In this document: positions 1 to 52,734 of the stretch, in pieces
Layout: every line of letters starts with the position of its first letter
Numbering within the stretch: the stretch's first letter is position 1
IMG/VR virus record: IMGVR_UViG_3300036795_000123
Coordinates: 1-52,734 of that record
Direction: 5' to 3' (one strand)
DNA length: 52,734 bases
From: a virus
Lineage: Duplodnaviria > Caudoviricetes
Translations under genes and position numbers: made by a program
The notes under the pieces: generated by a model
Database searches by the model: none
Told to the model about the DNA's origin: nothing
Seen by the model: the letters and a program-made list of their open reading frames with translations, nothing else

Positions 1-121
1 AAATATCACCCCCCAAAAGGGTGATATCACTACGCCGCTTTTTTGATGTCGCACACGATCGTGAGCACACCGAAAACAAACAACACACGATCGTGTGTGA
101 TTTTTTCGGCTCTGCCATAGG
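1..121. repeat. 121-bp exact direct terminal repeat (copy at 52614-52734), indicating a circular or complete assembly
   Basis: The first 121 nt are identical to the last 121 nt. Confidence 0.97.
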
Positions 122-285
122 TGGCACACCTTGCCGTTTTGCTGCCTTGGGTCCTACCCACCGTTTTGTGCGGTTTTAGGCCATCTGCCGTTGATTACAC
201 TGTTTTTCTCCTAGGTAATATAAGAGAAGTATAAAAGGGTCCTATTGGGCAAATATGATCCTTTTGGAAAATAGGATCATATTTG
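3..285. promoter_or_regulatory. Palindrome-rich non-coding control region between the divergent replication and packaging arms
   Basis: ATATCACCC...GGGTGATAT (3-27); CACGATCGTG (54-63); 16-bp palindrome ACACACGATCGTGTGT (83-98); 13-bp inverted repeat CAAATATGATCCT/AGGATCATATTTG (250-285). Confidence 0.6.
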
Positions 286-351
286 TGTTTTCATATGCAG
301 CCCTTCGACGAAAACTGTGCCAGAGCCTAAAATGCACCCCATGGCCTCCTG

Positions 352-1944
352 GTGTGCCGTACATTCGATATTCGTGACTGTGCCAAGGTGTGGCAGGGGT
401 GTGGCAACCCGTTTAAACGTGTCTTAGGCCTACCTACGTGGCATCCCGCTTTTCTAAGATGGCGTAATGTGGCAGTAGCTGCTATTTCTGGCGGAATGAT
501 GCACCCCAACCCAAAAAACCCGCGCAACATCACCGACAAAAAGTTAGCAATGCTCAAGAAATCGCTGGAGACGTTCGGCGACCTCGGGGGAATCGTTGTA
601 AACGAAAGCAGCCAACAGATCGTAGGTGGTCATCAACGCGTCAAGGCTCTGCTCGGTGGGGATGGCAGTATCCCAGAAGGCGCTGTGCGTATCACCAAGC
701 GATTTTCAGAGCCGACCCGTACCGGGACCATAGCCGAAGGTCATATCGTCGCTGTAGGGGCGCACATGGCCTCAGAGCGCTATCCGTACCGGGTAGTCCG
801 CTGGGATGAGTCGCGGGAGCGCGCGGCGAACCTGTCAGCCAACAAGGGCGCTGGCGAATTCGATCTTGACGCAGTGGCGGACTGGCTCGGCGACCTAGAA
901 ACGGCGGACATCGATCTTGACTTGACCATGTTCGATGTCGATGACCGCGACGCGTTGTTGTTGGGGGAAGTGCCGCCATCGCTCGCCCCCGTGATAGCTC
1001 CTTCGGTTAACCCCGATGTCGATAGGCTGCAGGCGCTGGGTGAACTTGGTGAGGAGGAGATCCCAGAATCCGCGCCGCGTGTCTGCGAGCTCGGGGACGT
1101 GTGGCAGCTCGGCAAGCATCGGCTAGTTTGCGGCGACGCGACAGATCCGGCGGTCGTAGAAAGTTTGATGGCTGGTAAGAAAGCAGATCTGGTTTTTACA
1201 TCACCCCCCTACGCACAACAGCGCGATTACAAAAACAAGATCATGAATTGGGACGCGCTCATGCAAGGCGTGTTCGGAAACTTACCAGCGCACGAGAAAA
1301 CTCAAGTCCTAGTTAATCTAGGCCTGGTGCACCGTGATGGCGAATGGCAGCCATATTGGGATGGGTGGGTTGAATGGATGCGTGGTCAGGGATGGAAACG
1401 CAAGGGGTGGTATGTTTGGGATAAAGGCTACGCCGTCCCCACAGCGCAGCACTCGAGAATGCAGCCGGCACATGAATGGGTGTTCCATTTCTGTAAAACG
1501 GAAATCGTTGTGCAAAAAACCGCAGTGTGTAGAAGAGCAGGAGAAAAAAACTCAAAAACGAGCAGGCGAAATGCAAAAGGAGAAGTAACAGCGAGCAACT
1601 GCGCGGGCCTTGCGGTACAGGACAATAAAATCCCGGATAGTGTATTCCGTATCACTCCCGAGCAAGCGCGGGGCCTCCATAGCGCTGGGCATCCGGCCGT
1701 GTTCCCGACAAAATTGCCAGCGGAGGTTTTAGCAGCGTTCACTGATGCGGATGCTATTCTTTACGAGCCCTTCGCTGGTAGCGGCACAAGCATCATCGCC
1801 GCCGAGATGATGGGCCGCACATGCTACGCGGCGGAGATCGCGCTAGAGTACTGCGACATCGTGTTAGCGCGGTGGAAAAAGAACGGCGGCGACGAACCTG
1901 TTTTGGCACCGAGCCCAGCACCGAAGAGAAAAGTTCATGGGTAA
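352..1944 (+). CDS. ParB-like N-terminal domain fused to a beta-class N4-C/N6-A DNA methyltransferase (real start probably 469-499)
   Basis: PNPKNPR and VGGHQRV (ParB-like); GKHRLVCGDAT, FTSPPY, HPAVFP and EPFAGSGT motifs; typical position upstream of terS. Confidence 0.9.
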   Translation: MCRTFDIRDCAKVWQGCGNPFKRVLGLPTWHPAFLRWRNVAVAAISGGMMHPNPKNPRNITDKKLAMLKKSLETFGDLGGIVVNESSQQIVGGHQRVKALLGGDGSIPEGAVRITKRFSEPTRTGTIAEGHIVAVGAHMASERYPYRVVRWDESRERAANLSANKGAGEFDLDAVADWLGDLETADIDLDLTMFDVDDRDALLLGEVPPSLAPVIAPSVNPDVDRLQALGELGEEEIPESAPRVCELGDVWQLGKHRLVCGDATDPAVVESLMAGKKADLVFTSPPYAQQRDYKNKIMNWDALMQGVFGNLPAHEKTQVLVNLGLVHRDGEWQPYWDGWVEWMRGQGWKRKGWYVWDKGYAVPTAQHSRMQPAHEWVFHFCKTEIVVQKTAVCRRAGEKNSKTSRRNAKGEVTASNCAGLAVQDNKIPDSVFRITPEQARGLHSAGHPAVFPTKLPAEVLAAFTDADAILYEPFAGSGTSIIAAEMMGRTCYAAEIALEYCDIVLARWKKNGGDEPVLAPSPAPKRKVHG

Positions 1945-2326
1945 AGTTAACCACCCCGCGTGGAAAAAAGGCGAGTCGGGAAATCCTAAAGGGTCGAGCA
2001 AACGAAAAAAAGAACTCGGCAAACTAACGCGCATGACGCACGAGCAGATCGCGGACATCGGTACGACGCTGCTTAGCGGCAACATCGAACAGTTGAAGAC
2101 GATTATGAAAGCGCCCGAGTCAACGGCGCTCCAATCATGGACGGCCGCTCTCGTGTTGCAGAGCATAAAAAAAGGCGACTCGGGGATTTATCGTGCAGTG
2201 CTCGATCGTATCGCAGGAAAAATCCCAGAGACGATCCATCACAAGGAATTGGCCCCGGAAACCGAAACGGATATACGTGCGGAAATCGCACAGGCGCGGG
2301 CTGACTTGAAGCGCCTCAAGGGTTAA
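1937..2326 (+). CDS. terS: Terminase small subunit-like protein (DUF5681-type)
   Basis: N-terminal WKKGESGNPKG motif and LDRIAGK; follows the ParB-MTase. Confidence 0.7.
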   Translation: MGKVNHPAWKKGESGNPKGSSKRKKELGKLTRMTHEQIADIGTTLLSGNIEQLKTIMKAPESTALQSWTAALVLQSIKKGDSGIYRAVLDRIAGKIPETIHHKELAPETETDIRAEIAQARADLKRLKG

Positions 2327-2331
2327 CGACC

Positions 2332-2718
2332 ATGCTCGCGAGCAAGGCCCTAGAAAGCATCGCACACCAGGTGGCTGACCTAGAAATGGAGGTGGCTCGC
2401 CTGACAAAAGCTTGTGCTGCGGCCGAGGCGCGTGCAGCCGATGCGACACGCTCGGGCACCGTGGCGATAAAGCCCGCGGTGGTTTCGTTGAAGGGCAGTG
2501 GGCGCGAATGGCAAAAGGACCAGGGCTGGGATGGCTTAACGGGGAGTGTCGAACGCCTGCCCACGCTTGAAGACAAGGTGCGCAAGTATCTCGGTTTGGC
2601 ACCGTTCGACAACGCGGGGAACATCGCACGCAACTGCAACGTGTATTTGAAGCAACTCGATCGTGAGTATGGCGCGGGCGCGGTGGATGCGGCGATCAAG
2701 ATTTTGCGGAAAGTTTAG
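2332..2718 (+). CDS. Hypothetical protein with N-terminal coiled coil
   Basis: ORF abutting terS. Confidence 0.6.
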   Translation: MLASKALESIAHQVADLEMEVARLTKACAAAEARAADATRSGTVAIKPAVVSLKGSGREWQKDQGWDGLTGSVERLPTLEDKVRKYLGLAPFDNAGNIARNCNVYLKQLDREYGAGAVDAAIKILRKV

Positions 2719-2953
2719 ACGCTAGGTTTTTTATCTGCTCGAACCTTTCTTGATCGCGGAAATGTTCGTTTAGCAGCTCTTGAATGCAACCCTTGTACGC
2801 CTCTTCAACGGTGGGGTAGACCGTTTCGCTCCATTGTGGCTTCCACTGGTCTTTCCCTACTTCGCTAGATAGCCTAAAAAAGCACGGGTCGCTGCGTTGC
2901 TCCATGGCTGTAACACCAGGCAAATTTATCCAGTAACCTTGGCGTTCCTTCAT
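2696..2953 (-). CDS. Hypothetical protein
   Basis: ATG at 2953 overlaps the stop of the upstream gene (ATGA). Confidence 0.6.
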   Translation of the reverse strand: MKERQGYWINLPGVTAMEQRSDPCFFRLSSEVGKDQWKPQWSETVYPTVEEAYKGCIQELLNEHFRDQERFEQIKNLASKLSAKS

Positions 2954-3342
2954 GACTTGAGCCAACGCGCGGCGGGCGCGATATCCTGTCCAAAAAACGC
3001 ATGCCCAATTGGGATGCCCAGCAAAAAAGGCCAGAGCGGGAGCATGGGCGGCACGATGCTGAACACGTCCACGAGCACGAGTAGCACTGCGGCGACCGCC
3101 AGCGTTATCAGCTCCCGCACACGGTCGGGCGGGACGCCGGGGCTGCCCCACGTGAGGTGTCCCACGAGCCCGCCCACGGCAAGCGCAAGCATCGGGTGAA
3201 AGTACATAAACGCGTACGATAGCGCACTGATGGTGGTGCCCGTGCCGCCTCTCGCGGCCGTGATGATGTCCCACACGATAAGGCTCACGATGGACACGAG
3301 GATGGCCAAAACGGTGTACAAACGAAAACGTGATGTAGTCAT
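2950..3342 (-). CDS. Multi-pass membrane protein (about 4 TM)
   Basis: Four hydrophobic segments. Confidence 0.7.
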   Translation of the reverse strand: MTTSRFRLYTVLAILVSIVSLIVWDIITAARGGTGTTISALSYAFMYFHPMLALAVGGLVGHLTWGSPGVPPDRVRELITLAVAAVLLVLVDVFSIVPPMLPLWPFLLGIPIGHAFFGQDIAPAARWLKS

Positions 3343-3389
3343 GGGCGATACCTTGCCATGTGCGTGTGCGGTAGGCTAGGAGCGAAGCG

Positions 3390-3674
3390 ATGGAAACGAA
3401 AAACAGCGAGGAAAAACTTCGCAATCGAAAACGACACGAGCATGACGTAGAGGTTATTTTTAGGGCGACGTGTACCTATCTTGAAGGCTACGACGTGGCG
3501 ATGATTTCCGTTGTCACAGCTTTGACGAACGTGTTGATGGTAGGGATGGAAGCAATACTTATAAACGACGGGCAAGATAATTTTAACAAAATCAAAGTTT
3601 ACTTATTGCGTTACTTACAAGAGGGGTTTGAGGAAATCGATAAGCGGCAAGCCATGCGCAAGGGGGAAAACTGA
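3390..3674 (+). CDS. Hypothetical protein
   Basis: AGGAG RBS; coupled to the next ORF. Confidence 0.65.
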   Translation: METKNSEEKLRNRKRHEHDVEVIFRATCTYLEGYDVAMISVVTALTNVLMVGMEAILINDGQDNFNKIKVYLLRYLQEGFEEIDKRQAMRKGEN

Positions 3675-4174
3675 TGGACGTAGCAACCATTCACTTCGGG
3701 GGCCATGAATGGCATCCGAATCTCAACGCGTTTACTTACAGTTGCGCATTATGCGGGTGGTCTATCTCTGCGGCGGGGTTAGATAAGGATGTGCAGTTAT
3801 GCCCTTCATCTAAAAGCTTTGCGGGAAGTTTTGCTGAACAGCCGCAACTTCAATCGAGCAGCATCCGCATGCGACCGGGGAGCACGTCGCGGGTGTGGAA
3901 GTACGGGTGGTCATTGCAGGGCTACACGGGGCTTGCATCCTTCGCTGTGCCCAATGGCGCTTGTCTGCTAGACGTTCAAGAACAAAACGGGGAGCTGGTA
4001 TGGTGGTACTACGTGCAGGACACCGACAACACGCAGCGTTTCGGTAAAAAATTCGCGGTAGTTCTTACAGGGCAGCCGTTCGAAGAGCAGCTAGGACATG
4101 CGGTGGAGTATGTGAAGACGATCCAGCTTCAGAGTGTGCCGGGTATCGTGGTGCACGTGTTTCAACTCTTATAG
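3674..4174 (+). CDS. Hypothetical phage protein with N-terminal Zn-ribbon-like CxxC
   Basis: HEW..CALC; LDVQEQ..W..V...TG...Y..T....VVHVF pattern common in phage proteins. Confidence 0.65.
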   Translation: MDVATIHFGGHEWHPNLNAFTYSCALCGWSISAAGLDKDVQLCPSSKSFAGSFAEQPQLQSSSIRMRPGSTSRVWKYGWSLQGYTGLASFAVPNGACLLDVQEQNGELVWWYYVQDTDNTQRFGKKFAVVLTGQPFEEQLGHAVEYVKTIQLQSVPGIVVHVFQLL

Positions 4175-4509
4175 TCATCCGGGAAAAGTTGCCGCCGCCA
4201 ATTCTCGGCGAGTTCCCGTGTGGGCATGCACTCTCTGCACGCATGGTAGCCGGCAAGCCCGTGCCCTCTTCCGTGCCACATGGGGTTATCGGGGAATGGC
4301 TCAAACCCCATGCGTTGGCATTCGGCCTCGTATGCTGCCCACCCATTCGGATCGCTTTGCGCTTTTGATAGAGGCTCGCTTGTCGGGATAGCCCAGAGCC
4401 GTTCTAGGATGCACATGTTCCCACACACCACACACTGGCGATAGTTGAGCAGCGGGAAAACGGTTTTGATGGGGCATCTTTGCGCCCGCGACAAAGGTTT
4501 TCGTTTCAT
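4162..4509 (-). CDS. Hypothetical Zn-finger protein
   Basis: CVVC and CREC; ATGA coupling. Confidence 0.55.
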   Translation of the reverse strand: MKRKPLSRAQRCPIKTVFPLLNYRQCVVCGNMCILERLWAIPTSEPLSKAQSDPNGWAAYEAECQRMGFEPFPDNPMWHGRGHGLAGYHACRECMPTRELAENWRRQLFPDDYKS

Positions 4510-5219
4510 GTGCCCTGATCGTTGTACGGGATGACAACACCACCCTGACCTTCTTTTTTCTCGCACCCGAGGATTTCTAGGAGTTCATTCCACGTACGCT
4601 CGCGGCCCTCCCATGAGCGCGAAGCCCATTCTCGTACTTTTCTCAACTTGGTGGAGTCCGATATTCCGTATATTTGCGCGGCCTGCTCCCTCATTCGCGT
4701 GTCGGCCAAAATTCTCGTAATGATGCCCATCCCTTTTATCTTGTCCATATCGAGTACAGTGAGTGTAACCATGGTGTTTTCTAGCATCGGATCGGATTCG
4801 ACGATAAGCATGTCAGACTTGCTCTGTGCAAGCGCCTTTTTATAACGGTAATCCCATGGGCCGTAGTTTCCGTGCTCTTGGGTCAGTTGTGCGACTTCTG
4901 CCACATCGTAGCGCGTGGGCTCTGTGATAACCATGTCTTTGTAGAAGGCTGTTTTAGGCATGATCATGAAAACCCTATCGCCCGCCATAAACTTGCCTTC
5001 ATACACTTCATTTCCTAGTTCTATCCACGCGTGCGCATACGGTCGCCGCGCCCAGCAACAGAAGCCATGAACAAGCCTTATGTCCTTTGTGACACCTCTC
5101 ACGACGTACTCGGCAAGCATGTCCATGGCATCATCGAAACACGTCCCTGTAGGGAGCAACGATTTCGGGTTTTCTATGCTTTGCTTGCGCAGCATTTCAG
5201 GGCCACCTGTCTTACTCAT
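4506..5219 (-). CDS. Transglutaminase/papain-like fold protein (putative)
   Basis: GTCF...LVHG...HAWIE Cys-His pattern. Confidence 0.45.
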   Translation of the reverse strand: MSKTGGPEMLRKQSIENPKSLLPTGTCFDDAMDMLAEYVVRGVTKDIRLVHGFCCWARRPYAHAWIELGNEVYEGKFMAGDRVFMIMPKTAFYKDMVITEPTRYDVAEVAQLTQEHGNYGPWDYRYKKALAQSKSDMLIVESDPMLENTMVTLTVLDMDKIKGMGIITRILADTRMREQAAQIYGISDSTKLRKVREWASRSWEGRERTWNELLEILGCEKKEGQGGVVIPYNDQGT

Positions 5220-5515
5220 GGCCTTCCGCATTCGTCGCAAGGGCCAATTATCAGGCCTCTACATTTTGGGCAATCGGGGCTACCCCATGGCTGTACTACT
5301 TCGACAACTTCAAACCCCGTACTGCGTACGAGTTTGACGGGTTTGCCTTTAGCTCTTCCCACCGCAATCGCCATGGGTCGCAAGCTTTCGGCTCGGGCCA
5401 TATCAGCTCCCACCATAGGCATCCAACCGGATGGTGTTTCAAAGGCTGGGATGCCTTCATCGTTTTCGTCTTTGTCGGCCATCACCCAGGCAAAAAGTTG
5501 CTCTATTTTTTGCAT
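5216..5515 (-). CDS. Hypothetical protein
   Basis: Coupled to the terL stop; DEGIPA motif; C-terminal CxxC pairs. Confidence 0.6.
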   Translation of the reverse strand: MQKIEQLFAWVMADKDENDEGIPAFETPSGWMPMVGADMARAESLRPMAIAVGRAKGKPVKLVRSTGFEVVEVVQPWGSPDCPKCRGLIIGPCDECGRP

Positions 5516-7047
5516 CACAAAACCTTCCACGCAGGTTGTCCGTAAAGAACGTCGACCGCCTGCGTTGTCATGTCGACCATATCGTCGTTTTGTCCCTTGG
5601 GAAAAGCCCCGAGCTCCGCGATATAGTCCCGAACCCATTCGTACAGGGACGGATGCGGAATGTAAATATTGTGCGCGTTGATGGCGGGAGATGCGGCCTC
5701 GGCGCGCTCTTCTTTGTCGCCCCGCGGCGTGTAGCTTTGAATGCCGGGAATTTCGTTTTGTAGGTGGTCCATGATCCCGGGGCCGTTCGCCTTGTCTTCT
5801 ACCCATTTCTCGAATGCGTTGGGCCATGCTGTAGAGACATCACGCACCATGTCACATGCGCCGTCAAAGCCCACGCGGGCGCGCGCGAGATGAACCAGGA
5901 AAGCAGCCGATGGCATTTTCGGAGCGTTATGCAGCCATACCCCGCCCACGACGTACGATCCCCGCTTGGTTTTCTTAAAGGTCATGTCCCACGATTGAAT
6001 AGCGCGGCGAAACTCTGCGGCCGCTGGGATAGCAACTTGCTCTATCTCGACGATTTCGCCGTCGTTGTTTGCCATCTTGATCGGGGGTGGCACCACGCCA
6101 TCGAAGTACCAGAAGCGCAGGTTGAATAGCTTGAATGTGCCGCCGCCGATGACCACCGGGTTTTGCTGGTAGATGGATTCCCAAGCCTCTAGCGTAACGG
6201 ATTCTTTAGTGGCCAGAGCCCATCCCTTGTCATAGCCCAGCTCGGGCCAGAGCGTATCCCCGACTTGGCGGGGGTCGTGGGTGGCTGTGGGGTCGATCTT
6301 CATGAGCGGGAAACGAAACTCCTCCCACTGATCTGCGTTGGGATTGTTTGCGGCCTCGATGATGCGCATGCCTGCGAAGTCATCCAAGCGCCAACGCGTC
6401 ATGATGAGTAGGACGAACGTTTCCTTCTGAGTACGTGAGCGAATCGAGTAGACCCATTCGTTTTCGAGTGTCTGCTTTTGCGCCTCGGAGCTGGCCCCTT
6501 TGAAGTTTTTCACGGGATCATCGATCAGGATACCGCCGGTGGCGCGTTTGCCCGTGATACCGCCCATGATACCGGCCGAGCTCATACCCCCTTTGTGGCC
6601 AGCGATTTTGATTAGCTTGTTATTTTTCTCAGAAATGTAGATCGGGAAAATCTCGTGGTACTCATCCGTGTCGATGTAATTCTGAATGGCCTTGGTGTTG
6701 ATGCCCGTGAGTTCGTCGGTATAGCTGGTGCTGATGTTCGATAGGTCGGGGTTGCGCCCGATGAACCAGGCCATGAACAATTGCGCCATGGTGGACTTGG
6801 CGTGTCCCGGTGGCATCGAAATGATGACGCGTTTTAGTTCGCCATCACCCACGCGCTGTAGCACTTTGATGAGATCAACGTGGAACCAGGGCAGCACCCA
6901 CGTCGGATGCATGTGATGCACGAAAGCCTTGAACGATTTTTGGCATAGCCCGCGGTATTCAATTTTTACTAGCTTCAATTCAAGTTTCGCTATTCTTATC
7001 TCGGCCTCTTCGATGGGTGACAACACTGCGTATTCCCCCTTGTGCAA
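5515..7047 (-). CDS. terL: Terminase large subunit (probable start GTG 7026)
   Basis: IISMPPGHAKS (Walker A), ITGKRA, LIDDP (Walker B), MTRW, YQQNP, QSWD, VEDKANG and DDMVD nuclease motifs. Confidence 0.95.
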   Translation of the reverse strand: MHKGEYAVLSPIEEAEIRIAKLELKLVKIEYRGLCQKSFKAFVHHMHPTWVLPWFHVDLIKVLQRVGDGELKRVIISMPPGHAKSTMAQLFMAWFIGRNPDLSNISTSYTDELTGINTKAIQNYIDTDEYHEIFPIYISEKNNKLIKIAGHKGGMSSAGIMGGITGKRATGGILIDDPVKNFKGASSEAQKQTLENEWVYSIRSRTQKETFVLLIMTRWRLDDFAGMRIIEAANNPNADQWEEFRFPLMKIDPTATHDPRQVGDTLWPELGYDKGWALATKESVTLEAWESIYQQNPVVIGGGTFKLFNLRFWYFDGVVPPPIKMANNDGEIVEIEQVAIPAAAEFRRAIQSWDMTFKKTKRGSYVVGGVWLHNAPKMPSAAFLVHLARARVGFDGACDMVRDVSTAWPNAFEKWVEDKANGPGIMDHLQNEIPGIQSYTPRGDKEERAEAASPAINAHNIYIPHPSLYEWVRDYIAELGAFPKGQNDDMVDMTTQAVDVLYGQPAWKVL

Positions 7048-7102
7048 CGGCTAATCCCGTGCGATAGCGATTCCTTCATATCTTTCTTTGAGGAGAAGTA
7101 AA

Positions 7103-7288
7103 ATGGCAAGGCCTACTGCATACCTAGTGACGTACGAGTGCAAAGTAAAAAAAGATTGGGTCAAAGTGAAAGAGAGCGCACTAGACAAAGCGGGCGCGCA
7201 GGAAATTCTATCTGTGCTGTCTAACCAGGGCGAGATCCGCAAGGAGGCAATCATACCCCTTTACCGAAAGCAGGCCAGCGCAGCATGA
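7103..7288 (+). CDS. Small hypothetical protein
   Basis: GAGGAG RBS; divergent from terL. Confidence 0.55.
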   Translation: MARPTAYLVTYECKVKKDWVKVKESALDKAGAQEILSVLSNQGEIRKEAIIPLYRKQASAA

Positions 7289-7491
7289 TGGATGTGTTTG
7301 TTGTGCTGCTAGGCACTCCCAGCAATCCGCTGATGTTGCTTGGGGCTTTCAGCTCGCGAGATTATGCGAGTATAGCTGTCAGTGCTTACATGGTCGATCC
7401 AGAGATCCCTCAATCGTCGGCTCGTGACCGTGATGGGTTTTCCATAGTTCGCATCCCCGTTGATCAAGGCATAAAAAAAGGGACAGCATGA
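7285..7491 (+). CDS. Small hypothetical protein
   Basis: ATGA-coupled. Confidence 0.55.
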   Translation: MMDVFVVLLGTPSNPLMLLGAFSSRDYASIAVSAYMVDPEIPQSSARDRDGFSIVRIPVDQGIKKGTA

Positions 7492-7712
7492 TTACAGAAG
7501 AGCAGCGCAAGCAACTCAACGAGTGGTTTCGTTGTTCAGCGAAGGATGGGCCCAAGGTAGAGGCTTTGAGTGCCGCAGCCCTGCACTTCGCGAAAGCCAT
7601 CATGGAGAATGTCCCGGCGGGGATGGCTCAAGTAGAGGCCCTGGCCTCCGTGCAGTATGCGTGGGGGATTGCGACTCACCCGGACGATTTCTTGTCACAA
7701 GAAACTGGGTAA
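7488..7712 (+). CDS. Diverged Acb2/Tad1-like helical hairpin protein (putative)
   Basis: LNEWF...AALHFAKAIMENVP...QVEAL pattern. Confidence 0.4.
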   Translation: MITEEQRKQLNEWFRCSAKDGPKVEALSAAALHFAKAIMENVPAGMAQVEALASVQYAWGIATHPDDFLSQETG

Positions 7713-7796
7713 GAAGACGCGCGCGCAGCACCCGTTTAAACCCCACAACCGTGGTTGTTAGTTTTAACCACGCGCGCGTCAAAGAGAGGCTAGCAC

Positions 7797-7967
7797 ATGA
7801 TGGCCATGAGTTACACCGATCTGTACAACGCTGTGCGTTTTTGGAGTTTCGTGGTGGGGCTAGTCGCGGTCGGGGCCTTTGCCCTGGTGGTTTTGATTTT
7901 CTTTGTCGCGGATAGGCTATCGAGGCGCTGCGGGGACAAGCCCGCCAAGCGGCGCACGAGCCGATGA
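7797..7967 (+). CDS. Small single-pass membrane protein (56 aa, not in ORF track)
   Basis: Read by hand: MMAMSYTDLYNAVRFWSFVVGLVAVGAFALVVLIFFVADR...; GAGAGG RBS. Confidence 0.55.
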   Translation: MMAMSYTDLYNAVRFWSFVVGLVAVGAFALVVLIFFVADRLSRRCGDKPAKRRTSR

Positions 7968-8158
7968 TGGTGGAAACGGAACGGCTAATCACCCACATTC
8001 TCTGGGCATTTGCTATCGTGGCGAACATTGCCGCCATGTCGGAGAATCTAGCGGCGAAACGATACTTCGCCGTTATCTGTACCGGTGGGGCTGCGGTGTT
8101 CCTCTTAGCGCTAGGGGATCATATCGATAACATGTTCCATCTAGTGCACCCCTACTAA
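7964..8158 (+). CDS. Small 2-TM membrane protein
   Basis: Two hydrophobic helices; ATGA coupling. Confidence 0.55.
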   Translation: MMVETERLITHILWAFAIVANIAAMSENLAAKRYFAVICTGGAAVFLLALGDHIDNMFHLVHPY

Positions 8159-8946
8159 GGGATCGCGTTGATAACCCAGAAGTCGCTCGACAGGTTTTGG
8201 TTCAACAGATACGCGTACGGGATCGTAAAGTACCCGCCCTGCCCCCAATCCGGCCCCCAACTGTTGCGCACCTTGAAGCGCTGTGTCGCGTTGTCGTAGC
8301 CCACGGCAACGACCGCATGGCCCCCGAGCAGGCGCTCGTGGTGGCGTGGCATGGGGACGATGCCAGAGTCGGCAACGGCTTGGGATTGGAAGCTTTGATA
8401 GATCGAGAATCCGAACAGCACCGCGTTGCCATTCGCCAGCGTCAACTGGATATCCTGCGTGGTTTGATTGACGCGCGCATAGTTCGAAATGCGGCCCTGC
8501 ACGGCGGAGGTGTAGACGTTTTTCGGGGCTTCGATCCTGAACTTGGGGACATCGTAGGGCCACAGCGTTTCATTGGCGAATCCGTACACCCGCACGGCCT
8601 TCAGCCCCATGGTGATAGTCGAGCCGGAATCCTCATCCGTCGACGCGTAAGGATCGAGGTAGCGCGCGTTCCAATAAATGAAGAGCCTTGACGGCGTGGT
8701 CTGATCTACTTTCTTCTGTTTGATTTCGTCGAATTGTAGACCACCAGCCACCGCATGCGCGACGCACGATCCGAGGTCGCCTTGATCGTAGCACGGTGGC
8801 ATGCCGTCACTGAGATCCACGTGGTCGATCTGGGTCAGCTTGTCATACTGGTGGGGGCTGAAACGTAGGTAAAGATCGCGTTGATCGGGAAGGGATGGTC
8901 GCCAACCGTACCGACGAACCGACGTGCTCTTGTTTGCTGTAGGCAT
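8155..8946 (-). CDS. Papain-like cysteine peptidase, family C1 (xylellain-like)
   Basis: YGWRPSLPDQRD, DQGDLGSCVAHA (catalytic Cys), SRLFIYWNAR, GGHAV (His), VRNSWG (Asn). Confidence 0.93.
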   Translation of the reverse strand: MPTANKSTSVRRYGWRPSLPDQRDLYLRFSPHQYDKLTQIDHVDLSDGMPPCYDQGDLGSCVAHAVAGGLQFDEIKQKKVDQTTPSRLFIYWNARYLDPYASTDEDSGSTITMGLKAVRVYGFANETLWPYDVPKFRIEAPKNVYTSAVQGRISNYARVNQTTQDIQLTLANGNAVLFGFSIYQSFQSQAVADSGIVPMPRHHERLLGGHAVVAVGYDNATQRFKVRNSWGPDWGQGGYFTIPYAYLLNQNLSSDFWVINAIP

Positions 8947-9048
8947 GGCGGAGAATCTAGCGCGCGTGTGGGGGGGCTTGCAACTACCTCGGGCTCGGCG
9001 CTACACCATGGGCTCACACTGTTCGCACAACTCAAAAGGTAGAGACTT

Positions 9049-9267
9049 ATGAACATTTTTTCGATCGTTAAAGCATCCGCCATGGCCCTCGACGCCGTTG
9101 TGGGAATTGTCGCAAGTGTTGTCCCGGCCGGTAAGTTTAAGGATGTCCTGACTAAAGCGGACGCTGTGCTCAAAGAGTTACTTGCGGCTATCCCGCTTGC
9201 CGAGTCAGAGCACGCGAATCTGAAGAACGTGCAATTGAGCCTCGATGGTGATGACGAAAAAGCCTAA
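9049..9267 (+). CDS. Small amphipathic hypothetical protein
   Basis: AAGGT RBS; followed by a terminator. Confidence 0.6.
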   Translation: MNIFSIVKASAMALDAVVGIVASVVPAGKFKDVLTKADAVLKELLAAIPLAESEHANLKNVQLSLDGDDEKA

Positions 9268-9293
9268 AGAGGCGCTCACCCCCTGGGCGCACT

Positions 9294-9338
9294 AGGCCCC
9301 CTGTCCTACCGCGCACAGTAGGCAGGGGGTCTTTTTTT
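9294..9338 (+). terminator. Rho-independent terminator
   Basis: AGGCCCCCTG/CAGGGGGTCT stem with inner CCTAC/GTAGG, followed by T7. Confidence 0.8.
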
Positions 9339-9864
9339 AGAGGGTGTCGCCTATAGAAGCCATGGATATAAGGCTTCCGTTAGCATCTTGAACGAATAGG
9401 AAGAGGGTATAGTCCGACATGCCAAACCATAGGTAGTTCCCATTGCTTAAGGGCAGCGGTGCAGGGCAATGGCCTGTCTCTTGAACCAAGCCGTTAGGAT
9501 CGCGCACGGATAACTGCACCCACCCTAAAGTGTGGTTAGACGCTGTACCTTGGTTTGCCTCGATCCACGCTTCCAAATGCGCGTTGGCATCTGCGGGAAA
9601 CCCGGTGTTTGCGTCGTTGCTTCGCCCGCTACTAAACCCAGCGTAATTATTGAACCAGCTCCCATCCGATACAACTCGGGCATCCGAGGGAACGGTGTTC
9701 GGATCCTGGGAGGTCCAGCCGTAACCGACATCGGTAAACTCGCGCGCACCACACCTTAAAATTGTGTTGGCGTCCGCCGTGGCAGCATCCGTGGTGGTGG
9801 AAGTGTCGCTAGAACTACCGCAAGCCGTGATGGCGAAAACAAGGCTGAGAATTACGTACCGCAT
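9337..9864 (-). CDS. Lipoprotein
   Basis: MRYVILSLVFAITA-C lipobox followed by a Ser/Thr linker. Confidence 0.8.
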   Translation of the reverse strand: MRYVILSLVFAITACGSSSDTSTTTDAATADANTILRCGAREFTDVGYGWTSQDPNTVPSDARVVSDGSWFNNYAGFSSGRSNDANTGFPADANAHLEAWIEANQGTASNHTLGWVQLSVRDPNGLVQETGHCPAPLPLSNGNYLWFGMSDYTLFLFVQDANGSLISMASIGDTL

Positions 9865-9896
9865 ACTTATTAGTGTACTGTACCGCGCAGGTTCGG

Positions 9897-10184
9897 CTAG
9901 GAAATCTCATCCTGGGCCTGAAGGCGTCGACGTGCAATTTCTTTCCACAAAACCATGGCATAATTGTGGGCAAGTTGCGCGTTGGCGGGAGCTGGGTTAG
10001 TACGAAAACCTGACCCTGTAATCAGTGTTTGCATGAAAGCTATGGAAGCCCTTTCAATGAAAGCGTCGTAATGCGTGTCAGGCCCTAGTAGCTTGTTTAC
10101 CTCGCTGCAGTGCCAGCCCCCTTTTTCTTGAAGAATCTTGCGGGCCTCTTTTTTCAACTCGGATGATGCCTGGTAGTCAGTCAT
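9897..10184 (-). CDS. Hypothetical protein
   Basis: GGAGG RBS; ATGA coupling. Confidence 0.6.
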   Translation of the reverse strand: MTDYQASSELKKEARKILQEKGGWHCSEVNKLLGPDTHYDAFIERASIAFMQTLITGSGFRTNPAPANAQLAHNYAMVLWKEIARRRLQAQDEIS

Positions 10185-10402
10185 GGGTTCATCACCTCCC
10201 ACATGCGTTTGGGTAATGTGCGCAAGTTGTAGTGGGTGCCTTTCTTGGTGGCTTTGTCCCACGCTCGACGCCAACGCACACACTCAGCTAAGTAAGCGGC
10301 CACCTTTAAGGTTTCTTTGGATGGCCCTATCGGGAAACTGAATGCCCCATACCCCCAATCGACAATACCTGCACGTGTTTCAAGAATTTCTTTTCTCATC
10401 AC
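10181..10402 (-). CDS. Hypothetical protein
   Basis: Coupled ORF. Confidence 0.55.
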   Translation of the reverse strand: MMRKEILETRAGIVDWGYGAFSFPIGPSKETLKVAAYLAECVRWRRAWDKATKKGTHYNLRTLPKRMWEVMNP

Positions 10403-10839
10403 TACCTCTTCTCAAAAATGTCTATGAAGCGCGCCACGATATCGCCGTCGCGCTGTAGGCCACCGCGCTTGACGATGACTTCCACGCGGTTCCCGTGAAT
10501 TTCTAGATCTGGTGTGCGCGGGAAGAGCGCCGGGTCGAGCAGCGCCAGGTGGTTGACCGTGGGGGTTTCCGTGCCGGTGAACACCGTGCGCGCCGCAGCC
10601 GGGGCAAAAACCAAACCACCTAGGCTATCATCCCGCACCGTCAAAAACCCGTCCCGGGTGGCTTGGTTCGCAGCGCTGTCCACGAGGTGGCACATGTCGG
10701 GCTCAAGTTCGCAGCGGTAGGTGACCGCCGGGGCCGGTGGTGGGAGCATGTGCGCGCACGCGCTAAGAGCGAGCAGAGGTAGAGCGATAGCTTTCATTTT
10801 GACTTTAACGATCCTTGTGTTGGAATTATTCCCGGTCAT
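10402..10839 (-). CDS. Putative lipoprotein (alternative start 10797)
   Basis: MKAIALPLLALSA-C lipobox. Confidence 0.65.
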   Translation of the reverse strand: MTGNNSNTRIVKVKMKAIALPLLALSACAHMLPPPAPAVTYRCELEPDMCHLVDSAANQATRDGFLTVRDDSLGGLVFAPAAARTVFTGTETPTVNHLALLDPALFPRTPDLEIHGNRVEVIVKRGGLQRDGDIVARFIDIFEKR

Positions 10840-11408
10840 GTGCGCACGAAACCAACATCTTTGAAGGCGTTCGCGAACCGAGCGATGGCCGCGTCGTTAT
10901 CTGTGCTGGGAGGGAGGTAGACCACCACCGGCGCGTGGGATGGGTTTTTGCTGGGCCCTTTGACGCTATCGAATCCGAAACGCTCGCGGGGCACCCAAAA
11001 AGGGAACGCTTGCGGGGGGGCCATGGGTAGGCATTGGCCAGTCTGCATAATCTCGATCGAGAATCCCACAAAGATGGCGTGGCGAAACTTCCCGACCGCC
11101 CATTCCCGCACGGTGCGTTTCCAGAAGAGCGCGGCCGATGACTCGCCGCCGATTTTGCCGCCAGGTGGGTTGATGAACACGGAATCTACCCGGGGCCATG
11201 TTCGTTCTAGAGCGTCTTTTTCCCAGTAGACGGTGGCGTTGACGCGCGATTCCCCGAATCCGTCGCTGGCCGGATCGAAGTCTATGGTGCCGCCTAGCAC
11301 CTCGGTGGCTTTCTCTATCAGCCACACGGGCGTGTACCATAGCGAGGTTTGCGACAGATGCTTCGCATTCATGTCATCGTCCGGGGTTTTTTGACAAGCT
11401 TGACGCAT
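10836..11408 (-). CDS. Phage Dam-like N6-adenine DNA methyltransferase (start 11372-11408)
   Basis: WYTP, IDFDPAS, DAL and VFINPPG motifs (NPPY variant). Confidence 0.8.
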   Translation of the reverse strand: MRQACQKTPDDDMNAKHLSQTSLWYTPVWLIEKATEVLGGTIDFDPASDGFGESRVNATVYWEKDALERTWPRVDSVFINPPGGKIGGESSAALFWKRTVREWAVGKFRHAIFVGFSIEIMQTGQCLPMAPPQAFPFWVPRERFGFDSVKGPSKNPSHAPVVVYLPPSTDNDAAIARFANAFKDVGFVRT

Positions 11409-11487
11409 AGTGTGAGGCCCTCTTTGACCGACGCCTATATCAGGCTGTTTTGCTGGTGTCACAGCCCTATGCGGTATAACTAGAGGC

Positions 11488-11784
11488 GTGGCACGATCGT
11501 GGTCCCCATGGAGTCGCGAGAAGTCTAGCAAAGCCCAGGAACTCGCTCGATTAGAGCGCGAGCTCCGCGGGCGCTGCGTGCCGCACTACGCCACGACCCC
11601 CTACTCTCGCCGCTACCAGGGAGCCCCCGACTTGCTTTTGCCTGCGTTGGGGGTTGCGCTATGGTGGTTTAGCGACCGGATCACTCGGCGGCAAGCCGCC
11701 GAACAGGCCCTTATTCGGGAGCGTGGGTGGCGCGTGTTGATACCGCAGACTTTCCAAGATGCATTACGGGAGATAGATCCTTGA
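11488..11784 (+). CDS. Degenerate VRR-NUC-like protein
   Basis: GAPDLLL...Q...I...GWRV layout, lacking the E-x-K motif. Confidence 0.4.
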   Translation: MARSWSPWSREKSSKAQELARLERELRGRCVPHYATTPYSRRYQGAPDLLLPALGVALWWFSDRITRRQAAEQALIRERGWRVLIPQTFQDALREIDP

Positions 11785-11945
11785 GTGATAAATTTTCTGG
11801 CCTTTATGCGTACCCTGGCACAACCCCCCCGGCCCCTCCGCCGCCACCTCCCGACGCTGCGGTTATCGAAAGCATGCAAGCCGAAATCAAAAAGCTGCGG
11901 CAAGCCGTTGAGAAGTTGACTCAACTGCTCAAGGAAAAACTTTGA
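11781..11945 (+). CDS. Small Pro-rich/coiled-coil protein
   Basis: Coupled between the upstream ORF and the portal. Confidence 0.45.
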   Translation: MSDKFSGLYAYPGTTPPAPPPPPPDAAVIESMQAEIKKLRQAVEKLTQLLKEKL

Positions 11946-14398
11946 TGCGCTCTTTAGCGGTGGCCGAGGTTATCGATTGGATGGATGACGCGTGGATGAA
12001 GAAATCCCGCGGTGGCCCTAAGCCGGCGGACGGTGGGGGCGTGTTCCCGCGTGCGCTAAGCACAGCCACCGTGCAGTACAACATGCGCCAAGTCCCGCAA
12101 CGGGGTATGGCCGAGATGTTGAACGCCTACCGCAGCAACCCGTGGCTGCACACGTGCGTGGACATTATCGGTCGCAAGTTCGGAGAAGTCCCGTGGAAGT
12201 TGATGGCGCGGCCGAATAAAACGACAGGCAAACGCGTCCCGATCGGGAAGTACGCACGTTTTAAGGGTGACGCGCGGTTTCGGTCGTTGAAAAAAGCGCT
12301 CGATACCGGTGAGCTCAAGGAAATCGAAAACCATCCGTTGCTCGATCTGTGGGAGCGTCCGAGCCCCGTGATGTCCGGTTTTTGTTTGCGCGATCTGTGG
12401 TGCAAGTACCACAAGATGCAAGGCGAGTCGTTCACGTACAAGCGACGTGACACAAATGGGATCGTGTACGAGCTCTGGATTTTGCCGCCCACCTGGATCT
12501 ACCGTGTCCCCACCGAAAACATGCCTTACTTCGATGTGAGCGTTATCGGCCGCACGATGCGTATCGCTGCGGAAGACATGATATGGATGAAGCACCCCGA
12601 GCTGCTTAACCCGTACACGCGTGGATCGGGACAGGGCGAATCGCTCGGCTCGTACATCGATACAGATCATTATGCGATGGAGTTTCAGAAAGCCTACTTC
12701 TACAACGATGCGCGGCCGAACCTCATGATCCACATGAAAGGCGCGGCAAAGGACACGGTAAAGGATTTCGAAAACAGGCTGGATAACGCCTTTCGGGGCC
12801 CGCTGCGATCACATCGCCCTTTCATTTACGACGGCCCGCAGCCGTTAGATGTCAAAGAGATCGACCTTTCCAAGGGAATCGATGCGGCAATCCCGCTGCT
12901 CAAAGCGGATCGTGACACATTCTTGAGTGTGTTCGGGATACCGCCAGAACTTGCCGGGGTACTTTCGAGTTCCAATCGAGCCACCATCACGGTGGCGGAA
13001 ACAATTCTCGCGCGTAACGTGACCGCGCCGCAGTGCGAGTTTGTCCTAGATGAGATCGACCGCCAGCTCGTGCCCGAGTTCGATCAAGGCGAAGGCAAGA
13101 TCCTCCTCAGCTACGACAACCCCGTGCCCGAGGATCAGGATTTCCAATTGACCGTGCTCGCCAAGGCCCCGTGGACGGCCGACATGGGTGAATGGCGCGA
13201 GCTCGCCGGGCTGCCATCCCGTGGCGACAAGGATAACTTCTACATGGTGCCGGTGGGCATGTCGCCTACGGACGATCCGAGCAAGCCTGTCATCCCGCTC
13301 GCGCCGCACAAGATCGGCGACGTGATTAAACCGGGGCAGACTTCCAACGATGTCATGGGCGAGAATGGGGCCCCCGAACCGGGATCTTTGAAGGACCCCT
13401 TAAGCGGCGTCGGCCCCACTACCGGTGGCGCGGGTGACGATGATGAAGAGGAGCCACCAGGCGGTGGTTCGGATGACACGGCTGCGGGCGTGGGCGAGGA
13501 TGGAGTTAACGGCGGCGGCTCAAAAAAAAAGTCCGGTGACTTAGGTATCACGGATTTTTACGCCGCGATAAGCAAGGCCGATGATGCGCCCAGCTACACC
13601 CGGGTAAAAGACGCGCGCACAAAACGCGTCATCGCCGCGGTGAAGCCCAAGGCCATCAACACCCAGATCGACCCCGTGTGGCAAGCTAAGGTCAAGGAAT
13701 GGGGCGATCGTGCTTTTGAAGATATGGGCGTCAATCCTGCGTTCGACATGTACAATGAGACGGTCAAGGACCACCTAGAAGATTTCTCATCCGATCGTAT
13801 CACCTGGGTGAATGACACCACGCGCGACTCCATAGCGAGCGCTCTCGGTAAGGGCATCGATGCGGGCGAGGGGATCGAGGATTTATCCCAGCGTATCAAA
13901 GACGTGTTCGCCGGCTGTGACAGCACGCGCGCGAAGTTAATAGCTCGCACGGAGGTCACGCGCTCCGCGAATTTCGCATCGTTGCAGGGCTACAAACAAA
14001 CGGGCCTCGTGAGCATGAAAAAATGGCTCGCGACGATGGATGACAAGGTGCGGGATGACCACGCGGAGCTCGGCGAACAAGAGCCTATCCCGATAGACGA
14101 TGACTTTGAGGTGGGTGACTACAAAGGTCAGGCCCCTGGTGATTTTGACGCACCCGAGCAGGATTGCAATTGTAGGTGCAGTATCACGCCCGTGGCTGAT
14201 GAAGCGCCGGGCGTGCAGCCCGAAGAATTGGAAGGCGATGACGATACCGAGAGCAAGGGCATGCGCCGTATGACGGATGAGGCGCGGTGGAAGCGCTTCG
14301 ATAGCGACGCCACGAGCTGGGAAAAGAGCGCGGTCAAGGCTCTTCGGAAGGCTTTTGCCGAGCAGGAAAGGGCTGCTCTAGCTGCTCTACGAGCCTAG
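11942..14398 (+). CDS. Portal protein fused to a MuF/SPP1 gp7-type head morphogenesis domain
   Basis: HPLLDLWERP, ELWILPP, FYNDARP, FGIPPELAG, NRAT (portal); acidic Gly-rich linker; RAKLIARTE, KKWLAT.DDKVRDDH, CNCRC (MuF). Confidence 0.92.
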   Translation: MMRSLAVAEVIDWMDDAWMKKSRGGPKPADGGGVFPRALSTATVQYNMRQVPQRGMAEMLNAYRSNPWLHTCVDIIGRKFGEVPWKLMARPNKTTGKRVPIGKYARFKGDARFRSLKKALDTGELKEIENHPLLDLWERPSPVMSGFCLRDLWCKYHKMQGESFTYKRRDTNGIVYELWILPPTWIYRVPTENMPYFDVSVIGRTMRIAAEDMIWMKHPELLNPYTRGSGQGESLGSYIDTDHYAMEFQKAYFYNDARPNLMIHMKGAAKDTVKDFENRLDNAFRGPLRSHRPFIYDGPQPLDVKEIDLSKGIDAAIPLLKADRDTFLSVFGIPPELAGVLSSSNRATITVAETILARNVTAPQCEFVLDEIDRQLVPEFDQGEGKILLSYDNPVPEDQDFQLTVLAKAPWTADMGEWRELAGLPSRGDKDNFYMVPVGMSPTDDPSKPVIPLAPHKIGDVIKPGQTSNDVMGENGAPEPGSLKDPLSGVGPTTGGAGDDDEEEPPGGGSDDTAAGVGEDGVNGGGSKKKSGDLGITDFYAAISKADDAPSYTRVKDARTKRVIAAVKPKAINTQIDPVWQAKVKEWGDRAFEDMGVNPAFDMYNETVKDHLEDFSSDRITWVNDTTRDSIASALGKGIDAGEGIEDLSQRIKDVFAGCDSTRAKLIARTEVTRSANFASLQGYKQTGLVSMKKWLATMDDKVRDDHAELGEQEPIPIDDDFEVGDYKGQAPGDFDAPEQDCNCRCSITPVADEAPGVQPEELEGDDDTESKGMRRMTDEARWKRFDSDATSWEKSAVKALRKAFAEQERAALAALRA

Positions 14399-14401
14399 CG
14401 T

Positions 14402-14596
14402 TTAGGCGAGCGAACGGTGGTCGATGCGAACGCCCATGCTGCGTACAAGTCCTGTAAGCGCTGTAAAGCGCCCTGGCCTACCTTCGGGTGTTTTCCTGAA
14501 CATGGCGTAGTACTGCCATGTCAATCTAGGTAATTCCAGGATGCGTTTCCACAACGGTCGGCGTCGGATGTTGGGCGGGAGCGTCACGGTGGCCAC
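14402..14596 (-). CDS. Hypothetical protein
   Basis: Last gene of the leftward cassette. Confidence 0.5.
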   Translation of the reverse strand: MATVTLPPNIRRRPLWKRILELPRLTWQYYAMFRKTPEGRPGRFTALTGLVRSMGVRIDHRSLA

Positions 14597-14793
14597 CGGT
14601 AGATCGAGTCATCGTGGCAGCGGTAACCTAGAACTTTGATGGCAGCGACACCACCTCTACTTGTGCATGTGTGCAAGGCTTGCATCACGCGGTGGTCGCT
14701 GATGTCCGTGTTTTCACCCATGAACAAACCCACGGCCCACCAGAAAGCAGCCGTCGCAAGGAAACTGAAGTACAGGAGGAAACTGTGCTTCAT
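14584..14793 (-). CDS. Small membrane-anchored protein
   Basis: N-terminal TM; C-x4-G...C pattern. Confidence 0.55.
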   Translation of the reverse strand: MKHSFLLYFSFLATAAFWWAVGLFMGENTDISDHRVMQALHTCTSRGGVAAIKVLGYRCHDDSIYRWPP

Positions 14794-15071
14794 GGTTTTA
14801 AGGCGCGCCCGGGATTCTTAGCACCACAGAGCGCACATTCCCAAGGATCTTCGATCTTAGTGCTCGGGAGCCACCGGCGTTGATGACCACGCATCCCGCA
14901 CATTTCTCGCGCGCCCCTCTTGTTAGCCTCTCTTAAAGCTTCATCGAGTAGATCCAATTCGATGGAGGTTTTTCTTTGTACATATCCCGCGTGATGCGCG
15001 CCCACGTCGTTGTCTAGATCAAGTTGATCTTGAAGTCGGGTCTTTAGTTTTTCTGCGGCGGGCGTGGTCAT
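14790..15071 (-). CDS. Hypothetical protein with Zn-ribbon
   Basis: C...GH...CALCG. Confidence 0.6.
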   Translation of the reverse strand: MTTPAAEKLKTRLQDQLDLDNDVGAHHAGYVQRKTSIELDLLDEALREANKRGAREMCGMRGHQRRWLPSTKIEDPWECALCGAKNPGRALKP

Positions 15072-15078
15072 TTTTTAG

Positions 15079-15309
15079 TTACCTCAACGCCTCGGCGAGC
15101 AACCATCGCACCGCTTCTGCGCGGCTCTTCATACCATGCGCGGTCGCGTATCGGTCAAGGGCTGCGACTAGCTCGGCGGGTAGCCGGGTGGTTTCGTTGA
15201 TGAACTTAGCGGAGGATGGTGGGCGTCCCGCGTTAGGACGTGTGCCGCCTCGATTGCCACAAATATGCACCTTGTGAAAAGTAGCACCGCAGTTTGCACA
15301 TGTATTCAT
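15079..15309 (-). CDS. Ribbon-helix-helix (CopG-like) DNA-binding protein
   Basis: RGGTRPNAGRP followed by TTRLPAELVAALDRYA...SRAEAVRWLL. Confidence 0.75.
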   Translation of the reverse strand: MNTCANCGATFHKVHICGNRGGTRPNAGRPPSSAKFINETTRLPAELVAALDRYATAHGMKSRAEAVRWLLAEALR

Positions 15310-15418
15310 CTGGTGCGCCGCATCTTCGACATGACCCAGAGTATGGACCAGAGTTTGAGCAACTGCGCGCCGCGTTGTCCGTCGAGCGCTATGCGGGCCC
15401 GGGGGCCGTTGGTGCACA

Positions 15419-15634
15419 TCACACACATAACGACCCCCAAGGGGATGCTAGGAGTTTTGCAGGCGCGCTATCTACCCAGACGCTACCGTCCCAATATTTT
15501 TTGTGGCCATTCCCATTTGTATTGGTGGCAATTGCCCTATGATGGGCATCTAAGTCTGGCAGATAGATGTCTCTGTCAAACGCACGGCGTGTCAGCCAAT
15601 TCTCGCTAAAATAAACAACATCGTAAAGCATCAC
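15419..15634 (-). CDS. Hypothetical protein
   Basis: Coupled ORF. Confidence 0.5.
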   Translation of the reverse strand: MMLYDVVYFSENWLTRRAFDRDIYLPDLDAHHRAIATNTNGNGHKKYWDGSVWVDSAPAKLLASPWGSLCV

Positions 15635-16008
15635 GGGCTCGCTTTCGTGGTTAAGTCTTCTAATCGGCGAACTACTTTCACGCAGCGGGCCATGTCCTGC
15701 GCGTGCAACGCGGCGAACGCTTCGATAAGCAATTCGTTGTTCACCAGCATCACGCTCTCGCCGTGGGCCACCTCGGCCTCGGCCATCAACTCAAAGATGC
15801 TGCGGCCGATGAAATGGAACTCGTAAAGAGACATCCGACGTGCGTCTTCTTTTGCTGCGCGGGCGTCGGGGGGTGTTGTAACCAATGTGTCGTAAAAATT
15901 TTTAGCGTCGGGCCAGTTGCCACGAAACAATTCTACCACATCTGTATCACTGTATCTCTCACGAATTACCCATTCTTGGCCTTCTTTTCCGATGCTTGCG
16001 CTACTCAT
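15631..16008 (-). CDS. Hypothetical protein
   Basis: GGAG RBS before ATG 16008. Confidence 0.6.
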   Translation of the reverse strand: MSSASIGKEGQEWVIRERYSDTDVVELFRGNWPDAKNFYDTLVTTPPDARAAKEDARRMSLYEFHFIGRSIFELMAEAEVAHGESVMLVNNELLIEAFAALHAQDMARCVKVVRRLEDLTTKASP

Positions 16009-16063
16009 GGGACTACTCCGTTTGTTTGTTTTTGCCGTTATTCTAGTGATGACGTGGGCCTTT

Positions 16064-16285
16064 TTAGTAACCAAGGCCGATTTCTTCTTTGACTCGGCGG
16101 CGAGCGGCAACTGCTTCTGTTGTGAATTGCCCAGCAAAGCACATGATTTCGAGCGCAGCCCCTACTAAGATGTTCGCATCTTGTAAGTCCCCGGGGTTGT
16201 GCGCGGCGTTTAGGCGCACATTTTTGTAATTATCGATGGATGATTCGAGGATCTGGTTGGCGTATGCTTGGCTCATGTTGTTCAT
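16064..16285 (-). CDS. Hypothetical protein, first gene of the leftward cassette
   Basis: GGAG RBS downstream of a sigma70-like promoter. Confidence 0.6.
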   Translation of the reverse strand: MNNMSQAYANQILESSIDNYKNVRLNAAHNPGDLQDANILVGAALEIMCFAGQFTTEAVAARRRVKEEIGLGY

Positions 16286-16318
16286 GTTGCGCTCCGTTGT
16301 TGCTCTACCTACTCATTA

Positions 16319-16346
16319 AATATAGCACGCGGTTTGATTTCCGCAA
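16319..16346 (-). promoter_or_regulatory. Sigma70-like promoter for the leftward cassette
   Basis: TTGCGG-16 nt-TATATT with extended -10 TGn. Confidence 0.6.
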
Positions 16347-16472
16347 GCGAATAATCAATGCCTTGATCCAACTTAGTTTCTAAACAAATTCAACGACTTA
16401 ACCTAGTTTAGCACATGCCTTGATCCAAATACTTCGCAGGTTTTACTGGACTTCCAGGTTATTAGGGAGGGG

Positions 16473-17759
16473 ATGCCTGATCGTGTCTCAAGGGCCAGTT
16501 TTGCGAAAAGTAGTTCAAAAGACGTAGCCCTTTCAAAAGCTGCAGATCTGACACTCGACCCGGGCGAGGTGGGGGTTTCGTCGCGCACGGCCCCCTTCAT
16601 TATCAGCACCGAGGCGGTCGATCGTGATGGTGACACGCTAGCCCTAGATGGCTGGGATCTCGCCGATTATAAAAACAACCCCGTCATTCTCTTCGACCAC
16701 AACCCCACGTGCCCTATCGGCAAAAGCTTGTCTGTTTTCGTCGAAGACGATGCCTTGCGCGCCGTGGCGTGGTTCATCGAAAAAGATGCGCTCCCCGACA
16801 ACGTCCCGGACATTTTCAAGCTGATCGAAGCGGACGTTCTGCGCACCGCGAGCGTTACTTTCCTCCCCCTCGAATTCACCCAGGCCCTAGACCGCGCATC
16901 CAACTCCCCGTGGGGCATCCCCCCGATGAATTTCAAGCGTCAGAAGTTGCTTGAATGGTCGGTGGTGTCGGTGCCCAGTAACCAAGAGGCCTTGCGCCAG
17001 GCGAAAAGTCTCAAGGGGGTAGACTGGCGCGGCTACAATCAGTGGATCGAGCGCTCACTCGATGAAGCGGCTTACCCCCTCGCTGCCCCGCGCGTGGAGT
17101 ACGAGAAAACTCACGCCGTGGTGAAGAGTTTTCTCACTACCGCAAAACCGAAAGTCGCTCCCGTCGCGGGGGCTACGGACAACTCCTCCATGAAAACAAG
17201 CAAGGCGGGCAAAGTGCTGAACAAAGACAATTTGAACCGGTTGAAGGCGGCGATGAAGCATGCCGATACGGCCGAGGATTGCCACACGAAAGCTCTTGAG
17301 CTGCACGACAAGGGTTTGAAGCATCTCGCCTACTGCGCCGATCACATGAAAGCCATCATGGATTCGCACGACAGTGCGACCGATAAGGATGGCGATGGTG
17401 ATGGTGATGAGGGTGGCGACTCGGGAGATTCCGACAACACGGGCAAAAAAGACGCGGGGCAACAGATCGTGGATGAAGGCTCGGGGGCCGGTAACGGCAA
17501 GCCGGTAGGCGAGGTCAAGCCGGATCTGCCCGATTCGGAAGACTACTACCAGCAATATGGCAAGGCCGCCGGGGCCGGGAAAAAGGACGCGGACGTGCTT
17601 GCCCGAGCCAAGGCCATCATCCGCGGCACACCGGCTGCCCCGGCCGCGCCGGTGGTCGAACAAGAGCCGTACACCGAGGCCGAACTAGCGGAAGGCCTTC
17701 AGATCGCGCTTGAGCGTCAACATCAAAAACATCTGCGCACCTTGCGCGGCCAAGATTAA
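16473..17759 (+). CDS. HK97-family prohead protease with long C-terminal (scaffold-like) extension
   Basis: STEAVDRDGD, YKNNPVILFDH, PIGK, SVTF, LLEWSVVSVPSN; KAGKVLN..N motif. Confidence 0.93.
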   Translation: MPDRVSRASFAKSSSKDVALSKAADLTLDPGEVGVSSRTAPFIISTEAVDRDGDTLALDGWDLADYKNNPVILFDHNPTCPIGKSLSVFVEDDALRAVAWFIEKDALPDNVPDIFKLIEADVLRTASVTFLPLEFTQALDRASNSPWGIPPMNFKRQKLLEWSVVSVPSNQEALRQAKSLKGVDWRGYNQWIERSLDEAAYPLAAPRVEYEKTHAVVKSFLTTAKPKVAPVAGATDNSSMKTSKAGKVLNKDNLNRLKAAMKHADTAEDCHTKALELHDKGLKHLAYCADHMKAIMDSHDSATDKDGDGDGDEGGDSGDSDNTGKKDAGQQIVDEGSGAGNGKPVGEVKPDLPDSEDYYQQYGKAAGAGKKDADVLARAKAIIRGTPAAPAAPVVEQEPYTEAELAEGLQIALERQHQKHLRTLRGQD

Positions 17760-17771
17760 GGGAAATCAACC

Positions 17772-19133
17772 ATGGCAGCCGTAATGGAAAAAGCGCCGCG
17801 CGCTGAACAGATCGCGGATTACTTGGAAGAGCATCTCGGCAAGGACATTGCCGCGAAAATGAAGGCTTCGACCGCGCTCGCGCGAGAGCAAAACAAGGCG
17901 GAGGGAATCGACGCTTTCACGGCGAGTGCCGAGCGCACCAATGCGTCGGGCATCACGCTTACCGAGCGCCGTAAGGCCTTCGCGCAAAAGTTCAAGTCGC
18001 AGGATTCGCGCGATTCGCAGATGGAGGATACCGAGCTGGGTTACTTCATCCGCTCGGTAGCGAAGACGGGTCACGCGTTCACCCCGCAAAACTTCGAAGC
18101 GGCCATGATGGGTTTCGATCCATCGAAGGTGTGCATCGAAGCGTGGCGCAAACATAACAAGTATCTCGGCGACAAGGGCTACCACCAGAAAGCCCTGGGC
18201 GAGATCGCCTTCATCGATGGCGGCGCGATCGTCCCGCCTCAATTCGTCACTGAGGTGATCGAGTTCCTTCGCGCCAAGGTGGTCATCCGCGCCTTGGGTG
18301 CGCGGGTTATCCCGATGCCCAAGGGCAACATCACGATGCCCTTCGCAAGCACGGGCATCGTGGCGTCGACCGTCACAGAAAACACCGTCACGCCATCGTC
18401 GCAACCCACATTCAACACGTTCCAGCTTATCGCCAAAAAGCTGCGTGCGTTGACCCCGATCAGCAACGAATTGCTTAGCGACGCGTCCCCCGAGGCCGAT
18501 CAGTTCGTTCAACAGGACATGGTCGCCGCGATCCGCGTGTTGGAAGATTTCAACATGCTGCGCGGATCGGGTTACGCTGGCAGCATGCGTGGCCTGCGCA
18601 ACTTGGCGCAAACCAACTTGCTCGCCACCAATGCGGCGGGCACCGCCGGTAGTTCGACCACGAGCGAGATCATCAAAGATCTTATGCTTATGTTGTCGGG
18701 CGTGGAGGGGCTGAACATCACCATCGAAAACGGTGGTTGGGTGTTAGCTCCCCGGGTGAAGAACGCGTTGATGTCGTTGCGGGATGGCATCGGCAACTTC
18801 TATTTCAAAACAGAGATGTTGCAGGGTCGCCTATGGGGCCACAATTGGGGCTCGACCACCGCGCAACCCGTCAATCTTGATACCACCAGCGGCGCGCTGT
18901 CCGGGAAAGAGTCGGAAGTGCTCTTCGCGGACTTCGACAAGGTCATCATCGGCGATACTCAAGAGCTGATGATCGAGCCCTTCCGCGGTGGCGCGTACTA
19001 CGACGGGTCGACGATTCAATCCGGTATCTCGAATGATCAGACCGTGATCGTGGGTCAGACCCGTTCGGACATCAACGAGCGGTACCGCGGCGCATCCATC
19101 GCAAACCTAACTCGCGTTACGTGGGGAGCCTAA
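17772..19133 (+). CDS. Major capsid protein, HK97 fold
   Basis: KAL...GGAIVP, KKL.AL..IS.ELL.D, LRDG.GNF, FADF; N-terminal delta-like domain. Confidence 0.95.
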   Translation: MAAVMEKAPRAEQIADYLEEHLGKDIAAKMKASTALAREQNKAEGIDAFTASAERTNASGITLTERRKAFAQKFKSQDSRDSQMEDTELGYFIRSVAKTGHAFTPQNFEAAMMGFDPSKVCIEAWRKHNKYLGDKGYHQKALGEIAFIDGGAIVPPQFVTEVIEFLRAKVVIRALGARVIPMPKGNITMPFASTGIVASTVTENTVTPSSQPTFNTFQLIAKKLRALTPISNELLSDASPEADQFVQQDMVAAIRVLEDFNMLRGSGYAGSMRGLRNLAQTNLLATNAAGTAGSSTTSEIIKDLMLMLSGVEGLNITIENGGWVLAPRVKNALMSLRDGIGNFYFKTEMLQGRLWGHNWGSTTAQPVNLDTTSGALSGKESEVLFADFDKVIIGDTQELMIEPFRGGAYYDGSTIQSGISNDQTVIVGQTRSDINERYRGASIANLTRVTWGA

Positions 19134-19139
19134 AAGCCA

Positions 19140-19652
19140 ATGAAACAAACAGAGATGTTCAACTTTGGCGCTTTGACGCGTCCGTATCCGGCCCTGATCG
19201 TCACCGCGGCTACCAGTGGTGTCGCGATTACGGCCGGGGACGTTTTAGACCGCTCCCTTATCGGTTACGCCGGTTCGGCGGCACTGGTGGTTGAAGGCTC
19301 GTATACCATCGCATCCGGGGCCGCAGGGGATGCGATCGTGGTGGCGGGCACGGTCAGCACCTCGGCATCGCTCTCGAGCGGCGCACTGGTTACGCCGTCG
19401 ACGTTGAAGACATTCTCGGTTTCGGTACCCTGGGTGAGCAGCGCGACGCTCCGCCGGTACTGCATCGCCGTGCCGCTTGGTTTCAACTCCGCGAACGAGT
19501 ATATCCAGCTCAGTTCGTTGACGTTGACCGCCACCTCGGCCGGCGGGACGTACTCGGCACTGACGGCGCGCGCGGTGTGGGCCACCGGTGGCGAGTATTC
19601 CACGCCAGATCCGCTTTTCAATTCCGCGGGCTATCTCAGCTACGGTACATGA
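19140..19652 (+). CDS. Putative capsid decoration/cement protein
   Basis: Directly follows the MCP; Ala/Thr/Ser-rich beta protein. Confidence 0.55.
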   Translation: MKQTEMFNFGALTRPYPALIVTAATSGVAITAGDVLDRSLIGYAGSAALVVEGSYTIASGAAGDAIVVAGTVSTSASLSSGALVTPSTLKTFSVSVPWVSSATLRRYCIAVPLGFNSANEYIQLSSLTLTATSAGGTYSALTARAVWATGGEYSTPDPLFNSAGYLSYGT

Positions 19653-19667
19653 TTTAGGGAGTTCGGT

Positions 19668-20048
19668 ATGGCAGACGAAAAAAAGAACCTTGAGAAGTTT
19701 AACAAGAAACGGATCTCGTGCCTGTTCATTAAGGACTTCGAACAGTACAACGCCGGCGAATCGGCTGTGTTCGATGCCCAGGTGGCTCACGCGTACAAAA
19801 AGCGCGGGGCCGTCGAGTTCAATGAGCACGAGGTTCAGAATGACAGTAACCTCATGGGACTTCTTTCGGGGCAAAACAGCGGTGGGTTTGGTGTGCCGGA
19901 GCCCATGTCGGATGAGAAAGTTTCAGCGTTGATCGACAAGCTGCTAGACGAAAAACTCAAACCCTTGTTTGAGCTGCTCGACAAGTCCGACAAGGATAAG
20001 GTCAAGCCGGAAGACAAGGAACCTCTCAAGGGTGCGGTTAAGAAGTAG
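19668..20048 (+). CDS. Hypothetical head-associated protein
   Basis: F.KD...YNAGE.A.F motif; position in module. Confidence 0.55.
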   Translation: MADEKKNLEKFNKKRISCLFIKDFEQYNAGESAVFDAQVAHAYKKRGAVEFNEHEVQNDSNLMGLLSGQNSGGFGVPEPMSDEKVSALIDKLLDEKLKPLFELLDKSDKDKVKPEDKEPLKGAVKK

Positions 20049-20067
20049 GGGGTCAACGAGGTGATGC

Positions 20068-20751
20068 GTGGCGAGCGATCCGAGAATGTTGACAACAGTA
20101 ACGCGCTTGCAGGCGGAGCTGAAAAACACGGCTAAAGTTATGGCCGCATCGGTGGAACTCGCCGCGATCATCGTTGAAGTTTCCTGGGATCTGGCATCAC
20201 GCTGTAACCGAGAGTTCTACTACGCCAGCAACGTGGTAGAATATGTCGCCGGTTTCGCTTCGACGAATCTTCAAGTCAGCAAGCATTGTCCGATCGATGT
20301 CACGCCGCCCGCCACCGTCGCGGTTACGTTCGATGGTGGGCCGATAGATCCGAACGTTTACACGATCCCAGATCCTGGGTTGGGTTTCATCTACAACCGA
20401 ACGGGGTGGTACTGGACAGCATCGCTGTTGCCCAACGTGCAGCAAGATCCGTTCGCGGGCTACGAGAATCGGCTCTATCAAATAACCTATTCGGGTGGGT
20501 GGGTGACGCCGCAGCAAGCCCTGGATAACCCAGCCGATCCTATTTTGAGTGTGCGTACGTTGCCTTTCGATATCGAGCGCGCGTGCTTACTGTGCTGCGT
20601 GATGTGGTACCGCATGCAAGCCCAGAATCCGCTGTTCAAGAGCGAAAGGCTGATGTCCTATTCCTACACCCTCACGGAAAGCATGGAGATACCTTTCGTG
20701 GAGGGGGTCGTGGCCCGCCGCCGGCGCACGGGGATGAGCGGGAGCGCCTAA
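20068..20751 (+). CDS. Head-tail adaptor
   Basis: ITYSGGW...LPFDIERAC...KSERLMSYSYT. Confidence 0.8.
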   Translation: MASDPRMLTTVTRLQAELKNTAKVMAASVELAAIIVEVSWDLASRCNREFYYASNVVEYVAGFASTNLQVSKHCPIDVTPPATVAVTFDGGPIDPNVYTIPDPGLGFIYNRTGWYWTASLLPNVQQDPFAGYENRLYQITYSGGWVTPQQALDNPADPILSVRTLPFDIERACLLCCVMWYRMQAQNPLFKSERLMSYSYTLTESMEIPFVEGVVARRRRTGMSGSA

Positions 20752-21075
20752 ATGGACTTGGAACACCTCCTTACGGACACGATCACGATCTCGGTGCGTA
20801 CCGGGCAGGATGCGCACGCGCAGTCGACCTACGCCGCACAAGTCACCGGGGTGGCGGCGCGCGTGGAAACTGCTTATGCCTTGAGCCTGACGCTGCATTC
20901 CACGGCGTTGGATTTCACGCATGCCATTTGCCTAGAGACGCCTCTTAACCCCAACGACCGGGTGTGGCTCGCTGGCGATGACATCACGTCCACGGACAAG
21001 GCGCGCATGGTGAAACGCTCCGCGTCCGCTTACACGGGGGACGATTCCTACACCCTCTACATGGCGTATCTGTAA
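20752..21075 (+). CDS. Head closure/stopper protein
   Basis: Size, position and ARVE motif. Confidence 0.7.
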   Translation: MDLEHLLTDTITISVRTGQDAHAQSTYAAQVTGVAARVETAYALSLTLHSTALDFTHAICLETPLNPNDRVWLAGDDITSTDKARMVKRSASAYTGDDSYTLYMAYL

Positions 21076-21464
21076 TGGCACCGCTTAAGGGCAAGGAATG
21101 GTATCTCGCGCGCGTCAAGAAATTCACCGAGGATTTCCCCGGGGTCGTGGGCGATGCCATGTTTGAAGAGGCGACTAACATCGCTCGGGCGTCTCAAGAG
21201 CAATGTCCCGTTTACGTCGGTAAGCGATACCTCGGCGGTACGTTGCGCGCGAGTTTTTTCATGACCCAATCCGGGACAAAGGAAAATCCCAAGGTCATGC
21301 TAGGCTACGGCACGAAATATGCGGTGTACGTACATGAGAAAGTGGACGATCATCATCCGGTGGGTAAGGCTAAGTTCCTAGAAGATCCGATCATCGCCGC
21401 GCGCCCGATGTGGCTGCGGAACGTTTGGGCGCGGGCGAACAAAGCGCGGCTAGGTGGCAAGTAG
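21075..21464 (+). CDS. HK97 gp10-like neck protein
   Basis: CPV..GTLRAS, YAVYVHE, KAKFLE. Confidence 0.85.
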   Translation: MAPLKGKEWYLARVKKFTEDFPGVVGDAMFEEATNIARASQEQCPVYVGKRYLGGTLRASFFMTQSGTKENPKVMLGYGTKYAVYVHEKVDDHHPVGKAKFLEDPIIAARPMWLRNVWARANKARLGGK

Positions 21465-21932
21465 ATGCCATCCTTCCTACCGGCCGATGACGTGGCGGCA
21501 CAGATAGCTGGTGCGGGGCTCGGTTGGGCCCTGGCCACGAATCTGTTCGTTTCCGATGTGGCACCCTCCTATCAGACCGATACGAGCGCTACGGGCACAC
21601 CCAGCGCCTCGGTGTTCGTGCTGCTCGCGGGTGGTTACGACATCCCGACCCGCTATCAGCTCGACACCTACGCCAACGCGCCGAGCGCCACCCAGGCCCG
21701 TGAGCCGCGCGTCATGATCTACGTCCGCAGCCCCCGGCAACAGTACAACACGGGGATGGTATCGGCTCGCGCCGTGAAGGATGCGTTACACGATCAGCCT
21801 TTGCAAATAGGATCGTCCGGATCGTATTATGACGCGTGTCGAATCGTCGACGCGGAGCCCACGCTGTTATCCGAAACGGACAACGGCGAATTTTTGTTTT
21901 CGCTTAACTGTCACCTTTACCTAGACGCGTGA
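21465..21932 (+). CDS. Tail terminator-like protein
   Basis: P.V.IYVRS...A.AVKDALH...FSLN; position in module. Confidence 0.7.
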   Translation: MPSFLPADDVAAQIAGAGLGWALATNLFVSDVAPSYQTDTSATGTPSASVFVLLAGGYDIPTRYQLDTYANAPSATQAREPRVMIYVRSPRQQYNTGMVSARAVKDALHDQPLQIGSSGSYYDACRIVDAEPTLLSETDNGEFLFSLNCHLYLDA

Positions 21933-21942
21933 GGTTCATACC

Positions 21943-22308
21943 ATGGCGGCAACACTTCTGACTCCCATACAAGGCGGCCCGTTCGGCGCGGCGGCAACTT
22001 TAGCTACCACCACCCCGGATGCTGTAAATGGAAATGCCTACGCTAATCCGGGTGGCACCCCCACGGTGTTGCAGATAACCAACGGATCGGGGTCGCCTAT
22101 CACCGTGACGTTCACGTACCCGAACACGCCTTATAACGGTGGGGGGAATCTCGCGGCGACGGCCCCCACGGTGGCCGCATCTGCTACAAAGTTTTGGCTG
22201 TTGGAACCATCGTTGTTCAACAACGCGAATGGCCAAGCCGTGTTCACCGTATCATCTGCGACCACGGTCACGTGCGCCGTGTACCAGTTCGTTCGCTCGC
22301 TTCCCTAA
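21943..22308 (+). CDS. Virion structural protein (small beta-sandwich)
   Basis: NGN..AN.G...L.ITNGSGSPITVT. Confidence 0.55.
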   Translation: MAATLLTPIQGGPFGAAATLATTTPDAVNGNAYANPGGTPTVLQITNGSGSPITVTFTYPNTPYNGGGNLAATAPTVAASATKFWLLEPSLFNNANGQAVFTVSSATTVTCAVYQFVRSLP

Positions 22309-22334
22309 ACGAATGATGTGAAAGGAGTAGGACC

Positions 22335-22754
22335 ATGGCAAAGGCTTTAGGCACTATATCCGTAACACACGTGGGCACCGATGGCTCGACGTGGACGTTG
22401 CTCGGCAAGGTCAAAAAGATGGCCACGCCGATCAAGAATGAGCCGGTGGACAGCACCGATAACGATGACGGTGGGGCAAAGAGTAACCTCTACGGCGACG
22501 TGAGTTATGATGTTGACGCCACGTGCAACTACGATCCCGCAGATGCGGGACAGGCCGTCTTGTCGAACGGTGCGTTGAATAAAACGACCGTTTACTTCCG
22601 TCACCGGCCGCGCGGTACCGGTACGGGCCTACCGCAGATTTCGGGGCAGGCCGTGCTCGCAACGGCGGACATCTTCACCACCGAGCACGACAAGGTTGCG
22701 GAGTTCGCAATCAAAGGTTCGTCAACGGGACTGTGGACGCAAAGCAATCAGTAA
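22335..22754 (+). CDS. Tail tube (major tail) protein
   Basis: EPVDSTDND, YDPADAGQ; position before the chaperones. Confidence 0.8.
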   Translation: MAKALGTISVTHVGTDGSTWTLLGKVKKMATPIKNEPVDSTDNDDGGAKSNLYGDVSYDVDATCNYDPADAGQAVLSNGALNKTTVYFRHRPRGTGTGLPQISGQAVLATADIFTTEHDKVAEFAIKGSSTGLWTQSNQ

Positions 22755-22766
22755 CGGAGGGACTTT

Positions 22767-23183
22767 ATGCCACACGTATCAGAGATAACGATCCCGATCG
22801 CCACGCCGCAAGTATTGAAGGTGACCTTCAACAACACGGCGTACAAGAAAATCAAAGAGCTAACGGGCGTTAGCGTGTTCGAATTTCAGGACATGACGAA
22901 AATTCAGGATCCGATACTGCTAACGGCGGTCTTATTTGCCGGTACGCGTAAGCACCACCACAACCTGGATTTAGAAAACCTGAATGATTGGTTAGATGAA
23001 GTCGACACCGCGGACTTGTTCAAAGTGTACGGCGAAATCATTCAGGCCCTGGGTGCGAGTTTTTTGGACCCGGACAAAAGGGCAAAGTTTCTAACCGAGG
23101 TGAAGGTAGCGAAAGCGAAGGTGAAGGTGGATGCGAAGAAAGTCCTGACGAACAGTGGGACCGATACGTCATCGGCGGCTTAG
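22767..23183 (+). CDS. Tail assembly chaperone G
   Basis: Between tail tube and TMP; slippery T TTT TTG at 23060-23066. Confidence 0.8.
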   Translation: MPHVSEITIPIATPQVLKVTFNNTAYKKIKELTGVSVFEFQDMTKIQDPILLTAVLFAGTRKHHHNLDLENLNDWLDEVDTADLFKVYGEIIQALGASFLDPDKRAKFLTEVKVAKAKVKVDAKKVLTNSGTDTSSAA

Positions 23184-23428
23184 AATCGGGCGTTACGTGG
23201 GCTGACTTTTGGGAGCATGACTACTACGAGGTGTCTCTCTACATACGGGCCTACAACGCACGCATGATGAAGCTGTTAGAAATCGGAGCGTTTCAGGTGA
23301 TGCATATTTACCGCGCGTTCACCGGCGATAGCGTTTCGATCGATCAGTTGCTTGGGCGTGGGACGCGCATCGATCTTGTAAACGACCCTATGGCGGCGAA
23401 TAGGCTGCGGGAGGTGGCGGATGGGTGA
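23060..23428 (+). CDS. Tail assembly chaperone GT extension via -1 frameshift
   Basis: The -1 frame is open from the slippery heptamer to 23428 (...GVTWADFWEHDYYEV...). Confidence 0.75.
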   Translation, partial: FFGPGQKGKVSNRGEGSESEGEGGCEESPDEQWDRYVIGGLESGVTWADFWEHDYYEVSLYIRAYNARMMKLLEIGAFQVMHIYRAFTGDSVSIDQLLGRGTRIDLVNDPMAANRLREVADG

Positions 23429-26129
23429 AACATACGATGCTGGCACACTTACCGCCGAGCTGGATCTCGATTCCTCCAAGCTAAACAAAGGGGCGGAAGA
23501 TGCGAAGAAGAGCCTAGAAGATGTTGAGAAGTCCGCCGACAAAACGGGCGAGGCTCTTAATACGCTAGCGGAGATCGGCGAGGCTTTAGGACTTGCGGAA
23601 ATATTTTCGGTTATCAAAGAACAGGCGAATGAGTGCATAAAGGCGTTCGACACTAACGCTGCAGCGCTGCGCACCATGTCATCAATGGTCAAAGACGTGG
23701 ACGTGGGGAAATTCACGGAGCTGGCCGAGCAGCTTAGTGCGGTGTCGCGCAACTCGGTCGCCACCGAGATGACTACCGTATCAATGATGAGCAAGTTTAG
23801 TCTCACCGATCGAACCATCGCGACGTTGCTCCCGAGCGTTCAAAACTTCGCCGCAGCGATGCGCGAAGATCTTCCCAGTGCTGCGCAACGCTTCACCATG
23901 GCAATCAGCTCGGGGGAAGCCTCGGTGCGTCGCCTGGGAATCAATTTAGGCGAGCAAGGAAGGGCAGCATTTAAGGCCGCAGATGAAACCGGCCGGTTAA
24001 GTATCATCATGCAAGCCCTATCGAAATACAACGGGGCCGCGGCGGAGGATGCGAAAACAGCATCGGGCGCGCAAGCGAGCATGGCAAAAGCATCGGAAGA
24101 GTTGCACGCGGCGATCGGCGGTATCATCGATCAGCCCGTGGCTTCTTTTTTCAATACGGCCGCCGAGGCAATAAACGTGGTTACGGGGTACATCAAAGAA
24201 CTTTCGCCCGCAACGAAAGAGTTTCTCGGCTACGCCGTATCTATCGGCACAACGCTTGCTTTGTCTGCGGTAGGATTCGGGGCTGTTAGCAAAGCGGTGA
24301 GCGTGTTGGAACCTGTTCTAGCCCCCTTGGCGGAATCTTTTTTAGCATTGATGGCCCCCTTAGTAGCAGTGGCTGCGGCGGCGGTGGCGGTGGCTGCGGC
24401 GTACGGCTCGATTCGAAATGCCATGGAAGGGAAGTTTGGAACGAGCGTTTTAGATGGCCTGAAGATGGGCCTTCAACGTGCTGTTGCCGATGCGAAAGAG
24501 CAACTCAGTGGCTTTATGTCAGCGGCAAAGGGCGCGGTCGGCGGCGCGGTCGGGAAAAAGTCAGAAGGGCCTGCAAAGCCTGGTGAGTTCGACAACACAT
24601 CGCAAGTAAAGAAGAGCATTGATTTTTCCGAGGTCGGCAAATTCGGCACGGATAAATCGACGGGCGTCGATCTGGGTAATGGCGTCATGGATTTCAGTAA
24701 AAATCTAGATGATGCGCAAAAAGCCTGGAAAGCTAAGATGATAGCGACGGCCGACAGTGTGGCAAAAAGCTTCAACGCTACCGTCGACGCTAACGCAGAT
24801 CTTCAAGAGGCTTTTGCCAAGCAACAGGATGCACAAGAAACCGCGGCCACGGCGGTAGGTGGGATGTGGACGCAACTGCTTCAAAACAAGCTACCGGGAA
24901 CGGCGGGGGCGGGCGGTGCGGCCCCACCTCCTATCACGGCTACGAGTGCGGCGGGGGCCGGGGTGCAAGCCGCATCCGGGGGCATGGGTTTAGCCGGATC
25001 TATGATGGGCTCTTTTGCGCAGGGCACCGCAGCCGGTGGCCCTATCGCGGGCGTTGCCGCCGCAGCGGGCACGCTGCTTATGCAAAGCACGGCGTTTCAA
25101 AAAATCATGGGCCTGATTAACAAGTTGCTAACGGTGATCATCCAAGCCATCAACCCTATCCTAAGCGCCGTGCTCCCCGCGCTTACGGTACTCTTAGGCG
25201 CGGTGAGCGCCGCAATCAAAAGCGTCGTTGCAGCAATGCAGCCATTGATGGCCCCGATCACAAAACTAGTCACGACGGTTATGCTCATCATCCAACCGTT
25301 CATCAACCTGGCCACGCAACTTTCCACGCAGTTGATGCCCATCATCACGAAAATTTTGACGCCGGTTCTTAACGCGCTCTGTACGGCGCTCATGTTCCTA
25401 GCAAAATTCGTCATAAACGGTATCGTCAACCCGCTCATTCATGTGTGGAATGCCATTATCGACATGATCGACGGGCTTTTGGGATGGACCGGCCTAGACT
25501 TGAGTAGTTTGAAGTTGCATACGGTTTCGCTGAATACAAACGCGGACGCCGTCGACGCCGTAACAAAGTCCATGAACGATCTGGATCAGTCTTCACAAAA
25601 TATCCCGCAAGGTTTCAAGGTGGCGTTATCGGCCTATAATGCTACAGGGTTGATAGACACTCAGACACCAGCAACGCCGGGGATCCCCGATGTAAGCGGG
25701 GATAATGTTATCGCAGAAATTACGGCCCTTACATCATGGCTACAAACTCAACCTAAAGGCACTACCGTAGCGTCGAGTGGTTTTGTGAGCTCAGATCAAC
25801 TCGCGCAACAGTATGCCCAATCGGGGGGGATAATGGGCATACATTACACAGCGGCTACCACCCCGGGTGGCCCCTTGGGGTGGACTTCCGATAATACTAC
25901 CACTACGTCTTCTGGGACCGCCGCAACGACAAAAACGGCGATGCGTTCGAACCTCGCAATGGGTGGCGGTAATGCGGGGAGCGCCATCAACATTCAGAAT
26001 GTCATGGTACAGGCCGCGACACCCGATCTCATAGGTCAGATCCAGAGTGCCTTGAAGAACCAAGGCTATCTGAAATCGGGAACGCCTCTTTCCGGGGCCA
26101 CTAACCGTTTTCAATACGGGAGCGCCTAG
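23421..26129 (+). CDS. Tape measure protein
   Basis: 902 aa, helical and Ala-rich; GTLTAELDLDSS start; 11-aa periodic hydrophobic repeats. Confidence 0.92.
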   Translation: MGETYDAGTLTAELDLDSSKLNKGAEDAKKSLEDVEKSADKTGEALNTLAEIGEALGLAEIFSVIKEQANECIKAFDTNAAALRTMSSMVKDVDVGKFTELAEQLSAVSRNSVATEMTTVSMMSKFSLTDRTIATLLPSVQNFAAAMREDLPSAAQRFTMAISSGEASVRRLGINLGEQGRAAFKAADETGRLSIIMQALSKYNGAAAEDAKTASGAQASMAKASEELHAAIGGIIDQPVASFFNTAAEAINVVTGYIKELSPATKEFLGYAVSIGTTLALSAVGFGAVSKAVSVLEPVLAPLAESFLALMAPLVAVAAAAVAVAAAYGSIRNAMEGKFGTSVLDGLKMGLQRAVADAKEQLSGFMSAAKGAVGGAVGKKSEGPAKPGEFDNTSQVKKSIDFSEVGKFGTDKSTGVDLGNGVMDFSKNLDDAQKAWKAKMIATADSVAKSFNATVDANADLQEAFAKQQDAQETAATAVGGMWTQLLQNKLPGTAGAGGAAPPPITATSAAGAGVQAASGGMGLAGSMMGSFAQGTAAGGPIAGVAAAAGTLLMQSTAFQKIMGLINKLLTVIIQAINPILSAVLPALTVLLGAVSAAIKSVVAAMQPLMAPITKLVTTVMLIIQPFINLATQLSTQLMPIITKILTPVLNALCTALMFLAKFVINGIVNPLIHVWNAIIDMIDGLLGWTGLDLSSLKLHTVSLNTNADAVDAVTKSMNDLDQSSQNIPQGFKVALSAYNATGLIDTQTPATPGIPDVSGDNVIAEITALTSWLQTQPKGTTVASSGFVSSDQLAQQYAQSGGIMGIHYTAATTPGGPLGWTSDNTTTTSSGTAATTKTAMRSNLAMGGGNAGSAINIQNVMVQAATPDLIGQIQSALKNQGYLKSGTPLSGATNRFQYGSA

Positions 26130-26133
26130 CCTC

Positions 26134-27672
26134 GTGCCTTTTTTGACCATCAATGGTGTAACCGTACCCACCTCGAAAGACGGTGGTACGATCGCGCGCA
26201 CGCTCTACGGCGAGTACATGGCGGGCTACGACGGTACAGCCCAAATCGATGTCCGATCGCGTAAGAAGGTTTGGGATTTCAACACCAAGCCGATCGACCC
26301 CTTGCGCTCACAAGCGCTCGTGGGCTTGATCGAAGGGAACGGGTTGTTGTTCCCGTACAACGGGAATTTGTACGCCAGCAATGGCCTCGGCCCAGCGACA
26401 ACGACGGGAACAACTTTTCAAAACTTTACGGCTGCGGATGGTGCCACCGTTTATGATGAGAATGGCACGGCTATGAGCCAACAGGCTCTAGCTAGTACAA
26501 GTTCTTTGCAAGCGGATATTGGAACGACGAATACCATCACACAAGCCCAAGCAACATGTTCTGCCACCACCGGTTTTCAAGTTAACGGTGGATCTTCTAT
26601 GGCTGTAGATACGACGCATTTTTGGGAAGGAACGAATGCGATCAAGGTGACGCCGGTAGGATCCGGATTTCAGTTTCAATTGAATTCGTCGCAAACTGTT
26701 ACGAGCACCACCGCGATCTGGGTTGCATCGGCGTACATTTATAGCTCGGTTGCTGCCACCATATCGATAAGTATCGGCCCTAGTTCAGGCGGCGGCGGCG
26801 GGACGATAACTTTCTCTCACACGGGTGGTTACTGGCATCGGGTTTTTACTTTCGGGACAATGAGCGTAATTAGCGCCACGATCATCGTGTTTTTCAAAAC
26901 AAGCAACACGTCGGCCCCTTTTTGGGTGGATGGTATTCAGCTTGAAAATTCAGGGGTGCTTGCTAGTTCTTACGAAACCCCCACAGCATGGCAGAATCCT
27001 GGCAGCGGTGCGCGTGCAGCGAGTAACCTCACTTACAGCGCGAATCTAAGCTCGCTCGGTGGTTTTACCGTCGCAGGGTGGTTGATGGACGCCCCCCTTA
27101 CGCCAACGGGGTTAACTCAAGTTTTGTTCAACGCAAACAATGCTATCGAGGTCCTGATACAAGTCGTTTCCGGGAATCAGACCCTTAATTTTTCGACCGT
27201 TAGCGATGCGGGGACCGGGGACAATTTACGTTGGACCATTACTACGATCCCCCTTTATGGGTTTTTTGTTTGTACGCTGAACGTCAATCCCGTATCAGGG
27301 CAGCCCACGAAAACCATCTACTGGAATGGCGTGCTCGTGGCGTCGAGCACGGCGACGAACTATCCCGTAAATAACACCATCACGGCGTTTTCTGTAGCTA
27401 GTGCGACAGGCAATTGCTTCAACGGGCGCATCAACAACCTGCAGGTTTTACCGTACGCCATCGATCAGTTTTGGGTGTCCGGGATGTACGCTGCGGCCGC
27501 TTTGAACGCTGGTGCCACACCGTTGTTGACCATGAGCGGCTCGTGCATCAACTACCAGTTTAAGCAAGTCTACGGGCAAGTCAAAAAAGAGGATTTCGTG
27601 GGGTTTAGAGATCCTGTTATGGGCTGGATATCGCAAGGCCGAAAACTCAGCATTATTTTGACGGAGGTGTGA
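26134..27672 (+). CDS. Distal tail (Dit-like) protein with inserted carbohydrate-binding and LamG-like domains
   Basis: Follows TMP; FWVDGIQLE (CBM-like) and IYWNGVLV...FNGRINNL (LamG-like). Confidence 0.65.
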   Translation: MPFLTINGVTVPTSKDGGTIARTLYGEYMAGYDGTAQIDVRSRKKVWDFNTKPIDPLRSQALVGLIEGNGLLFPYNGNLYASNGLGPATTTGTTFQNFTAADGATVYDENGTAMSQQALASTSSLQADIGTTNTITQAQATCSATTGFQVNGGSSMAVDTTHFWEGTNAIKVTPVGSGFQFQLNSSQTVTSTTAIWVASAYIYSSVAATISISIGPSSGGGGGTITFSHTGGYWHRVFTFGTMSVISATIIVFFKTSNTSAPFWVDGIQLENSGVLASSYETPTAWQNPGSGARAASNLTYSANLSSLGGFTVAGWLMDAPLTPTGLTQVLFNANNAIEVLIQVVSGNQTLNFSTVSDAGTGDNLRWTITTIPLYGFFVCTLNVNPVSGQPTKTIYWNGVLVASSTATNYPVNNTITAFSVASATGNCFNGRINNLQVLPYAIDQFWVSGMYAAAALNAGATPLLTMSGSCINYQFKQVYGQVKKEDFVGFRDPVMGWISQGRKLSIILTEV

Positions 27673-27675
27673 TCG

Positions 27676-29070
27676 GTGCGCGTGCTTACCGCTAACCAGT
27701 CACACATGCTCGGGCTCACTTCAAGGGCAACGCACGTCGACGTGCAGGTTTATAACACCACCACCTCGGCTTGGGTGTCGCTGCGTTCGCTGCTCGGGCA
27801 GAATTTCATCCGCACGGTGTCGTGGACAGATGATATAGACAACCATGGGGCCACCGCCACGATCGTGCTCGATCGTAATCAGTACTTTAAGAACCTCGCA
27901 AACCTCGTGCAGACATTTCAGGTTTGGGGCACGTATGGCATTTTGATAGATCTGAACATTCCGATCAAGATCTTCGCTGCCGTGGTCCCGCAAGGCATGA
28001 CGCCCGCCGCCGCGGATTGGATGGAGGTTTTCTACGGGCGGATCTATTCGACGGACTGGGCCACGAATGAAATGCAGTTGCAGTGTAGGGATTGGATGGA
28101 TCAGCTACAAAGCCTATGGATAGAGCATTCCTACGGTGTCATTGACGCTGCTCCATCGGGGCAGTCTTCGCAAAGCATTATGCAGGCGTTGCTAAACGTC
28201 GTGGCTGCGTACACTGGCGCGGGGCTCGTGTTGACCACGGTGTATAGTGTGAACGGCACGGTCATCACGCCGTTTTTAACGGGGAGCGCGCCCGACGATC
28301 CGGGTTGGGCTATCGCGTCAACAGATCCTTATCCCACGTCGCTCATGACAGTTTTTACTTCGCTCGACAACATCAACCAACAAATAGGCTGGTGTCTGCG
28401 ACAAAAGTTCAACAGCAATATTAACGGATGGGCGTTGACGTGGTACGATCCGTTACGCACCAACGTCACACCCGCATGGACGTTCCCGCAGTCTTTCATA
28501 AAAACCGTGTCCACGTGCGGGCTACACATCGGTGATATCCGTAACGTCATGCAACTCTGGTATTACGATTTCGACAACAACGCCTTGGCCACCGCAGTGC
28601 AAGGGCAGGATAGCGCTTCGATCACAAAGTACGGTCGCCAATTTATGCAGATCGGGGCCGACACCACCAAGGGAATTACAGGCAACACGCTCGCGTCAGG
28701 GCTGACAGATTTTCAGACCATGCTAAATTCGGCTCTGTCAGATCTCTCTCAGCCCAACATTGACTACGTGGTGGAGGTGCCTCTTTTCTACCCAGTAGAA
28801 TTGAACGATATCTACACTTTCAGTGCCGATAACTACCATTTCAGTGCCGATCAGACCCTAGCGTGTATCGGCTACACCCACACGATCGACAAAGGACAAG
28901 GCATCACGTCGCTGCAAATGCGCGGCAAACCGTCGAGCGGGATATCGCGGTGGTTCAACCGGCAACAGTTGAGTTTCACAAAACAGCTAGGTGTCGTGAA
29001 CATGAACACCAACACCACCACGAGCGACCTACACCCTAACTCTAACTTAGGGCAGTATTCGAGGTTCTAG
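27676..29070 (+). CDS. Baseplate hub/Tal-like tail tip protein
   Basis: VFYGRI, CRDW, IRNV, DSASITKYGR, VELND motifs. Confidence 0.7.
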   Translation: MRVLTANQSHMLGLTSRATHVDVQVYNTTTSAWVSLRSLLGQNFIRTVSWTDDIDNHGATATIVLDRNQYFKNLANLVQTFQVWGTYGILIDLNIPIKIFAAVVPQGMTPAAADWMEVFYGRIYSTDWATNEMQLQCRDWMDQLQSLWIEHSYGVIDAAPSGQSSQSIMQALLNVVAAYTGAGLVLTTVYSVNGTVITPFLTGSAPDDPGWAIASTDPYPTSLMTVFTSLDNINQQIGWCLRQKFNSNINGWALTWYDPLRTNVTPAWTFPQSFIKTVSTCGLHIGDIRNVMQLWYYDFDNNALATAVQGQDSASITKYGRQFMQIGADTTKGITGNTLASGLTDFQTMLNSALSDLSQPNIDYVVEVPLFYPVELNDIYTFSADNYHFSADQTLACIGYTHTIDKGQGITSLQMRGKPSSGISRWFNRQQLSFTKQLGVVNMNTNTTTSDLHPNSNLGQYSRF

Positions 29071-29922
29071 ATGGCATCGCAGGCCCCGCCGGATGGATGG
29101 ACAGTAACGACGGGCACGTGGAACACGGGCATAGGCCAGTCCACGACGCAAGCGTTGAACGCAGCGAGCTCGGTGAATATCACGGCGGCGGGGATCGTGT
29201 TCGTCGGGCCCTGGATCCCTCTCAGCTCTTACAACCCGTACCCGCCGGGCTCTTTGACCACGACAACGTACCAGCAAACATACACGCCAAGCATTTTTGT
29301 TTATGGCGACAACGCCTCCAACAACGTGTCCGTCACTTTCGCATACTACGGAGCAAGCCGAATTTCGCCCCTCGCCACGCCTCTTTCTTTGATGACGGGA
29401 GCCCCCGCAAACCTAAATGTGTGGAGCAAGTATTCAAAATACATTGTGAATAACTTGCATGCCGTGTGGGGGAGGATTGAAATCACATCTAACGTGGGGC
29501 ACACGGGGAATTTCTACATTGGCGGATCGTCCGTGCTCGCGAGCGCACCCGCTTTCACAGCGACCGGATCCGCACCAATAACCCACGGCGTTAATACGGC
29601 TGTGTCTATGACCACCTTATCCGGGAATCTTGTGGGGTTATCCGGCGGTGATATTTTATTGAGCGACTCGGGCTTTTGGGGTTTTTCTGTTTACATGTCA
29701 TGGAGCGTAACGCAAACGTCGTGGACCGTGGATATTTTCAATGTTACAACTGGTGGCGCAGTGGGTGGCGGAGGTCCTGTAACCTTTGCCGGACAATTTG
29801 CTTCATGGTCATGTGCGGCGCTCGTGCAACTCAACAACCCGCAGTCTTTGCTTACGTTGCGACTTAACCCGGCTTCGTCCGGGACTTGCTCTATTGTTTG
29901 GGGTGGTACTTACTTGCGTTGA
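29071..29922 (+). CDS. Tail tip/receptor-binding protein
   Basis: PPDGW carbohydrate-binding-like start; beta-rich. Confidence 0.55.
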   Translation: MASQAPPDGWTVTTGTWNTGIGQSTTQALNAASSVNITAAGIVFVGPWIPLSSYNPYPPGSLTTTTYQQTYTPSIFVYGDNASNNVSVTFAYYGASRISPLATPLSLMTGAPANLNVWSKYSKYIVNNLHAVWGRIEITSNVGHTGNFYIGGSSVLASAPAFTATGSAPITHGVNTAVSMTTLSGNLVGLSGGDILLSDSGFWGFSVYMSWSVTQTSWTVDIFNVTTGGAVGGGGPVTFAGQFASWSCAALVQLNNPQSLLTLRLNPASSGTCSIVWGGTYLR

Positions 29923-29936
29923 GGAGAAGAAAAAAC

Positions 29937-30401
29937 ATGGTCCTAGCACTTTTAGCAGCGCTCTCGGTAGGTCAAGCCCTTGGCAGTCTTAGTGACGGGC
30001 CCGTGGCATGGATGGACACGAATGTCCTAGTCACCCAAAACGGCAACGCCATCGTAGCCGCTCCTTTGAACGTCACGATCACGACAGACAGCATCAAAGT
30101 CAAAGGCTACCGGTGGGTGGAATGGGCCATTCAATACGCGTGGTCGGCCGCCAGCGCGGTGACCATGACGTGTCAGCAATCCGAAGACAACGTGGTGTGG
30201 CTCGACATTCAGGCGCTGCAATTCGTTTCTTTTCCCACCGCTACCTCGGGGAAGATGCTGTGGAGCGAAGCGGTAAGCGCCTCGGGTAACTGGCCCTGGG
30301 TGGTTCCCAATCATAGCGTGTTCATGCGTTGCGTTTTCAACGGCACGGGGGCGTCATCGTCGGACAAGCTGACAACCCTAAAAGCCCGAGCGGGGATCTA
30401 A
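29937..30401 (+). CDS. Jelly-roll virion-like protein with putative signal peptide
   Basis: GAGGAG RBS; MVLALLAALSVGQALG; QQSEDNVVW.D; Cys pair. Confidence 0.6.
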   Translation: MVLALLAALSVGQALGSLSDGPVAWMDTNVLVTQNGNAIVAAPLNVTITTDSIKVKGYRWVEWAIQYAWSAASAVTMTCQQSEDNVVWLDIQALQFVSFPTATSGKMLWSEAVSASGNWPWVVPNHSVFMRCVFNGTGASSSDKLTTLKARAGI

Positions 30402-30402
30402 G

Positions 30403-31632
30403 ATGAAGCCCATGAAGTTGCTCATGTGGGGCCTGGTTCTTTCGGCATGCCTGGGCACGATCGCCGTCGCGCAAGTGCCGCACGATCCTTCCTCTTCCCA
30501 AGATTACGTGGCGTTCACGGTGAGCGGCGGTAACGCGGTCACCAGCGTGGGCATGACCGTTCCGTCCATCATGTCGGTGGCGGGGTCGCCGGTGACATCG
30601 AGCGGGACGCTGGCGGTGTCGCTCGCTACCGAGAGCGCCAACACATGCTTCGCGGGGCCGAGCAGCGGGAGCGCGGCGACGCCTACCTTCCGCGCCCTCG
30701 CCGCCAACGATATCCCGGGGACGCTGAACGCCACCGCCGCGCCATCGTTTACGGTCAACCCTAACACGGGGAGTTTTACATTCGTGGGGAGCACAGCGTT
30801 CACCGCGCCAGCGAATGGCACCGCGCAAATAACGAAAGCCGATGGGACTTTCGCGACGCTGTTATTCGGCGCTGCAGGTTCTACGACCGGCGTTAAAATT
30901 ATCCCTGGAAATGCTACTTTGACGATCACGGATGGTGCCGGTGGGAGCACTGTTCAATTGTTAGTTACGTCCGCATCTATTTCGACACTTACTCCCACTG
31001 TGATTAATGTCGCAAATGGTAGCCTTGGCTCATCTGCCTCACCGGTAATTCGTCAAAACGCCGTACAGACTTCGGGAATGTATTTTCCTTCTACCACTGC
31101 CGTAGCACTCACGAGCGTTGCGGGAACCGGTGGGACAATTCAGCTATCGGGTGTCAATACGGGAGCGATGACATTTACACAGGCGACGGGCACGTTATCG
31201 GGGCCTGGGTTTTTGTTCAATGGGGCCGTTGAGGGGATGTCGAAATTCTCCATCGCGAACAATGCCAACGTAGTGTTGACCGCAGCGCAATCCGGCTCAC
31301 ATATCACCAACATCGGCGCGGCCGGTGGAGTGCAAGTGACGCTACCCGCACCCGCGAAGGGGCTCAATTTCACCATAAAACAGATCGCCGGATTCGCTAT
31401 GAACATAATCACGCCATCGGGGACCATTCAATCAGGCGCACTAACTACCGGTACTACACGGGTGATTTCTGGGAGCGCGCTCGGGGTACTCAGCATCACG
31501 TGCGAAGATGGGACGAATTGGCATGCCGATTATGCCTCGGGCACCATTACTTGGCTGGGCTTCGACAACGTGCCGCCTGAGTACATGCCGGCTGTAAATA
31601 CGGATCGTGAAGAAAAAGAAGTTGCTGCTTAA
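30403..31632 (+). CDS. Tail-fibre-like protein with Sec signal peptide
   Basis: MKPMKLLMWGLVLSACLGTIAVA-Q; VTSVG...GSPVTSSGTL...FAGP.SG..A.PTFRAL..NDIP fibre motif. Confidence 0.65.
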   Translation: MKPMKLLMWGLVLSACLGTIAVAQVPHDPSSSQDYVAFTVSGGNAVTSVGMTVPSIMSVAGSPVTSSGTLAVSLATESANTCFAGPSSGSAATPTFRALAANDIPGTLNATAAPSFTVNPNTGSFTFVGSTAFTAPANGTAQITKADGTFATLLFGAAGSTTGVKIIPGNATLTITDGAGGSTVQLLVTSASISTLTPTVINVANGSLGSSASPVIRQNAVQTSGMYFPSTTAVALTSVAGTGGTIQLSGVNTGAMTFTQATGTLSGPGFLFNGAVEGMSKFSIANNANVVLTAAQSGSHITNIGAAGGVQVTLPAPAKGLNFTIKQIAGFAMNIITPSGTIQSGALTTGTTRVISGSALGVLSITCEDGTNWHADYASGTITWLGFDNVPPEYMPAVNTDREEKEVAA

Positions 31633-31647
31633 AACCAAAAGGAGATC

Positions 31648-32292
31648 GTGATCATGAAAAAGTTCATTCTCGCATCGGTGGTTTCGTTGTTCACCATGGC
31701 GGCTTACGCGCAACCCCTGCCCCCCTTGACCGGCCCGTTGTTCCCGCTCAACTCCGCCGGCAACCCCAACATGGGGACGTTCGTGAGCCCGTTACTCGGG
31801 TTGAACGGGAACGCGGCCGCGCCGGCCTACTCGTTTTCGCTCGACCACAACAGCGGGTTGTATTCATGCGGGACGGGTTGCCTCGGTTTCACCGTGAACG
31901 GCAACAACGTGATGACCGTCAACCCGAACGGCGCGGTGACGCACTTCGCGAACGTGATCGCGGAGAATGCAAACTACGTCATCAACCCCAATCAAAGCGC
32001 CACGGAGTTCACCAATTTCGGCACGGCCGCTGCTATCACCGGGACGCTCCCGCAGTGTACCGCGGCCAACGTGGGTATGAACGTGCGATTTACCATCGCG
32101 TCAGGGTACGCTTTCGCACAGCAAGTGCTGTTTAACGCTGCTGATATCGTGAGTGCGCCCGGCATTTCGCAGACCACGAAAACGGCGCTCTACAGCCCCA
32201 CCACCGCGGGAGCGACCATCGGGGTGGGCTGCTACGCCGTAGGGTTGTGGCGCATCACGAGCGCCCCCACCGGGACGTGGACCGGGAACTAA
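31648..32292 (+). CDS. Tail-fibre-like protein with Sec signal peptide
   Basis: MKKFILASVVSLFTMAAYA-Q; GNAAAPAYSF..D..SGLY fibre motif; AAGGAG RBS. Confidence 0.65.
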   Translation: MIMKKFILASVVSLFTMAAYAQPLPPLTGPLFPLNSAGNPNMGTFVSPLLGLNGNAAAPAYSFSLDHNSGLYSCGTGCLGFTVNGNNVMTVNPNGAVTHFANVIAENANYVINPNQSATEFTNFGTAAAITGTLPQCTAANVGMNVRFTIASGYAFAQQVLFNAADIVSAPGISQTTKTALYSPTTAGATIGVGCYAVGLWRITSAPTGTWTGN

Positions 32293-32301
32293 AAGCGACC
32301 C

Positions 32302-32457
32302 ATGGTAACCATCCGGCTGTGGGTGCTGTACATGATCGGGCTCGCGGGAGCGTTCACGGTCATGGTGGCTTTCATAGCGGGGTGGTACATGGGATACGTG
32401 GTGGGCGATCGCGAAGGGCATCAAAAACAACGACGCGAACGAAAGAGGCTTCGATGA
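32302..32457 (+). CDS. Small membrane protein with basic C-tail (holin/antiholin-like; not in ORF track)
   Basis: Read by hand: MVTIRLWVLYMIGLAGAFTVMVAFIAGWYMGYVVGDREGHQKQRRERKRLR. Confidence 0.5.
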   Translation: MVTIRLWVLYMIGLAGAFTVMVAFIAGWYMGYVVGDREGHQKQRRERKRLR

Positions 32458-32582
32458 TGTCGACAGCACGCACGGTTTTTGCATCGCCCCCCGCCATGAG
32501 CACACAGCAAGCCCAGATCATGGTTGCCACGGTGATTTTCTTTCTAGTATCTAGTTTGGTGAAATTCGCGGCCTATGGTTGA
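32454..32582 (+). CDS. Small membrane peptide
   Basis: ATGA-coupled; one TM; overlaps the endolysin start. Confidence 0.4.
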   Translation: MMSTARTVFASPPAMSTQQAQIMVATVIFFLVSSLVKFAAYG

Positions 32583-33057
32583 TCCAAACACGGCCGCGCA
32601 GCGCCTCATCCTAGCGCGAGAAGAGCACTTCGGGCCGATCGTGCGCGGTGCCTTCCGCAAGGCTGGGCTGCCCGTGGAATGGGGCATGGCCATCGCTCGG
32701 TTGGAGTCATCCTTCGACCCCACGCGCTCGGTGCGTACCGGGGCCGACGGCGCTATGGGGGGCGCGTGGGGTATCTGTCAGATGACCCTCCAAACAGCCC
32801 ACGACGAACTCAACTATAAGGGCGATGGCCCGGCGCTGCTCGATCCTACGCTGTGCTCCACCCTCGCGGCCCAGCTCTGTGTGCAGCACGTGAAGATCTA
32901 CGGGAGCAATTTCAAGGACATCGCCGCTACCTACAACGGGCGGTTTCCCTACGTGAAAGCCAACGCGCGGGCGCGGGCCTATGCTGACGCGGCGTGTCTT
33001 TTCGCTGCGGGCTACGCGGGTAAATTTGATGACGAACGCGACGCTATTGTGGCATGA
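32575..33057 (+). CDS. Endolysin, lytic transglycosylase (SLT family)
   Basis: AIARLESSFDP (catalytic Glu), GICQM, ATYNG. Confidence 0.85.
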   Translation: MVDPNTAAQRLILAREEHFGPIVRGAFRKAGLPVEWGMAIARLESSFDPTRSVRTGADGAMGGAWGICQMTLQTAHDELNYKGDGPALLDPTLCSTLAAQLCVQHVKIYGSNFKDIAATYNGRFPYVKANARARAYADAACLFAAGYAGKFDDERDAIVA

Positions 33058-33070
33058 TTAACCCACCTCC

Positions 33071-33367
33071 ATGGAAGACCTACTCCCGCAGTTGCGCCAG
33101 CTAGGCGAGGCGCACACGTTTATCGGGATTTTCGCCACGACTTGCGTCGTAGGGTGGCACCTCTATCGGTTGCCGCTCTTACAGGCGCGCATCCCCGCGC
33201 GCGTGCGGTGGGAGAGTTTCACGCCCTTGCAACAGTGGACTTTCACCGCGGTGGCCTCGGCCGTCGCGGGAGCACTCACGGCTCTGAGTACCGGAAAGTC
33301 TGGCTGGGAAATCGTGCGCGCGGTATTGTCCGCTGTGCAGAGTGCCATTCTGGTACCCGGCAAATAG
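33071..33367 (+). CDS. Putative holin
   Basis: 2-3 hydrophobic helices next to the endolysin. Confidence 0.55.
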   Translation: MEDLLPQLRQLGEAHTFIGIFATTCVVGWHLYRLPLLQARIPARVRWESFTPLQQWTFTAVASAVAGALTALSTGKSGWEIVRAVLSAVQSAILVPGK

Positions 33368-33417
33368 CGCGGTGTTTCCTATCGACGTAGGGAATTGACC
33401 ACACCGCGCTATTTTTT
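33362..33417 (+). terminator. Terminator ending the late operon
   Basis: 14-bp stem AAATAGCGCGGTGT/ACACCGCGCTATTT with inner hairpin, followed by a T-run. Confidence 0.7.
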
Positions 33418-33431
33418 GTATGACCGCACCC

Positions 33432-33950
33432 ATGCATGATCCATCAACGGTCGCCATCGAAATCCCCAATTACTTTGTGCGCTCGGAGCTCCTCGGCACT
33501 TCAAGGCACAAATACCGCCCTTCGTTGATCGTTGTCTGGCACACAGATCCTGAAACGGATGGCACCGACGATAGCTGCGGGTGGGCTTGGCCGAACCTAT
33601 CAACGGAAGAACGGGCATTCGTCGATAGGCTGATAGACAACGAAAATGACAACATCATGTCGTTTTTCCCCGCCACCAGAAAAGACGATGCTAAGGCGCG
33701 TGTTCGTCAGAGTTTTCGCCTCTATAAGAGGCATATCCGCCCGTGGTGGAAGCACCCACGCTGGCATGTGTGGCACTGGCGAATTCAGATCATCCCGCTT
33801 CAGAATTTCAAGCGATGGGCTTTCTCTCGGTGCTGTAAGTGCGGTGGGAGGTTCACGTGGGGATACGGCCCCACGACAACGGACTGGTACGGTAAGGGGC
33901 CGAGATGGTTTCGCAGTGAAAAGAATACCTACCACAACGATTGCCATTGA
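33432..33950 (+). CDS. Conserved hypothetical phage protein (Trp/His/Cys-rich)
   Basis: MHDP.TVA.EI, WH.DPE.DGTDDSCGW, RPWWKHPRWH.WHW, C.KCG. Confidence 0.7.
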   Translation: MHDPSTVAIEIPNYFVRSELLGTSRHKYRPSLIVVWHTDPETDGTDDSCGWAWPNLSTEERAFVDRLIDNENDNIMSFFPATRKDDAKARVRQSFRLYKRHIRPWWKHPRWHVWHWRIQIIPLQNFKRWAFSRCCKCGGRFTWGYGPTTTDWYGKGPRWFRSEKNTYHNDCH

Positions 33951-34180
33951 TGCCTATACGCGGACGCACCTATTCCACGGCTGGGCCGTTTACTGTCCTG
34001 GTGGCTGTCCTAGCTTATCGTCGTGGCACTCCCCCCGTGCGGATAATTCAGGATCTAGGCATCAACCGATCTACGTTGTTTCGGTGGGTGCACAAATACG
34101 AGAGCGATGCGGGTAAACTAGAAAGTCTTCTCCGCACCGTAGCAAATACCGGCGAAGTCCCGGATCCTCTTGACCCCTAA
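33941..34180 (+). CDS. Small HTH DNA-binding protein
   Basis: IIQDLGINRSTLFRWV. Confidence 0.65.
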   Translation: MPLMPIRGRTYSTAGPFTVLVAVLAYRRGTPPVRIIQDLGINRSTLFRWVHKYESDAGKLESLLRTVANTGEVPDPLDP

Positions 34181-34229
34181 AAACAAACCAGCGATAAGGG
34201 CTCGGTAGTTCTAACTCTAGGAGCTAAAC

Positions 34230-34571
34230 GTGGATCTGTCCGAAATTAAAAACGCCGTCGCACAATTCAAAGAAGGCAAAAAGTCCGTGAGCAGCAAAAA
34301 GCAAGTGCTCGCTTCGCTTAAGGGCCTCGTTTCCAAGTCCGAGTTATCATCGATGACCGTCCACCAGGCTCTGGAATTCTTCACCATGGTGTTGGAGTTA
34401 CCTGATGTCGTGGCTTTGACCGATGGCGGTGAGACGTTCACCCTCGGTGAGCTCACTAGGACCGAGCGCGGCCCCCGTCAGCCTAAAGTCGCGCTCGCAC
34501 CATCGGTCGAAGACGATCATGGTGAAGACGATGAAGATGAAGATGATGAAAGTGATGAGGATGTGGCGTAA
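34230..34571 (+). CDS. Acidic-tailed protein, possibly an armless HU/IHF-like protein
   Basis: AGGAG RBS; LGELTRTERGPRQPKVALAPS; D/E-rich tail. Confidence 0.4.
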   Translation: MDLSEIKNAVAQFKEGKKSVSSKKQVLASLKGLVSKSELSSMTVHQALEFFTMVLELPDVVALTDGGETFTLGELTRTERGPRQPKVALAPSVEDDHGEDDEDEDDESDEDVA

Positions 34572-34814
34572 ATGGTAGCTAACCGTTTTGATTACGTGCC
34601 TTACGATGAAACTGCCCAGGCACAACAGAATGATTTCAAGAAAGCCTATTCTGAGATCGCCGACAAGCTAGAAGCGCTGCCTTCGGGCCGTGCGGTGAGC
34701 CTAGCGTTGACGAAATTGGAAGAGGCCTACATGTGGATCGGGAAAGCCATTCGCGACGATCAGATCTCGCGTAATGGTTCGGCCCCATTACAAGAAGAGC
34801 GCACGGACGATTAA
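34572..34814 (+). CDS. Acb2/Tad1-like helical hairpin (putative immune second-messenger sponge)
   Basis: RFDY...LPSGRAVSLALTKLEEAYMWIGKAIRD. Confidence 0.7.
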   Translation: MVANRFDYVPYDETAQAQQNDFKKAYSEIADKLEALPSGRAVSLALTKLEEAYMWIGKAIRDDQISRNGSAPLQEERTDD

Positions 34815-34828
34815 AAAAACGTCCCCCC

Positions 34829-34869
34829 AACAGCTCCGTGAGGTTCGCACCGCTCCTCACGGAGCTGTT
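34829..34869. terminator. 15-bp perfect inverted repeat where the two transcription arms converge
   Basis: AACAGCTCCGTGAGG-11 nt-CCTCACGGAGCTGTT. Confidence 0.75.
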
Positions 34870-35105
34870 TGTCTGCACAGCACCACGATAAGTCGACGTT
34901 TAGCGAGGCAACGAAACCCATGATGCAGCACCCACGCGCTGCTAAACAATCCCAGCCAACCTAGAGCGTAGGCCAGCGCGGTTTTTGCTTCGCGCACTAT
35001 CCACACATTTAAGCCTACGTAGAACGCCCCCGCTGCAAAGCATGTTAAAGCCATGGTCAAGTATTGCCGCGCGTGGTGGCGGCACGGTGGGCACAACGGT
35101 ATCAC
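34857..35105 (-). CDS. Small 2-TM membrane protein
   Basis: Two hydrophobic helices; CxxC. Confidence 0.55.
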   Translation of the reverse strand: MIPLCPPCRHHARQYLTMALTCFAAGAFYVGLNVWIVREAKTALAYALGWLGLFSSAWVLHHGFRCLAKRRLIVVLCRQTAP

Positions 35106-35470
35106 GGAATAGGAACCATGACGTGGACCTCTAGCCCTTTTTCCTTGGCGATATCGATCATGTGTTTCGTGCCGCGCGATTTCTCATCCCAAAACGCGAG
35201 CAGCGCGTCAGCATAATCGGCCATCTGACAGTTACGCGCGTAGCCCGCACGTCGGCCTAAAAGGACCCAGTCGGCCGGGAAGCGTTTAACTGGGATGTTA
35301 TAGAGTACACCGTAGTTTTCGCCGCACACATCCACACCGCTCGCTGTGCCGCTTACGATTTCTCTGGGTGCGAAACCGGCCTGCGCGAGTGCATCGAAGA
35401 TATCAACGACCGTGGGATGCAGCGTGCGGCTACCGGCGATGATGACCTTCACGGAATTTTTACTCCGCAA
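35102..35470 (-). CDS. SLOG superfamily protein (DUF2493/YspA-like)
   Basis: IIAGSR, IVSGTASGVD, FPADW, AGYARN.QMA, AFWDEKSRGT.HMI. Confidence 0.88.
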   Translation of the reverse strand: MRSKNSVKVIIAGSRTLHPTVVDIFDALAQAGFAPREIVSGTASGVDVCGENYGVLYNIPVKRFPADWVLLGRRAGYARNCQMADYADALLAFWDEKSRGTKHMIDIAKEKGLEVHVMVPIP

Positions 35471-35664
35471 AATGGGCAGTAGGTGGCGTACAGAGTTAAC
35501 GCTTTTTTTCTACCCGTGCCATCCCGTTCCAACTTCACGCAGTAGGGTGAGCCGCTCACTATTAACTTTTTCTTTTCGTCAAACGTGACTATGAAGGGGA
35601 GTTTCCAACCTGTTCCTTGAAGAGATTTCTCGATTTTCTTTTTACAGCCACAACCCTTTTTCAT
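35449..35664 (-). CDS. Small Zn-binding protein
   Basis: CGC...YCPFCG. Confidence 0.6.
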   Translation of the reverse strand: MKKGCGCKKKIEKSLQGTGWKLPFIVTFDEKKKLIVSGSPYCVKLERDGTGRKKALTLYATYCPFCGVKIP

Positions 35665-36224
35665 GCTTTGAAGTCACCCATGAGGGTGCCCATCATTTTC
35701 AAGTAAAAACGGTACTGCTCGACGGCCGCGTCGACCTTGGCTTTCACGCGTGCGCTGTAGGGACGTTTGTAGATCTCCCCGTGCTGGGCCACGGCGAAGA
35801 ATTTCTCTAGGGAAGTCACATCGATGTTTTGGAAGTGCAGAAAATCGTCACTATCATGGTTGGTTCGCTCGCGAATAAACTGGCGACAAAAAGCCGGCGC
35901 GTAGCCTGCGACGTAGACTTCGCAGCCCTTCAGCTCGCGAAGACACGCCATGATCTCATTTCCCATTTCGAAAGGGGCGAGTTTCGCTTTTTTCATGTCA
36001 TCGAATAAGCCGCTCTGGGTGTGCCATCTTTGCACGTTGGCATCGCAGCGATCTTCGATATTCACGAGGTGGCCTAGCACACCGTAGTAAACCCCCTCGG
36101 TTTCCTCCGCGCGCATGTCGGTAACGCGCAGGTAAACTTCCAAGAGCGCATCCTTGCCGGGATCTAGTCCGGTGGTGGCCACGGCCGCCCAGAGAAGTCG
36201 CTGCGGTCTATTTTTTTGTGTCAA
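35661..36224 (-). CDS. Oligoribonuclease (Orn)-like DEDDh fold, catalytically degenerate
   Basis: LLWAAVATTGLDP, LLEV...VTD, WHTQSGL, HFQNIDVTSL; acidic triad and His replaced. Confidence 0.8.
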   Translation of the reverse strand: MTQKNRPQRLLWAAVATTGLDPGKDALLEVYLRVTDMRAEETEGVYYGVLGHLVNIEDRCDANVQRWHTQSGLFDDMKKAKLAPFEMGNEIMACLRELKGCEVYVAGYAPAFCRQFIRERTNHDSDDFLHFQNIDVTSLEKFFAVAQHGEIYKRPYSARVKAKVDAAVEQYRFYLKMMGTLMGDFKA

Positions 36225-36946
36225 AGTAACTCCCAGATCGGATAGGGCTCGGGGATAACGTCCACACCCATATCCCTTAATAGCTTCAAACTACTATCGT
36301 AGTCTTCCATATCACTTTCGATAAACAGCCACGCAGCAAGAGATTTCCCAAAAAAATTGAAGCAGGATTCCGTCGATAGTTCGCGCCAGTCATCGCCAGA
36401 CTTTTCAACGTACATCGCTACGAGCAGCATGTACGGGAGCGGCCCGATCGAGTTAGGTAACCCCGACGCTCGCAGGATATCGCTAGCCAACCCCCAAAAA
36501 GGCGCACTGATTTTCGCCGCCGGCAATTGTTTTATGGGGTATGTTTCCTTGGCCCCACATTTCCACGCCTCATCAAAGGAATGGTGGGCACGGCAAACTA
36601 CCGGGCGCGAGTCATAAGCCAAGCAACGAGAATCTTTCAGTACCGGGCAGTCCGTTTCCGTGTCCCGGTACTGCGCTGCGGTCAGCTTTTTAGCCACCAG
36701 ATCTTTTGATATCGCCGTACACTCTTCCTGGATACGGGCGATTTCATCCGGGTGGGTTTTGCGGAGTGCGCAGAGCACAGCCACCGCGTCCGCCAACGTT
36801 ACCGTCGGCAATAGGCGACAACACGCAGAGCAGCCTGCGCGGCACGACGAACGCAGCCGATGGACATCACGTTCCTTCGCGAGAATGGCCGAAACGGTTT
36901 TGTCGACAGTGTTGTGAAGCTTGGCAAGGGCTCGGTGAAGTTGCAT
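36221..36946 (-). CDS. YkgJ/CxxCxxCC cysteine-cluster protein (FliB-like)
   Basis: CRAGCSACC, CPVL...C..YDSRPVVCR. Confidence 0.85.
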   Translation of the reverse strand: MQLHRALAKLHNTVDKTVSAILAKERDVHRLRSSCRAGCSACCRLLPTVTLADAVAVLCALRKTHPDEIARIQEECTAISKDLVAKKLTAAQYRDTETDCPVLKDSRCLAYDSRPVVCRAHHSFDEAWKCGAKETYPIKQLPAAKISAPFWGLASDILRASGLPNSIGPLPYMLLVAMYVEKSGDDWRELSTESCFNFFGKSLAAWLFIESDMEDYDSSLKLLRDMGVDVIPEPYPIWELL

Positions 36947-37239
36947 CACTTGGCAGCGCAGTGCCCGCCGATGGCGAGCATTTTTTTCTTGTGCTTTTTG
37001 CAGGGCACGATGACCACATCGCCATGTGGCATGAAGCGGTACGAGCAACCGCAGCACTCCATGCGCGCGAACTCAACCCCGTTAGCCCACCATGTCAGGC
37101 CCGTGGGCGCGTTGGGATTGATGAGCAAAGTTCCAGGAATGGTGTCCGTTACGAGCTGCTCGTGCGCCGGTGGTGCGGGGGCATTACCCATGTCGATAGG
37201 TGCGCTCACTTCCACCTCCGCGAACCAAGGCCCATGCAT
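36946..37239 (-). CDS. Hypothetical protein
   Basis: C.C...C.KH; coupled to the downstream gene. Confidence 0.5.
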   Translation of the reverse strand: MHGPWFAEVEVSAPIDMGNAPAPPAHEQLVTDTIPGTLLINPNAPTGLTWWANGVEFARMECCGCSYRFMPHGDVVIVPCKKHKKKMLAIGGHCAAK

Positions 37240-37367
37240 TCCTTGTTACAGTGCACTCGTTTTTCGAAAGCCTTTCGAGATTCCATGTGCTTCCCTTGGA
37301 ACTTGCGAGCCATCTCGCGGCCGCAGTACTTACATTTTTTAGGTGGTGTTTCACCGGGATCGGTCAT
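37206..37367 (-). CDS. Small Zn-finger protein (53 aa, not in ORF track)
   Basis: Read by hand: CKYCG...HCNKEC; ATGA coupling. Confidence 0.55.
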   Translation of the reverse strand: MTDPGETPPKKCKYCGREMARKFQGKHMESRKAFEKRVHCNKECMGLGSRRWK

Positions 37368-37605
37368 GGCCTGCGCACGTCTTCCTTAGCGACGATGGCC
37401 CCTGCCACATACTCGACACCATCTACTTTTTCGAGCTGGGATGGGAAGTAAAAAACACGACAGAATCCAATCAGAAGTACGTCACAAAAATTATCACCGT
37501 CTTTAGGATCGGAATAAATGATGCCCAATCGATGATCGGGGTAAATGCACTGTTCGTTTTTGCCAGCGCTCACCACGACCACCACATCGTCTTTTCGAAA
37601 CGAGT

Positions 37606-38211
37606 TCATATCGACGCGATCCCCTCCTCTTGAAAGTACGCGACACCCGGCGGAGGGTTCGTCCACCCGCGCTGTACGGCGTGCTTACGTAACGCCACGG
37701 TGTCCACCATGAGGAACTCGCGGGGAACCTGGTACGGGTCGATGACGCGCAGCTTCCACGTGAGCCGTACCGATACGCCGGCGATGCGCGGGATTTCTTT
37801 GACGGCCTCGGCGACGTGGGTCATGGCGGTGGCGTGGTCACCTTGTGCGAGCGCTTTGCGGGCTTCGCGATCGGCGATCTCACGCTGCGCTTCTAGGCGT
37901 TGACGGTAGAGCAGCATTACATTTTTTATCGAATCCTTCGCGGCCTCTAAGCTATCGATCGTCGGGCGGTACATGGCGCGGATGCGTTTTACGCCGTCGT
38001 TGATGGGCCGGATGATCGCGTCCATATCGGCCTTGACGGATTTTATTTGCTCGCTGATCTCGTGCAGCAACGTCGCGCCATTCTCGTAATCAGTCTCATC
38101 TAAGATCTCGGCATGGTAAGCGCTCTCGCGCACCGCGGCGGCCCCCTCGGTGGTGGCCAGCGTAGGACCGTGCAGGGGGATTACGACCGCGTCATTTCGT
38201 TTCGGTGCCAT
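37606..38211 (-). CDS. Conserved phage coiled-coil protein (Gp157/Gam-like; function uncertain)
   Basis: Coiled coil followed by GVSVR.TWK..V.D...VPREFL..D...PGV. Confidence 0.55.
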   Translation of the reverse strand: MAPKRNDAVVIPLHGPTLATTEGAAAVRESAYHAEILDETDYENGATLLHEISEQIKSVKADMDAIIRPINDGVKRIRAMYRPTIDSLEAAKDSIKNVMLLYRQRLEAQREIADREARKALAQGDHATAMTHVAEAVKEIPRIAGVSVRLTWKLRVIDPYQVPREFLMVDTVALRKHAVQRGWTNPPPGVAYFQEEGIASI

Positions 38212-38271
38212 GGGCCTTTCCTACCTTTTGAAACGTGCATTGTCCACGCCCCACTACGTCAAAAAGCAGAG

Positions 38272-38760
38272 CTATCGCAGGCCCGCGCGAGCGAGGTGCC
38301 ACACCCCTAAGCCCACCGCGTCAAGGATGTTATGGACGCGCTCCCCCGCCGTGATCTTGGCCTCTTTTACGATCGTCAGCTCGGCGGCGGACAGCTTACC
38401 CATGAGGCGCTTATGGTGGATGGCCTTGGGAACCTGGCCCTTCCATTCAGCGGGCCAAAACGTTTCGATTTTTTTGCATGGGATCGCGGCGCATAGAGCT
38501 CCCGCCACCATGGCCACCGCCACGAGGTCGTTCGGGTCGCCGGGGGATGTTTTGTAGATCTGTGGGATCTCGCACACGATCGTGTCCATCGGCGATGCGT
38601 TATTCTCCGCCATTTGATAGGCGCGCCGCGCGATTTCACCGAACATAGATCGGCGAGCTACGATTTTCGTGTCCCACAACGCGGTGTTTTTTAGCTGCCC
38701 CCCATGAAAAAAAGCGAACCCCGTGCCGTGTACGCTGGGATCGATGGCGAGCAGCTTCAA
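38272..38760 (-). CDS. RuvC-like Holliday junction resolvase
   Basis: LLAIDP..TG, VCEIP, PAEWKG, HNILDAVGLG. Confidence 0.85.
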   Translation of the reverse strand: MKLLAIDPSVHGTGFAFFHGGQLKNTALWDTKIVARRSMFGEIARRAYQMAENNASPMDTIVCEIPQIYKTSPGDPNDLVAVAMVAGALCAAIPCKKIETFWPAEWKGQVPKAIHHKRLMGKLSAAELTIVKEAKITAGERVHNILDAVGLGVWHLARAGLR

Positions 38761-39113
38761 CGCGCCGCCAATTCGTTTAAGCGGCTTTTATGGATATTTC
38801 TGGTGCGCCACGCTTTAGCGCGCGAAAGCGTTTCGGCACATTTTTGGCAAAGGTAATTGTTATGGCTTTCGTCAAGGTCGACTATGGCGCTCCCATCACA
38901 CTCGGGCAACAGCCGATCATGAACAGGAATGTACCGATAAGGCGTTCGCACATTCCACACCCACCCGCGCACCGCGAAGCCACATTCTACGCATGGCATC
39001 CTAAAAACCAAAAAGCACTTGCGCACGGGATAGCGTTCGGCCCACGTGCGCGGGGGCGTGCGTAGGCTCTCACCGCGAAGCCATGCTTGGAAGATGTTCA
39101 TGAAAGAAGCCAT
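38757..39113 (-). CDS. Hypothetical Zn-finger protein
   Basis: CVEC and CQKC. Confidence 0.55.
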   Translation of the reverse strand: MASFMNIFQAWLRGESLRTPPRTWAERYPVRKCFLVFRMPCVECGFAVRGWVWNVRTPYRYIPVHDRLLPECDGSAIVDLDESHNNYLCQKCAETLSRAKAWRTRNIHKSRLNELAAR

Positions 39114-39210
39114 CTCAGGAAAAGTGTGATGCCTATTCCCACAAGGAATCCCGCAACAAAGCCGTCGCTATATATCGTTTTGGCGTCGAAAGCTGGGCCG
39201 GGGTCGTGGC

Positions 39211-39465
39211 TCACCGTTTTGTTGCCTCATCTATCGCAATCAAGGCTTCCGTCAACGTATCGAATTGGGTTTTCCACCAAATAAACGGTTTGGGTGTAAG
39301 CACGCTCCAACGCATGCCTGAATTACCGATACCACCGCCCTGAACAGCAAGGCCGCCTAACTCGATCGAGTATCCTTTGTATTCGATCGCGTTCGATGGC
39401 TCGCTATCCGGGCAATGAATAAGCGCGTACTGCTTAGGGCCCTTCCCGCGAAAAAACCAATTCAT
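39211..39465 (-). CDS. Hypothetical protein
   Basis: ATGA-coupled to the MTase. Confidence 0.55.
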   Translation of the reverse strand: MNWFFRGKGPKQYALIHCPDSEPSNAIEYKGYSIELGGLAVQGGGIGNSGMRWSVLTPKPFIWWKTQFDTLTEALIAIDEATKR

Positions 39466-40409
39466 TGCATCGCCTCATCTAGCAACGTGGAAAACGCTAA
39501 TGCTGCGGTGGCGGGAACAACGGCGTTCCCTAGCGACCTAAGTCGGTCCACCCGATGGGGAAGCCCATCAACCATTCGACCCACATCGGGCTCAGATTTC
39601 CACCACCCGTTCCTTGGGCACACGCTGCTACTTCGTCGTTTAGATTCCGACCCCCATGTTTGCTGCCGAAGCGACCCACCCTGGACCCATAACCCCTCGT
39701 TGCGTCGTGCGCTAAAGGCATTGGCCATAACTTCACAGCCGTTTCTAGCCCGTCCCCCGAATTCGGCGAAGCCCCCGCACGATTGTAGTTGCCGCTGATC
39801 GTCGGTGTCGGCCAGAGATTCTTCCGCGCCATGGATTCCAGACTGGGACGTATCTTCCCCACGCGTCCCGCCGTGCTGCCACGGTTGTCGCCGTATGATT
39901 GTGCGGTCGGTGTGGGCAAGTATGAAAAGCCGTTGTCGTAGGTGGGGCGCGCCGATTTCCGCTGCCGAGAAGATGCCCGCCGAAACGTGGTAACCCATTC
40001 CTTGAAGGTCTGCGCGGACTTGCTCAAGTCCGATGGACACATGTCCGGGGACGTTTTCAAAGAAGCATAAAGCTGGTTGGCACTCTGCGATGATTCGAGC
40101 GATGTGTGGCCACAAGTGCCGAGGATCATCTTCTCCCCCGCGTCGCCCTGCAACGCTGAAAGGCTGACACGGGTATCCCGCAGTAGCAAGATCCACGACG
40201 CCACGCCATGGCTTGCCTCGGAATGTCTTAACGTCATTCCAGAGAGGAGCCGGATCCAGTTCGCCTTTTTCCATGCGCGCGACAAGGCATGCGGCTGCGT
40301 ATCCTTCCCTCTCGACGTAACACACGGTTCGGTGAGGCACCATGGCGCTAATTCCGCGTTCAAGTCCCCCAATCCCGGCACATAAAGCCAACCCATTCAG
40401 CACCTTCAT
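39462..40409 (-). CDS. DNA cytosine-C5 methyltransferase (large subunit)
   Basis: LCAGIGG (I), GYPCQPFS (IV), FENV (VI), RQRLF (VIII), LGNAV (X). Confidence 0.92.
   Translation of the reverse strand: MKVLNGLALCAGIGGLERGISAMVPHRTVCYVEREGYAAACLVARMEKGELDPAPLWNDVKTFRGKPWRGVVDLATAGYPCQPFSVAGRRGGEDDPRHLWPHIARIIAECQPALCFFENVPGHVSIGLEQVRADLQGMGYHVSAGIFSAAEIGAPHLRQRLFILAHTDRTIIRRQPWQHGGTRGEDTSQSGIHGAEESLADTDDQRQLQSCGGFAEFGGRARNGCEVMANAFSARRNEGLWVQGGSLRQQTWGSESKRRSSSVCPRNGWWKSEPDVGRMVDGLPHRVDRLRSLGNAVVPATAALAFSTLLDEAMQ
39530..40396 (-). CDS. Nested alternative-frame ORF, probable second MTase subunit carrying motif IX
   Basis: 288-aa open frame inside the MTase; repeated (L/W)PTP; LSPMWVEWLMGFPIGWT; AAGGTG RBS. 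Confidence 0.7.
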   Translation of the reverse strand: MGWLYVPGLGDLNAELAPWCLTEPCVTSRGKDTQPHALSRAWKKANWIRLLSGMTLRHSEASHGVASWILLLRDTRVSLSALQGDAGEKMILGTCGHTSLESSQSANQLYASLKTSPDMCPSDLSKSAQTFKEWVTTFRRASSRQRKSARPTYDNGFSYLPTPTAQSYGDNRGSTAGRVGKIRPSLESMARKNLWPTPTISGNYNRAGASPNSGDGLETAVKLWPMPLAHDATRGYGSRVGRFGSKHGGRNLNDEVAACAQGTGGGNLSPMWVEWLMGFPIGWTDLGR

Positions 40410-40753
40410 TTACAGATCGACCAGTATTTTCTAGGCAACCCGCGTTTTTTGGCCTCGGCCACGGCCTGCTCGCGCGTAAGGCCCATCGCCATGAGGGTGG
40501 GGACGAATTGCCCCGGGGAGATGGTGATAGGTGCCTCTTCCTTCGCAGATCGAGCAGCGCAGGTACGACACATGTCGGGATTGGGTACACCGAAACTGCT
40601 CGGCGGTGCGTTAAAGGACGTGTGACAAACGATGCATTTCATGGAAGGATCCTCATTAGGAAAAAATTTAGGTTCGGCGCACATCCGACAAATATTCGCG
40701 CACTCGAAACCGCGCGGAAGATGGTTGCCGCATGCGGCGCACCTACTCATCAA
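40406..40753 (-). CDS. Hypothetical multi-CxxC Zn-finger protein
   Basis: Four CxxC pairs. Confidence 0.55.
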   Translation of the reverse strand: MMSRCAACGNHLPRGFECANICRMCAEPKFFPNEDPSMKCIVCHTSFNAPPSSFGVPNPDMCRTCAARSAKEEAPITISPGQFVPTLMAMGLTREQAVAEAKKRGLPRKYWSICK

Positions 40754-41763
40754 CTCGCCGTCGTGGCGTCTTCTTTGCGCGCCCGAAAGTGTGCCCTACA
40801 GGCATCACGGATGGATTGTTGTCGGGAGGTGTTCGTCACGAGCTGTAGTACCCCGGAAACATCACGCCTCAGATCGGTGCTAGGATCGAATTGATACTTC
40901 ACTAAAATTTGTCCTCGCGTTTCATACTGACGATCTGACGTGCGACCGTGCCACATGTGACGCACCGTGTTTTCGATCACCCCGATGTTTCTTCCCAGGG
41001 CATTCAGTGCGTTGGTTTGATACGCGTACATGGGACCACTGTACCCCGGCGAAAACTTAGGATCGAGGTATGGCTTCAACAGCCCTGTCAAAGAGAGAGC
41101 CAAATACAGATCCCCCGCTCCCAAAATACCCCAATCGATTAACGGCGAGCTCAAACCGCAGCCCAGCTTACCGAGCGACTCGCGCCGCGCTGCCCACGCA
41201 CCACCGGGGCTACCTATCCATGGCGGGTACTGCCCCGCCGGCGTGGTGGGAATGCCGTTCAGATAATTGAACATGAACGAGGTGCCCACGCGGCCTTGAA
41301 GTATCCCGCCGGTGGGGGACAGGTTGATGAGGTGTGACCACATTTGCACCAGATCATAATCCTGCAACGCCTCGATGGTTTTCGCGAAAGCATCCGGTTC
41401 CCACAAAAAATCCGCGTCCACCCATGCTACGTAGCGCCACGTCGGGTCGGCGCGCGTGATGAATATCAACGCCAGGTTGATGAGGTTTTCCTTGTGCCAG
41501 ATCTCGCCCGGGATGGCCGAGGTCCACAATTGAATGTGCCGTTCGTTGTCGCTCTGCGTGATGGCAGCGGGGCGCTTCCCGTGTTGCAGCTCCACCGTCC
41601 ATAGGCGCACCGTGCAGCCTTGCTGATTTCCCAAGGCCGCGGCGAATGTCTGATAGAGCGCGTAGCGACTCGTAAACTGCATGGGGTTTTCGATTACGGC
41701 AATGACTTCAATGGAAGGCAACGCTGTGGCCATCGGTGCTTTTTTCACGGATGAGCACATCAA
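40750..41763 (-). CDS. GT-A fold glycosyltransferase-like protein
   Basis: WHKENLINL, VAWVDAD (DxD), GAWAARR, LGAGD, HMWHG. Confidence 0.7.
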   Translation of the reverse strand: MMCSSVKKAPMATALPSIEVIAVIENPMQFTSRYALYQTFAAALGNQQGCTVRLWTVELQHGKRPAAITQSDNERHIQLWTSAIPGEIWHKENLINLALIFITRADPTWRYVAWVDADFLWEPDAFAKTIEALQDYDLVQMWSHLINLSPTGGILQGRVGTSFMFNYLNGIPTTPAGQYPPWIGSPGGAWAARRESLGKLGCGLSSPLIDWGILGAGDLYLALSLTGLLKPYLDPKFSPGYSGPMYAYQTNALNALGRNIGVIENTVRHMWHGRTSDRQYETRGQILVKYQFDPSTDLRRDVSGVLQLVTNTSRQQSIRDACRAHFRARKEDATTAS

Positions 41764-42095
41764 CGCAAATGTTTCAGCTTCTCAAAAGCCTGCGCTTCGA
41801 TCTCGCCCACCCGCGTTTCCGAAACCCCTAAAACGGCCCCCACCTCATCCGGGCGCATCCCGCCACGCGCCGCCAGATCCAACGCGCAGGTTTCACCACC
41901 GGGGGGGAGGATCTGAATGCCCCCGGCTCGTGTCACGTTCAGTTTTAGGTGGTAGCGGCAACCCATGTACGGACAGGGCCGCGGCCCATCGGCGCAATCC
42001 CCTCGCGTTTTCGGGCGCGCGTAGGGGCGGGGGATCGGCTGCTTACCGGCGCGGTCGAGTGTGCGCCTGTTGATCGTGATTTTTTTTTGGCCCAC
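41760..42095 (-). CDS. Zn-binding sigma70 region-4-like HTH protein
   Basis: RPKTRGDC..GPRPCPY.GCRYHL, TCALD.A..GG, EVGAVLGVSETRVGEIE. Confidence 0.8.
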   Translation of the reverse strand: MGQKKITINRRTLDRAGKQPIPRPYARPKTRGDCADGPRPCPYMGCRYHLKLNVTRAGGIQILPPGGETCALDLAARGGMRPDEVGAVLGVSETRVGEIEAQAFEKLKHLR

Positions 42096-42098
42096 GGC

Positions 42099-42374
42099 CT
42101 ATTGAAAACCACGCGGACGGCTCATCACCGGCGGCCCACCATCCTCCGTATGCCTCTTTGCAAAAGAAGGTTCGTCTTCGACGATATCCAGCGACGACTC
42201 GTCGAAACTTCCCATGTCCGGGACTTTGCCGTCCTTGTCGACCGGTGGCTGCACGCTCACCCGAGCGCAACCCGTTAACCACATGGTGTAGGCCACGGCT
42301 ATGCCGGTAAAACCCGTGATCTTGTCCCGTACTTTGCGACCCAAAATAGCAGGGTTGTTTTTGTCATCGAACAT
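42099..42374 (-). CDS. Conserved small phage protein
   Basis: LG.KVRDKITGFTG.....WLTGC; AAGGAG RBS. Confidence 0.7.
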   Translation of the reverse strand: MFDDKNNPAILGRKVRDKITGFTGIAVAYTMWLTGCARVSVQPPVDKDGKVPDMGSFDESSLDIVEDEPSFAKRHTEDGGPPVMSRPRGFQ

Positions 42375-42385
42375 GCTTTTCTCCT

Positions 42386-44188
42386 TTAGGCTGCGACATG
42401 ATGCACCAACACTTCGCCGTCGAGATCTACGATCCGCGGTGCATCTTTCGTGTAACGATCGGTGAGCACGCCCGACACGCGGATCGGCACATCGGGGCAA
42501 ACTTGCTGCATTCCTGTCACCATGATCTTTTCCGCATCTTTCAGACACCGTGATGCCACGGAGATCGGGACTTCAATCAACGCCTCATCATGCGAGAAAC
42601 CTACCGGGCGCGAGCCGTACAACACCGCGTCTTCAACGGCGTAGCAAACCATGGACAGGATGAAAAGAGACAGCGCGCTCCCGTCCGCCGCAAGGCCTTG
42701 GAACATCGTATTGCTGAGGTCGCAATACTTCAGGCCACCGCGGATGCGCTTCGACCAGTGCTGTTCGACCCACCCCTTTTTTTCCTGGTGACCCACCCAG
42801 TCGAAATACCGTTGCGCTCCCCATGTGGATGCCCACGCGGATTTCATGCGCTTAGCTTCGCGTTCGGAGATCTCATAGCCGTAATTGTTGAAGGCATACT
42901 CCACGAAACGCGGAGCCCCGAGGCCACCCGGGAAACCGAAATTCGCCGCTTTGCTGGCCTGACGGGCCTTTTTCATGGCGGGATCGCCGGCGGCTTTAAG
43001 CGCGAGCCCCTCTTCATACGATATATTTAGGAAGTACTCCGCGCCGAATTTCGTGTGGGGATCGGCGTCCGGATCGTCGCGGTACATGAGCGCCATGGGC
43101 ACACGATCTATCCCGAACAAGTTCACCATCACTTGCGACCACGTGCGCAGCTCGACCGTATCATAATCGATGTTGGCGAAGACGCATCCGTCCCGGGGCC
43201 GGTAGCACTCCCGCACGCCGCCCTGCTTAGGGAGGGTCTGTGCGTTCTTATTGGCCCCCCGGCGGCCGGTGGCGAGCATGTGGTACTCAGCATGGATGGT
43301 GCCGCGCGTACCCTCTTCCAACACACGGATGTACGTGGAATCCAATTTCTGTAACGACACGAAATCCGCCACCGTCTTTAACTGCGGGTGGGCCGACACC
43401 GTTTCCCGGCTCGTGCTGATGTTGCCTTTCTCGGTGCGCGGGGCCCGATCGCCGTAAGCCTTCTGTACCGCTGCACGGATGGCCTTGAGATCGCGCGACA
43501 CCTTGCCCTTGTTTTTGCCCGACGCCTTTACCTTCATGAGCCCGGCCGCGATCAGGGCGCGCCGCAGCACGCCCATATCCGCGTGGGTGCGCACCCGCAG
43601 CGCCTCGACGCGCGCCGCGTCCGTGATCATGCCCCAACACGTCATGAGCCGGTAGGCGAAGCTATAGGCCGCTTGGCGAGCGCCGTCCGCGACATCGCCC
43701 TGCGCATCGTAGATCTTGCTCGGGGCCCGCGCATCTTCCTTGGCGTACTCGATGGCCCCCGGTGGCCATTCATCGAGCGACAAGTCGTGTAGCTCCCCAT
43801 AGCTGAGACGGTAGGTTTCCTTGTCGAGAGCGTGCTTCAAATATTTGTGGCTTAGGTGCGCCAGCGAGTAACCACCGCCGTGCATGAGCATGCCTTGCGA
43901 ATTGGCGATCAACTGCTCGCGTAGCATTGTGTCGTGGATACGTTCGGCTAGGTAGGCTTCGAACAACGCGCGGGTGATACGGGGCTGGTGGCGGCAAAGC
44001 ACCGCCGCATCGTAGGCGATGTTATGCCCTACGATCTCCTCTTCCAACAATTCGCAAAGTAGGTCGTACGTGACATCGCTGTGGTGCAAAACGTCCGCGC
44101 CGTCGCCGATGGCGAGAGACATGCACACGAGGCGCGGGGCCATGTTACCGGGGCCGAATCGCTCGGTTTCGGTATCCATGCCCAGCAT
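42386..44188 (-). CDS. polA: DNA polymerase family A with 3'-5' exonuclease
   Basis: DTET, HNIAYD, YAKED (exo); DYDTVELR (A), RQASKAANFG (B), HDE (C). Confidence 0.93.
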   Translation of the reverse strand: MLGMDTETERFGPGNMAPRLVCMSLAIGDGADVLHHSDVTYDLLCELLEEEIVGHNIAYDAAVLCRHQPRITRALFEAYLAERIHDTMLREQLIANSQGMLMHGGGYSLAHLSHKYLKHALDKETYRLSYGELHDLSLDEWPPGAIEYAKEDARAPSKIYDAQGDVADGARQAAYSFAYRLMTCWGMITDAARVEALRVRTHADMGVLRRALIAAGLMKVKASGKNKGKVSRDLKAIRAAVQKAYGDRAPRTEKGNISTSRETVSAHPQLKTVADFVSLQKLDSTYIRVLEEGTRGTIHAEYHMLATGRRGANKNAQTLPKQGGVRECYRPRDGCVFANIDYDTVELRTWSQVMVNLFGIDRVPMALMYRDDPDADPHTKFGAEYFLNISYEEGLALKAAGDPAMKKARQASKAANFGFPGGLGAPRFVEYAFNNYGYEISEREAKRMKSAWASTWGAQRYFDWVGHQEKKGWVEQHWSKRIRGGLKYCDLSNTMFQGLAADGSALSLFILSMVCYAVEDAVLYGSRPVGFSHDEALIEVPISVASRCLKDAEKIMVTGMQQVCPDVPIRVSGVLTDRYTKDAPRIVDLDGEVLVHHVAA

Positions 44189-44191
44189 GCG

Positions 44192-44449
44192 CTACACTTT
44201 TGCGTCCATGGTAGCCTCGGCCACCATGCGATAGCAGGGAATGCTTTCGGCCTTTTTCAGCACGGCATAAAGCGTGAGCTTTCTCAAATTCAATTCGACC
44301 TGGATTTCAGCATGTCTGCGATCCAGATCGAGGCATGTTTCACAAGTAGTACACCCAAAAATGGAGGGGGCGGTACCGCATGCAGCACACGTGTTGCCTG
44401 GCGCATCATGCATAATGTGAAGTTTGGGCTCTGTCATTCCGTGGCCCAC
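44192..44449 (-). CDS. Hypothetical protein
   Basis: CxxC pairs. Confidence 0.5.
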   Translation of the reverse strand: MGHGMTEPKLHIMHDAPGNTCAACGTAPSIFGCTTCETCLDLDRRHAEIQVELNLRKLTLYAVLKKAESIPCYRMVAEATMDAKV

Positions 44450-44916
44450 GCTTTCAGCTTCTCTTGGATATTACCCTCGGTGGCGACGAATGTCTTCAGA
44501 TCTCTGGCGTGCGCGTATTTGTATACCTCTTTCGCTTCTGGATCTTCTGACCACCCAGGCATCAACAAAATCCCGTCGCAGCGCGCCGCGAGTTCCTTAC
44601 CACCCTCCTCAAAAATCGCGGGCAGCGCGAAGTCGCGCATGGTGTACTCGGTGTTGACGCCCACGCTCACCGGGTAGATGCCTAGCTGTAACAACGAAAC
44701 CATGCGCTGTTTTACCATGTCCCGGTGGTCATTCGCATCTTCGACGCTTACGCCGCGCATGTCGGCGAGCACGTATATCATTTTCACGAGAATTTCCTTG
44801 GGTGGATCTATCCGCGCAGGGGCAGCCACGGGGATCCGCCGCAAAATGGGCCAAAACGAAAACGCCGCTATCGCCGCACCGCACACCAGGCCGATCGGTA
44901 TGAGCCACCAATCCAT
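44434..44916 (-). CDS. Membrane-anchored DUF4406/nucleoside deoxyribosyltransferase-like protein, degenerate
   Basis: N-terminal TM; IYVL..M.G and RCDGILLMPGW motifs; SxGAxxE replaced by DPEAKEV. Confidence 0.6.
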   Translation of the reverse strand: MDWWLIPIGLVCGAAIAAFSFWPILRRIPVAAPARIDPPKEILVKMIYVLADMRGVSVEDANDHRDMVKQRMVSLLQLGIYPVSVGVNTEYTMRDFALPAIFEEGGKELAARCDGILLMPGWSEDPEAKEVYKYAHARDLKTFVATEGNIQEKLKAWATE

Positions 44917-45365
44917 TATGCGAGCGACACGAAAGCTATCTTGGGGTACTGCGGCTTTTCGTCATTCGGCGTTACCGAAATGCCCACCATCTTACCCGTG
45001 CAACTCCCCGGGCGCGGGTTGTCGCGATCGTTGATGGCTCTTTCGGCCACGTCACCCGTCACGTCCCCGATATCCGTCCCAAGAGCTGCGGCCACGAAAC
45101 CGCGCACCCGGCCCAAGTAGTATCCGGGATACCGCGCATCCTGCACGAAAACCGCCGAGTACATCTGACCGATATGTCCCTTCGCATCTTCGCTGTCCTG
45201 CATTTTCATTTCCACGACGGTGGTGGGCGCGGCGGACATGGTCCCCTCGAACCGGATGGCGCGCGTGATCTGCATCATATGAAGGCCCAGCGGTGGCGCG
45301 GGATATCGGTCGTTAGGTACGTGATCCTCTATCCCCGCGTACGCGCCTGCTTGTTTAAAGCCCAT
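44916..45365 (-). CDS. Putative ssDNA-binding protein
   Basis: OB-like pattern upstream of the polymerase; GGAG RBS. Confidence 0.5.
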   Translation of the reverse strand: MGFKQAGAYAGIEDHVPNDRYPAPPLGLHMMQITRAIRFEGTMSAAPTTVVEMKMQDSEDAKGHIGQMYSAVFVQDARYPGYYLGRVRGFVAAALGTDIGDVTGDVAERAINDRDNPRPGSCTGKMVGISVTPNDEKPQYPKIAFVSLA

Positions 45366-45382
45366 GTTCTTTTTCTCCGAGT

Positions 45383-45441
45383 TTCAACTAGAAAATGTTT
45401 TTTCTCTTCAACACGTTTCAACACGTTTCAACAACTTCAAC
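45383..45441. repeat. Array of five TTCAAC hexamers (TTCAACACGT tandem)
   Basis: Copies at 45383, 45407, 45417, 45427 and 45436 in an intergenic gap. Confidence 0.75.
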
Positions 45442-45464
45442 TTCCGATAGCCTCTATACCTCGC

Positions 45465-45737
45465 TCACAGAAAACCGTCAAAACAAACCGTGCACGAAAG
45501 TGTTTTTTTGATCGGCGTTGTACAGTTGAAGCACGGGGAGCTGCTCGACAAGTAGACCGTATCGCTCGGGTGAAGTGTGATCGTTGAATTCGGAGATGGC
45601 CGGATGAGCCAAAAAGGTTCCTCCCCAAGCGGCGTTTCGATGCATGTTAACACGCCTTTGATCGTGATCCCGTTGCGAACCAACACGGCTTTTTCACCGT
45701 CCTTAAAATCCCGCATATTCATTAAGACAGCGCTCAT
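45465..45737 (-). CDS. Hypothetical protein
   Basis: GGAGGG RBS; C-terminal CxxC pairs. Confidence 0.55.
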   Translation of the reverse strand: MSAVLMNMRDFKDGEKAVLVRNGITIKGVLTCIETPLGEEPFWLIRPSPNSTITLHPSDTVYLSSSSPCFNCTTPIKKTLSCTVCFDGFL

Positions 45738-45918
45738 GGTTTTTAACCCCTCCCCCGGGAATACGTGTGCCGTGATAATCGTTAACGGTCTGAAATGGAA
45801 AAAGCCCATAACGCCGTGTGCCTCGTAGATGCTTGTTTTGAGGCCAGCTTGCTTGCCTTAGATGGTGCCACCAGCGTGGTTGAAGCACGTACCATTATTC
45901 AGAAGTGCCGCACCACGA

Positions 45919-46122
45919 TCATGGAAGTTGTGCGCGCAACAACCTGCATAGAAAAACCAACGCAAAAGCCTGAAACCACGTGATGGTGGTCGCAGTTATC
46001 GTAGGAAATGCGCGGTGAACGGCGGGCCAAAACAAGTGCAGCACCATTATGCACAGCACCGCTTGGAAAAACGCATACACGAATTTCGCAACGTCTTCGG
46101 ATACTACCGTTGTCATCGCCAT
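45919..46122 (-). CDS. Small 2-TM membrane protein
   Basis: LW...P.I....ITW.QA pattern. Confidence 0.6.
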   Translation of the reverse strand: MAMTTVVSEDVAKFVYAFFQAVLCIMVLHLFWPAVHRAFPTITATTITWFQAFALVFLCRLLRAQLP

Positions 46123-47717
46123 ACTCCCATGAGCAGTTTTTGCTTTTGCCCCATCGAATCCTGCGTGTAACGCGCCCCCTCTATAGCAGCCTCTAGGCTG
46201 TCACGGAATGCCTCGGTGTGCTGATAAACCGTAGCGCGCACGCGCGGGGAGGTCTGTCCCATGCGGTGGGTGCGGCCTATCATTTGCTCCCATTCCGAAC
46301 CGGACGCCGAGGGGGAAACCACGATGTTGTCCCAACGCCGTTGCAGATTTTTGGCTTCGCGGTGGGCGCGCTGCGACAGGCCTACCGAGCCGCGCGAGTC
46401 GTTGATCTCCGCCTGCGTGGCTTTTGGCCCGAAATAGGGGAAACCCTTACGCAATAGCCGCGCCCCGAAAGCGGAGTGTTCCACCCAAACGAGTGCGTCG
46501 CGGCCGCGCGCCGCTCGGATCACCGCGTCAACGAAAAAGTCGGACAGCCATACCGGCTCGACCACGGGCTTATACTCGGGGCGCACCGCTTCCCATGTGC
46601 GCCACAACCTCCCCGGATCGGAGATTTCACCGGACACCACCCCCACCTCCACGGCCTTCGGGCTATCGTACCGGCGGCGGCCGCCGATGACGTTGCGCAC
46701 AAATTTGTGCCAGTCCGCTCGGGCGCGCACCCACCGTTCGTTGACCACGCCACCGGGCCACACCCACCGGTAGTAGAAGCCACATGACAACTCGCGCCCG
46801 TGCCGCCAGAGCTCCATGGCGTATTGGCACTCCTCCCCGCCGGGGGTGGCCCATTTCGCGTAGAGGTTTACGATCGCCTCATAGACGTTGGGCGGCACGT
46901 CGACGGTAGTCTTTTCGAACTCGATCCGCGCGTCGCAGCTCGCCGCCATGGTCAAGATCACCCCGGGCGTGTCGCTAAGCCGGCGCTGCCATGCCTGACG
47001 GACGTTTTCGCCATTCTCGCACCAGGCGCGCAGGGGCCCCGACGCCACGAGGCGCTGCGGTTTCAGATCGAGCGCTCCCGCCCACATTTCCAAGTCCTGA
47101 TAGGTGTGCGGCACGGGGCAACCCTCGGGCAGCGCTAGCCGCACCATGTGCGCGTAGTCCTTCATGCTGTTCGTGGTGGGGGTACCGCTCATGGCCGCGA
47201 GCCGCGTCTTCGGGTGGTCGGCAAAGAAGCGCATGAAACGCCGGCCGCGCGCCGTGGTCACGTCCTTCAGCTTATGGGCTTCATCGGCTATCACCCAATC
47301 AGGATCCATCGTGTACAGCGCGTTGACGCCGCTAAGCCGGCTCAACTCTTCATAGCTCAAGATCTGCAGATAGGGATGAAGCTTGAAGTGCAGCCGGTAG
47401 CCCGGGATCTCAGCGTAGGTTTTTTCCCGCGCGCTCGCCGGCAACATGAGCAATGGCCGCTTGGCCCCCACGATCATCGGGATGAGCAAGCTAACGATCG
47501 TCTTACCGGCCCCCACCCCGGCGGAGGTGAACAGGCCACCCTGCTCGACGGTGTACACGAGCGCCGCGGCTTGCCATGGTTTCAACACCATGGTGCCGTT
47601 GCGGCTCTTCAATGCGTTTTGAATGGGGGCGAGCCACGTCGCACCGATGCTCTCGTAATTATCGCGCGGGAGCGCATCGATGCGTCGGAATTCGGCGCTT
47701 TGTTTTACGTGGTCCAA
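46113..47717 (-). CDS. SF2 (SNF2-like) helicase
   Basis: GVGAGKT, DEAH, SGTP, QMIGRTHRMGQ. Confidence 0.9.
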   Translation of the reverse strand: MDHVKQSAEFRRIDALPRDNYESIGATWLAPIQNALKSRNGTMVLKPWQAAALVYTVEQGGLFTSAGVGAGKTIVSLLIPMIVGAKRPLLMLPASAREKTYAEIPGYRLHFKLHPYLQILSYEELSRLSGVNALYTMDPDWVIADEAHKLKDVTTARGRRFMRFFADHPKTRLAAMSGTPTTNSMKDYAHMVRLALPEGCPVPHTYQDLEMWAGALDLKPQRLVASGPLRAWCENGENVRQAWQRRLSDTPGVILTMAASCDARIEFEKTTVDVPPNVYEAIVNLYAKWATPGGEECQYAMELWRHGRELSCGFYYRWVWPGGVVNERWVRARADWHKFVRNVIGGRRRYDSPKAVEVGVVSGEISDPGRLWRTWEAVRPEYKPVVEPVWLSDFFVDAVIRAARGRDALVWVEHSAFGARLLRKGFPYFGPKATQAEINDSRGSVGLSQRAHREAKNLQRRWDNIVVSPSASGSEWEQMIGRTHRMGQTSPRVRATVYQHTEAFRDSLEAAIEGARYTQDSMGQKQKLLMGVWR

Positions 47718-47721
47718 CGAA

Positions 47722-48855
47722 TCAGAGCGTAGCCGTCGCGGATTTCAGTGCGCCGATGGCCGCTTCTAGGCTGTTCCCCGTGCCGGTGGCGGTCACCGTG
47801 AACGTGCCATCGCACTGACGTGTTTCGTAACCGGCGCTCGCTTTAGTGTTTCCCACCTCAGCGTTGGCGGCGGCCGCAGCTTTCGCTGCTTTTTCGGCCT
47901 TGGCGGCGGCTTTCGCCGCGCGTTTGGCTTCTAGTGCTCTAATCTGTGCGGCCTCTTCATCTTCTTCGCCATCCGGCACGTCTTCATGCGGCGGCGGGGG
48001 GTTGATGGGATCGGGCTGGCGCTGCGGCGCGGCCGTGGCGGGGGCCTCATTATGCATGGCGGCCAAGCGTGCTTTCATGTCCTGAAAACTCATGTTGTCA
48101 TCCTGTTTTTTTACTGCGTCGCAGTAAGTCATGTGGGGACACCCGCCGTACGCCCCACAAAAATCCGTGTTGGCGGGAAGGGCGTTGTTAACATAGTCGA
48201 TCGGGGTCGCAAAGCCCTTTACCACCTCGCGATGCGCGTACATCTCCCCCGCGATACGCCAAATATCGGCCATGCCTTCGGACAATTGCTCATAGGTCAG
48301 ATCGGCTTGCACGACCCTCACCCGGAAAGGCTTAGCGCGCTCGATGTAAATCCATTTGAGATCTACCGAATAATTCGTATCGGCACGACTCCATGCGTAA
48401 ACGAGCGCTTGTGTGTCTTTCCTTAATGTGCCGGGCGTGTGGGCGAATTCGAAGGGAATTCGACGCACCGATACAGTTTTGTAGTCCACCACGCGGCACT
48501 CATCATGCGGTATGAGATCGGGGTAGCCGTGGATGAACATTTGATTTTGCCGCAGAGCAATATGTTTTTCACAACGATGGTGCGGGCTGGGATACGGGAG
48601 AAAGGGCACCGCGTTCCACACCGCCGTCGCGTACTTCTCCCGCCGCTCGGGCAGCACGCCGGTGAGCGCATACTTTTCCAGCATGTCATGGATGGCCTTA
48701 CCCGCCACCTGAAAACTGAATTCGGGCTCGGGCTGCCCCGCCAGCTTACGGAAACCCCATTTACGCGAGCAGCTCCGATAGGTGTCGATCTGACTCGGCG
48801 ACAAGGTGCCGGGCGGACAGCCGCATTCGGGGCGCGCGGGCGCGGATGGTGTCAT
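47722..48855 (-). CDS. Cas4-like/RecB PD-(D/E)xK exonuclease
   Basis: LSPSQI...C.RKW, G.AIH, GYPDL, VDYKT, C-x5-CP...C. Confidence 0.85.
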   Translation of the reverse strand: MTPSAPARPECGCPPGTLSPSQIDTYRSCSRKWGFRKLAGQPEPEFSFQVAGKAIHDMLEKYALTGVLPERREKYATAVWNAVPFLPYPSPHHRCEKHIALRQNQMFIHGYPDLIPHDECRVVDYKTVSVRRIPFEFAHTPGTLRKDTQALVYAWSRADTNYSVDLKWIYIERAKPFRVRVVQADLTYEQLSEGMADIWRIAGEMYAHREVVKGFATPIDYVNNALPANTDFCGAYGGCPHMTYCDAVKKQDDNMSFQDMKARLAAMHNEAPATAAPQRQPDPINPPPPHEDVPDGEEDEEAAQIRALEAKRAAKAAAKAEKAAKAAAAANAEVGNTKASAGYETRQCDGTFTVTATGTGNSLEAAIGALKSATATL

Positions 48856-49145
48856 CCCTTTCGCGCGCTTTCATCGATGGCCGCATCACGTTCGGCTATC
48901 AAAGTGCTGCGCTGCTTACGCAACTCCAACAATTCGGCGACCGCGTTATCTCGTTCGCGCTGCACCTTGCCCACCTCATGGATCAGAGCGGCTTTTAGCC
49001 CATCAATTTCATAGCGCGCGTCAAGAATCTCGCCGGCCCATATTTCTTGAGCCGATATCAAATAGCCCTCAGCCTCAAATCCCGGCCGCAACACGTCATC
49101 GATCTGTTCTTGAGTATATTTCTGTGTAGTCACCAGTCCCTCCAA
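48852..49145 (-). CDS. Hypothetical coiled-coil protein
   Basis: Coupled ORF. Confidence 0.55.
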   Translation of the reverse strand: MEGLVTTQKYTQEQIDDVLRPGFEAEGYLISAQEIWAGEILDARYEIDGLKAALIHEVGKVQRERDNAVAELLELRKQRSTLIAERDAAIDESARKG

Positions 49146-49348
49146 ACAACGTCCCTACAGAGTTCTTCGCGCTTCATGGCTGCGACCACCCGCGCACGTG
49201 CCCACACTTCACGCGGATGGCTCGCCAAGATTTTTAGGTCATGGGAAAACTGATGGCGGCCATAGCGCACGGAGTACACCGCGAAACCATGCTCCGCGAG
49301 CAATTCCTTAACGCGCAGGTTGCGAACTCTACCCGGGTCCATCGCCAT
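49130..49348 (-). CDS. Hypothetical protein
   Basis: Overlapping ORF within the operon. Confidence 0.5.
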   Translation of the reverse strand: MAMDPGRVRNLRVKELLAEHGFAVYSVRYGRHQFSHDLKILASHPREVWARARVVAAMKREELCRDVVWRDW

Positions 49349-49814
49349 CTTTCACTTCGCTCGCCCATAGTTGCCATGATGTGATCATCTGTTGCTTTCG
49401 CGCGGGGGCCTCATTCTCTACTCGCATAACACGGCCCCTCTGACGAAACACGTCCCCCACCTTCAACGACTCGAAAATCACGGGCACCCAGGCATCATCC
49501 TTTTTGATGAAGGTTTCCGCATCCGCGTCGACCCATAGACCGCATGCGCACTGCACGTGCTCTTTGCTGTACTGCTTAGGCTCGGGGACGCCTGACGTGA
49601 TGGTTGCGATGCGCGCATCTATTTCATCGTCCGTGTCCCCCCACGCTTTCTCTGCGGCGTTGAAATCGGGTCCGTACGCGTTATCGTTGCCATCCGCCTC
49701 CCACCCGCGCGTGTGCTCCTCTTGTCGCTGCCGTACCCATCGCAGCTCGGCGACGCGCGCGGCGGCGATTTTTTCGTCCGCGTCTTTCCAAATGCTCAGA
49801 TCTTCAGTGATCAT
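49329..49814 (-). CDS. Hypothetical protein
   Basis: GGAGG RBS before ATG 49814. Confidence 0.55.
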   Translation of the reverse strand: MITEDLSIWKDADEKIAAARVAELRWVRQRQEEHTRGWEADGNDNAYGPDFNAAEKAWGDTDDEIDARIATITSGVPEPKQYSKEHVQCACGLWVDADAETFIKKDDAWVPVIFESLKVGDVFRQRGRVMRVENEAPARKQQMITSWQLWASEVKDGDGPG

Positions 49815-49815
49815 G

Positions 49816-52269
49816 CTATCCCTCCCCGACGTGCCTAAGATCGCCGTCGACCATGGCGCGATACGGGTCACTATCCACCCCCGCACGCTGTTCTAAAAAT
49901 TGGTAAAACAATTCCGTGTTGACCCTACATGTCTGCACACGCTTGCCCTTGAATAACGCCCTTGTGACGGTACCCACCTTCTGTAACTGCACATTCGTGT
50001 TTGTCCATGGGGCTTCTTTGAAATGTTGTACCCACCGCGTGCAAATATCCGGCCCGCAAACGTATAAGCTACCTTTGCCCCAACCTGTTGCTTTTAAACG
50101 GGTCGTGTTGGCGGAATCTTTGCCCTCAAAATCATCATCCATGACGCTTTGCAGAATGGTGAATATTCGTTGCGTAGGATGATCATCGATCAAGATCGCC
50201 GAGAAGAGCCCCGTCGCTCCGCTTACGGCGAACCGGGCCCCGCGCGCCATGGGGGGTCGGCGATTTTCGGCGAGCCATAGCACGTGCTTTGCGATGTCTT
50301 CACGAGCCATTCGCTCGCACATCTCAAAAGACAACTCCGCTAAGAATCGCTTCGCCGACAGACTGCACGGGCATACCCAAATGCGTTCTTGCAACGCTTC
50401 AAGATCGTCACGCTCTAGCATGTTGTTTTGAAAATTCAACGCTTGGCTGTTGTTCGCCGCGATCATCACGCGCCGTGCCCCGAGCGACTCGCCCGTGTCG
50501 CCGTACTTTTTCTCGATCTTAAATGTGCGGTTACCCGTAAGCTTTCGCAAATGCTCGGTGACCGCAGGATCACGGGGCAGCCCCTCATCTGCGAAGATGA
50601 ACGGCGATTTTGTGATGTCAAAATTGAATTGAGTAATGGCCTGGTCGAACGTAACGGGATAACCGTGCTCCCAAATTCGCGCCAGGCCCTCCGCCAACAG
50701 CGTTTTACCGCTACCACCCGGGCCCGACAAGAATAGCGCACACAGTAGATGTGACGTGTCCGGGAACCATGACAACCATGCTTCGCCCTTGGCGTATTCA
50801 TCGCCGAACAGCGCCCGCAAAAAACCATCTACCTCATCCACATAGGTGGGCTGCAAGGAACTCTTCAAGCAAGGAAGTGTTAGCACCGTGCCGTCAAGGC
50901 GATGTTGCTGAATTCTGTTGTCGTACCTCACTATTTCCAACGACCTCGTATTTTTGTCCGTCAAGTCTTTGAGTGCCTTGGGCACCAAGCGAGGCGATTC
51001 TTTCGGGCCCCGCACGTTGTGGATCTCGATCCCGGTTGGCCGCAATAGGCCGAGATGGTGCGCCACATTTTCGGGCGTGTTCAGGAAACCCACGAGCCCT
51101 TTCAATGTCACGAAAAATATCTCTTTGCTAGCTGGCGACATGATGATCCAAATATTTTCATCGGCTGTTATCCCAAGAGCCTCGGCAATCTCTTCACGGT
51201 CATCGTCGGTGTACGCGTAGTCAGGATCGGCGACGCCGGCCGCGCGTTCGTTATCCGCGGTCGCGCGCTGCTCCTCCCACAACGCCAGCTCGGCGCACTC
51301 CGCGTGATAGGCCGCTTGGGCCGATCCGAGCCCCTCGATGATGGCAGCCATGCTGTCAGGGGGTGACTCATGTATGGCGGTCATCTCGGCTTGCGACCGC
51401 TCGAAAATCGGGGCCAGTGTCTCGGGGGGGCAATGCGGGAACTCGCGCCCGATCCTATGCGTCAGCCGGATCATTGCGTCATGACGTGAACGAAATTCGC
51501 TGTACGCTCGCCCGCCCAGGAGCGCGCTCATGGCCAAGCCGAGCGATGGATCATCTTTCTTCTCTAACTTTTGAGCCAGCTTGTGAAGTTTCGCTTCGAT
51601 CTGCGGTAAGGGAACATTTAGGACAGGGGCCTTGGGTATCTGTGAGGAGGGAAGACAGGCCATAGCCTCGATCACCGCTACGTCAAGCGGTGCGGATACC
51701 GTGTCAGAAAAGAAGCCCTCGGCCATCCAATCCAACGCCTCTTGTGATGGCGCGGCGGGAAGGTAGTACAGGTGGTTCGCGTTTTTGCATCTTGTGTCGA
51801 GTGTCCATGCATCAAAATACTTTTGCGCTTTGAGCCAAAACTTCTCCCAGCGTGCGAAGGGGATAGGCTCCGACAACGGAATGATGACGCGCACCTTATA
51901 GTGACCGGATGCGTGATAGGTGGCGTAACAACTATGCGTGGGATGCAACGCGTAAGCATGCCCCTTTAGTTTTTCCAAGAGCGCAAGTAGGGATGCCTCG
52001 GTTAGCTGCTCGTCGATATCTAGCCCGAGCAGGTGGACACTATCCACGCTGGTCCTGCACTTCCCTTTCGTTAGGTCATTCCATAGCGCCGGGACAAAAC
52101 AAGGGATGACATCCTTGCTCGGCACGATGCGCCCGCTCGTGAATAAGGCTGCGATGTCCGACCACGGTGCGCTCTGTTGCCGGATAGGGATGAGGGGAGG
52201 ATCGGTGGGTTTCTTGGGGGGACTGTTTGCCTTGCGACTCGTGTGCGTGCTGAAAGCTAGCTGTTGCAC
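49816..52269 (-). CDS. Primase-helicase (AEP-like N-terminus, SF3/DUF5906-like ATPase C-terminus)
   Basis: GLDID, HPTHS, KVRVIIP, D..CKN...LYY.P; GPGGSGKT, FIFADE, IAAN. Confidence 0.85.
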   Translation of the reverse strand: MQQLAFSTHTSRKANSPPKKPTDPPLIPIRQQSAPWSDIAALFTSGRIVPSKDVIPCFVPALWNDLTKGKCRTSVDSVHLLGLDIDEQLTEASLLALLEKLKGHAYALHPTHSCYATYHASGHYKVRVIIPLSEPIPFARWEKFWLKAQKYFDAWTLDTRCKNANHLYYLPAAPSQEALDWMAEGFFSDTVSAPLDVAVIEAMACLPSSQIPKAPVLNVPLPQIEAKLHKLAQKLEKKDDPSLGLAMSALLGGRAYSEFRSRHDAMIRLTHRIGREFPHCPPETLAPIFERSQAEMTAIHESPPDSMAAIIEGLGSAQAAYHAECAELALWEEQRATADNERAAGVADPDYAYTDDDREEIAEALGITADENIWIIMSPASKEIFFVTLKGLVGFLNTPENVAHHLGLLRPTGIEIHNVRGPKESPRLVPKALKDLTDKNTRSLEIVRYDNRIQQHRLDGTVLTLPCLKSSLQPTYVDEVDGFLRALFGDEYAKGEAWLSWFPDTSHLLCALFLSGPGGSGKTLLAEGLARIWEHGYPVTFDQAITQFNFDITKSPFIFADEGLPRDPAVTEHLRKLTGNRTFKIEKKYGDTGESLGARRVMIAANNSQALNFQNNMLERDDLEALQERIWVCPCSLSAKRFLAELSFEMCERMAREDIAKHVLWLAENRRPPMARGARFAVSGATGLFSAILIDDHPTQRIFTILQSVMDDDFEGKDSANTTRLKATGWGKGSLYVCGPDICTRWVQHFKEAPWTNTNVQLQKVGTVTRALFKGKRVQTCRVNTELFYQFLEQRAGVDSDPYRAMVDGDLRHVGEG

Positions 52270-52293
52270 TATCCAACGCCCCTTTTAGGGTGG

Positions 52294-52322
52294 TTGACAC
52301 CCTAGTGGCGCGGTGGTAACAC
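52294..52322 (+). promoter_or_regulatory. Sigma70-like promoter
   Basis: TTGACA-17 nt-TAACAC with extended -10 TGn. Confidence 0.65.
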
Positions 52323-52327
52323 GAGAT

Positions 52328-52407
52328 CAGGAGCAATCGTTGCACTACCACTGCGCGAGTTTTTAGAAGGCCCCGGGGAGGTTGTAATCCCCGGGGCCTT
52401 TGTCTTT
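52328..52407 (+). ncRNA. Candidate small antisense RNA (about 80 nt)
   Basis: Lies between the promoter at 52294 and a 13-bp hairpin (52367-52400) followed by TGTCTTT; no ORF. Confidence 0.45.
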
Positions 52408-52613
52408 CCTGCTAGGTCAACTATCGCGTTGACGCCCTCATGTAAACCAATCGTTCCAAGGCTTGGCGTGCGCTTCCGCAGCGAGGCGATCCCTAGCCAC
52501 CACCACCGAAACACAAGTAACTAACGCCAAAACAACACAAGGTTAGAAATATTTTGACACGATCGTGATCAAAATAAATAGGCTCTGCCACACCGAGGCA
52601 CAGCCGTCCCGGG

Positions 52614-52734
52614 AAATATCACCCCCCAAAAGGGTGATATCACTACGCCGCTTTTTTGATGTCGCACACGATCGTGAGCACACCGAAAACAAACAACACA
52701 CGATCGTGTGTGATTTTTTCGGCTCTGCCATAGG
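52614..52734. repeat. Second copy of the 121-bp terminal repeat
   Basis: Identical to 1-121. Confidence 0.97.

Follow-up and report, generated by a model that had tools for sequence, protein, structure and literature searches.

Can a single, uninterrupted reading frame of a tailed phage supply both a plain portal protein and a portal protein with an internal head protein attached? The question is raised by a fusion gene on the plus strand of a 52,734-nucleotide stretch of viral DNA (hereafter the window), whose two modules meet at a run of nine adenines (A9). The gene spans positions 11942–14398 in the list of open reading frames (ORFs), and encodes 818 amino acids from the TTG codon at 11942, or 817 from the ATG at 11945. 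The 817-residue version is 100% identical to a database protein, P0001, whose residue numbering is that of the ORF minus 1. A Phage_portal domain is identified at 12308–13087 (Pfam PF04860, residues 123–382, E = 1.3e-29), scoring 103.9 bits against a Pfam cut-off of 39.1, and a Phage_Mu_F domain lies C-terminal to it in the same ORF, at 13829–14185 (PF04233, residues 630–748, E = 1.1e-16), scoring 62 bits (cut-off 29.6). The portal family phrog_2662, annotated as 'portal protein', covers residues 45–753 (E = 3.6e-99). In the AlphaFold model, the confident blocks extend the portal fold to about residue 447, and the first MuF helix occupies residues 537–543 in P0001 numbering, the whole MuF module running from about residue 538 to the C-terminal end. 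Between these is a disordered, mostly acidic linker of ∼100 residues (ORF residues ∼449–547, 13286–13582), with pLDDT below 50 at P0001 residues 448–546 and poor conservation in alignment A1. A single reading frame joins a portal protein, through a disordered tail, to a MuF internal head protein of the SPP1 gp7 type.

The A9 run (13522–13530, plus strand) is a candidate RNA-polymerase slippage tract, and is read in the gene frame as TCA AAA AAA AAG TCC GGT GAC TTA GGT (S K K K S G D L G), where the first four residues are S527, K528, K529 and K530. It includes most of an A_AAA_AAG heptamer (13525–13531) that is in the X_XXY_YYZ phase when counted from the ORF start, and is a candidate site for a −1 ribosomal shift. 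Both shifted frames close shortly after the run. In the −1 frame, two sense codons lead to a TGA stop at 13537–13539 (GTC CGG TGA), where the products of A10 transcripts or of ribosomes shifted by −1 would terminate in ...SKKKVR; in the +1 frame, the shifted AGT and three further sense codons lead to a TAG stop at 13542–13544, where the products of A8 or A11 transcripts would terminate in ...SKK(K)SPVT. The run, the heptamer and the two stops had all been listed in an initial annotation of this DNA and were confirmed on the sequence, and the products it had given, one of 818 residues as templated and a −1 product of 532 residues (from the TTG) ending ...SKKKVR, were computed the same.

The A9 run marks the seam between the portal and MuF modules. 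It is 8 residues N-terminal of the first MuF helix, at the C-terminal end of the disordered linker. The BLASTP match to a relative in which a portal is joined to an ADP-ribosyltransferase (P0006) stops at residue 528, inside the KKK, and a free-standing MuF protein (P0077), from a contig of the same length as that of P0006, aligns only downstream of the run (residues 563–807, 47% identity). The earlier placement of the run, at the end of the acidic tail just before MuF, is borne out by Pfam, AlphaFold and the homology limit of P0006. The gene is 2.4 kb long and has 54 Lys codons, and its sole KKK is the one at the seam. No other A run in the window is as long; the only other run of nine is a T9 at 42080–42088, corresponding to an A9 in codons 3–5 of a minus-strand ORF.

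The reading I put forward, as a tentative one that may well prove wrong, is that the A9 is a selected, dnaX-like site of transcriptional slippage, setting the ratio of plain portal to portal-MuF in the dodecamer, and thus the MuF load under the portal. It would then be an in-frame, 'mirror-image' member of a wider, as yet unpublished, tailed-phage habit of coupling portal and MuF through poly-A, with the KKK as the protein shadow of a nucleotide signal. The host RNA polymerase would slip on the T9 template and A9 transcript, producing mRNAs with 8, 9, 10, 11 or other numbers of A's. Transcripts with 9 or 12 A's would encode the full portal-MuF of 817/818 residues, and those with any other run length would reach the TGA (13537) or the TAG (13542) within 2–4 codons, yielding a complete plain portal of ∼531–534 residues that keeps the tail and is devoid of MuF. 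Ribosomes slipping −1 on A_AAA_AAG could add to the same ...SKKKVR product, as a minor route, and the mixed dodecamers would carry fewer than 12 MuF domains inside the head. Since relatives exist in both split and fused form, the truncated plain portal and the fusion should both be viable proteins. A sub-stoichiometric MuF load would also be biologically sensible, as the SPP1 portal is described as bringing the MuF protein gp7 into the procapsid 'in a few number of copies' (PMC6316719). I consider it a serious possibility, somewhat below even, that slippage yields the two products above trace level, whether tolerated or used; selection on the slippage layout is more doubtful. The run with its phase, the stops, the position at the seam, the fused frame of relatives and the KKK of the closest ones are directly observed; a useful slippage rate in the host, the product ratio and selection of the layout are what I infer.

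The closest known arrangement is that of Thermus dnaX, for which an A9 with near stops in both non-zero frames and ∼50% short product are described (PMC1088944, PMC5009743); with stops in both of these frames, every non-3n transcript gives a short product without the C-terminal part. As in the Thermus thermophilus gene (tau/gamma), the window has a sense-strand A9 within one ORF, a templated long product, and near stops in both frames. The protein itself belongs to another family, phage portal-MuF rather than a clamp-loader subunit, and the run is ∼65% through the gene here, versus seven-eighths in Thermus dnaX. The comparison is one of sequence layout.

The Shine-Dalgarno-like stimulator of E. 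coli dnaX has a spacing of ∼10 nt. No such element is present at the dnaX distance in the window, where the nearest GGAG (13502–13505) is 19 nt from the heptamer. Folding compared to 200 shuffles identified no significant stem-loop or pseudoknot 5–8 nt past the heptamer, and a Rfam search of 13300–13800 returned no match. The phage itself has no tRNA genes. In these respects the locus is unlike E. coli dnaX, although it shares with it the A_AAA_AAG heptamer in the same phase (PMC5009743) and an almost immediate −1 stop. The small hairpin noted earlier directly after the run (13532–13556, plus strand) does exist, but is no better than chance: the 40-nt fold of 13531–13570 has an energy of −8.3 kcal/mol (z = −0.29), 65 of 200 shuffles are as stable, and it starts 1 nt past the heptamer. 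I therefore rejected it as a frameshift stimulator. An imperfect GC-rich hairpin at 13480–13520 (plus strand, −17.8 kcal/mol, z = −1.63, 15 of 200 shuffles as stable) ends 1 nt before the run; it is marginal, and of doubtful relevance. No plus-strand terminator-like or promoter-like sites were found around the run. It is because no stimulators are present that the ribosomal −1 route is rated minor, and if slippage occurs, transcriptional slippage on the A9 is more likely than a stimulated, dnaX-type ribosomal −1 frameshift. As for the enzyme, a phage-encoded RNA polymerase, which would be more prone to slip, was looked for and not found among 10 large ORFs scanned with PHROGs, and one E. coli reporter study found little slippage of the host polymerase on A runs, with a bias to T runs and no activity below 8 A's.

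Other phage systems share part of this design. Constitutive portal-MuF fusions (phrog_2662; Microbacterium phage subclusters EA3, EA5 and EA8, and cluster EB) likewise combine the two domains in this order within a single ORF, and the available part of their description reports no recoding (PMC7302621); the window adds the A9 at the seam and the flanking stops. In SPP1, the gp6 portal binds gp7 as an internal head protein in few copies (PMC6316719), which is the outcome that slippage would have here. However, gp6 and gp7 are separate genes, and the low copy number is reached by binding, not by diluting a fusion with truncated subunits. The −1 frameshift in lambda G/GT, encoding tail assembly chaperones, is likewise described as making, from one stretch of DNA of a phage structural gene, two proteins that share an N-terminus and stand in a fixed ratio. 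There, the shift leads to the long product and the zero frame to the short one, whereas here the zero frame leads to the long product; and while in the G/GT type the zero frame ends just after the slip site, with the downstream domain out of frame and lacking a start of its own, portal and MuF are in one frame in the window.

If two products are indeed made by slippage, a portal gene would be recoded here, an event of which I found no description in the literature searched, the word 'portal' having no match in the available part of a review of recoding (Atkins 2016, PMC5009743). It would offer a way to hold the copy number of a covalently linked internal head or ejection protein below 12 per particle, would bear on the capsid loading of MuF/gp7-type proteins and of fused toxin or enzyme cargo, and would bring to bacterial viruses the Thermus dnaX scheme, in which the long product is templated and slippage yields the short one. 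If not, the locus is a caution that Lys-rich module seams yield dnaX-like patterns by chance.

Incidental Lys codons and a protein-level motif, considered together, fall only just short of an even chance. The former, rather unlikely when taken singly, supposes that the seam linker is flexible and Lys-rich, that its SKKK happens to be written as TCA AAA AAA AAG, that the stops are near by chance, and that any slippage is unselected noise, which would be harmless since the truncated product is a whole portal. The chance statistics speak on both sides. Two A9/T9 runs are observed in the window, against 0.53 expected, and at least two occur in 11 of 100 dinucleotide shuffles; this is within chance, the run by itself is no excess, and the second A9 is in another ORF. 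Phage-wide Lys codon use is near-equal (339 AAA versus 329 AAG). When the peptide GVNGGGSKKKSGDLGITDFYAAISK is recoded synonymously, a run of at least 9 appears in 14% of recodings with the phage-wide codon usage and in 5% with that of this gene, and both stops fall within 5 codons in 7–9%. Unselected A_AAA_AAG sites are moreover described as tolerated in E. coli genes (Atkins 2016, PMC5009743). On the other hand, the run and the two stops occur jointly in only 1.0% of recodings (phage-wide usage) or 0.4% (usage of this gene). Stops equally near in both shifted frames are found at 1.6% of the codon positions of this gene, and 1.8% across all long ORFs; phage-wide, the run requires a codon that makes up 9.1% of Ser codons (TCA), and the +1 stop requires the rare Leu codon TTA (8.3%). 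All these tests were chosen after the feature had been picked by eye, and the joint codon-level rarity is suggestive but post hoc. It also counts against an incidental run that it is located at the seam and nowhere else in the gene, and that, as argued by Baranov 2005 (PMC1088944), a GC-rich genome is unlikely to contain long A/T runs in the absence of selection.

Comparison with relatives is similarly divided. The three closest proteins (P0002, P0003 and P0004, with 67%, 61% and 59% identity) are all in-frame fusions, and all three have KKK at the same place in the linker while the flanking linker differs in sequence and length, which argues against incidental Lys codons. P0005 (47% identity) is also in frame, and is without KKK. 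No DNA for these four proteins was found in scans of IMG/VR, metagenomes or genomes. A single-protein scan of IMG/VR gave no match, and an alignment scan gave two MuF-only loci; the metagenome scan recovered a single locus, L004, in which a portal is fused to an ADP-ribosyltransferase and the aligned place has no A run, and the genome scan recovered four distant MAG loci (26–31% identity). The GenBank phage collection contains 258 matching records but no close relative, since none of them reaches 60% identity or covers 80% of the query; by annotation, GBK2 and MW202897 possess ordinary fused or separate genes. A divergent segment of P0004 that follows the KKK was considered as a compensated frameshift of P0003, and this is unsupported (P = 0.55 for the +1 frame, 0.88 for the other).

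I gathered 58 in-frame fused relatives from IMG/VR, 47 after dereplication. An A/T run of at least 7 is absent from the linker in 39 of these 47 genes, so a fusion can dispense with a slip site, and a run of 9 is present there only in the window and in L030. Their linkers are run-rich (14 A/T runs of at least 7 in 13.7 kb, versus 12 in 78.5 kb of domains) and Lys-rich (9.7% versus 5.7% in domains), and show no over-use of AAA when each gene serves as its own control (249 observed versus 239.9 expected, z = 1.1), all of which agrees with incidental Lys codons. The A9 of L030 is at the same seam, and I rejected it as nucleotide-level support in the form of an independent recurrence: this phage has 43% GC and 7 distinct runs of at least 8 A's in 30 kb, and is uninformative because it writes KK as AAAAAA throughout. 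Its protein, used as a query, found only itself. In these fetched fusions, the A-runs that the initial annotation proposed to look for are mostly missing at the DNA level; the KKK is kept in the three closest proteins. The two-product reading of that annotation stands in part: the anatomy fits dnaX and the run is at the seam, but stimulators are lacking and most fused relatives have no slippery run.

The retention of KKK could have another origin, namely a protein-level motif, which I regard as unlikely. A conserved patch of the form N-G-G-x-x-K-K-K, ending the portal module, would act as protein, and the A run would be the codon shadow of its KKK; it could be, for example, a prohead protease site freeing C-terminal cargo (MuF or ADP-ribosyltransferase), or a basic patch touching DNA. 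The patch is common to the window and P0002–P0004, P0006 has GKKR despite its different downstream domain, and L030 and L034, two distant fusions, likewise have KKK at their seam. A basic KK(K/R) patch thus ends the portal module whatever follows, which fits a role at the protein level. The phage encodes a likely prohead protease at 16473–17759 (phrog_80, E = 1e-13), although its match to Peptidase_S78, at 19.1 bits, is below the cut-off of 21, and cleavage by this protease is putative. The portal gp29 of Mu provides a precedent, since it is described as lacking its last 124 residues in the virion, which is attributed to cleavage by protease I (PMC11915804). It is similar to the slippage model in that a C-terminal extension is missing from the mature particle and a plain portal derives from a longer precursor, but the route is proteolysis after assembly, not recoding. 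P0005 and a portal-ADP-ribosyltransferase fusion of the same clade (P0011/L004) speak against such a motif, the former being without KKK and the latter without KK at the aligned place (GGNLPKPG). A motif also leaves the synonymous choices behind the A9 and both stops unexplained, and is compatible with slippage occurring too.

A genotypic switch, in which the A9 is a hot spot of replication slippage and populations mix A8, A9 and A10 genomes, hence fused and unfused genotypes, is very improbable. Replication slippage is noted as likely to make such runs hypermutable (Baranov 2005, PMC1088944), and a one-base change would produce a portal ending 2–4 codons later. However, the seam has no nearby start codon from which MuF could be translated after a frame change, and the window and all four of P0002–P0005 are in frame. 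The Logan contigs of run X1 (80% likeness) show no insertion or deletion over the gene at a depth of 10.6, which is weak evidence since contigs drop rare variants.

Finally, an assembly or sequencing error, with a true run of A8 or A10 and portal and MuF separate or frameshift-dependent, is the least probable reading, because, error-prone as homopolymers are, the A9 recurs in a 52,636-nt Logan contig of run X1, which spans the gene without any difference or gap (depth 10.6), the frame is continuous in P0002–P0005, from other contigs, and MuF would be left without a start near the seam. The initial concern about the run length is in this way partly met: the A9 was inspected in contigs only and is found in two assemblies, the second of which is probably from the same sample and so not independent. 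As far as can be told, the A9 length is no assembly slip.

Separate portal and MuF genes are found among the relatives in L038, L090, L107, P0009/P0078 and P0006/P0077. In L090 and L107 they are coupled by ordinary ATGA/GTGA overlaps, and in L038 there is an ATG in the overlap. Two sets of unfused loci were inspected for portal stops: a first set of 23, in which the stop is readable in 18 and the other 5 extend past the end of the locus, and a second set of 77 loci of a P0047-like clade, in which all stops were inspected. An A run of at least 7 just before the portal stop occurs in none of the 18 readable stops or the 77 second-set loci, nor does a portal stop following A9 or A10 with MuF out of frame. 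P0009 ends ...GKKKV, and the MuF-only protein P0078 comes from a contig of the same length; I considered that this pair may be a fusion broken at another A run. The sole runs near a portal stop are shorter: an A6 in L039 and in L070, just downstream of the stop, an A6 ∼30 nt upstream of the stop in L118, a C6 in L057 and a G6 in L132.

The gene for the portal-MuF fusion lies at 11942–14398 (+) and encodes 818 amino acids from a TTG codon, while the identical database protein (P0001, 817 amino acids) starts at an ATG one codon later. Two Pfam domains are found in it, Phage_portal (PF04860, residues 123–382, 103.9 bits) and Phage_Mu_F (PF04233, residues 630–748, 62 bits), and the PHROG family phrog_2662 matches residues 45–753. 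In an AlphaFold model (15 aligned relatives as input, mean pLDDT 67.7, P0001 numbering), the portal fold and the helical MuF module, which begins at helix 537–543, are both predicted with confidence, with a disordered stretch (residues 448–546) between them. The phage is recorded as complete in IMG/VR (52,734 bp, direct terminal repeats), has a G+C content of 56%, and its DNA was detected in one soil-metagenome run. Its gene order is unusual, in that the minus strand encodes the large terminase and the portal-MuF gene is the sole plus-strand gene between blocks of minus-strand ORFs, with the protease-like, capsid and tail genes beginning 2 kb beyond it; besides the portal-MuF gene, the stretches concerned are 5515–7047 (-), 10402–11924 (-), 14402–16137 (-) and 16473–33057 (+).

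From position 13520, the gene frame reads TCA AAA AAA AAG TCC GGT GAC TTA GGT. It contains a run of nine A's (13522–13530, +), and an A_AAA_AAG heptamer (13525–13531, +) in X_XXY_YYZ phase. Both shifted frames close nearby, the -1 frame (GTC CGG TGA) at the TGA 13537–13539 (+) and the +1 frame (AGT CCG GTG ACT TAG) at the TAG 13542–13544 (+). Gain of a single A in the transcript, or a -1 slip of the ribosome, is predicted to give a protein ending in ...SKKKVR, and loss of one A or gain of two, a protein ending in ...SKK(K)SPVT. On the run and its heptamer, the two near stops and the end of the -1 product, the initial annotation is thus borne out by direct reading of the frames.

This layout resembles that of Thermus dnaX, where transcripts with other than 9+3n A's are reported to reach a nearby stop and the short product to make up 50% (PMC1088944), and where each non-zero frame is described as having a stop, with the two products in a 1:1 ratio (PMC5009743). 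By analogy, RNA polymerase slippage on the A9 would be the main route, with a -1 slip of the ribosome as a minor contribution, and would yield a plain portal of ∼531–534 amino acids beside the templated portal-MuF fusion; mixed dodecamers would then bear fewer than 12 MuF domains. From their lengths, the two proteins would be expected at ∼58 and ∼90 kDa. For SPP1, it is reported that the portal carries few copies of gp7, the MuF protein, into procapsids (PMC6316719). A slippage-prone seam giving both products is the best-supported mechanism, held tentatively and at somewhat less than even chance, and that the layout was selected for slippage is a more doubtful proposition. If true, this would be a variation on familiar recoding in genes for which no published case was found: the literature search for portal recoding returned only tail-chaperone frameshifts and unrelated matters, and portal-MuF fusions of Microbacterium phages are described without recoding in the parts of PMC7302621 that deal with them.

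The foremost alternative is that the A9 is an incidental codon choice. No longer A run occurs in the window, where the only other nine-long run is a T9 (42080–42088), and dinucleotide shuffles of the window contain a mean of 0.53 such runs, with at least two in 11 of 100. By itself, the A9 run is not beyond chance. It is reported that selection against A/T runs becomes visible at length nine in many bacteria, long runs in GC-rich genomes are improbable unless selected (PMC1088944), and weakly expressed E. coli genes tolerate unselected A_AAA_AAG sites (PMC5009743). Of the gene's codon positions, 1.6% have stops this close in both shifted frames, and the figure across 54 long ORFs is 1.8%. When synonymous codons were redrawn for the unchanged peptide, from phage-wide usage or from the gene's own, a run of at least nine arose in 14% and 5% of recodings respectively, both stops within five codons in 7–9%, and the two jointly in 1.0% or 0.4%. 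A TCA, used for 9.1% of Ser codons, is required for the A9, and a TTA, used for 8.3% of Leu codons, for the +1 stop. These codon-level figures are suggestive, but they are post hoc on a feature chosen by eye. An incidental run is unlikely but keeps an appreciable share of the probability.

Comparison of protein relatives places the run at a module boundary. The closest database proteins, P0002 (67% identity), P0003 (61%), P0004 (59%) and P0005 (47%), are all four in-frame portal-MuF fusions of 793–828 amino acids. In the next group, the portal is kept at 51–56% identity and the C-terminal part differs: P0006 and P0011 have an ADP-ribosyltransferase-like domain in place of MuF, and P0009 is a portal without fused MuF. 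P0077 and P0078 are free-standing MuF proteins, on contigs equal in size to those of P0006 and P0009. The BLASTP homology between P0006 and the window protein spans residues 13–528 and ends within the KKK encoded by the run, and P0077 aligns to residues 563–807 only, so the A run sits at the joining point of differing C-terminal modules.

At this seam, an N-x-x-x-x-KKK motif is common to the window protein and P0002–P0004 in the alignment; the linker flanking it varies in sequence and length among these, and P0005 does not have the KKK. The KKK could be a protein-level motif, for instance a protease site. The phage has a weak Peptidase_S78/phrog_80 match at 16473–17759, and the loss of the last 124 residues of the Mu portal is attributed, in the relevant part of PMC11915804, to the head protease. 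A protein motif nonetheless appears improbable as the explanation of the run.

At the DNA level, the sole metagenome match (L004, of P0011 type) lacks an A run where it aligns with the A9. I also compared 80 more distant IMG/VR loci (21–38% identity): portal and MuF are in one frame in 58, in different frames in L038, and the others have no MuF match or run off the locus end. An in-phase A_AAA_AAN is present in the linker of 11 of the 58 in-frame fusions, where the shifted frames are not notably short (5–22 codons). After dereplication at 90%, which left 47 fusion genes including that of the window, a linker A/T run of at least seven was found in eight, and nine-long ones in the window and L030 only. 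The linkers of the other 39 have no such run. Linkers, with 14 runs of at least seven in 13.7 kb, have ∼7 times the run density of domains (12 in 78.5 kb), and Lys makes up 9.7% of linkers versus 5.7% of domains; a within-gene test revealed no preference for AAA in linkers (249 observed versus 239.9 expected, z = 1.1). The L030 run, CTT AAA AAA AAA GAT, lies at the same seam, but this phage is AT-rich (43% GC), encodes KK as AAAAAA and has seven distinct runs of at least eight A's in 30 kb, and I rejected it as nucleotide-level support. Split portal and MuF genes are ordinary, with an ATGA overlap in L090, a GTGA overlap in L107 and an ATG within the overlap in L038. No run of at least seven A's was found just before the portal stop in the 18 readable stops of the first-set unfused loci (five more being off the locus end), nor among 77 new loci of the P0047-type alignment clade. 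The proposal of two products stands in part: the anatomy and the seam position fit, but most fusion lineages are without such a run. The slippage reading is further weakened by the Lys-rich seam being a general protein feature, by the second A9 in the same phage, and by a nucleotide comparison at the seam that reaches only L004 and the distant loci.

Few accessory signals surround the site. The small hairpin claimed after the run, which begins 1 nt past the heptamer, is a real fold, but its stability of -8.3 kcal/mol (z = -0.29) does not exceed that of shuffled sequences. An imperfect hairpin ending 1 nt before the run (13480–13520, -17.8 kcal/mol, z = -1.63) is marginal, as 15 of 200 shuffles fold equally well. 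The nearest GGAG (13502–13505) is 19 nt from the heptamer, Rfam gave no match in 13300–13800, and no plus-strand promoter-like or terminator-like sites were found near the run. The phage has no tRNA genes, and no RNA polymerase was seen among the 10 large ORFs scanned, so host enzymes would transcribe and translate the run. E. coli polymerase is reported not to slip under eight A's, and its slippage to be biased to T runs (Koscielniak et al., 2018; PMC6260861); a single tRNA-Lys is reported for about half of bacteria (PMC5009743). Indels at motifs of this kind are also reported to be introduced by reverse transcriptase (PMC5737552).

That the A9 acts as a genotypic switch through replication slippage is very improbable. 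The least probable explanation is an assembly error, as the Logan contig from run X1 (52,636 nt, depth 10.6), probably the same sample as the window and compared as a contig rather than as reads, has no differences and no gaps over the gene.

Other features were noted among these portals. An ADP-ribosyltransferase-exoenzyme-like domain (PF03496) is fused to the portal in L004 (2920–5355), P0006 and P0011 (51–56% identity in the portal part), and the portal appears to carry differing cargo modules, all attached at one seam. P0009 (560 amino acids) runs past the portal into MuF-N-terminal-like sequence and ends in ...GKKKV, P0078 (227 amino acids) begins at the conserved DPVW motif, and both contigs are 5672 in size; these may be two genes, or a fusion broken close to a further Lys run. 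A second portal clade (P0047, 988 amino acids, with P0037, P0039 and P0045; 32–34% identity) has long C-terminal extensions, and in P0047 2H-phosphoesterase-type domains (PF02834, PF13563) sit between portal and MuF; this middle part is matched in none of 77 related loci. In L070 (1591–3816) and also L074, the portal homology is in two in-frame pieces around an insert of ∼1.1 kb (381 amino acids) that weakly resembles LAGLIDADG (21 bits against a cut-off of 22.5), and P0056 is a portal with PF14528; they have the look of inteins or of inserted homing endonucleases.

Elsewhere in the window, there are at least three DNA methyltransferase-like genes (352–1944 (+), 10836–11531 (-) and 39462–40409 (-)), one with a ParB-like N-terminal part. 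On the minus strand, the run at 42080–42088 forms codons 3–5 (CAA AAA AAA ATC) of a 111-amino acid ORF (41760–42095 (-)). This ORF starts 3 nt past the upstream ORF's stop codon, and its C-terminus resembles Sigma70_r4 (23.7 bits, slightly below the cut-off of 24.1). Slippage there would abolish the protein; alternatively, the run may have a role in translation initiation.

Follow-up and report, generated by a model that had tools for sequence, protein, structure and literature searches.

Leader-bearing, fiber-like proteins encoded between the tail and lysis genes of a long-tailed phage, with a tentative model of their assembly

Genome and Gene Order

The viral record IMGVR_UViG_3300036795_000123 (52.7 kb; all 52,734 nt of it constitute the window analyzed here) is a complete long-tailed phage with terminal repeats. 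Three neighboring late genes, referred to as A, B, and C, are flanked by the tail genes on one side and the lysis genes on the other (Table 1). This agrees with the placement given in an earlier sequence-only reading, since a tape measure gene lies upstream and an SLT-type endolysin gene downstream. The three genes follow the tail genes with the tight spacing of a late operon; the ATG of B lies 1 nt past the stop codon of A, and GGAG and AGGAG are found 9 nt 5′ of the start codons of A (ATG 29937) and C (ATG 31654), respectively. Of 50 phage starts, 22 have a Shine-Dalgarno motif in front of them, against a background of 7%. The genome possesses polymerase, primase, and helicase genes and no integrase was found among the ORFs searched, from which we surmise that the phage is virulent.

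The three ORFs immediately upstream of A show no leader-like start in a rule-based scan, and comparison of their products with PHROG, Pfam, and NCBIfam revealed no match other than a sub-threshold CBM_4_9 hit in the 512-residue protein. Judged by position, they may specify the distal tail, the tail tip, and possibly a receptor binder. PHROG, Pfam, and sequence comparison revealed no fiber-like gene in this genome besides the A-B-C locus. The small membrane protein downstream of C, which is holin-like by anatomy only, has no PHROG family match. Searches of phages with blastn, and with tblastn using C, were empty. IMG/VR scans with B, with B plus its relative P0027, with the 464-residue tail protein, and with an alignment of A gave no close relatives, and a metagenome scan with A and a genome scan with P0069 were both empty.

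Table 1. Features of the A-B-C locus and its flanks (positions in the window; a slash marks a predicted or possible cleavage site).
Feature	Coordinates	Strand	Remarks
Tape measure protein, 902 aa	23421..26129	+	PHROG 5493 tail length tape measure, 8.7e-10; marks upstream tail module
Three leaderless genes in tail-tip position, 512, 464, and 283 aa	26134..29922	+	ORFs
Gene A, 154 aa	29937..30401	+	Small, beta-rich, jelly-roll-like; short hydrophobic N-terminus
Leader-like start of A, MVLALLAALSVGQALG	29937..29984	+	Possible cleavage SVG/Q or ALG/S; no basic n-region
Gene B, 409 aa	30403..31632	+	Leader-bearing, fiber-like
Signal peptide of B, 23 aa	30403..30471	+	Predicted cleavage AVA/QVPH
Fiber repeat of B, VTSVG..GSPVTSSGTL..PTFRAL, residues ~36-107	30508..30723	+	PHROG 9625, 7e-9
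B copy of shared end domain, residues 273-386	31219..31560	+	Followed by a 23-residue acidic tail
Gene C, 212 aa	31654..32292	+	Leader-bearing; fiber-tip-like predicted trimer
Signal peptide of C, 19 aa	31654..31710	+	Predicted cleavage AYA/QPLP
Fiber motif of C, GNAAAPAYSFSLDHNSGLY, and surroundings	31789..31938	+	PHROG 14100; PHROG 28766
C copy of shared end domain	31927..32289	+	Cys135/Cys193 pair conserved in P0027 and P0214
Single-span membrane protein with charged tail, 51 aa	32302..32457	+	Hydropathy 2.26; holin-like by anatomy only
SLT-type lytic transglycosylase (endolysin), no leader	32575..33057	+	Pfam SLT 5.1e-8, above cut-off

Leader Sequences

The three N-termini quoted in the sequence-only reading match the sequence exactly. 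Protein B begins with MKPMK-LLMWGLVLSACLGTI-AVA/QVPH and C with MKK-FILASVVSLFTM-AAYA/QPLP. Both possess a basic n-region, a hydrophobic core, and small residues at −3/−1, and conform to the pattern of Sec/signal peptidase I (SPase I) substrates, for which we required a basic n-region, an uncharged core of ~7-15+ residues, small residues at −3/−1, and no Pro from −3 to +1. This home-made rule is crude, and a loose scan with it passes 66 of 1842 start candidates in six frames; among real genes in the six-frame scan the longest hydrophobic cores are those of B and C. In all three proteins hydropathy peaks at residues 1-7 and no stretch farther on resembles a membrane span, and the first 10 mature residues of B and C include neither Lys nor Arg.

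Conservation of the leaders in homologues had been named as a test, and for B the leader is kept in P0027, its sole full-length relative (MKRMALLLTFMCFSANVLA/QVPNDP; overall identity 36%). The AQVP.DP junction is conserved while the hydrophobic core has diverged, and the predicted sites of B, C, and P0027 (VLA/Q) all place Gln at +1. Retention of the small −3/−1 residues and of this Gln over a diverged core fits selection for SPase I cleavage rather than for a structural helix. In Q-rule bacteria Gln at +1 is described as the mark of genuine SPase I substrates (PMC5837995). No relative of C was found within its length range; P0214, which has the mature layout of C, is also leader-bearing. The leader anatomy, its retention in the relative of B, the Gln at +1, the absence of early basic residues, and a conserved Cys pair (see below) together support the view that B and C are made as Sec/SPase I preproteins, and export is likely. 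The leader of B contains a lipobox-like LSAC, which is not conserved in P0027, and B was consequently ruled out as a lipoprotein.

The leader of A is the weakest of the three. Its hydrophobic core spans only ~11 residues and, although the core and −3/−1 positions agree with the rule, a basic n-region is absent. An alternative TTG start at 29919 would prepend MRRRKN and supply the basic n-region. The start motif M.LLA.L.AL.V.Q..GS.SDGP is kept in all five relatives of A (~70% identity), and Gln follows the hydrophobic core in A and these five; Met26, the start in the public gene call, is not kept. Gene callers that trim leaders, as happened with A, would hide an export signal. A related phage-sized contig retains A and B as a pair. 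The relatives of A and B sit on contigs of 33 kb (33,376 bp; P0027 and P0127) and 51.8 kb (51,798 bp; P0126).

Textbook assembly of tailed phages is wholly cytoplasmic, and on this route, common to all tailed-phage parts, the hydrophobic N-termini would not serve export: both the folding of B and C and their attachment to the tail would be cytoplasmic, and the N-terminal helix would either be kept, for anchoring or as a handle in assembly, or be cut off by a phage protease. The start of A, lacking a basic n-region, is in keeping with this, as are the predicted "signal peptides" in the major capsid proteins of Porphyromonas gingivalis phages, whose removal is attributed to the prohead protease (PMC10367356). 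We nevertheless consider this explanation improbable, given the small −3/−1 residues and Gln preserved in B and P0027 despite core divergence, the early mature regions devoid of basic residues, and the conserved Cys pair of the end domain. Furthermore, Gln occurs ≤5 residues after the core in 21 of 26 leader-bearing family members, and the 21 phage-like fibers of Bdellovibrio demonstrate that trimers of this kind can serve as Sec substrates (PMC10769870).

Fiber-Like Features of B and C

Both proteins carry the fiber motifs that the sequence-only reading had recognized. Residues 36-107 of B gave 579 protein matches, and in cultured phages the repeat finds matches among proteins annotated as tail fibers or minor-tail proteins; for C there is a match to PHROG 28766 ("tail fiber protein") at 6.7e-5. 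Trimer modeling, also proposed in that reading, was carried through for C only: three copies of mature C are predicted to form a trimer with an ipSAE of 0.92, compared with 0.00 for the best of three controls, where the mark was calibrated on two copies, not three (21 of 30 solved one-chain pairs attain it, against 0 of 23 single chains). Partner pLDDT values are at least 88, and at least 93% of the contacts are common to the runs. The model of the C monomer is poor (pLDDT 51.6), and its top Foldseek matches, phage spike and baseplate proteins, have low TM-scores (~0.3); an Atlas lead for C resembles this Foldseek result. The motifs, the trimer prediction, and the resemblance in fold to phage spikes and to fibers of the baseplate support the view that B and C are fiber-like proteins.

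The C-terminal domain said to be common to B and C is indeed shared, with 36% identity over 86 residues (E 1e-6). Among 3263 sequences it is restricted to four proteins (B, C, P0027, and P0214), each of which possesses a leader, and it is predicted to trimerize. Its Cys pair is conserved in three of the four. The Cys pairs mentioned previously are likewise present, mature A, B, and C holding 2, 2, and 4 Cys, respectively; since such counts are ordinary for this phage, Cys content was rejected as a distinctive trait. Type IX secretion cargo was also rejected: Por_Secre_tail, TIGR04183, and TIGR04131 are absent from B and C, and no sorting domain, T9SS and PEP-CTERM included, was detected in B and C (Pfam, NCBIfam) or in P0027 and P0214 (NCBIfam). 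The mature N-termini of B (QVPHDPSSSQDY...) and C (QPLPPLTGPL...) run almost straight into the fiber motifs, and no particle-binding N-domain, such as the leaderless relatives possess, is recognizable in either.

Relationships of Protein A

Searches of PDB sequences gave marginal matches only, that of A being a weak one to the C-terminal domain of KP32gp38 (E 0.023). In the Atlas, A lies near small viral jelly-rolls, including the XepA, DUF6385, and Bbp16 clusters (TM 0.60-0.74), which serves only as a lead, as does its likeness to XepA itself at a TM of 0.60. Protein A has no match to Pfam XepA at E up to 0.1, and XepA is absent among the Foldseek matches listed for the A model, which is itself poor (pLDDT 51.2).

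Recurrence of Leaders in Related Genes

Of 67 related metagenome genes whose 5′ end is closed, 20 encode a leader, and several of these 20 lie in clear phage tail modules. At loci L057, L060, and L064, contractile-tail baseplate and fiber genes are followed by a leader gene, and L055, L070, and L073 have further leader genes in phage context. The exhaustive profile search used all 578 columns of P0027, and its matches were dominated by the fiber repeat. In the literature searched no description of tail fibers with export leaders was found. Phage DGR targets are without leaders (PMC6199706).

Leader-bearing proteins with the B repeat also occur in plain bacterial contexts (L014, L048, and L077), and leader-bearing repeat proteins are found in named genomes of Bacteroidota, Kapaibacterium, and Acetobacteraceae (5 of 13 loci, judged by eye). 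Together with the surface fibers of Bdellovibrio, a known case (PMC10769870), these might suggest that B and C are captured host-type surface fibers, carried as auxiliary cargo that alters the adhesion or surface of the infected cell and contributes neither to the particle nor to exclusion. However, A, B, and C are in line with, and closely coupled to, the late structural operon of a virulent-looking phage, so that a host would gain nothing before lysis, and the A-B pair is conserved in a phage-sized contig; we regard such an origin as very unlikely.

Comparison with Known Systems

Cellulophaga phage phi18:3 (NC_021794) encodes, in consecutive late genes, three proteins with n-h-c leaders ending in S/Q or A/Q, gp085, gp086, and gp087, which resemble the A-B-C arrangement. 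PHROG places them with tail or fiber proteins, and their genes are separated from the endolysin gene downstream by a few small genes. The record annotates them as structural/tail proteins "based on experimental MS/MS" of particles, a label that is to be read with the proviso that exported proteins on debris could co-purify with virions. The comparison is by analogy only, since none of the three detectably resembles A, B, or C in sequence; moreover, phi18:3 is short-tailed with a Bacteroidota (Cellulophaga) host, whereas the present phage is long-tailed. No paper discussing the leaders of gp085-087 was found in the literature searched. By analogy, this precedent favors association of A, B, and C with the virion.

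To our knowledge, every well-studied leader-bearing phage protein is a non-virion accessory. XepA of the Bacillus prophage PBSX, with which YomS of SPbeta is grouped here, is reported to be exported, pentameric, and missing from particles (PMC6834076); it is a late protein, encoded between the tail and holin/endolysin genes, with beta-sandwich domains of ~110-130 residues. XepA thus shares with A-B-C its gene position, late timing, and export, and the Atlas sets A near such clusters; it differs in its single-membrane host and pentameric state, and B and C are of fiber-trimer type, not XepA-like. Taken as an analogy, XepA favors a non-virion role. The MAT fibers of Bdellovibrio bacteriovorus are phage-tail-fiber-like trimers, all with a signal peptide and extracytoplasmic, which shows that such trimers can fold after Sec export (PMC10769870). 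Their genes are chromosomal and belong to a predator; a conserved anchoring domain of 130 residues follows the leader, and many of the fibers contain an S74 chaperone-protease as well. To the extent that Pfam reveals, B and C lack both. Phages of P. gingivalis encode leader-bearing proteins of unknown function whose predicted cleavage by SPase I exposes Gln, viewed as an adaptation to host secretion (PMC10367356; PMC5837995); they are described solely as unknown products, possibly modifiers of the outer membrane. Like B and C, these phage products have Gln at +1 of the predicted site.

Destination of A, B, and C

Llp of T5 and Cor of phi80, T1, and N15 are small exported lipobox lipoproteins that are encoded beside receptor-binding genes and block adsorption at the envelope. 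They resemble A-B-C in being exported phage proteins; assignment of B and C to this type was rejected, for C has no lipobox, the LSAC of B is not kept in P0027, and both are large. A, B, and C could nonetheless be exported without being virion parts and act late in the periplasm or on the envelope, a reading which we think possible but rather doubtful. In one variant they might occupy or mask a glycan or protein receptor, as T5 Llp does, saving progeny and rivals from debris; in another they might aid lysis, as proposed for XepA. The same leader evidence serves this explanation, and the lack of a particle-binding N-domain in mature B and C, the adjoining lysis cassette, and the Atlas lead for A all point toward it, as does XepA, which has the same gene position and is exported and not in particles (PMC6834076). 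The upstream tail-tip genes, with the weak CBM-like match in the 512-residue protein, could suffice for adsorption.

Several observations weigh in the opposite direction. No leaderless phage paralogue has the B/C end domain, and there is thus no sign of copying of the virion's receptor binder; the phage looks virulent, with A-B-C in a late rather than an early operon; A lacks the Pfam XepA match and XepA is missing among the Foldseek matches listed for its poor model; a simple Sec leader takes a protein no farther than the periplasm, and the Pfam and NCBIfam searches turned up neither a T9SS nor any other sorting domain; and the analogous trio of phi18:3 is annotated as virion-borne. A destination on the virion is suggested by the position of the genes after the tail genes in the late operon, the lack of another recognized fiber-like gene, and the virulent appearance of the phage. 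The greater divergence of B (36% identity to its relative, versus 70% for A), a pattern as in receptor binders, was also counted toward it. The sequence-only reading proposed that A, B, and C are fiber-like proteins that may be exported; leader anatomy, motifs, and the predicted C trimer lend support to this for B and C, whose destination may be the virion, the envelope, or the medium.

A Tentative Model of Assembly in Two Compartments

From the leader anatomy and its conservation, the fiber-family motifs, the predicted trimer of C, and the recurrence in phage tail modules, we infer export, cleavage, disulfide formation and, above all, docking on virions. B and C would be homotrimeric tail-fiber-type proteins made as Sec preproteins by late translation of the structural operon, and would then pass through the inner membrane. 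Signal peptidase I would cut after AVA in B and AYA in C, leaving an N-terminal Gln, and folding and trimerization would take place in the periplasm, allowing the shared end domain to form a disulfide. Protein A, presumably a conserved beta-sandwich of small size whose hydrophobic leader is short, would accompany them as a partner. After the holin has breached the inner membrane, fibers waiting in the periplasm would meet finished tails and dock, to exit the cell as virion appendages. We give the full chain, from export through docking, somewhat less than an even chance. With similar reserve it may be proposed that tailed phages of several lineages pass host-recognition fibers through Sec, the fibers being cut by SPase I, capped with pyroglutamate, disulfide-bonded, trimerized in the periplasm, and joined to particles complete in all other respects only after the inner membrane has been opened by the holin. 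This tentative proposal would include the present long-tailed phage with its Shine-Dalgarno-using host, and would amount to a two-compartment assembly line for tailed-phage particles.

Were this so, fiber folding would depend on the host Sec system, signal peptidase, Dsb and perhaps glutaminyl cyclase, all of these being new host factors and possible routes to resistance, and the holin would time the last assembly step. The fibers could be disulfide-stabilized and N-terminally blocked, which is relevant to their expression as reagents. If A, B, and C instead remain on the envelope, they would represent a new class of fiber-derived exported phage effectors. The cultured phage phi18:3 offers a testable system for the virion and envelope readings alike.

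Host Clues

Shine-Dalgarno use of the kind seen in this genome is atypical of Bacteroidia. The Bacteroidota O-glycosylation motif D[ST][AILVMT] occurs once in A and not in B or C (1, 0, 0), and the idea of an excess of this motif in the three proteins was rejected. High Q-values are found outside Bacteroidota too, as in Ignavibacterium (77%).

Predicted Leader Peptides of A, B, and C

The sequence-only reading held that the consecutive genes A, B, and C each begin with a signal peptide, and ORF translation reproduced the N-termini as it worded them. B begins MKPMK-LLMWGLVLSACLGTI-AVA↓QVPHDP and C begins MKK-FILASVVSLFTM-AAYA↓QPLPP, the arrow marking the predicted cleavage site of signal peptidase I (SPase I). 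In both, a basic start precedes an uncharged hydrophobic core of 12-15 residues, positions -3 and -1 hold small residues, and the first ten residues of each mature protein are devoid of Lys and Arg. They were prominent among the real genes in a loose rule-based leader scan of all six frames, in which 66 of 1842 start candidates passed. In all three proteins the strongest 19-residue hydropathy window is the extreme N-terminus, and hydropathy revealed no later membrane-span-like stretch. The starts are credible since AGGAG (C) and GGAG (A) lie 9 nt 5′ of the respective ATG, and the ATG of B follows the A stop codon by one base. On these sequence characteristics B and C are probably exported.

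The leader of A (MVLALLAALSVGQALG...) is weaker, with a core of approximately 11 residues and no basic residue, and the chances of its export are even. Initiation at an alternative TTG, which overlaps the upstream stop, would extend A by MRRRKN; since the purine-rich stretch at this site is a ribosome-binding site, and one relative of A is acidic there, the ATG is the likelier start. The B leader contains a lipobox-like LSAC. This is not kept in the B relative P0027, so that cleavage by SPase I at AVA↓Q, rather than lipidation at LSAC, appears the better reading.

Coordinates of features in the window and in metagenome loci
Record	Feature	Position	Strand	Remark
Window	ParB-like domain-DNA methyltransferase fusion	352-1944		PHROG 498, 1.7e-71
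Window	Lipoprotein-like ORF	9337-9864	-	MRYVILSLVFAITAC...
Window	Lipoprotein-like ORF	10402-10797	-	MKAIALPLLALSAC...
Window	512-aa gene	26134-27672		CBM_4_9, sub-threshold, E 0.022
Window	Alternative A start (TTG)	29919	+	
Window	A	29937-30401	+	154 aa
Window	N-terminal segment of A absent from the public call	29937-30011	+	
Window	B	30403-31632	+	409 aa
Window	LSAC of B	30439-30450	+	Residues 13-16
Window	Acidic tail of B	31561-31629	+	Residues 387-409
Window	C	31654-32292	+	212 aa
Window	Short ORF, other frame	32454-32582		Hydrophobic end ...IMVATVIFFLVSSLVKFAAYG
Window	Second methyltransferase	39462-40409		Cytosine type
L064	Second leader-bearing fiber-like gene	9989-11142		Overlapping frames 9989-10684, 10492-11142
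L070	Three leader-bearing paralogues	1999-4398		
L073	Three leader-bearing paralogues	3614-5941		

Conservation of the Leaders

The sole full-length relative of B found is P0027, a protein of 578 aa (36% identity, E 3e-48), which begins MKRMALLLTFMCFSANVLA↓QVPNDP; its hydrophobic core has diverged, and the n-region and the junction A-Q-V-P-x-D-P are kept. A has five relatives (approximately 70% identity), all with the same short hydrophobic start followed by Gln. In the public call of A (P0122, 129 aa), which starts at Met26, this N-terminus is hidden; the relatives conserve the longer form and not Met26. Two contigs carry P0027 and two carry P0127, a relative of A; in both cases the longest has 33,376 bp, which suggests that A and B travel as a pair. 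No relative of C was found within its length range. A purely cytoplasmic route for the three proteins fits poorly with the conserved cleavage-site pattern and is improbable.

Mature Proteins

Residues 36-107 of B constitute a repeat common to 579 proteins, approximately 15% of B being matched in most of the 120 listed. The use of tblastn revealed this repeat in eight records, the matches including tail fiber or minor tail protein annotations in Achromobacter phage Motura, Ralstonia phage phiRSL1, and two cyanophages; for C the match is PHROG 28766 ("tail fiber protein"). An end domain of approximately 120 residues is common to B and C (36% identity across 86 residues, E 1e-6) and is also present in P0027. 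Its HMM, run over 3263 collected sequences, recovered only B, C, P0027, and P0214, a protein sharing the mature layout of C; all four possess leaders, and a Cys pair within the domain is kept in three. This domain is the C-terminal end of C, P0027, and P0214, and in B alone it is followed by an extra acidic tail (...DNVPPEYMPAVNTDREEKEVAA).

Complex prediction with three copies of mature C (residues 20-212) gave an ipSAE of 0.92 versus 0.00 for the best of three controls, with a partner pLDDT of at least 88 and at least 93% of contacts common to the runs. In calibration, which was based upon two copies rather than three, 21 of 30 proteins with a solved structure of a one-chain pair attained this mark, against 0 of 23 whose solved structure is a single chain; resemblance to solved fibers can produce a pass. 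The AlphaFold2 monomer of C is poor (pLDDT 51.6; end domain approximately 65), and its best Foldseek matches, at E 2.7e-4 to 0.66 and a TM of only approximately 0.3, are without exception phage appendages (Pa223 capsid spike, KP1 baseplate, N-terminal part of CBA120 TSP4, and T4 gp10). Atlas also gives phage-appendage likeness for C, as a lead. A is β-rich; its model, likewise poor, drew generic jelly-rolls and carbohydrate-binding modules from Foldseek, all at E > 0.001. Atlas groups it with small jelly-rolls of viruses, clusters with XepA, DUF6385, and Bbp16 being among them. Both results are leads only.

Leader-Bearing Proteins in Other Genomes

Cellulophaga phage phi18:3 (NC_021794), a short-tailed phage of a Bacteroidota host, carries three consecutive genes, a few small genes upstream of the endolysin, the products of which begin MKNKITIIMILMSISFGYS↓Q (gp085), MKKTIYILSILLLTISGVSA↓Q (gp086), and MKHTFSIVLFFILSIGLNA↓Q (gp087). 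Its record labels them "virion structural protein," "structural protein," and "tail protein," respectively, "based on experimental MS/MS proteomics analysis," which raises the odds that such proteins end on particles. They match virion, tail, and tail-fiber PHROGs and show no sequence similarity to A, B, or C; none of nine other MS-annotated phi18:3 proteins, when translated, possesses a leader.

Among 255 pooled M-starting family proteins (A, B, and C left out), 26 combine a basic n-region with a hydrophobic core ≥9 residues long, though two of these look false by eye; Gln follows the core within five residues in 21 of the 26. One leader-bearing member, a choice that may have biased the sample, served as the seed of a metagenome scan, which yielded 80 loci, 79 with the B repeat; among genes having a closed 5′-end, 20 of 67 showed a leader-like start. 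Some leader-bearing loci lie amid plain bacterial genes and others in phage tail modules. In L064, L060, and L057, baseplate hub, wedge, and tail fiber genes lead to the leader-bearing gene; in L055 a DNA ejection protein is followed by a leader-bearing protein of 1086 residues matching tail and tail-collar-fiber PHROGs. L070, with an endolysin a few genes beyond, and L073 each carry three consecutive paralogues with similar mature N-termini (...Q..VKLKQVE / ...Q.RVAQKQVE), the layout of A-B-C and of phi18:3. The second leader-bearing gene of L064, a contractile-tailed phage contig, appears split, possibly through a frameshift or misassembly. At named-genome loci, leaders were seen by eye in 5 of 13 (two Bacteroidota, Kapaibacterium, Chitinophagaceae, and Acetobacteraceae).

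Destination and Host

The virus record, of 52,734 bp and with direct terminal repeats, is rated complete, and no DNA-level match was found in the phage collection. PHROG matches reveal the layout of a long-tailed phage: large terminase (3.7e-83), portal (3.6e-99), major head protein (7.2e-36), head-tail adaptor, major tail protein (4.3e-9), and tape measure (8.7e-10). The opposite strand codes for DNA polymerase, primase, helicase, exonuclease, and two DNA methyltransferases. The phage looks virulent, since no integrase was found among the ORFs searched. The tape measure is followed by three genes (512, 464, and 283 aa) without a family match, then A, B, and C, a 51-aa single-span membrane protein, and an SLT lytic transglycosylase (Pfam 5.1e-8). 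The 512-aa product is possibly a distal tail protein bearing an insert that binds sugar, and could be the particle's own adhesin.

The fiber-type architecture, the late-operon position in a virulent-looking phage, the lack of any other fiber gene found in the window, and the phi18:3 case lead us to favor, tentatively, late docking of A, B, and C on particles. The main rival, an envelope-directed role without virion association, is somewhat unlikely, yet a particle-binding domain is missing in B and C and a precedent exists: XepA of PBSX, its gene between the tail and lysis genes, is reported to be exported and absent from particles (PMC6834076). Open-access papers and preprints yielded no description of leader-bearing tail fibers of tailed phages. 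Published accounts describe five unknown proteins with Q-rule leaders in P. gingivalis phages (PMC10367356), and signal peptides in 21 of 21 phage-like surface fibers of Bdellovibrio (PMC10769870).

The Q-rule concerns Gln at +1 of SPase I substrates: in Bacteroidetes it occurs in 71% of them on average, values for the related phyla compared are mostly <20%, and Ignavibacterium reaches 77% (PMC5837995). With Gln at +1 in both firm leaders (B and C), a host of high Q-value is indicated. Among 50 starts, 22 are preceded by a Shine-Dalgarno core, versus a 7% background; such use is unusual for Bacteroidia. Together with the lack of any excess of the Bacteroidota O-glycosylation motif in A, B, or C, this frequency argues against a typical Bacteroidota host.

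No tRNA genes were found in the window. The two lipoprotein-like ORFs, in the terminase-portal interval on the opposite strand and without a family match, may be exported accessory or exclusion proteins. The short ORF lying between the gene for the 51-aa membrane protein and that for SLT may encode another small membrane protein of lysis. The G+C content ranges from 53 to 63% (2-kb windows).
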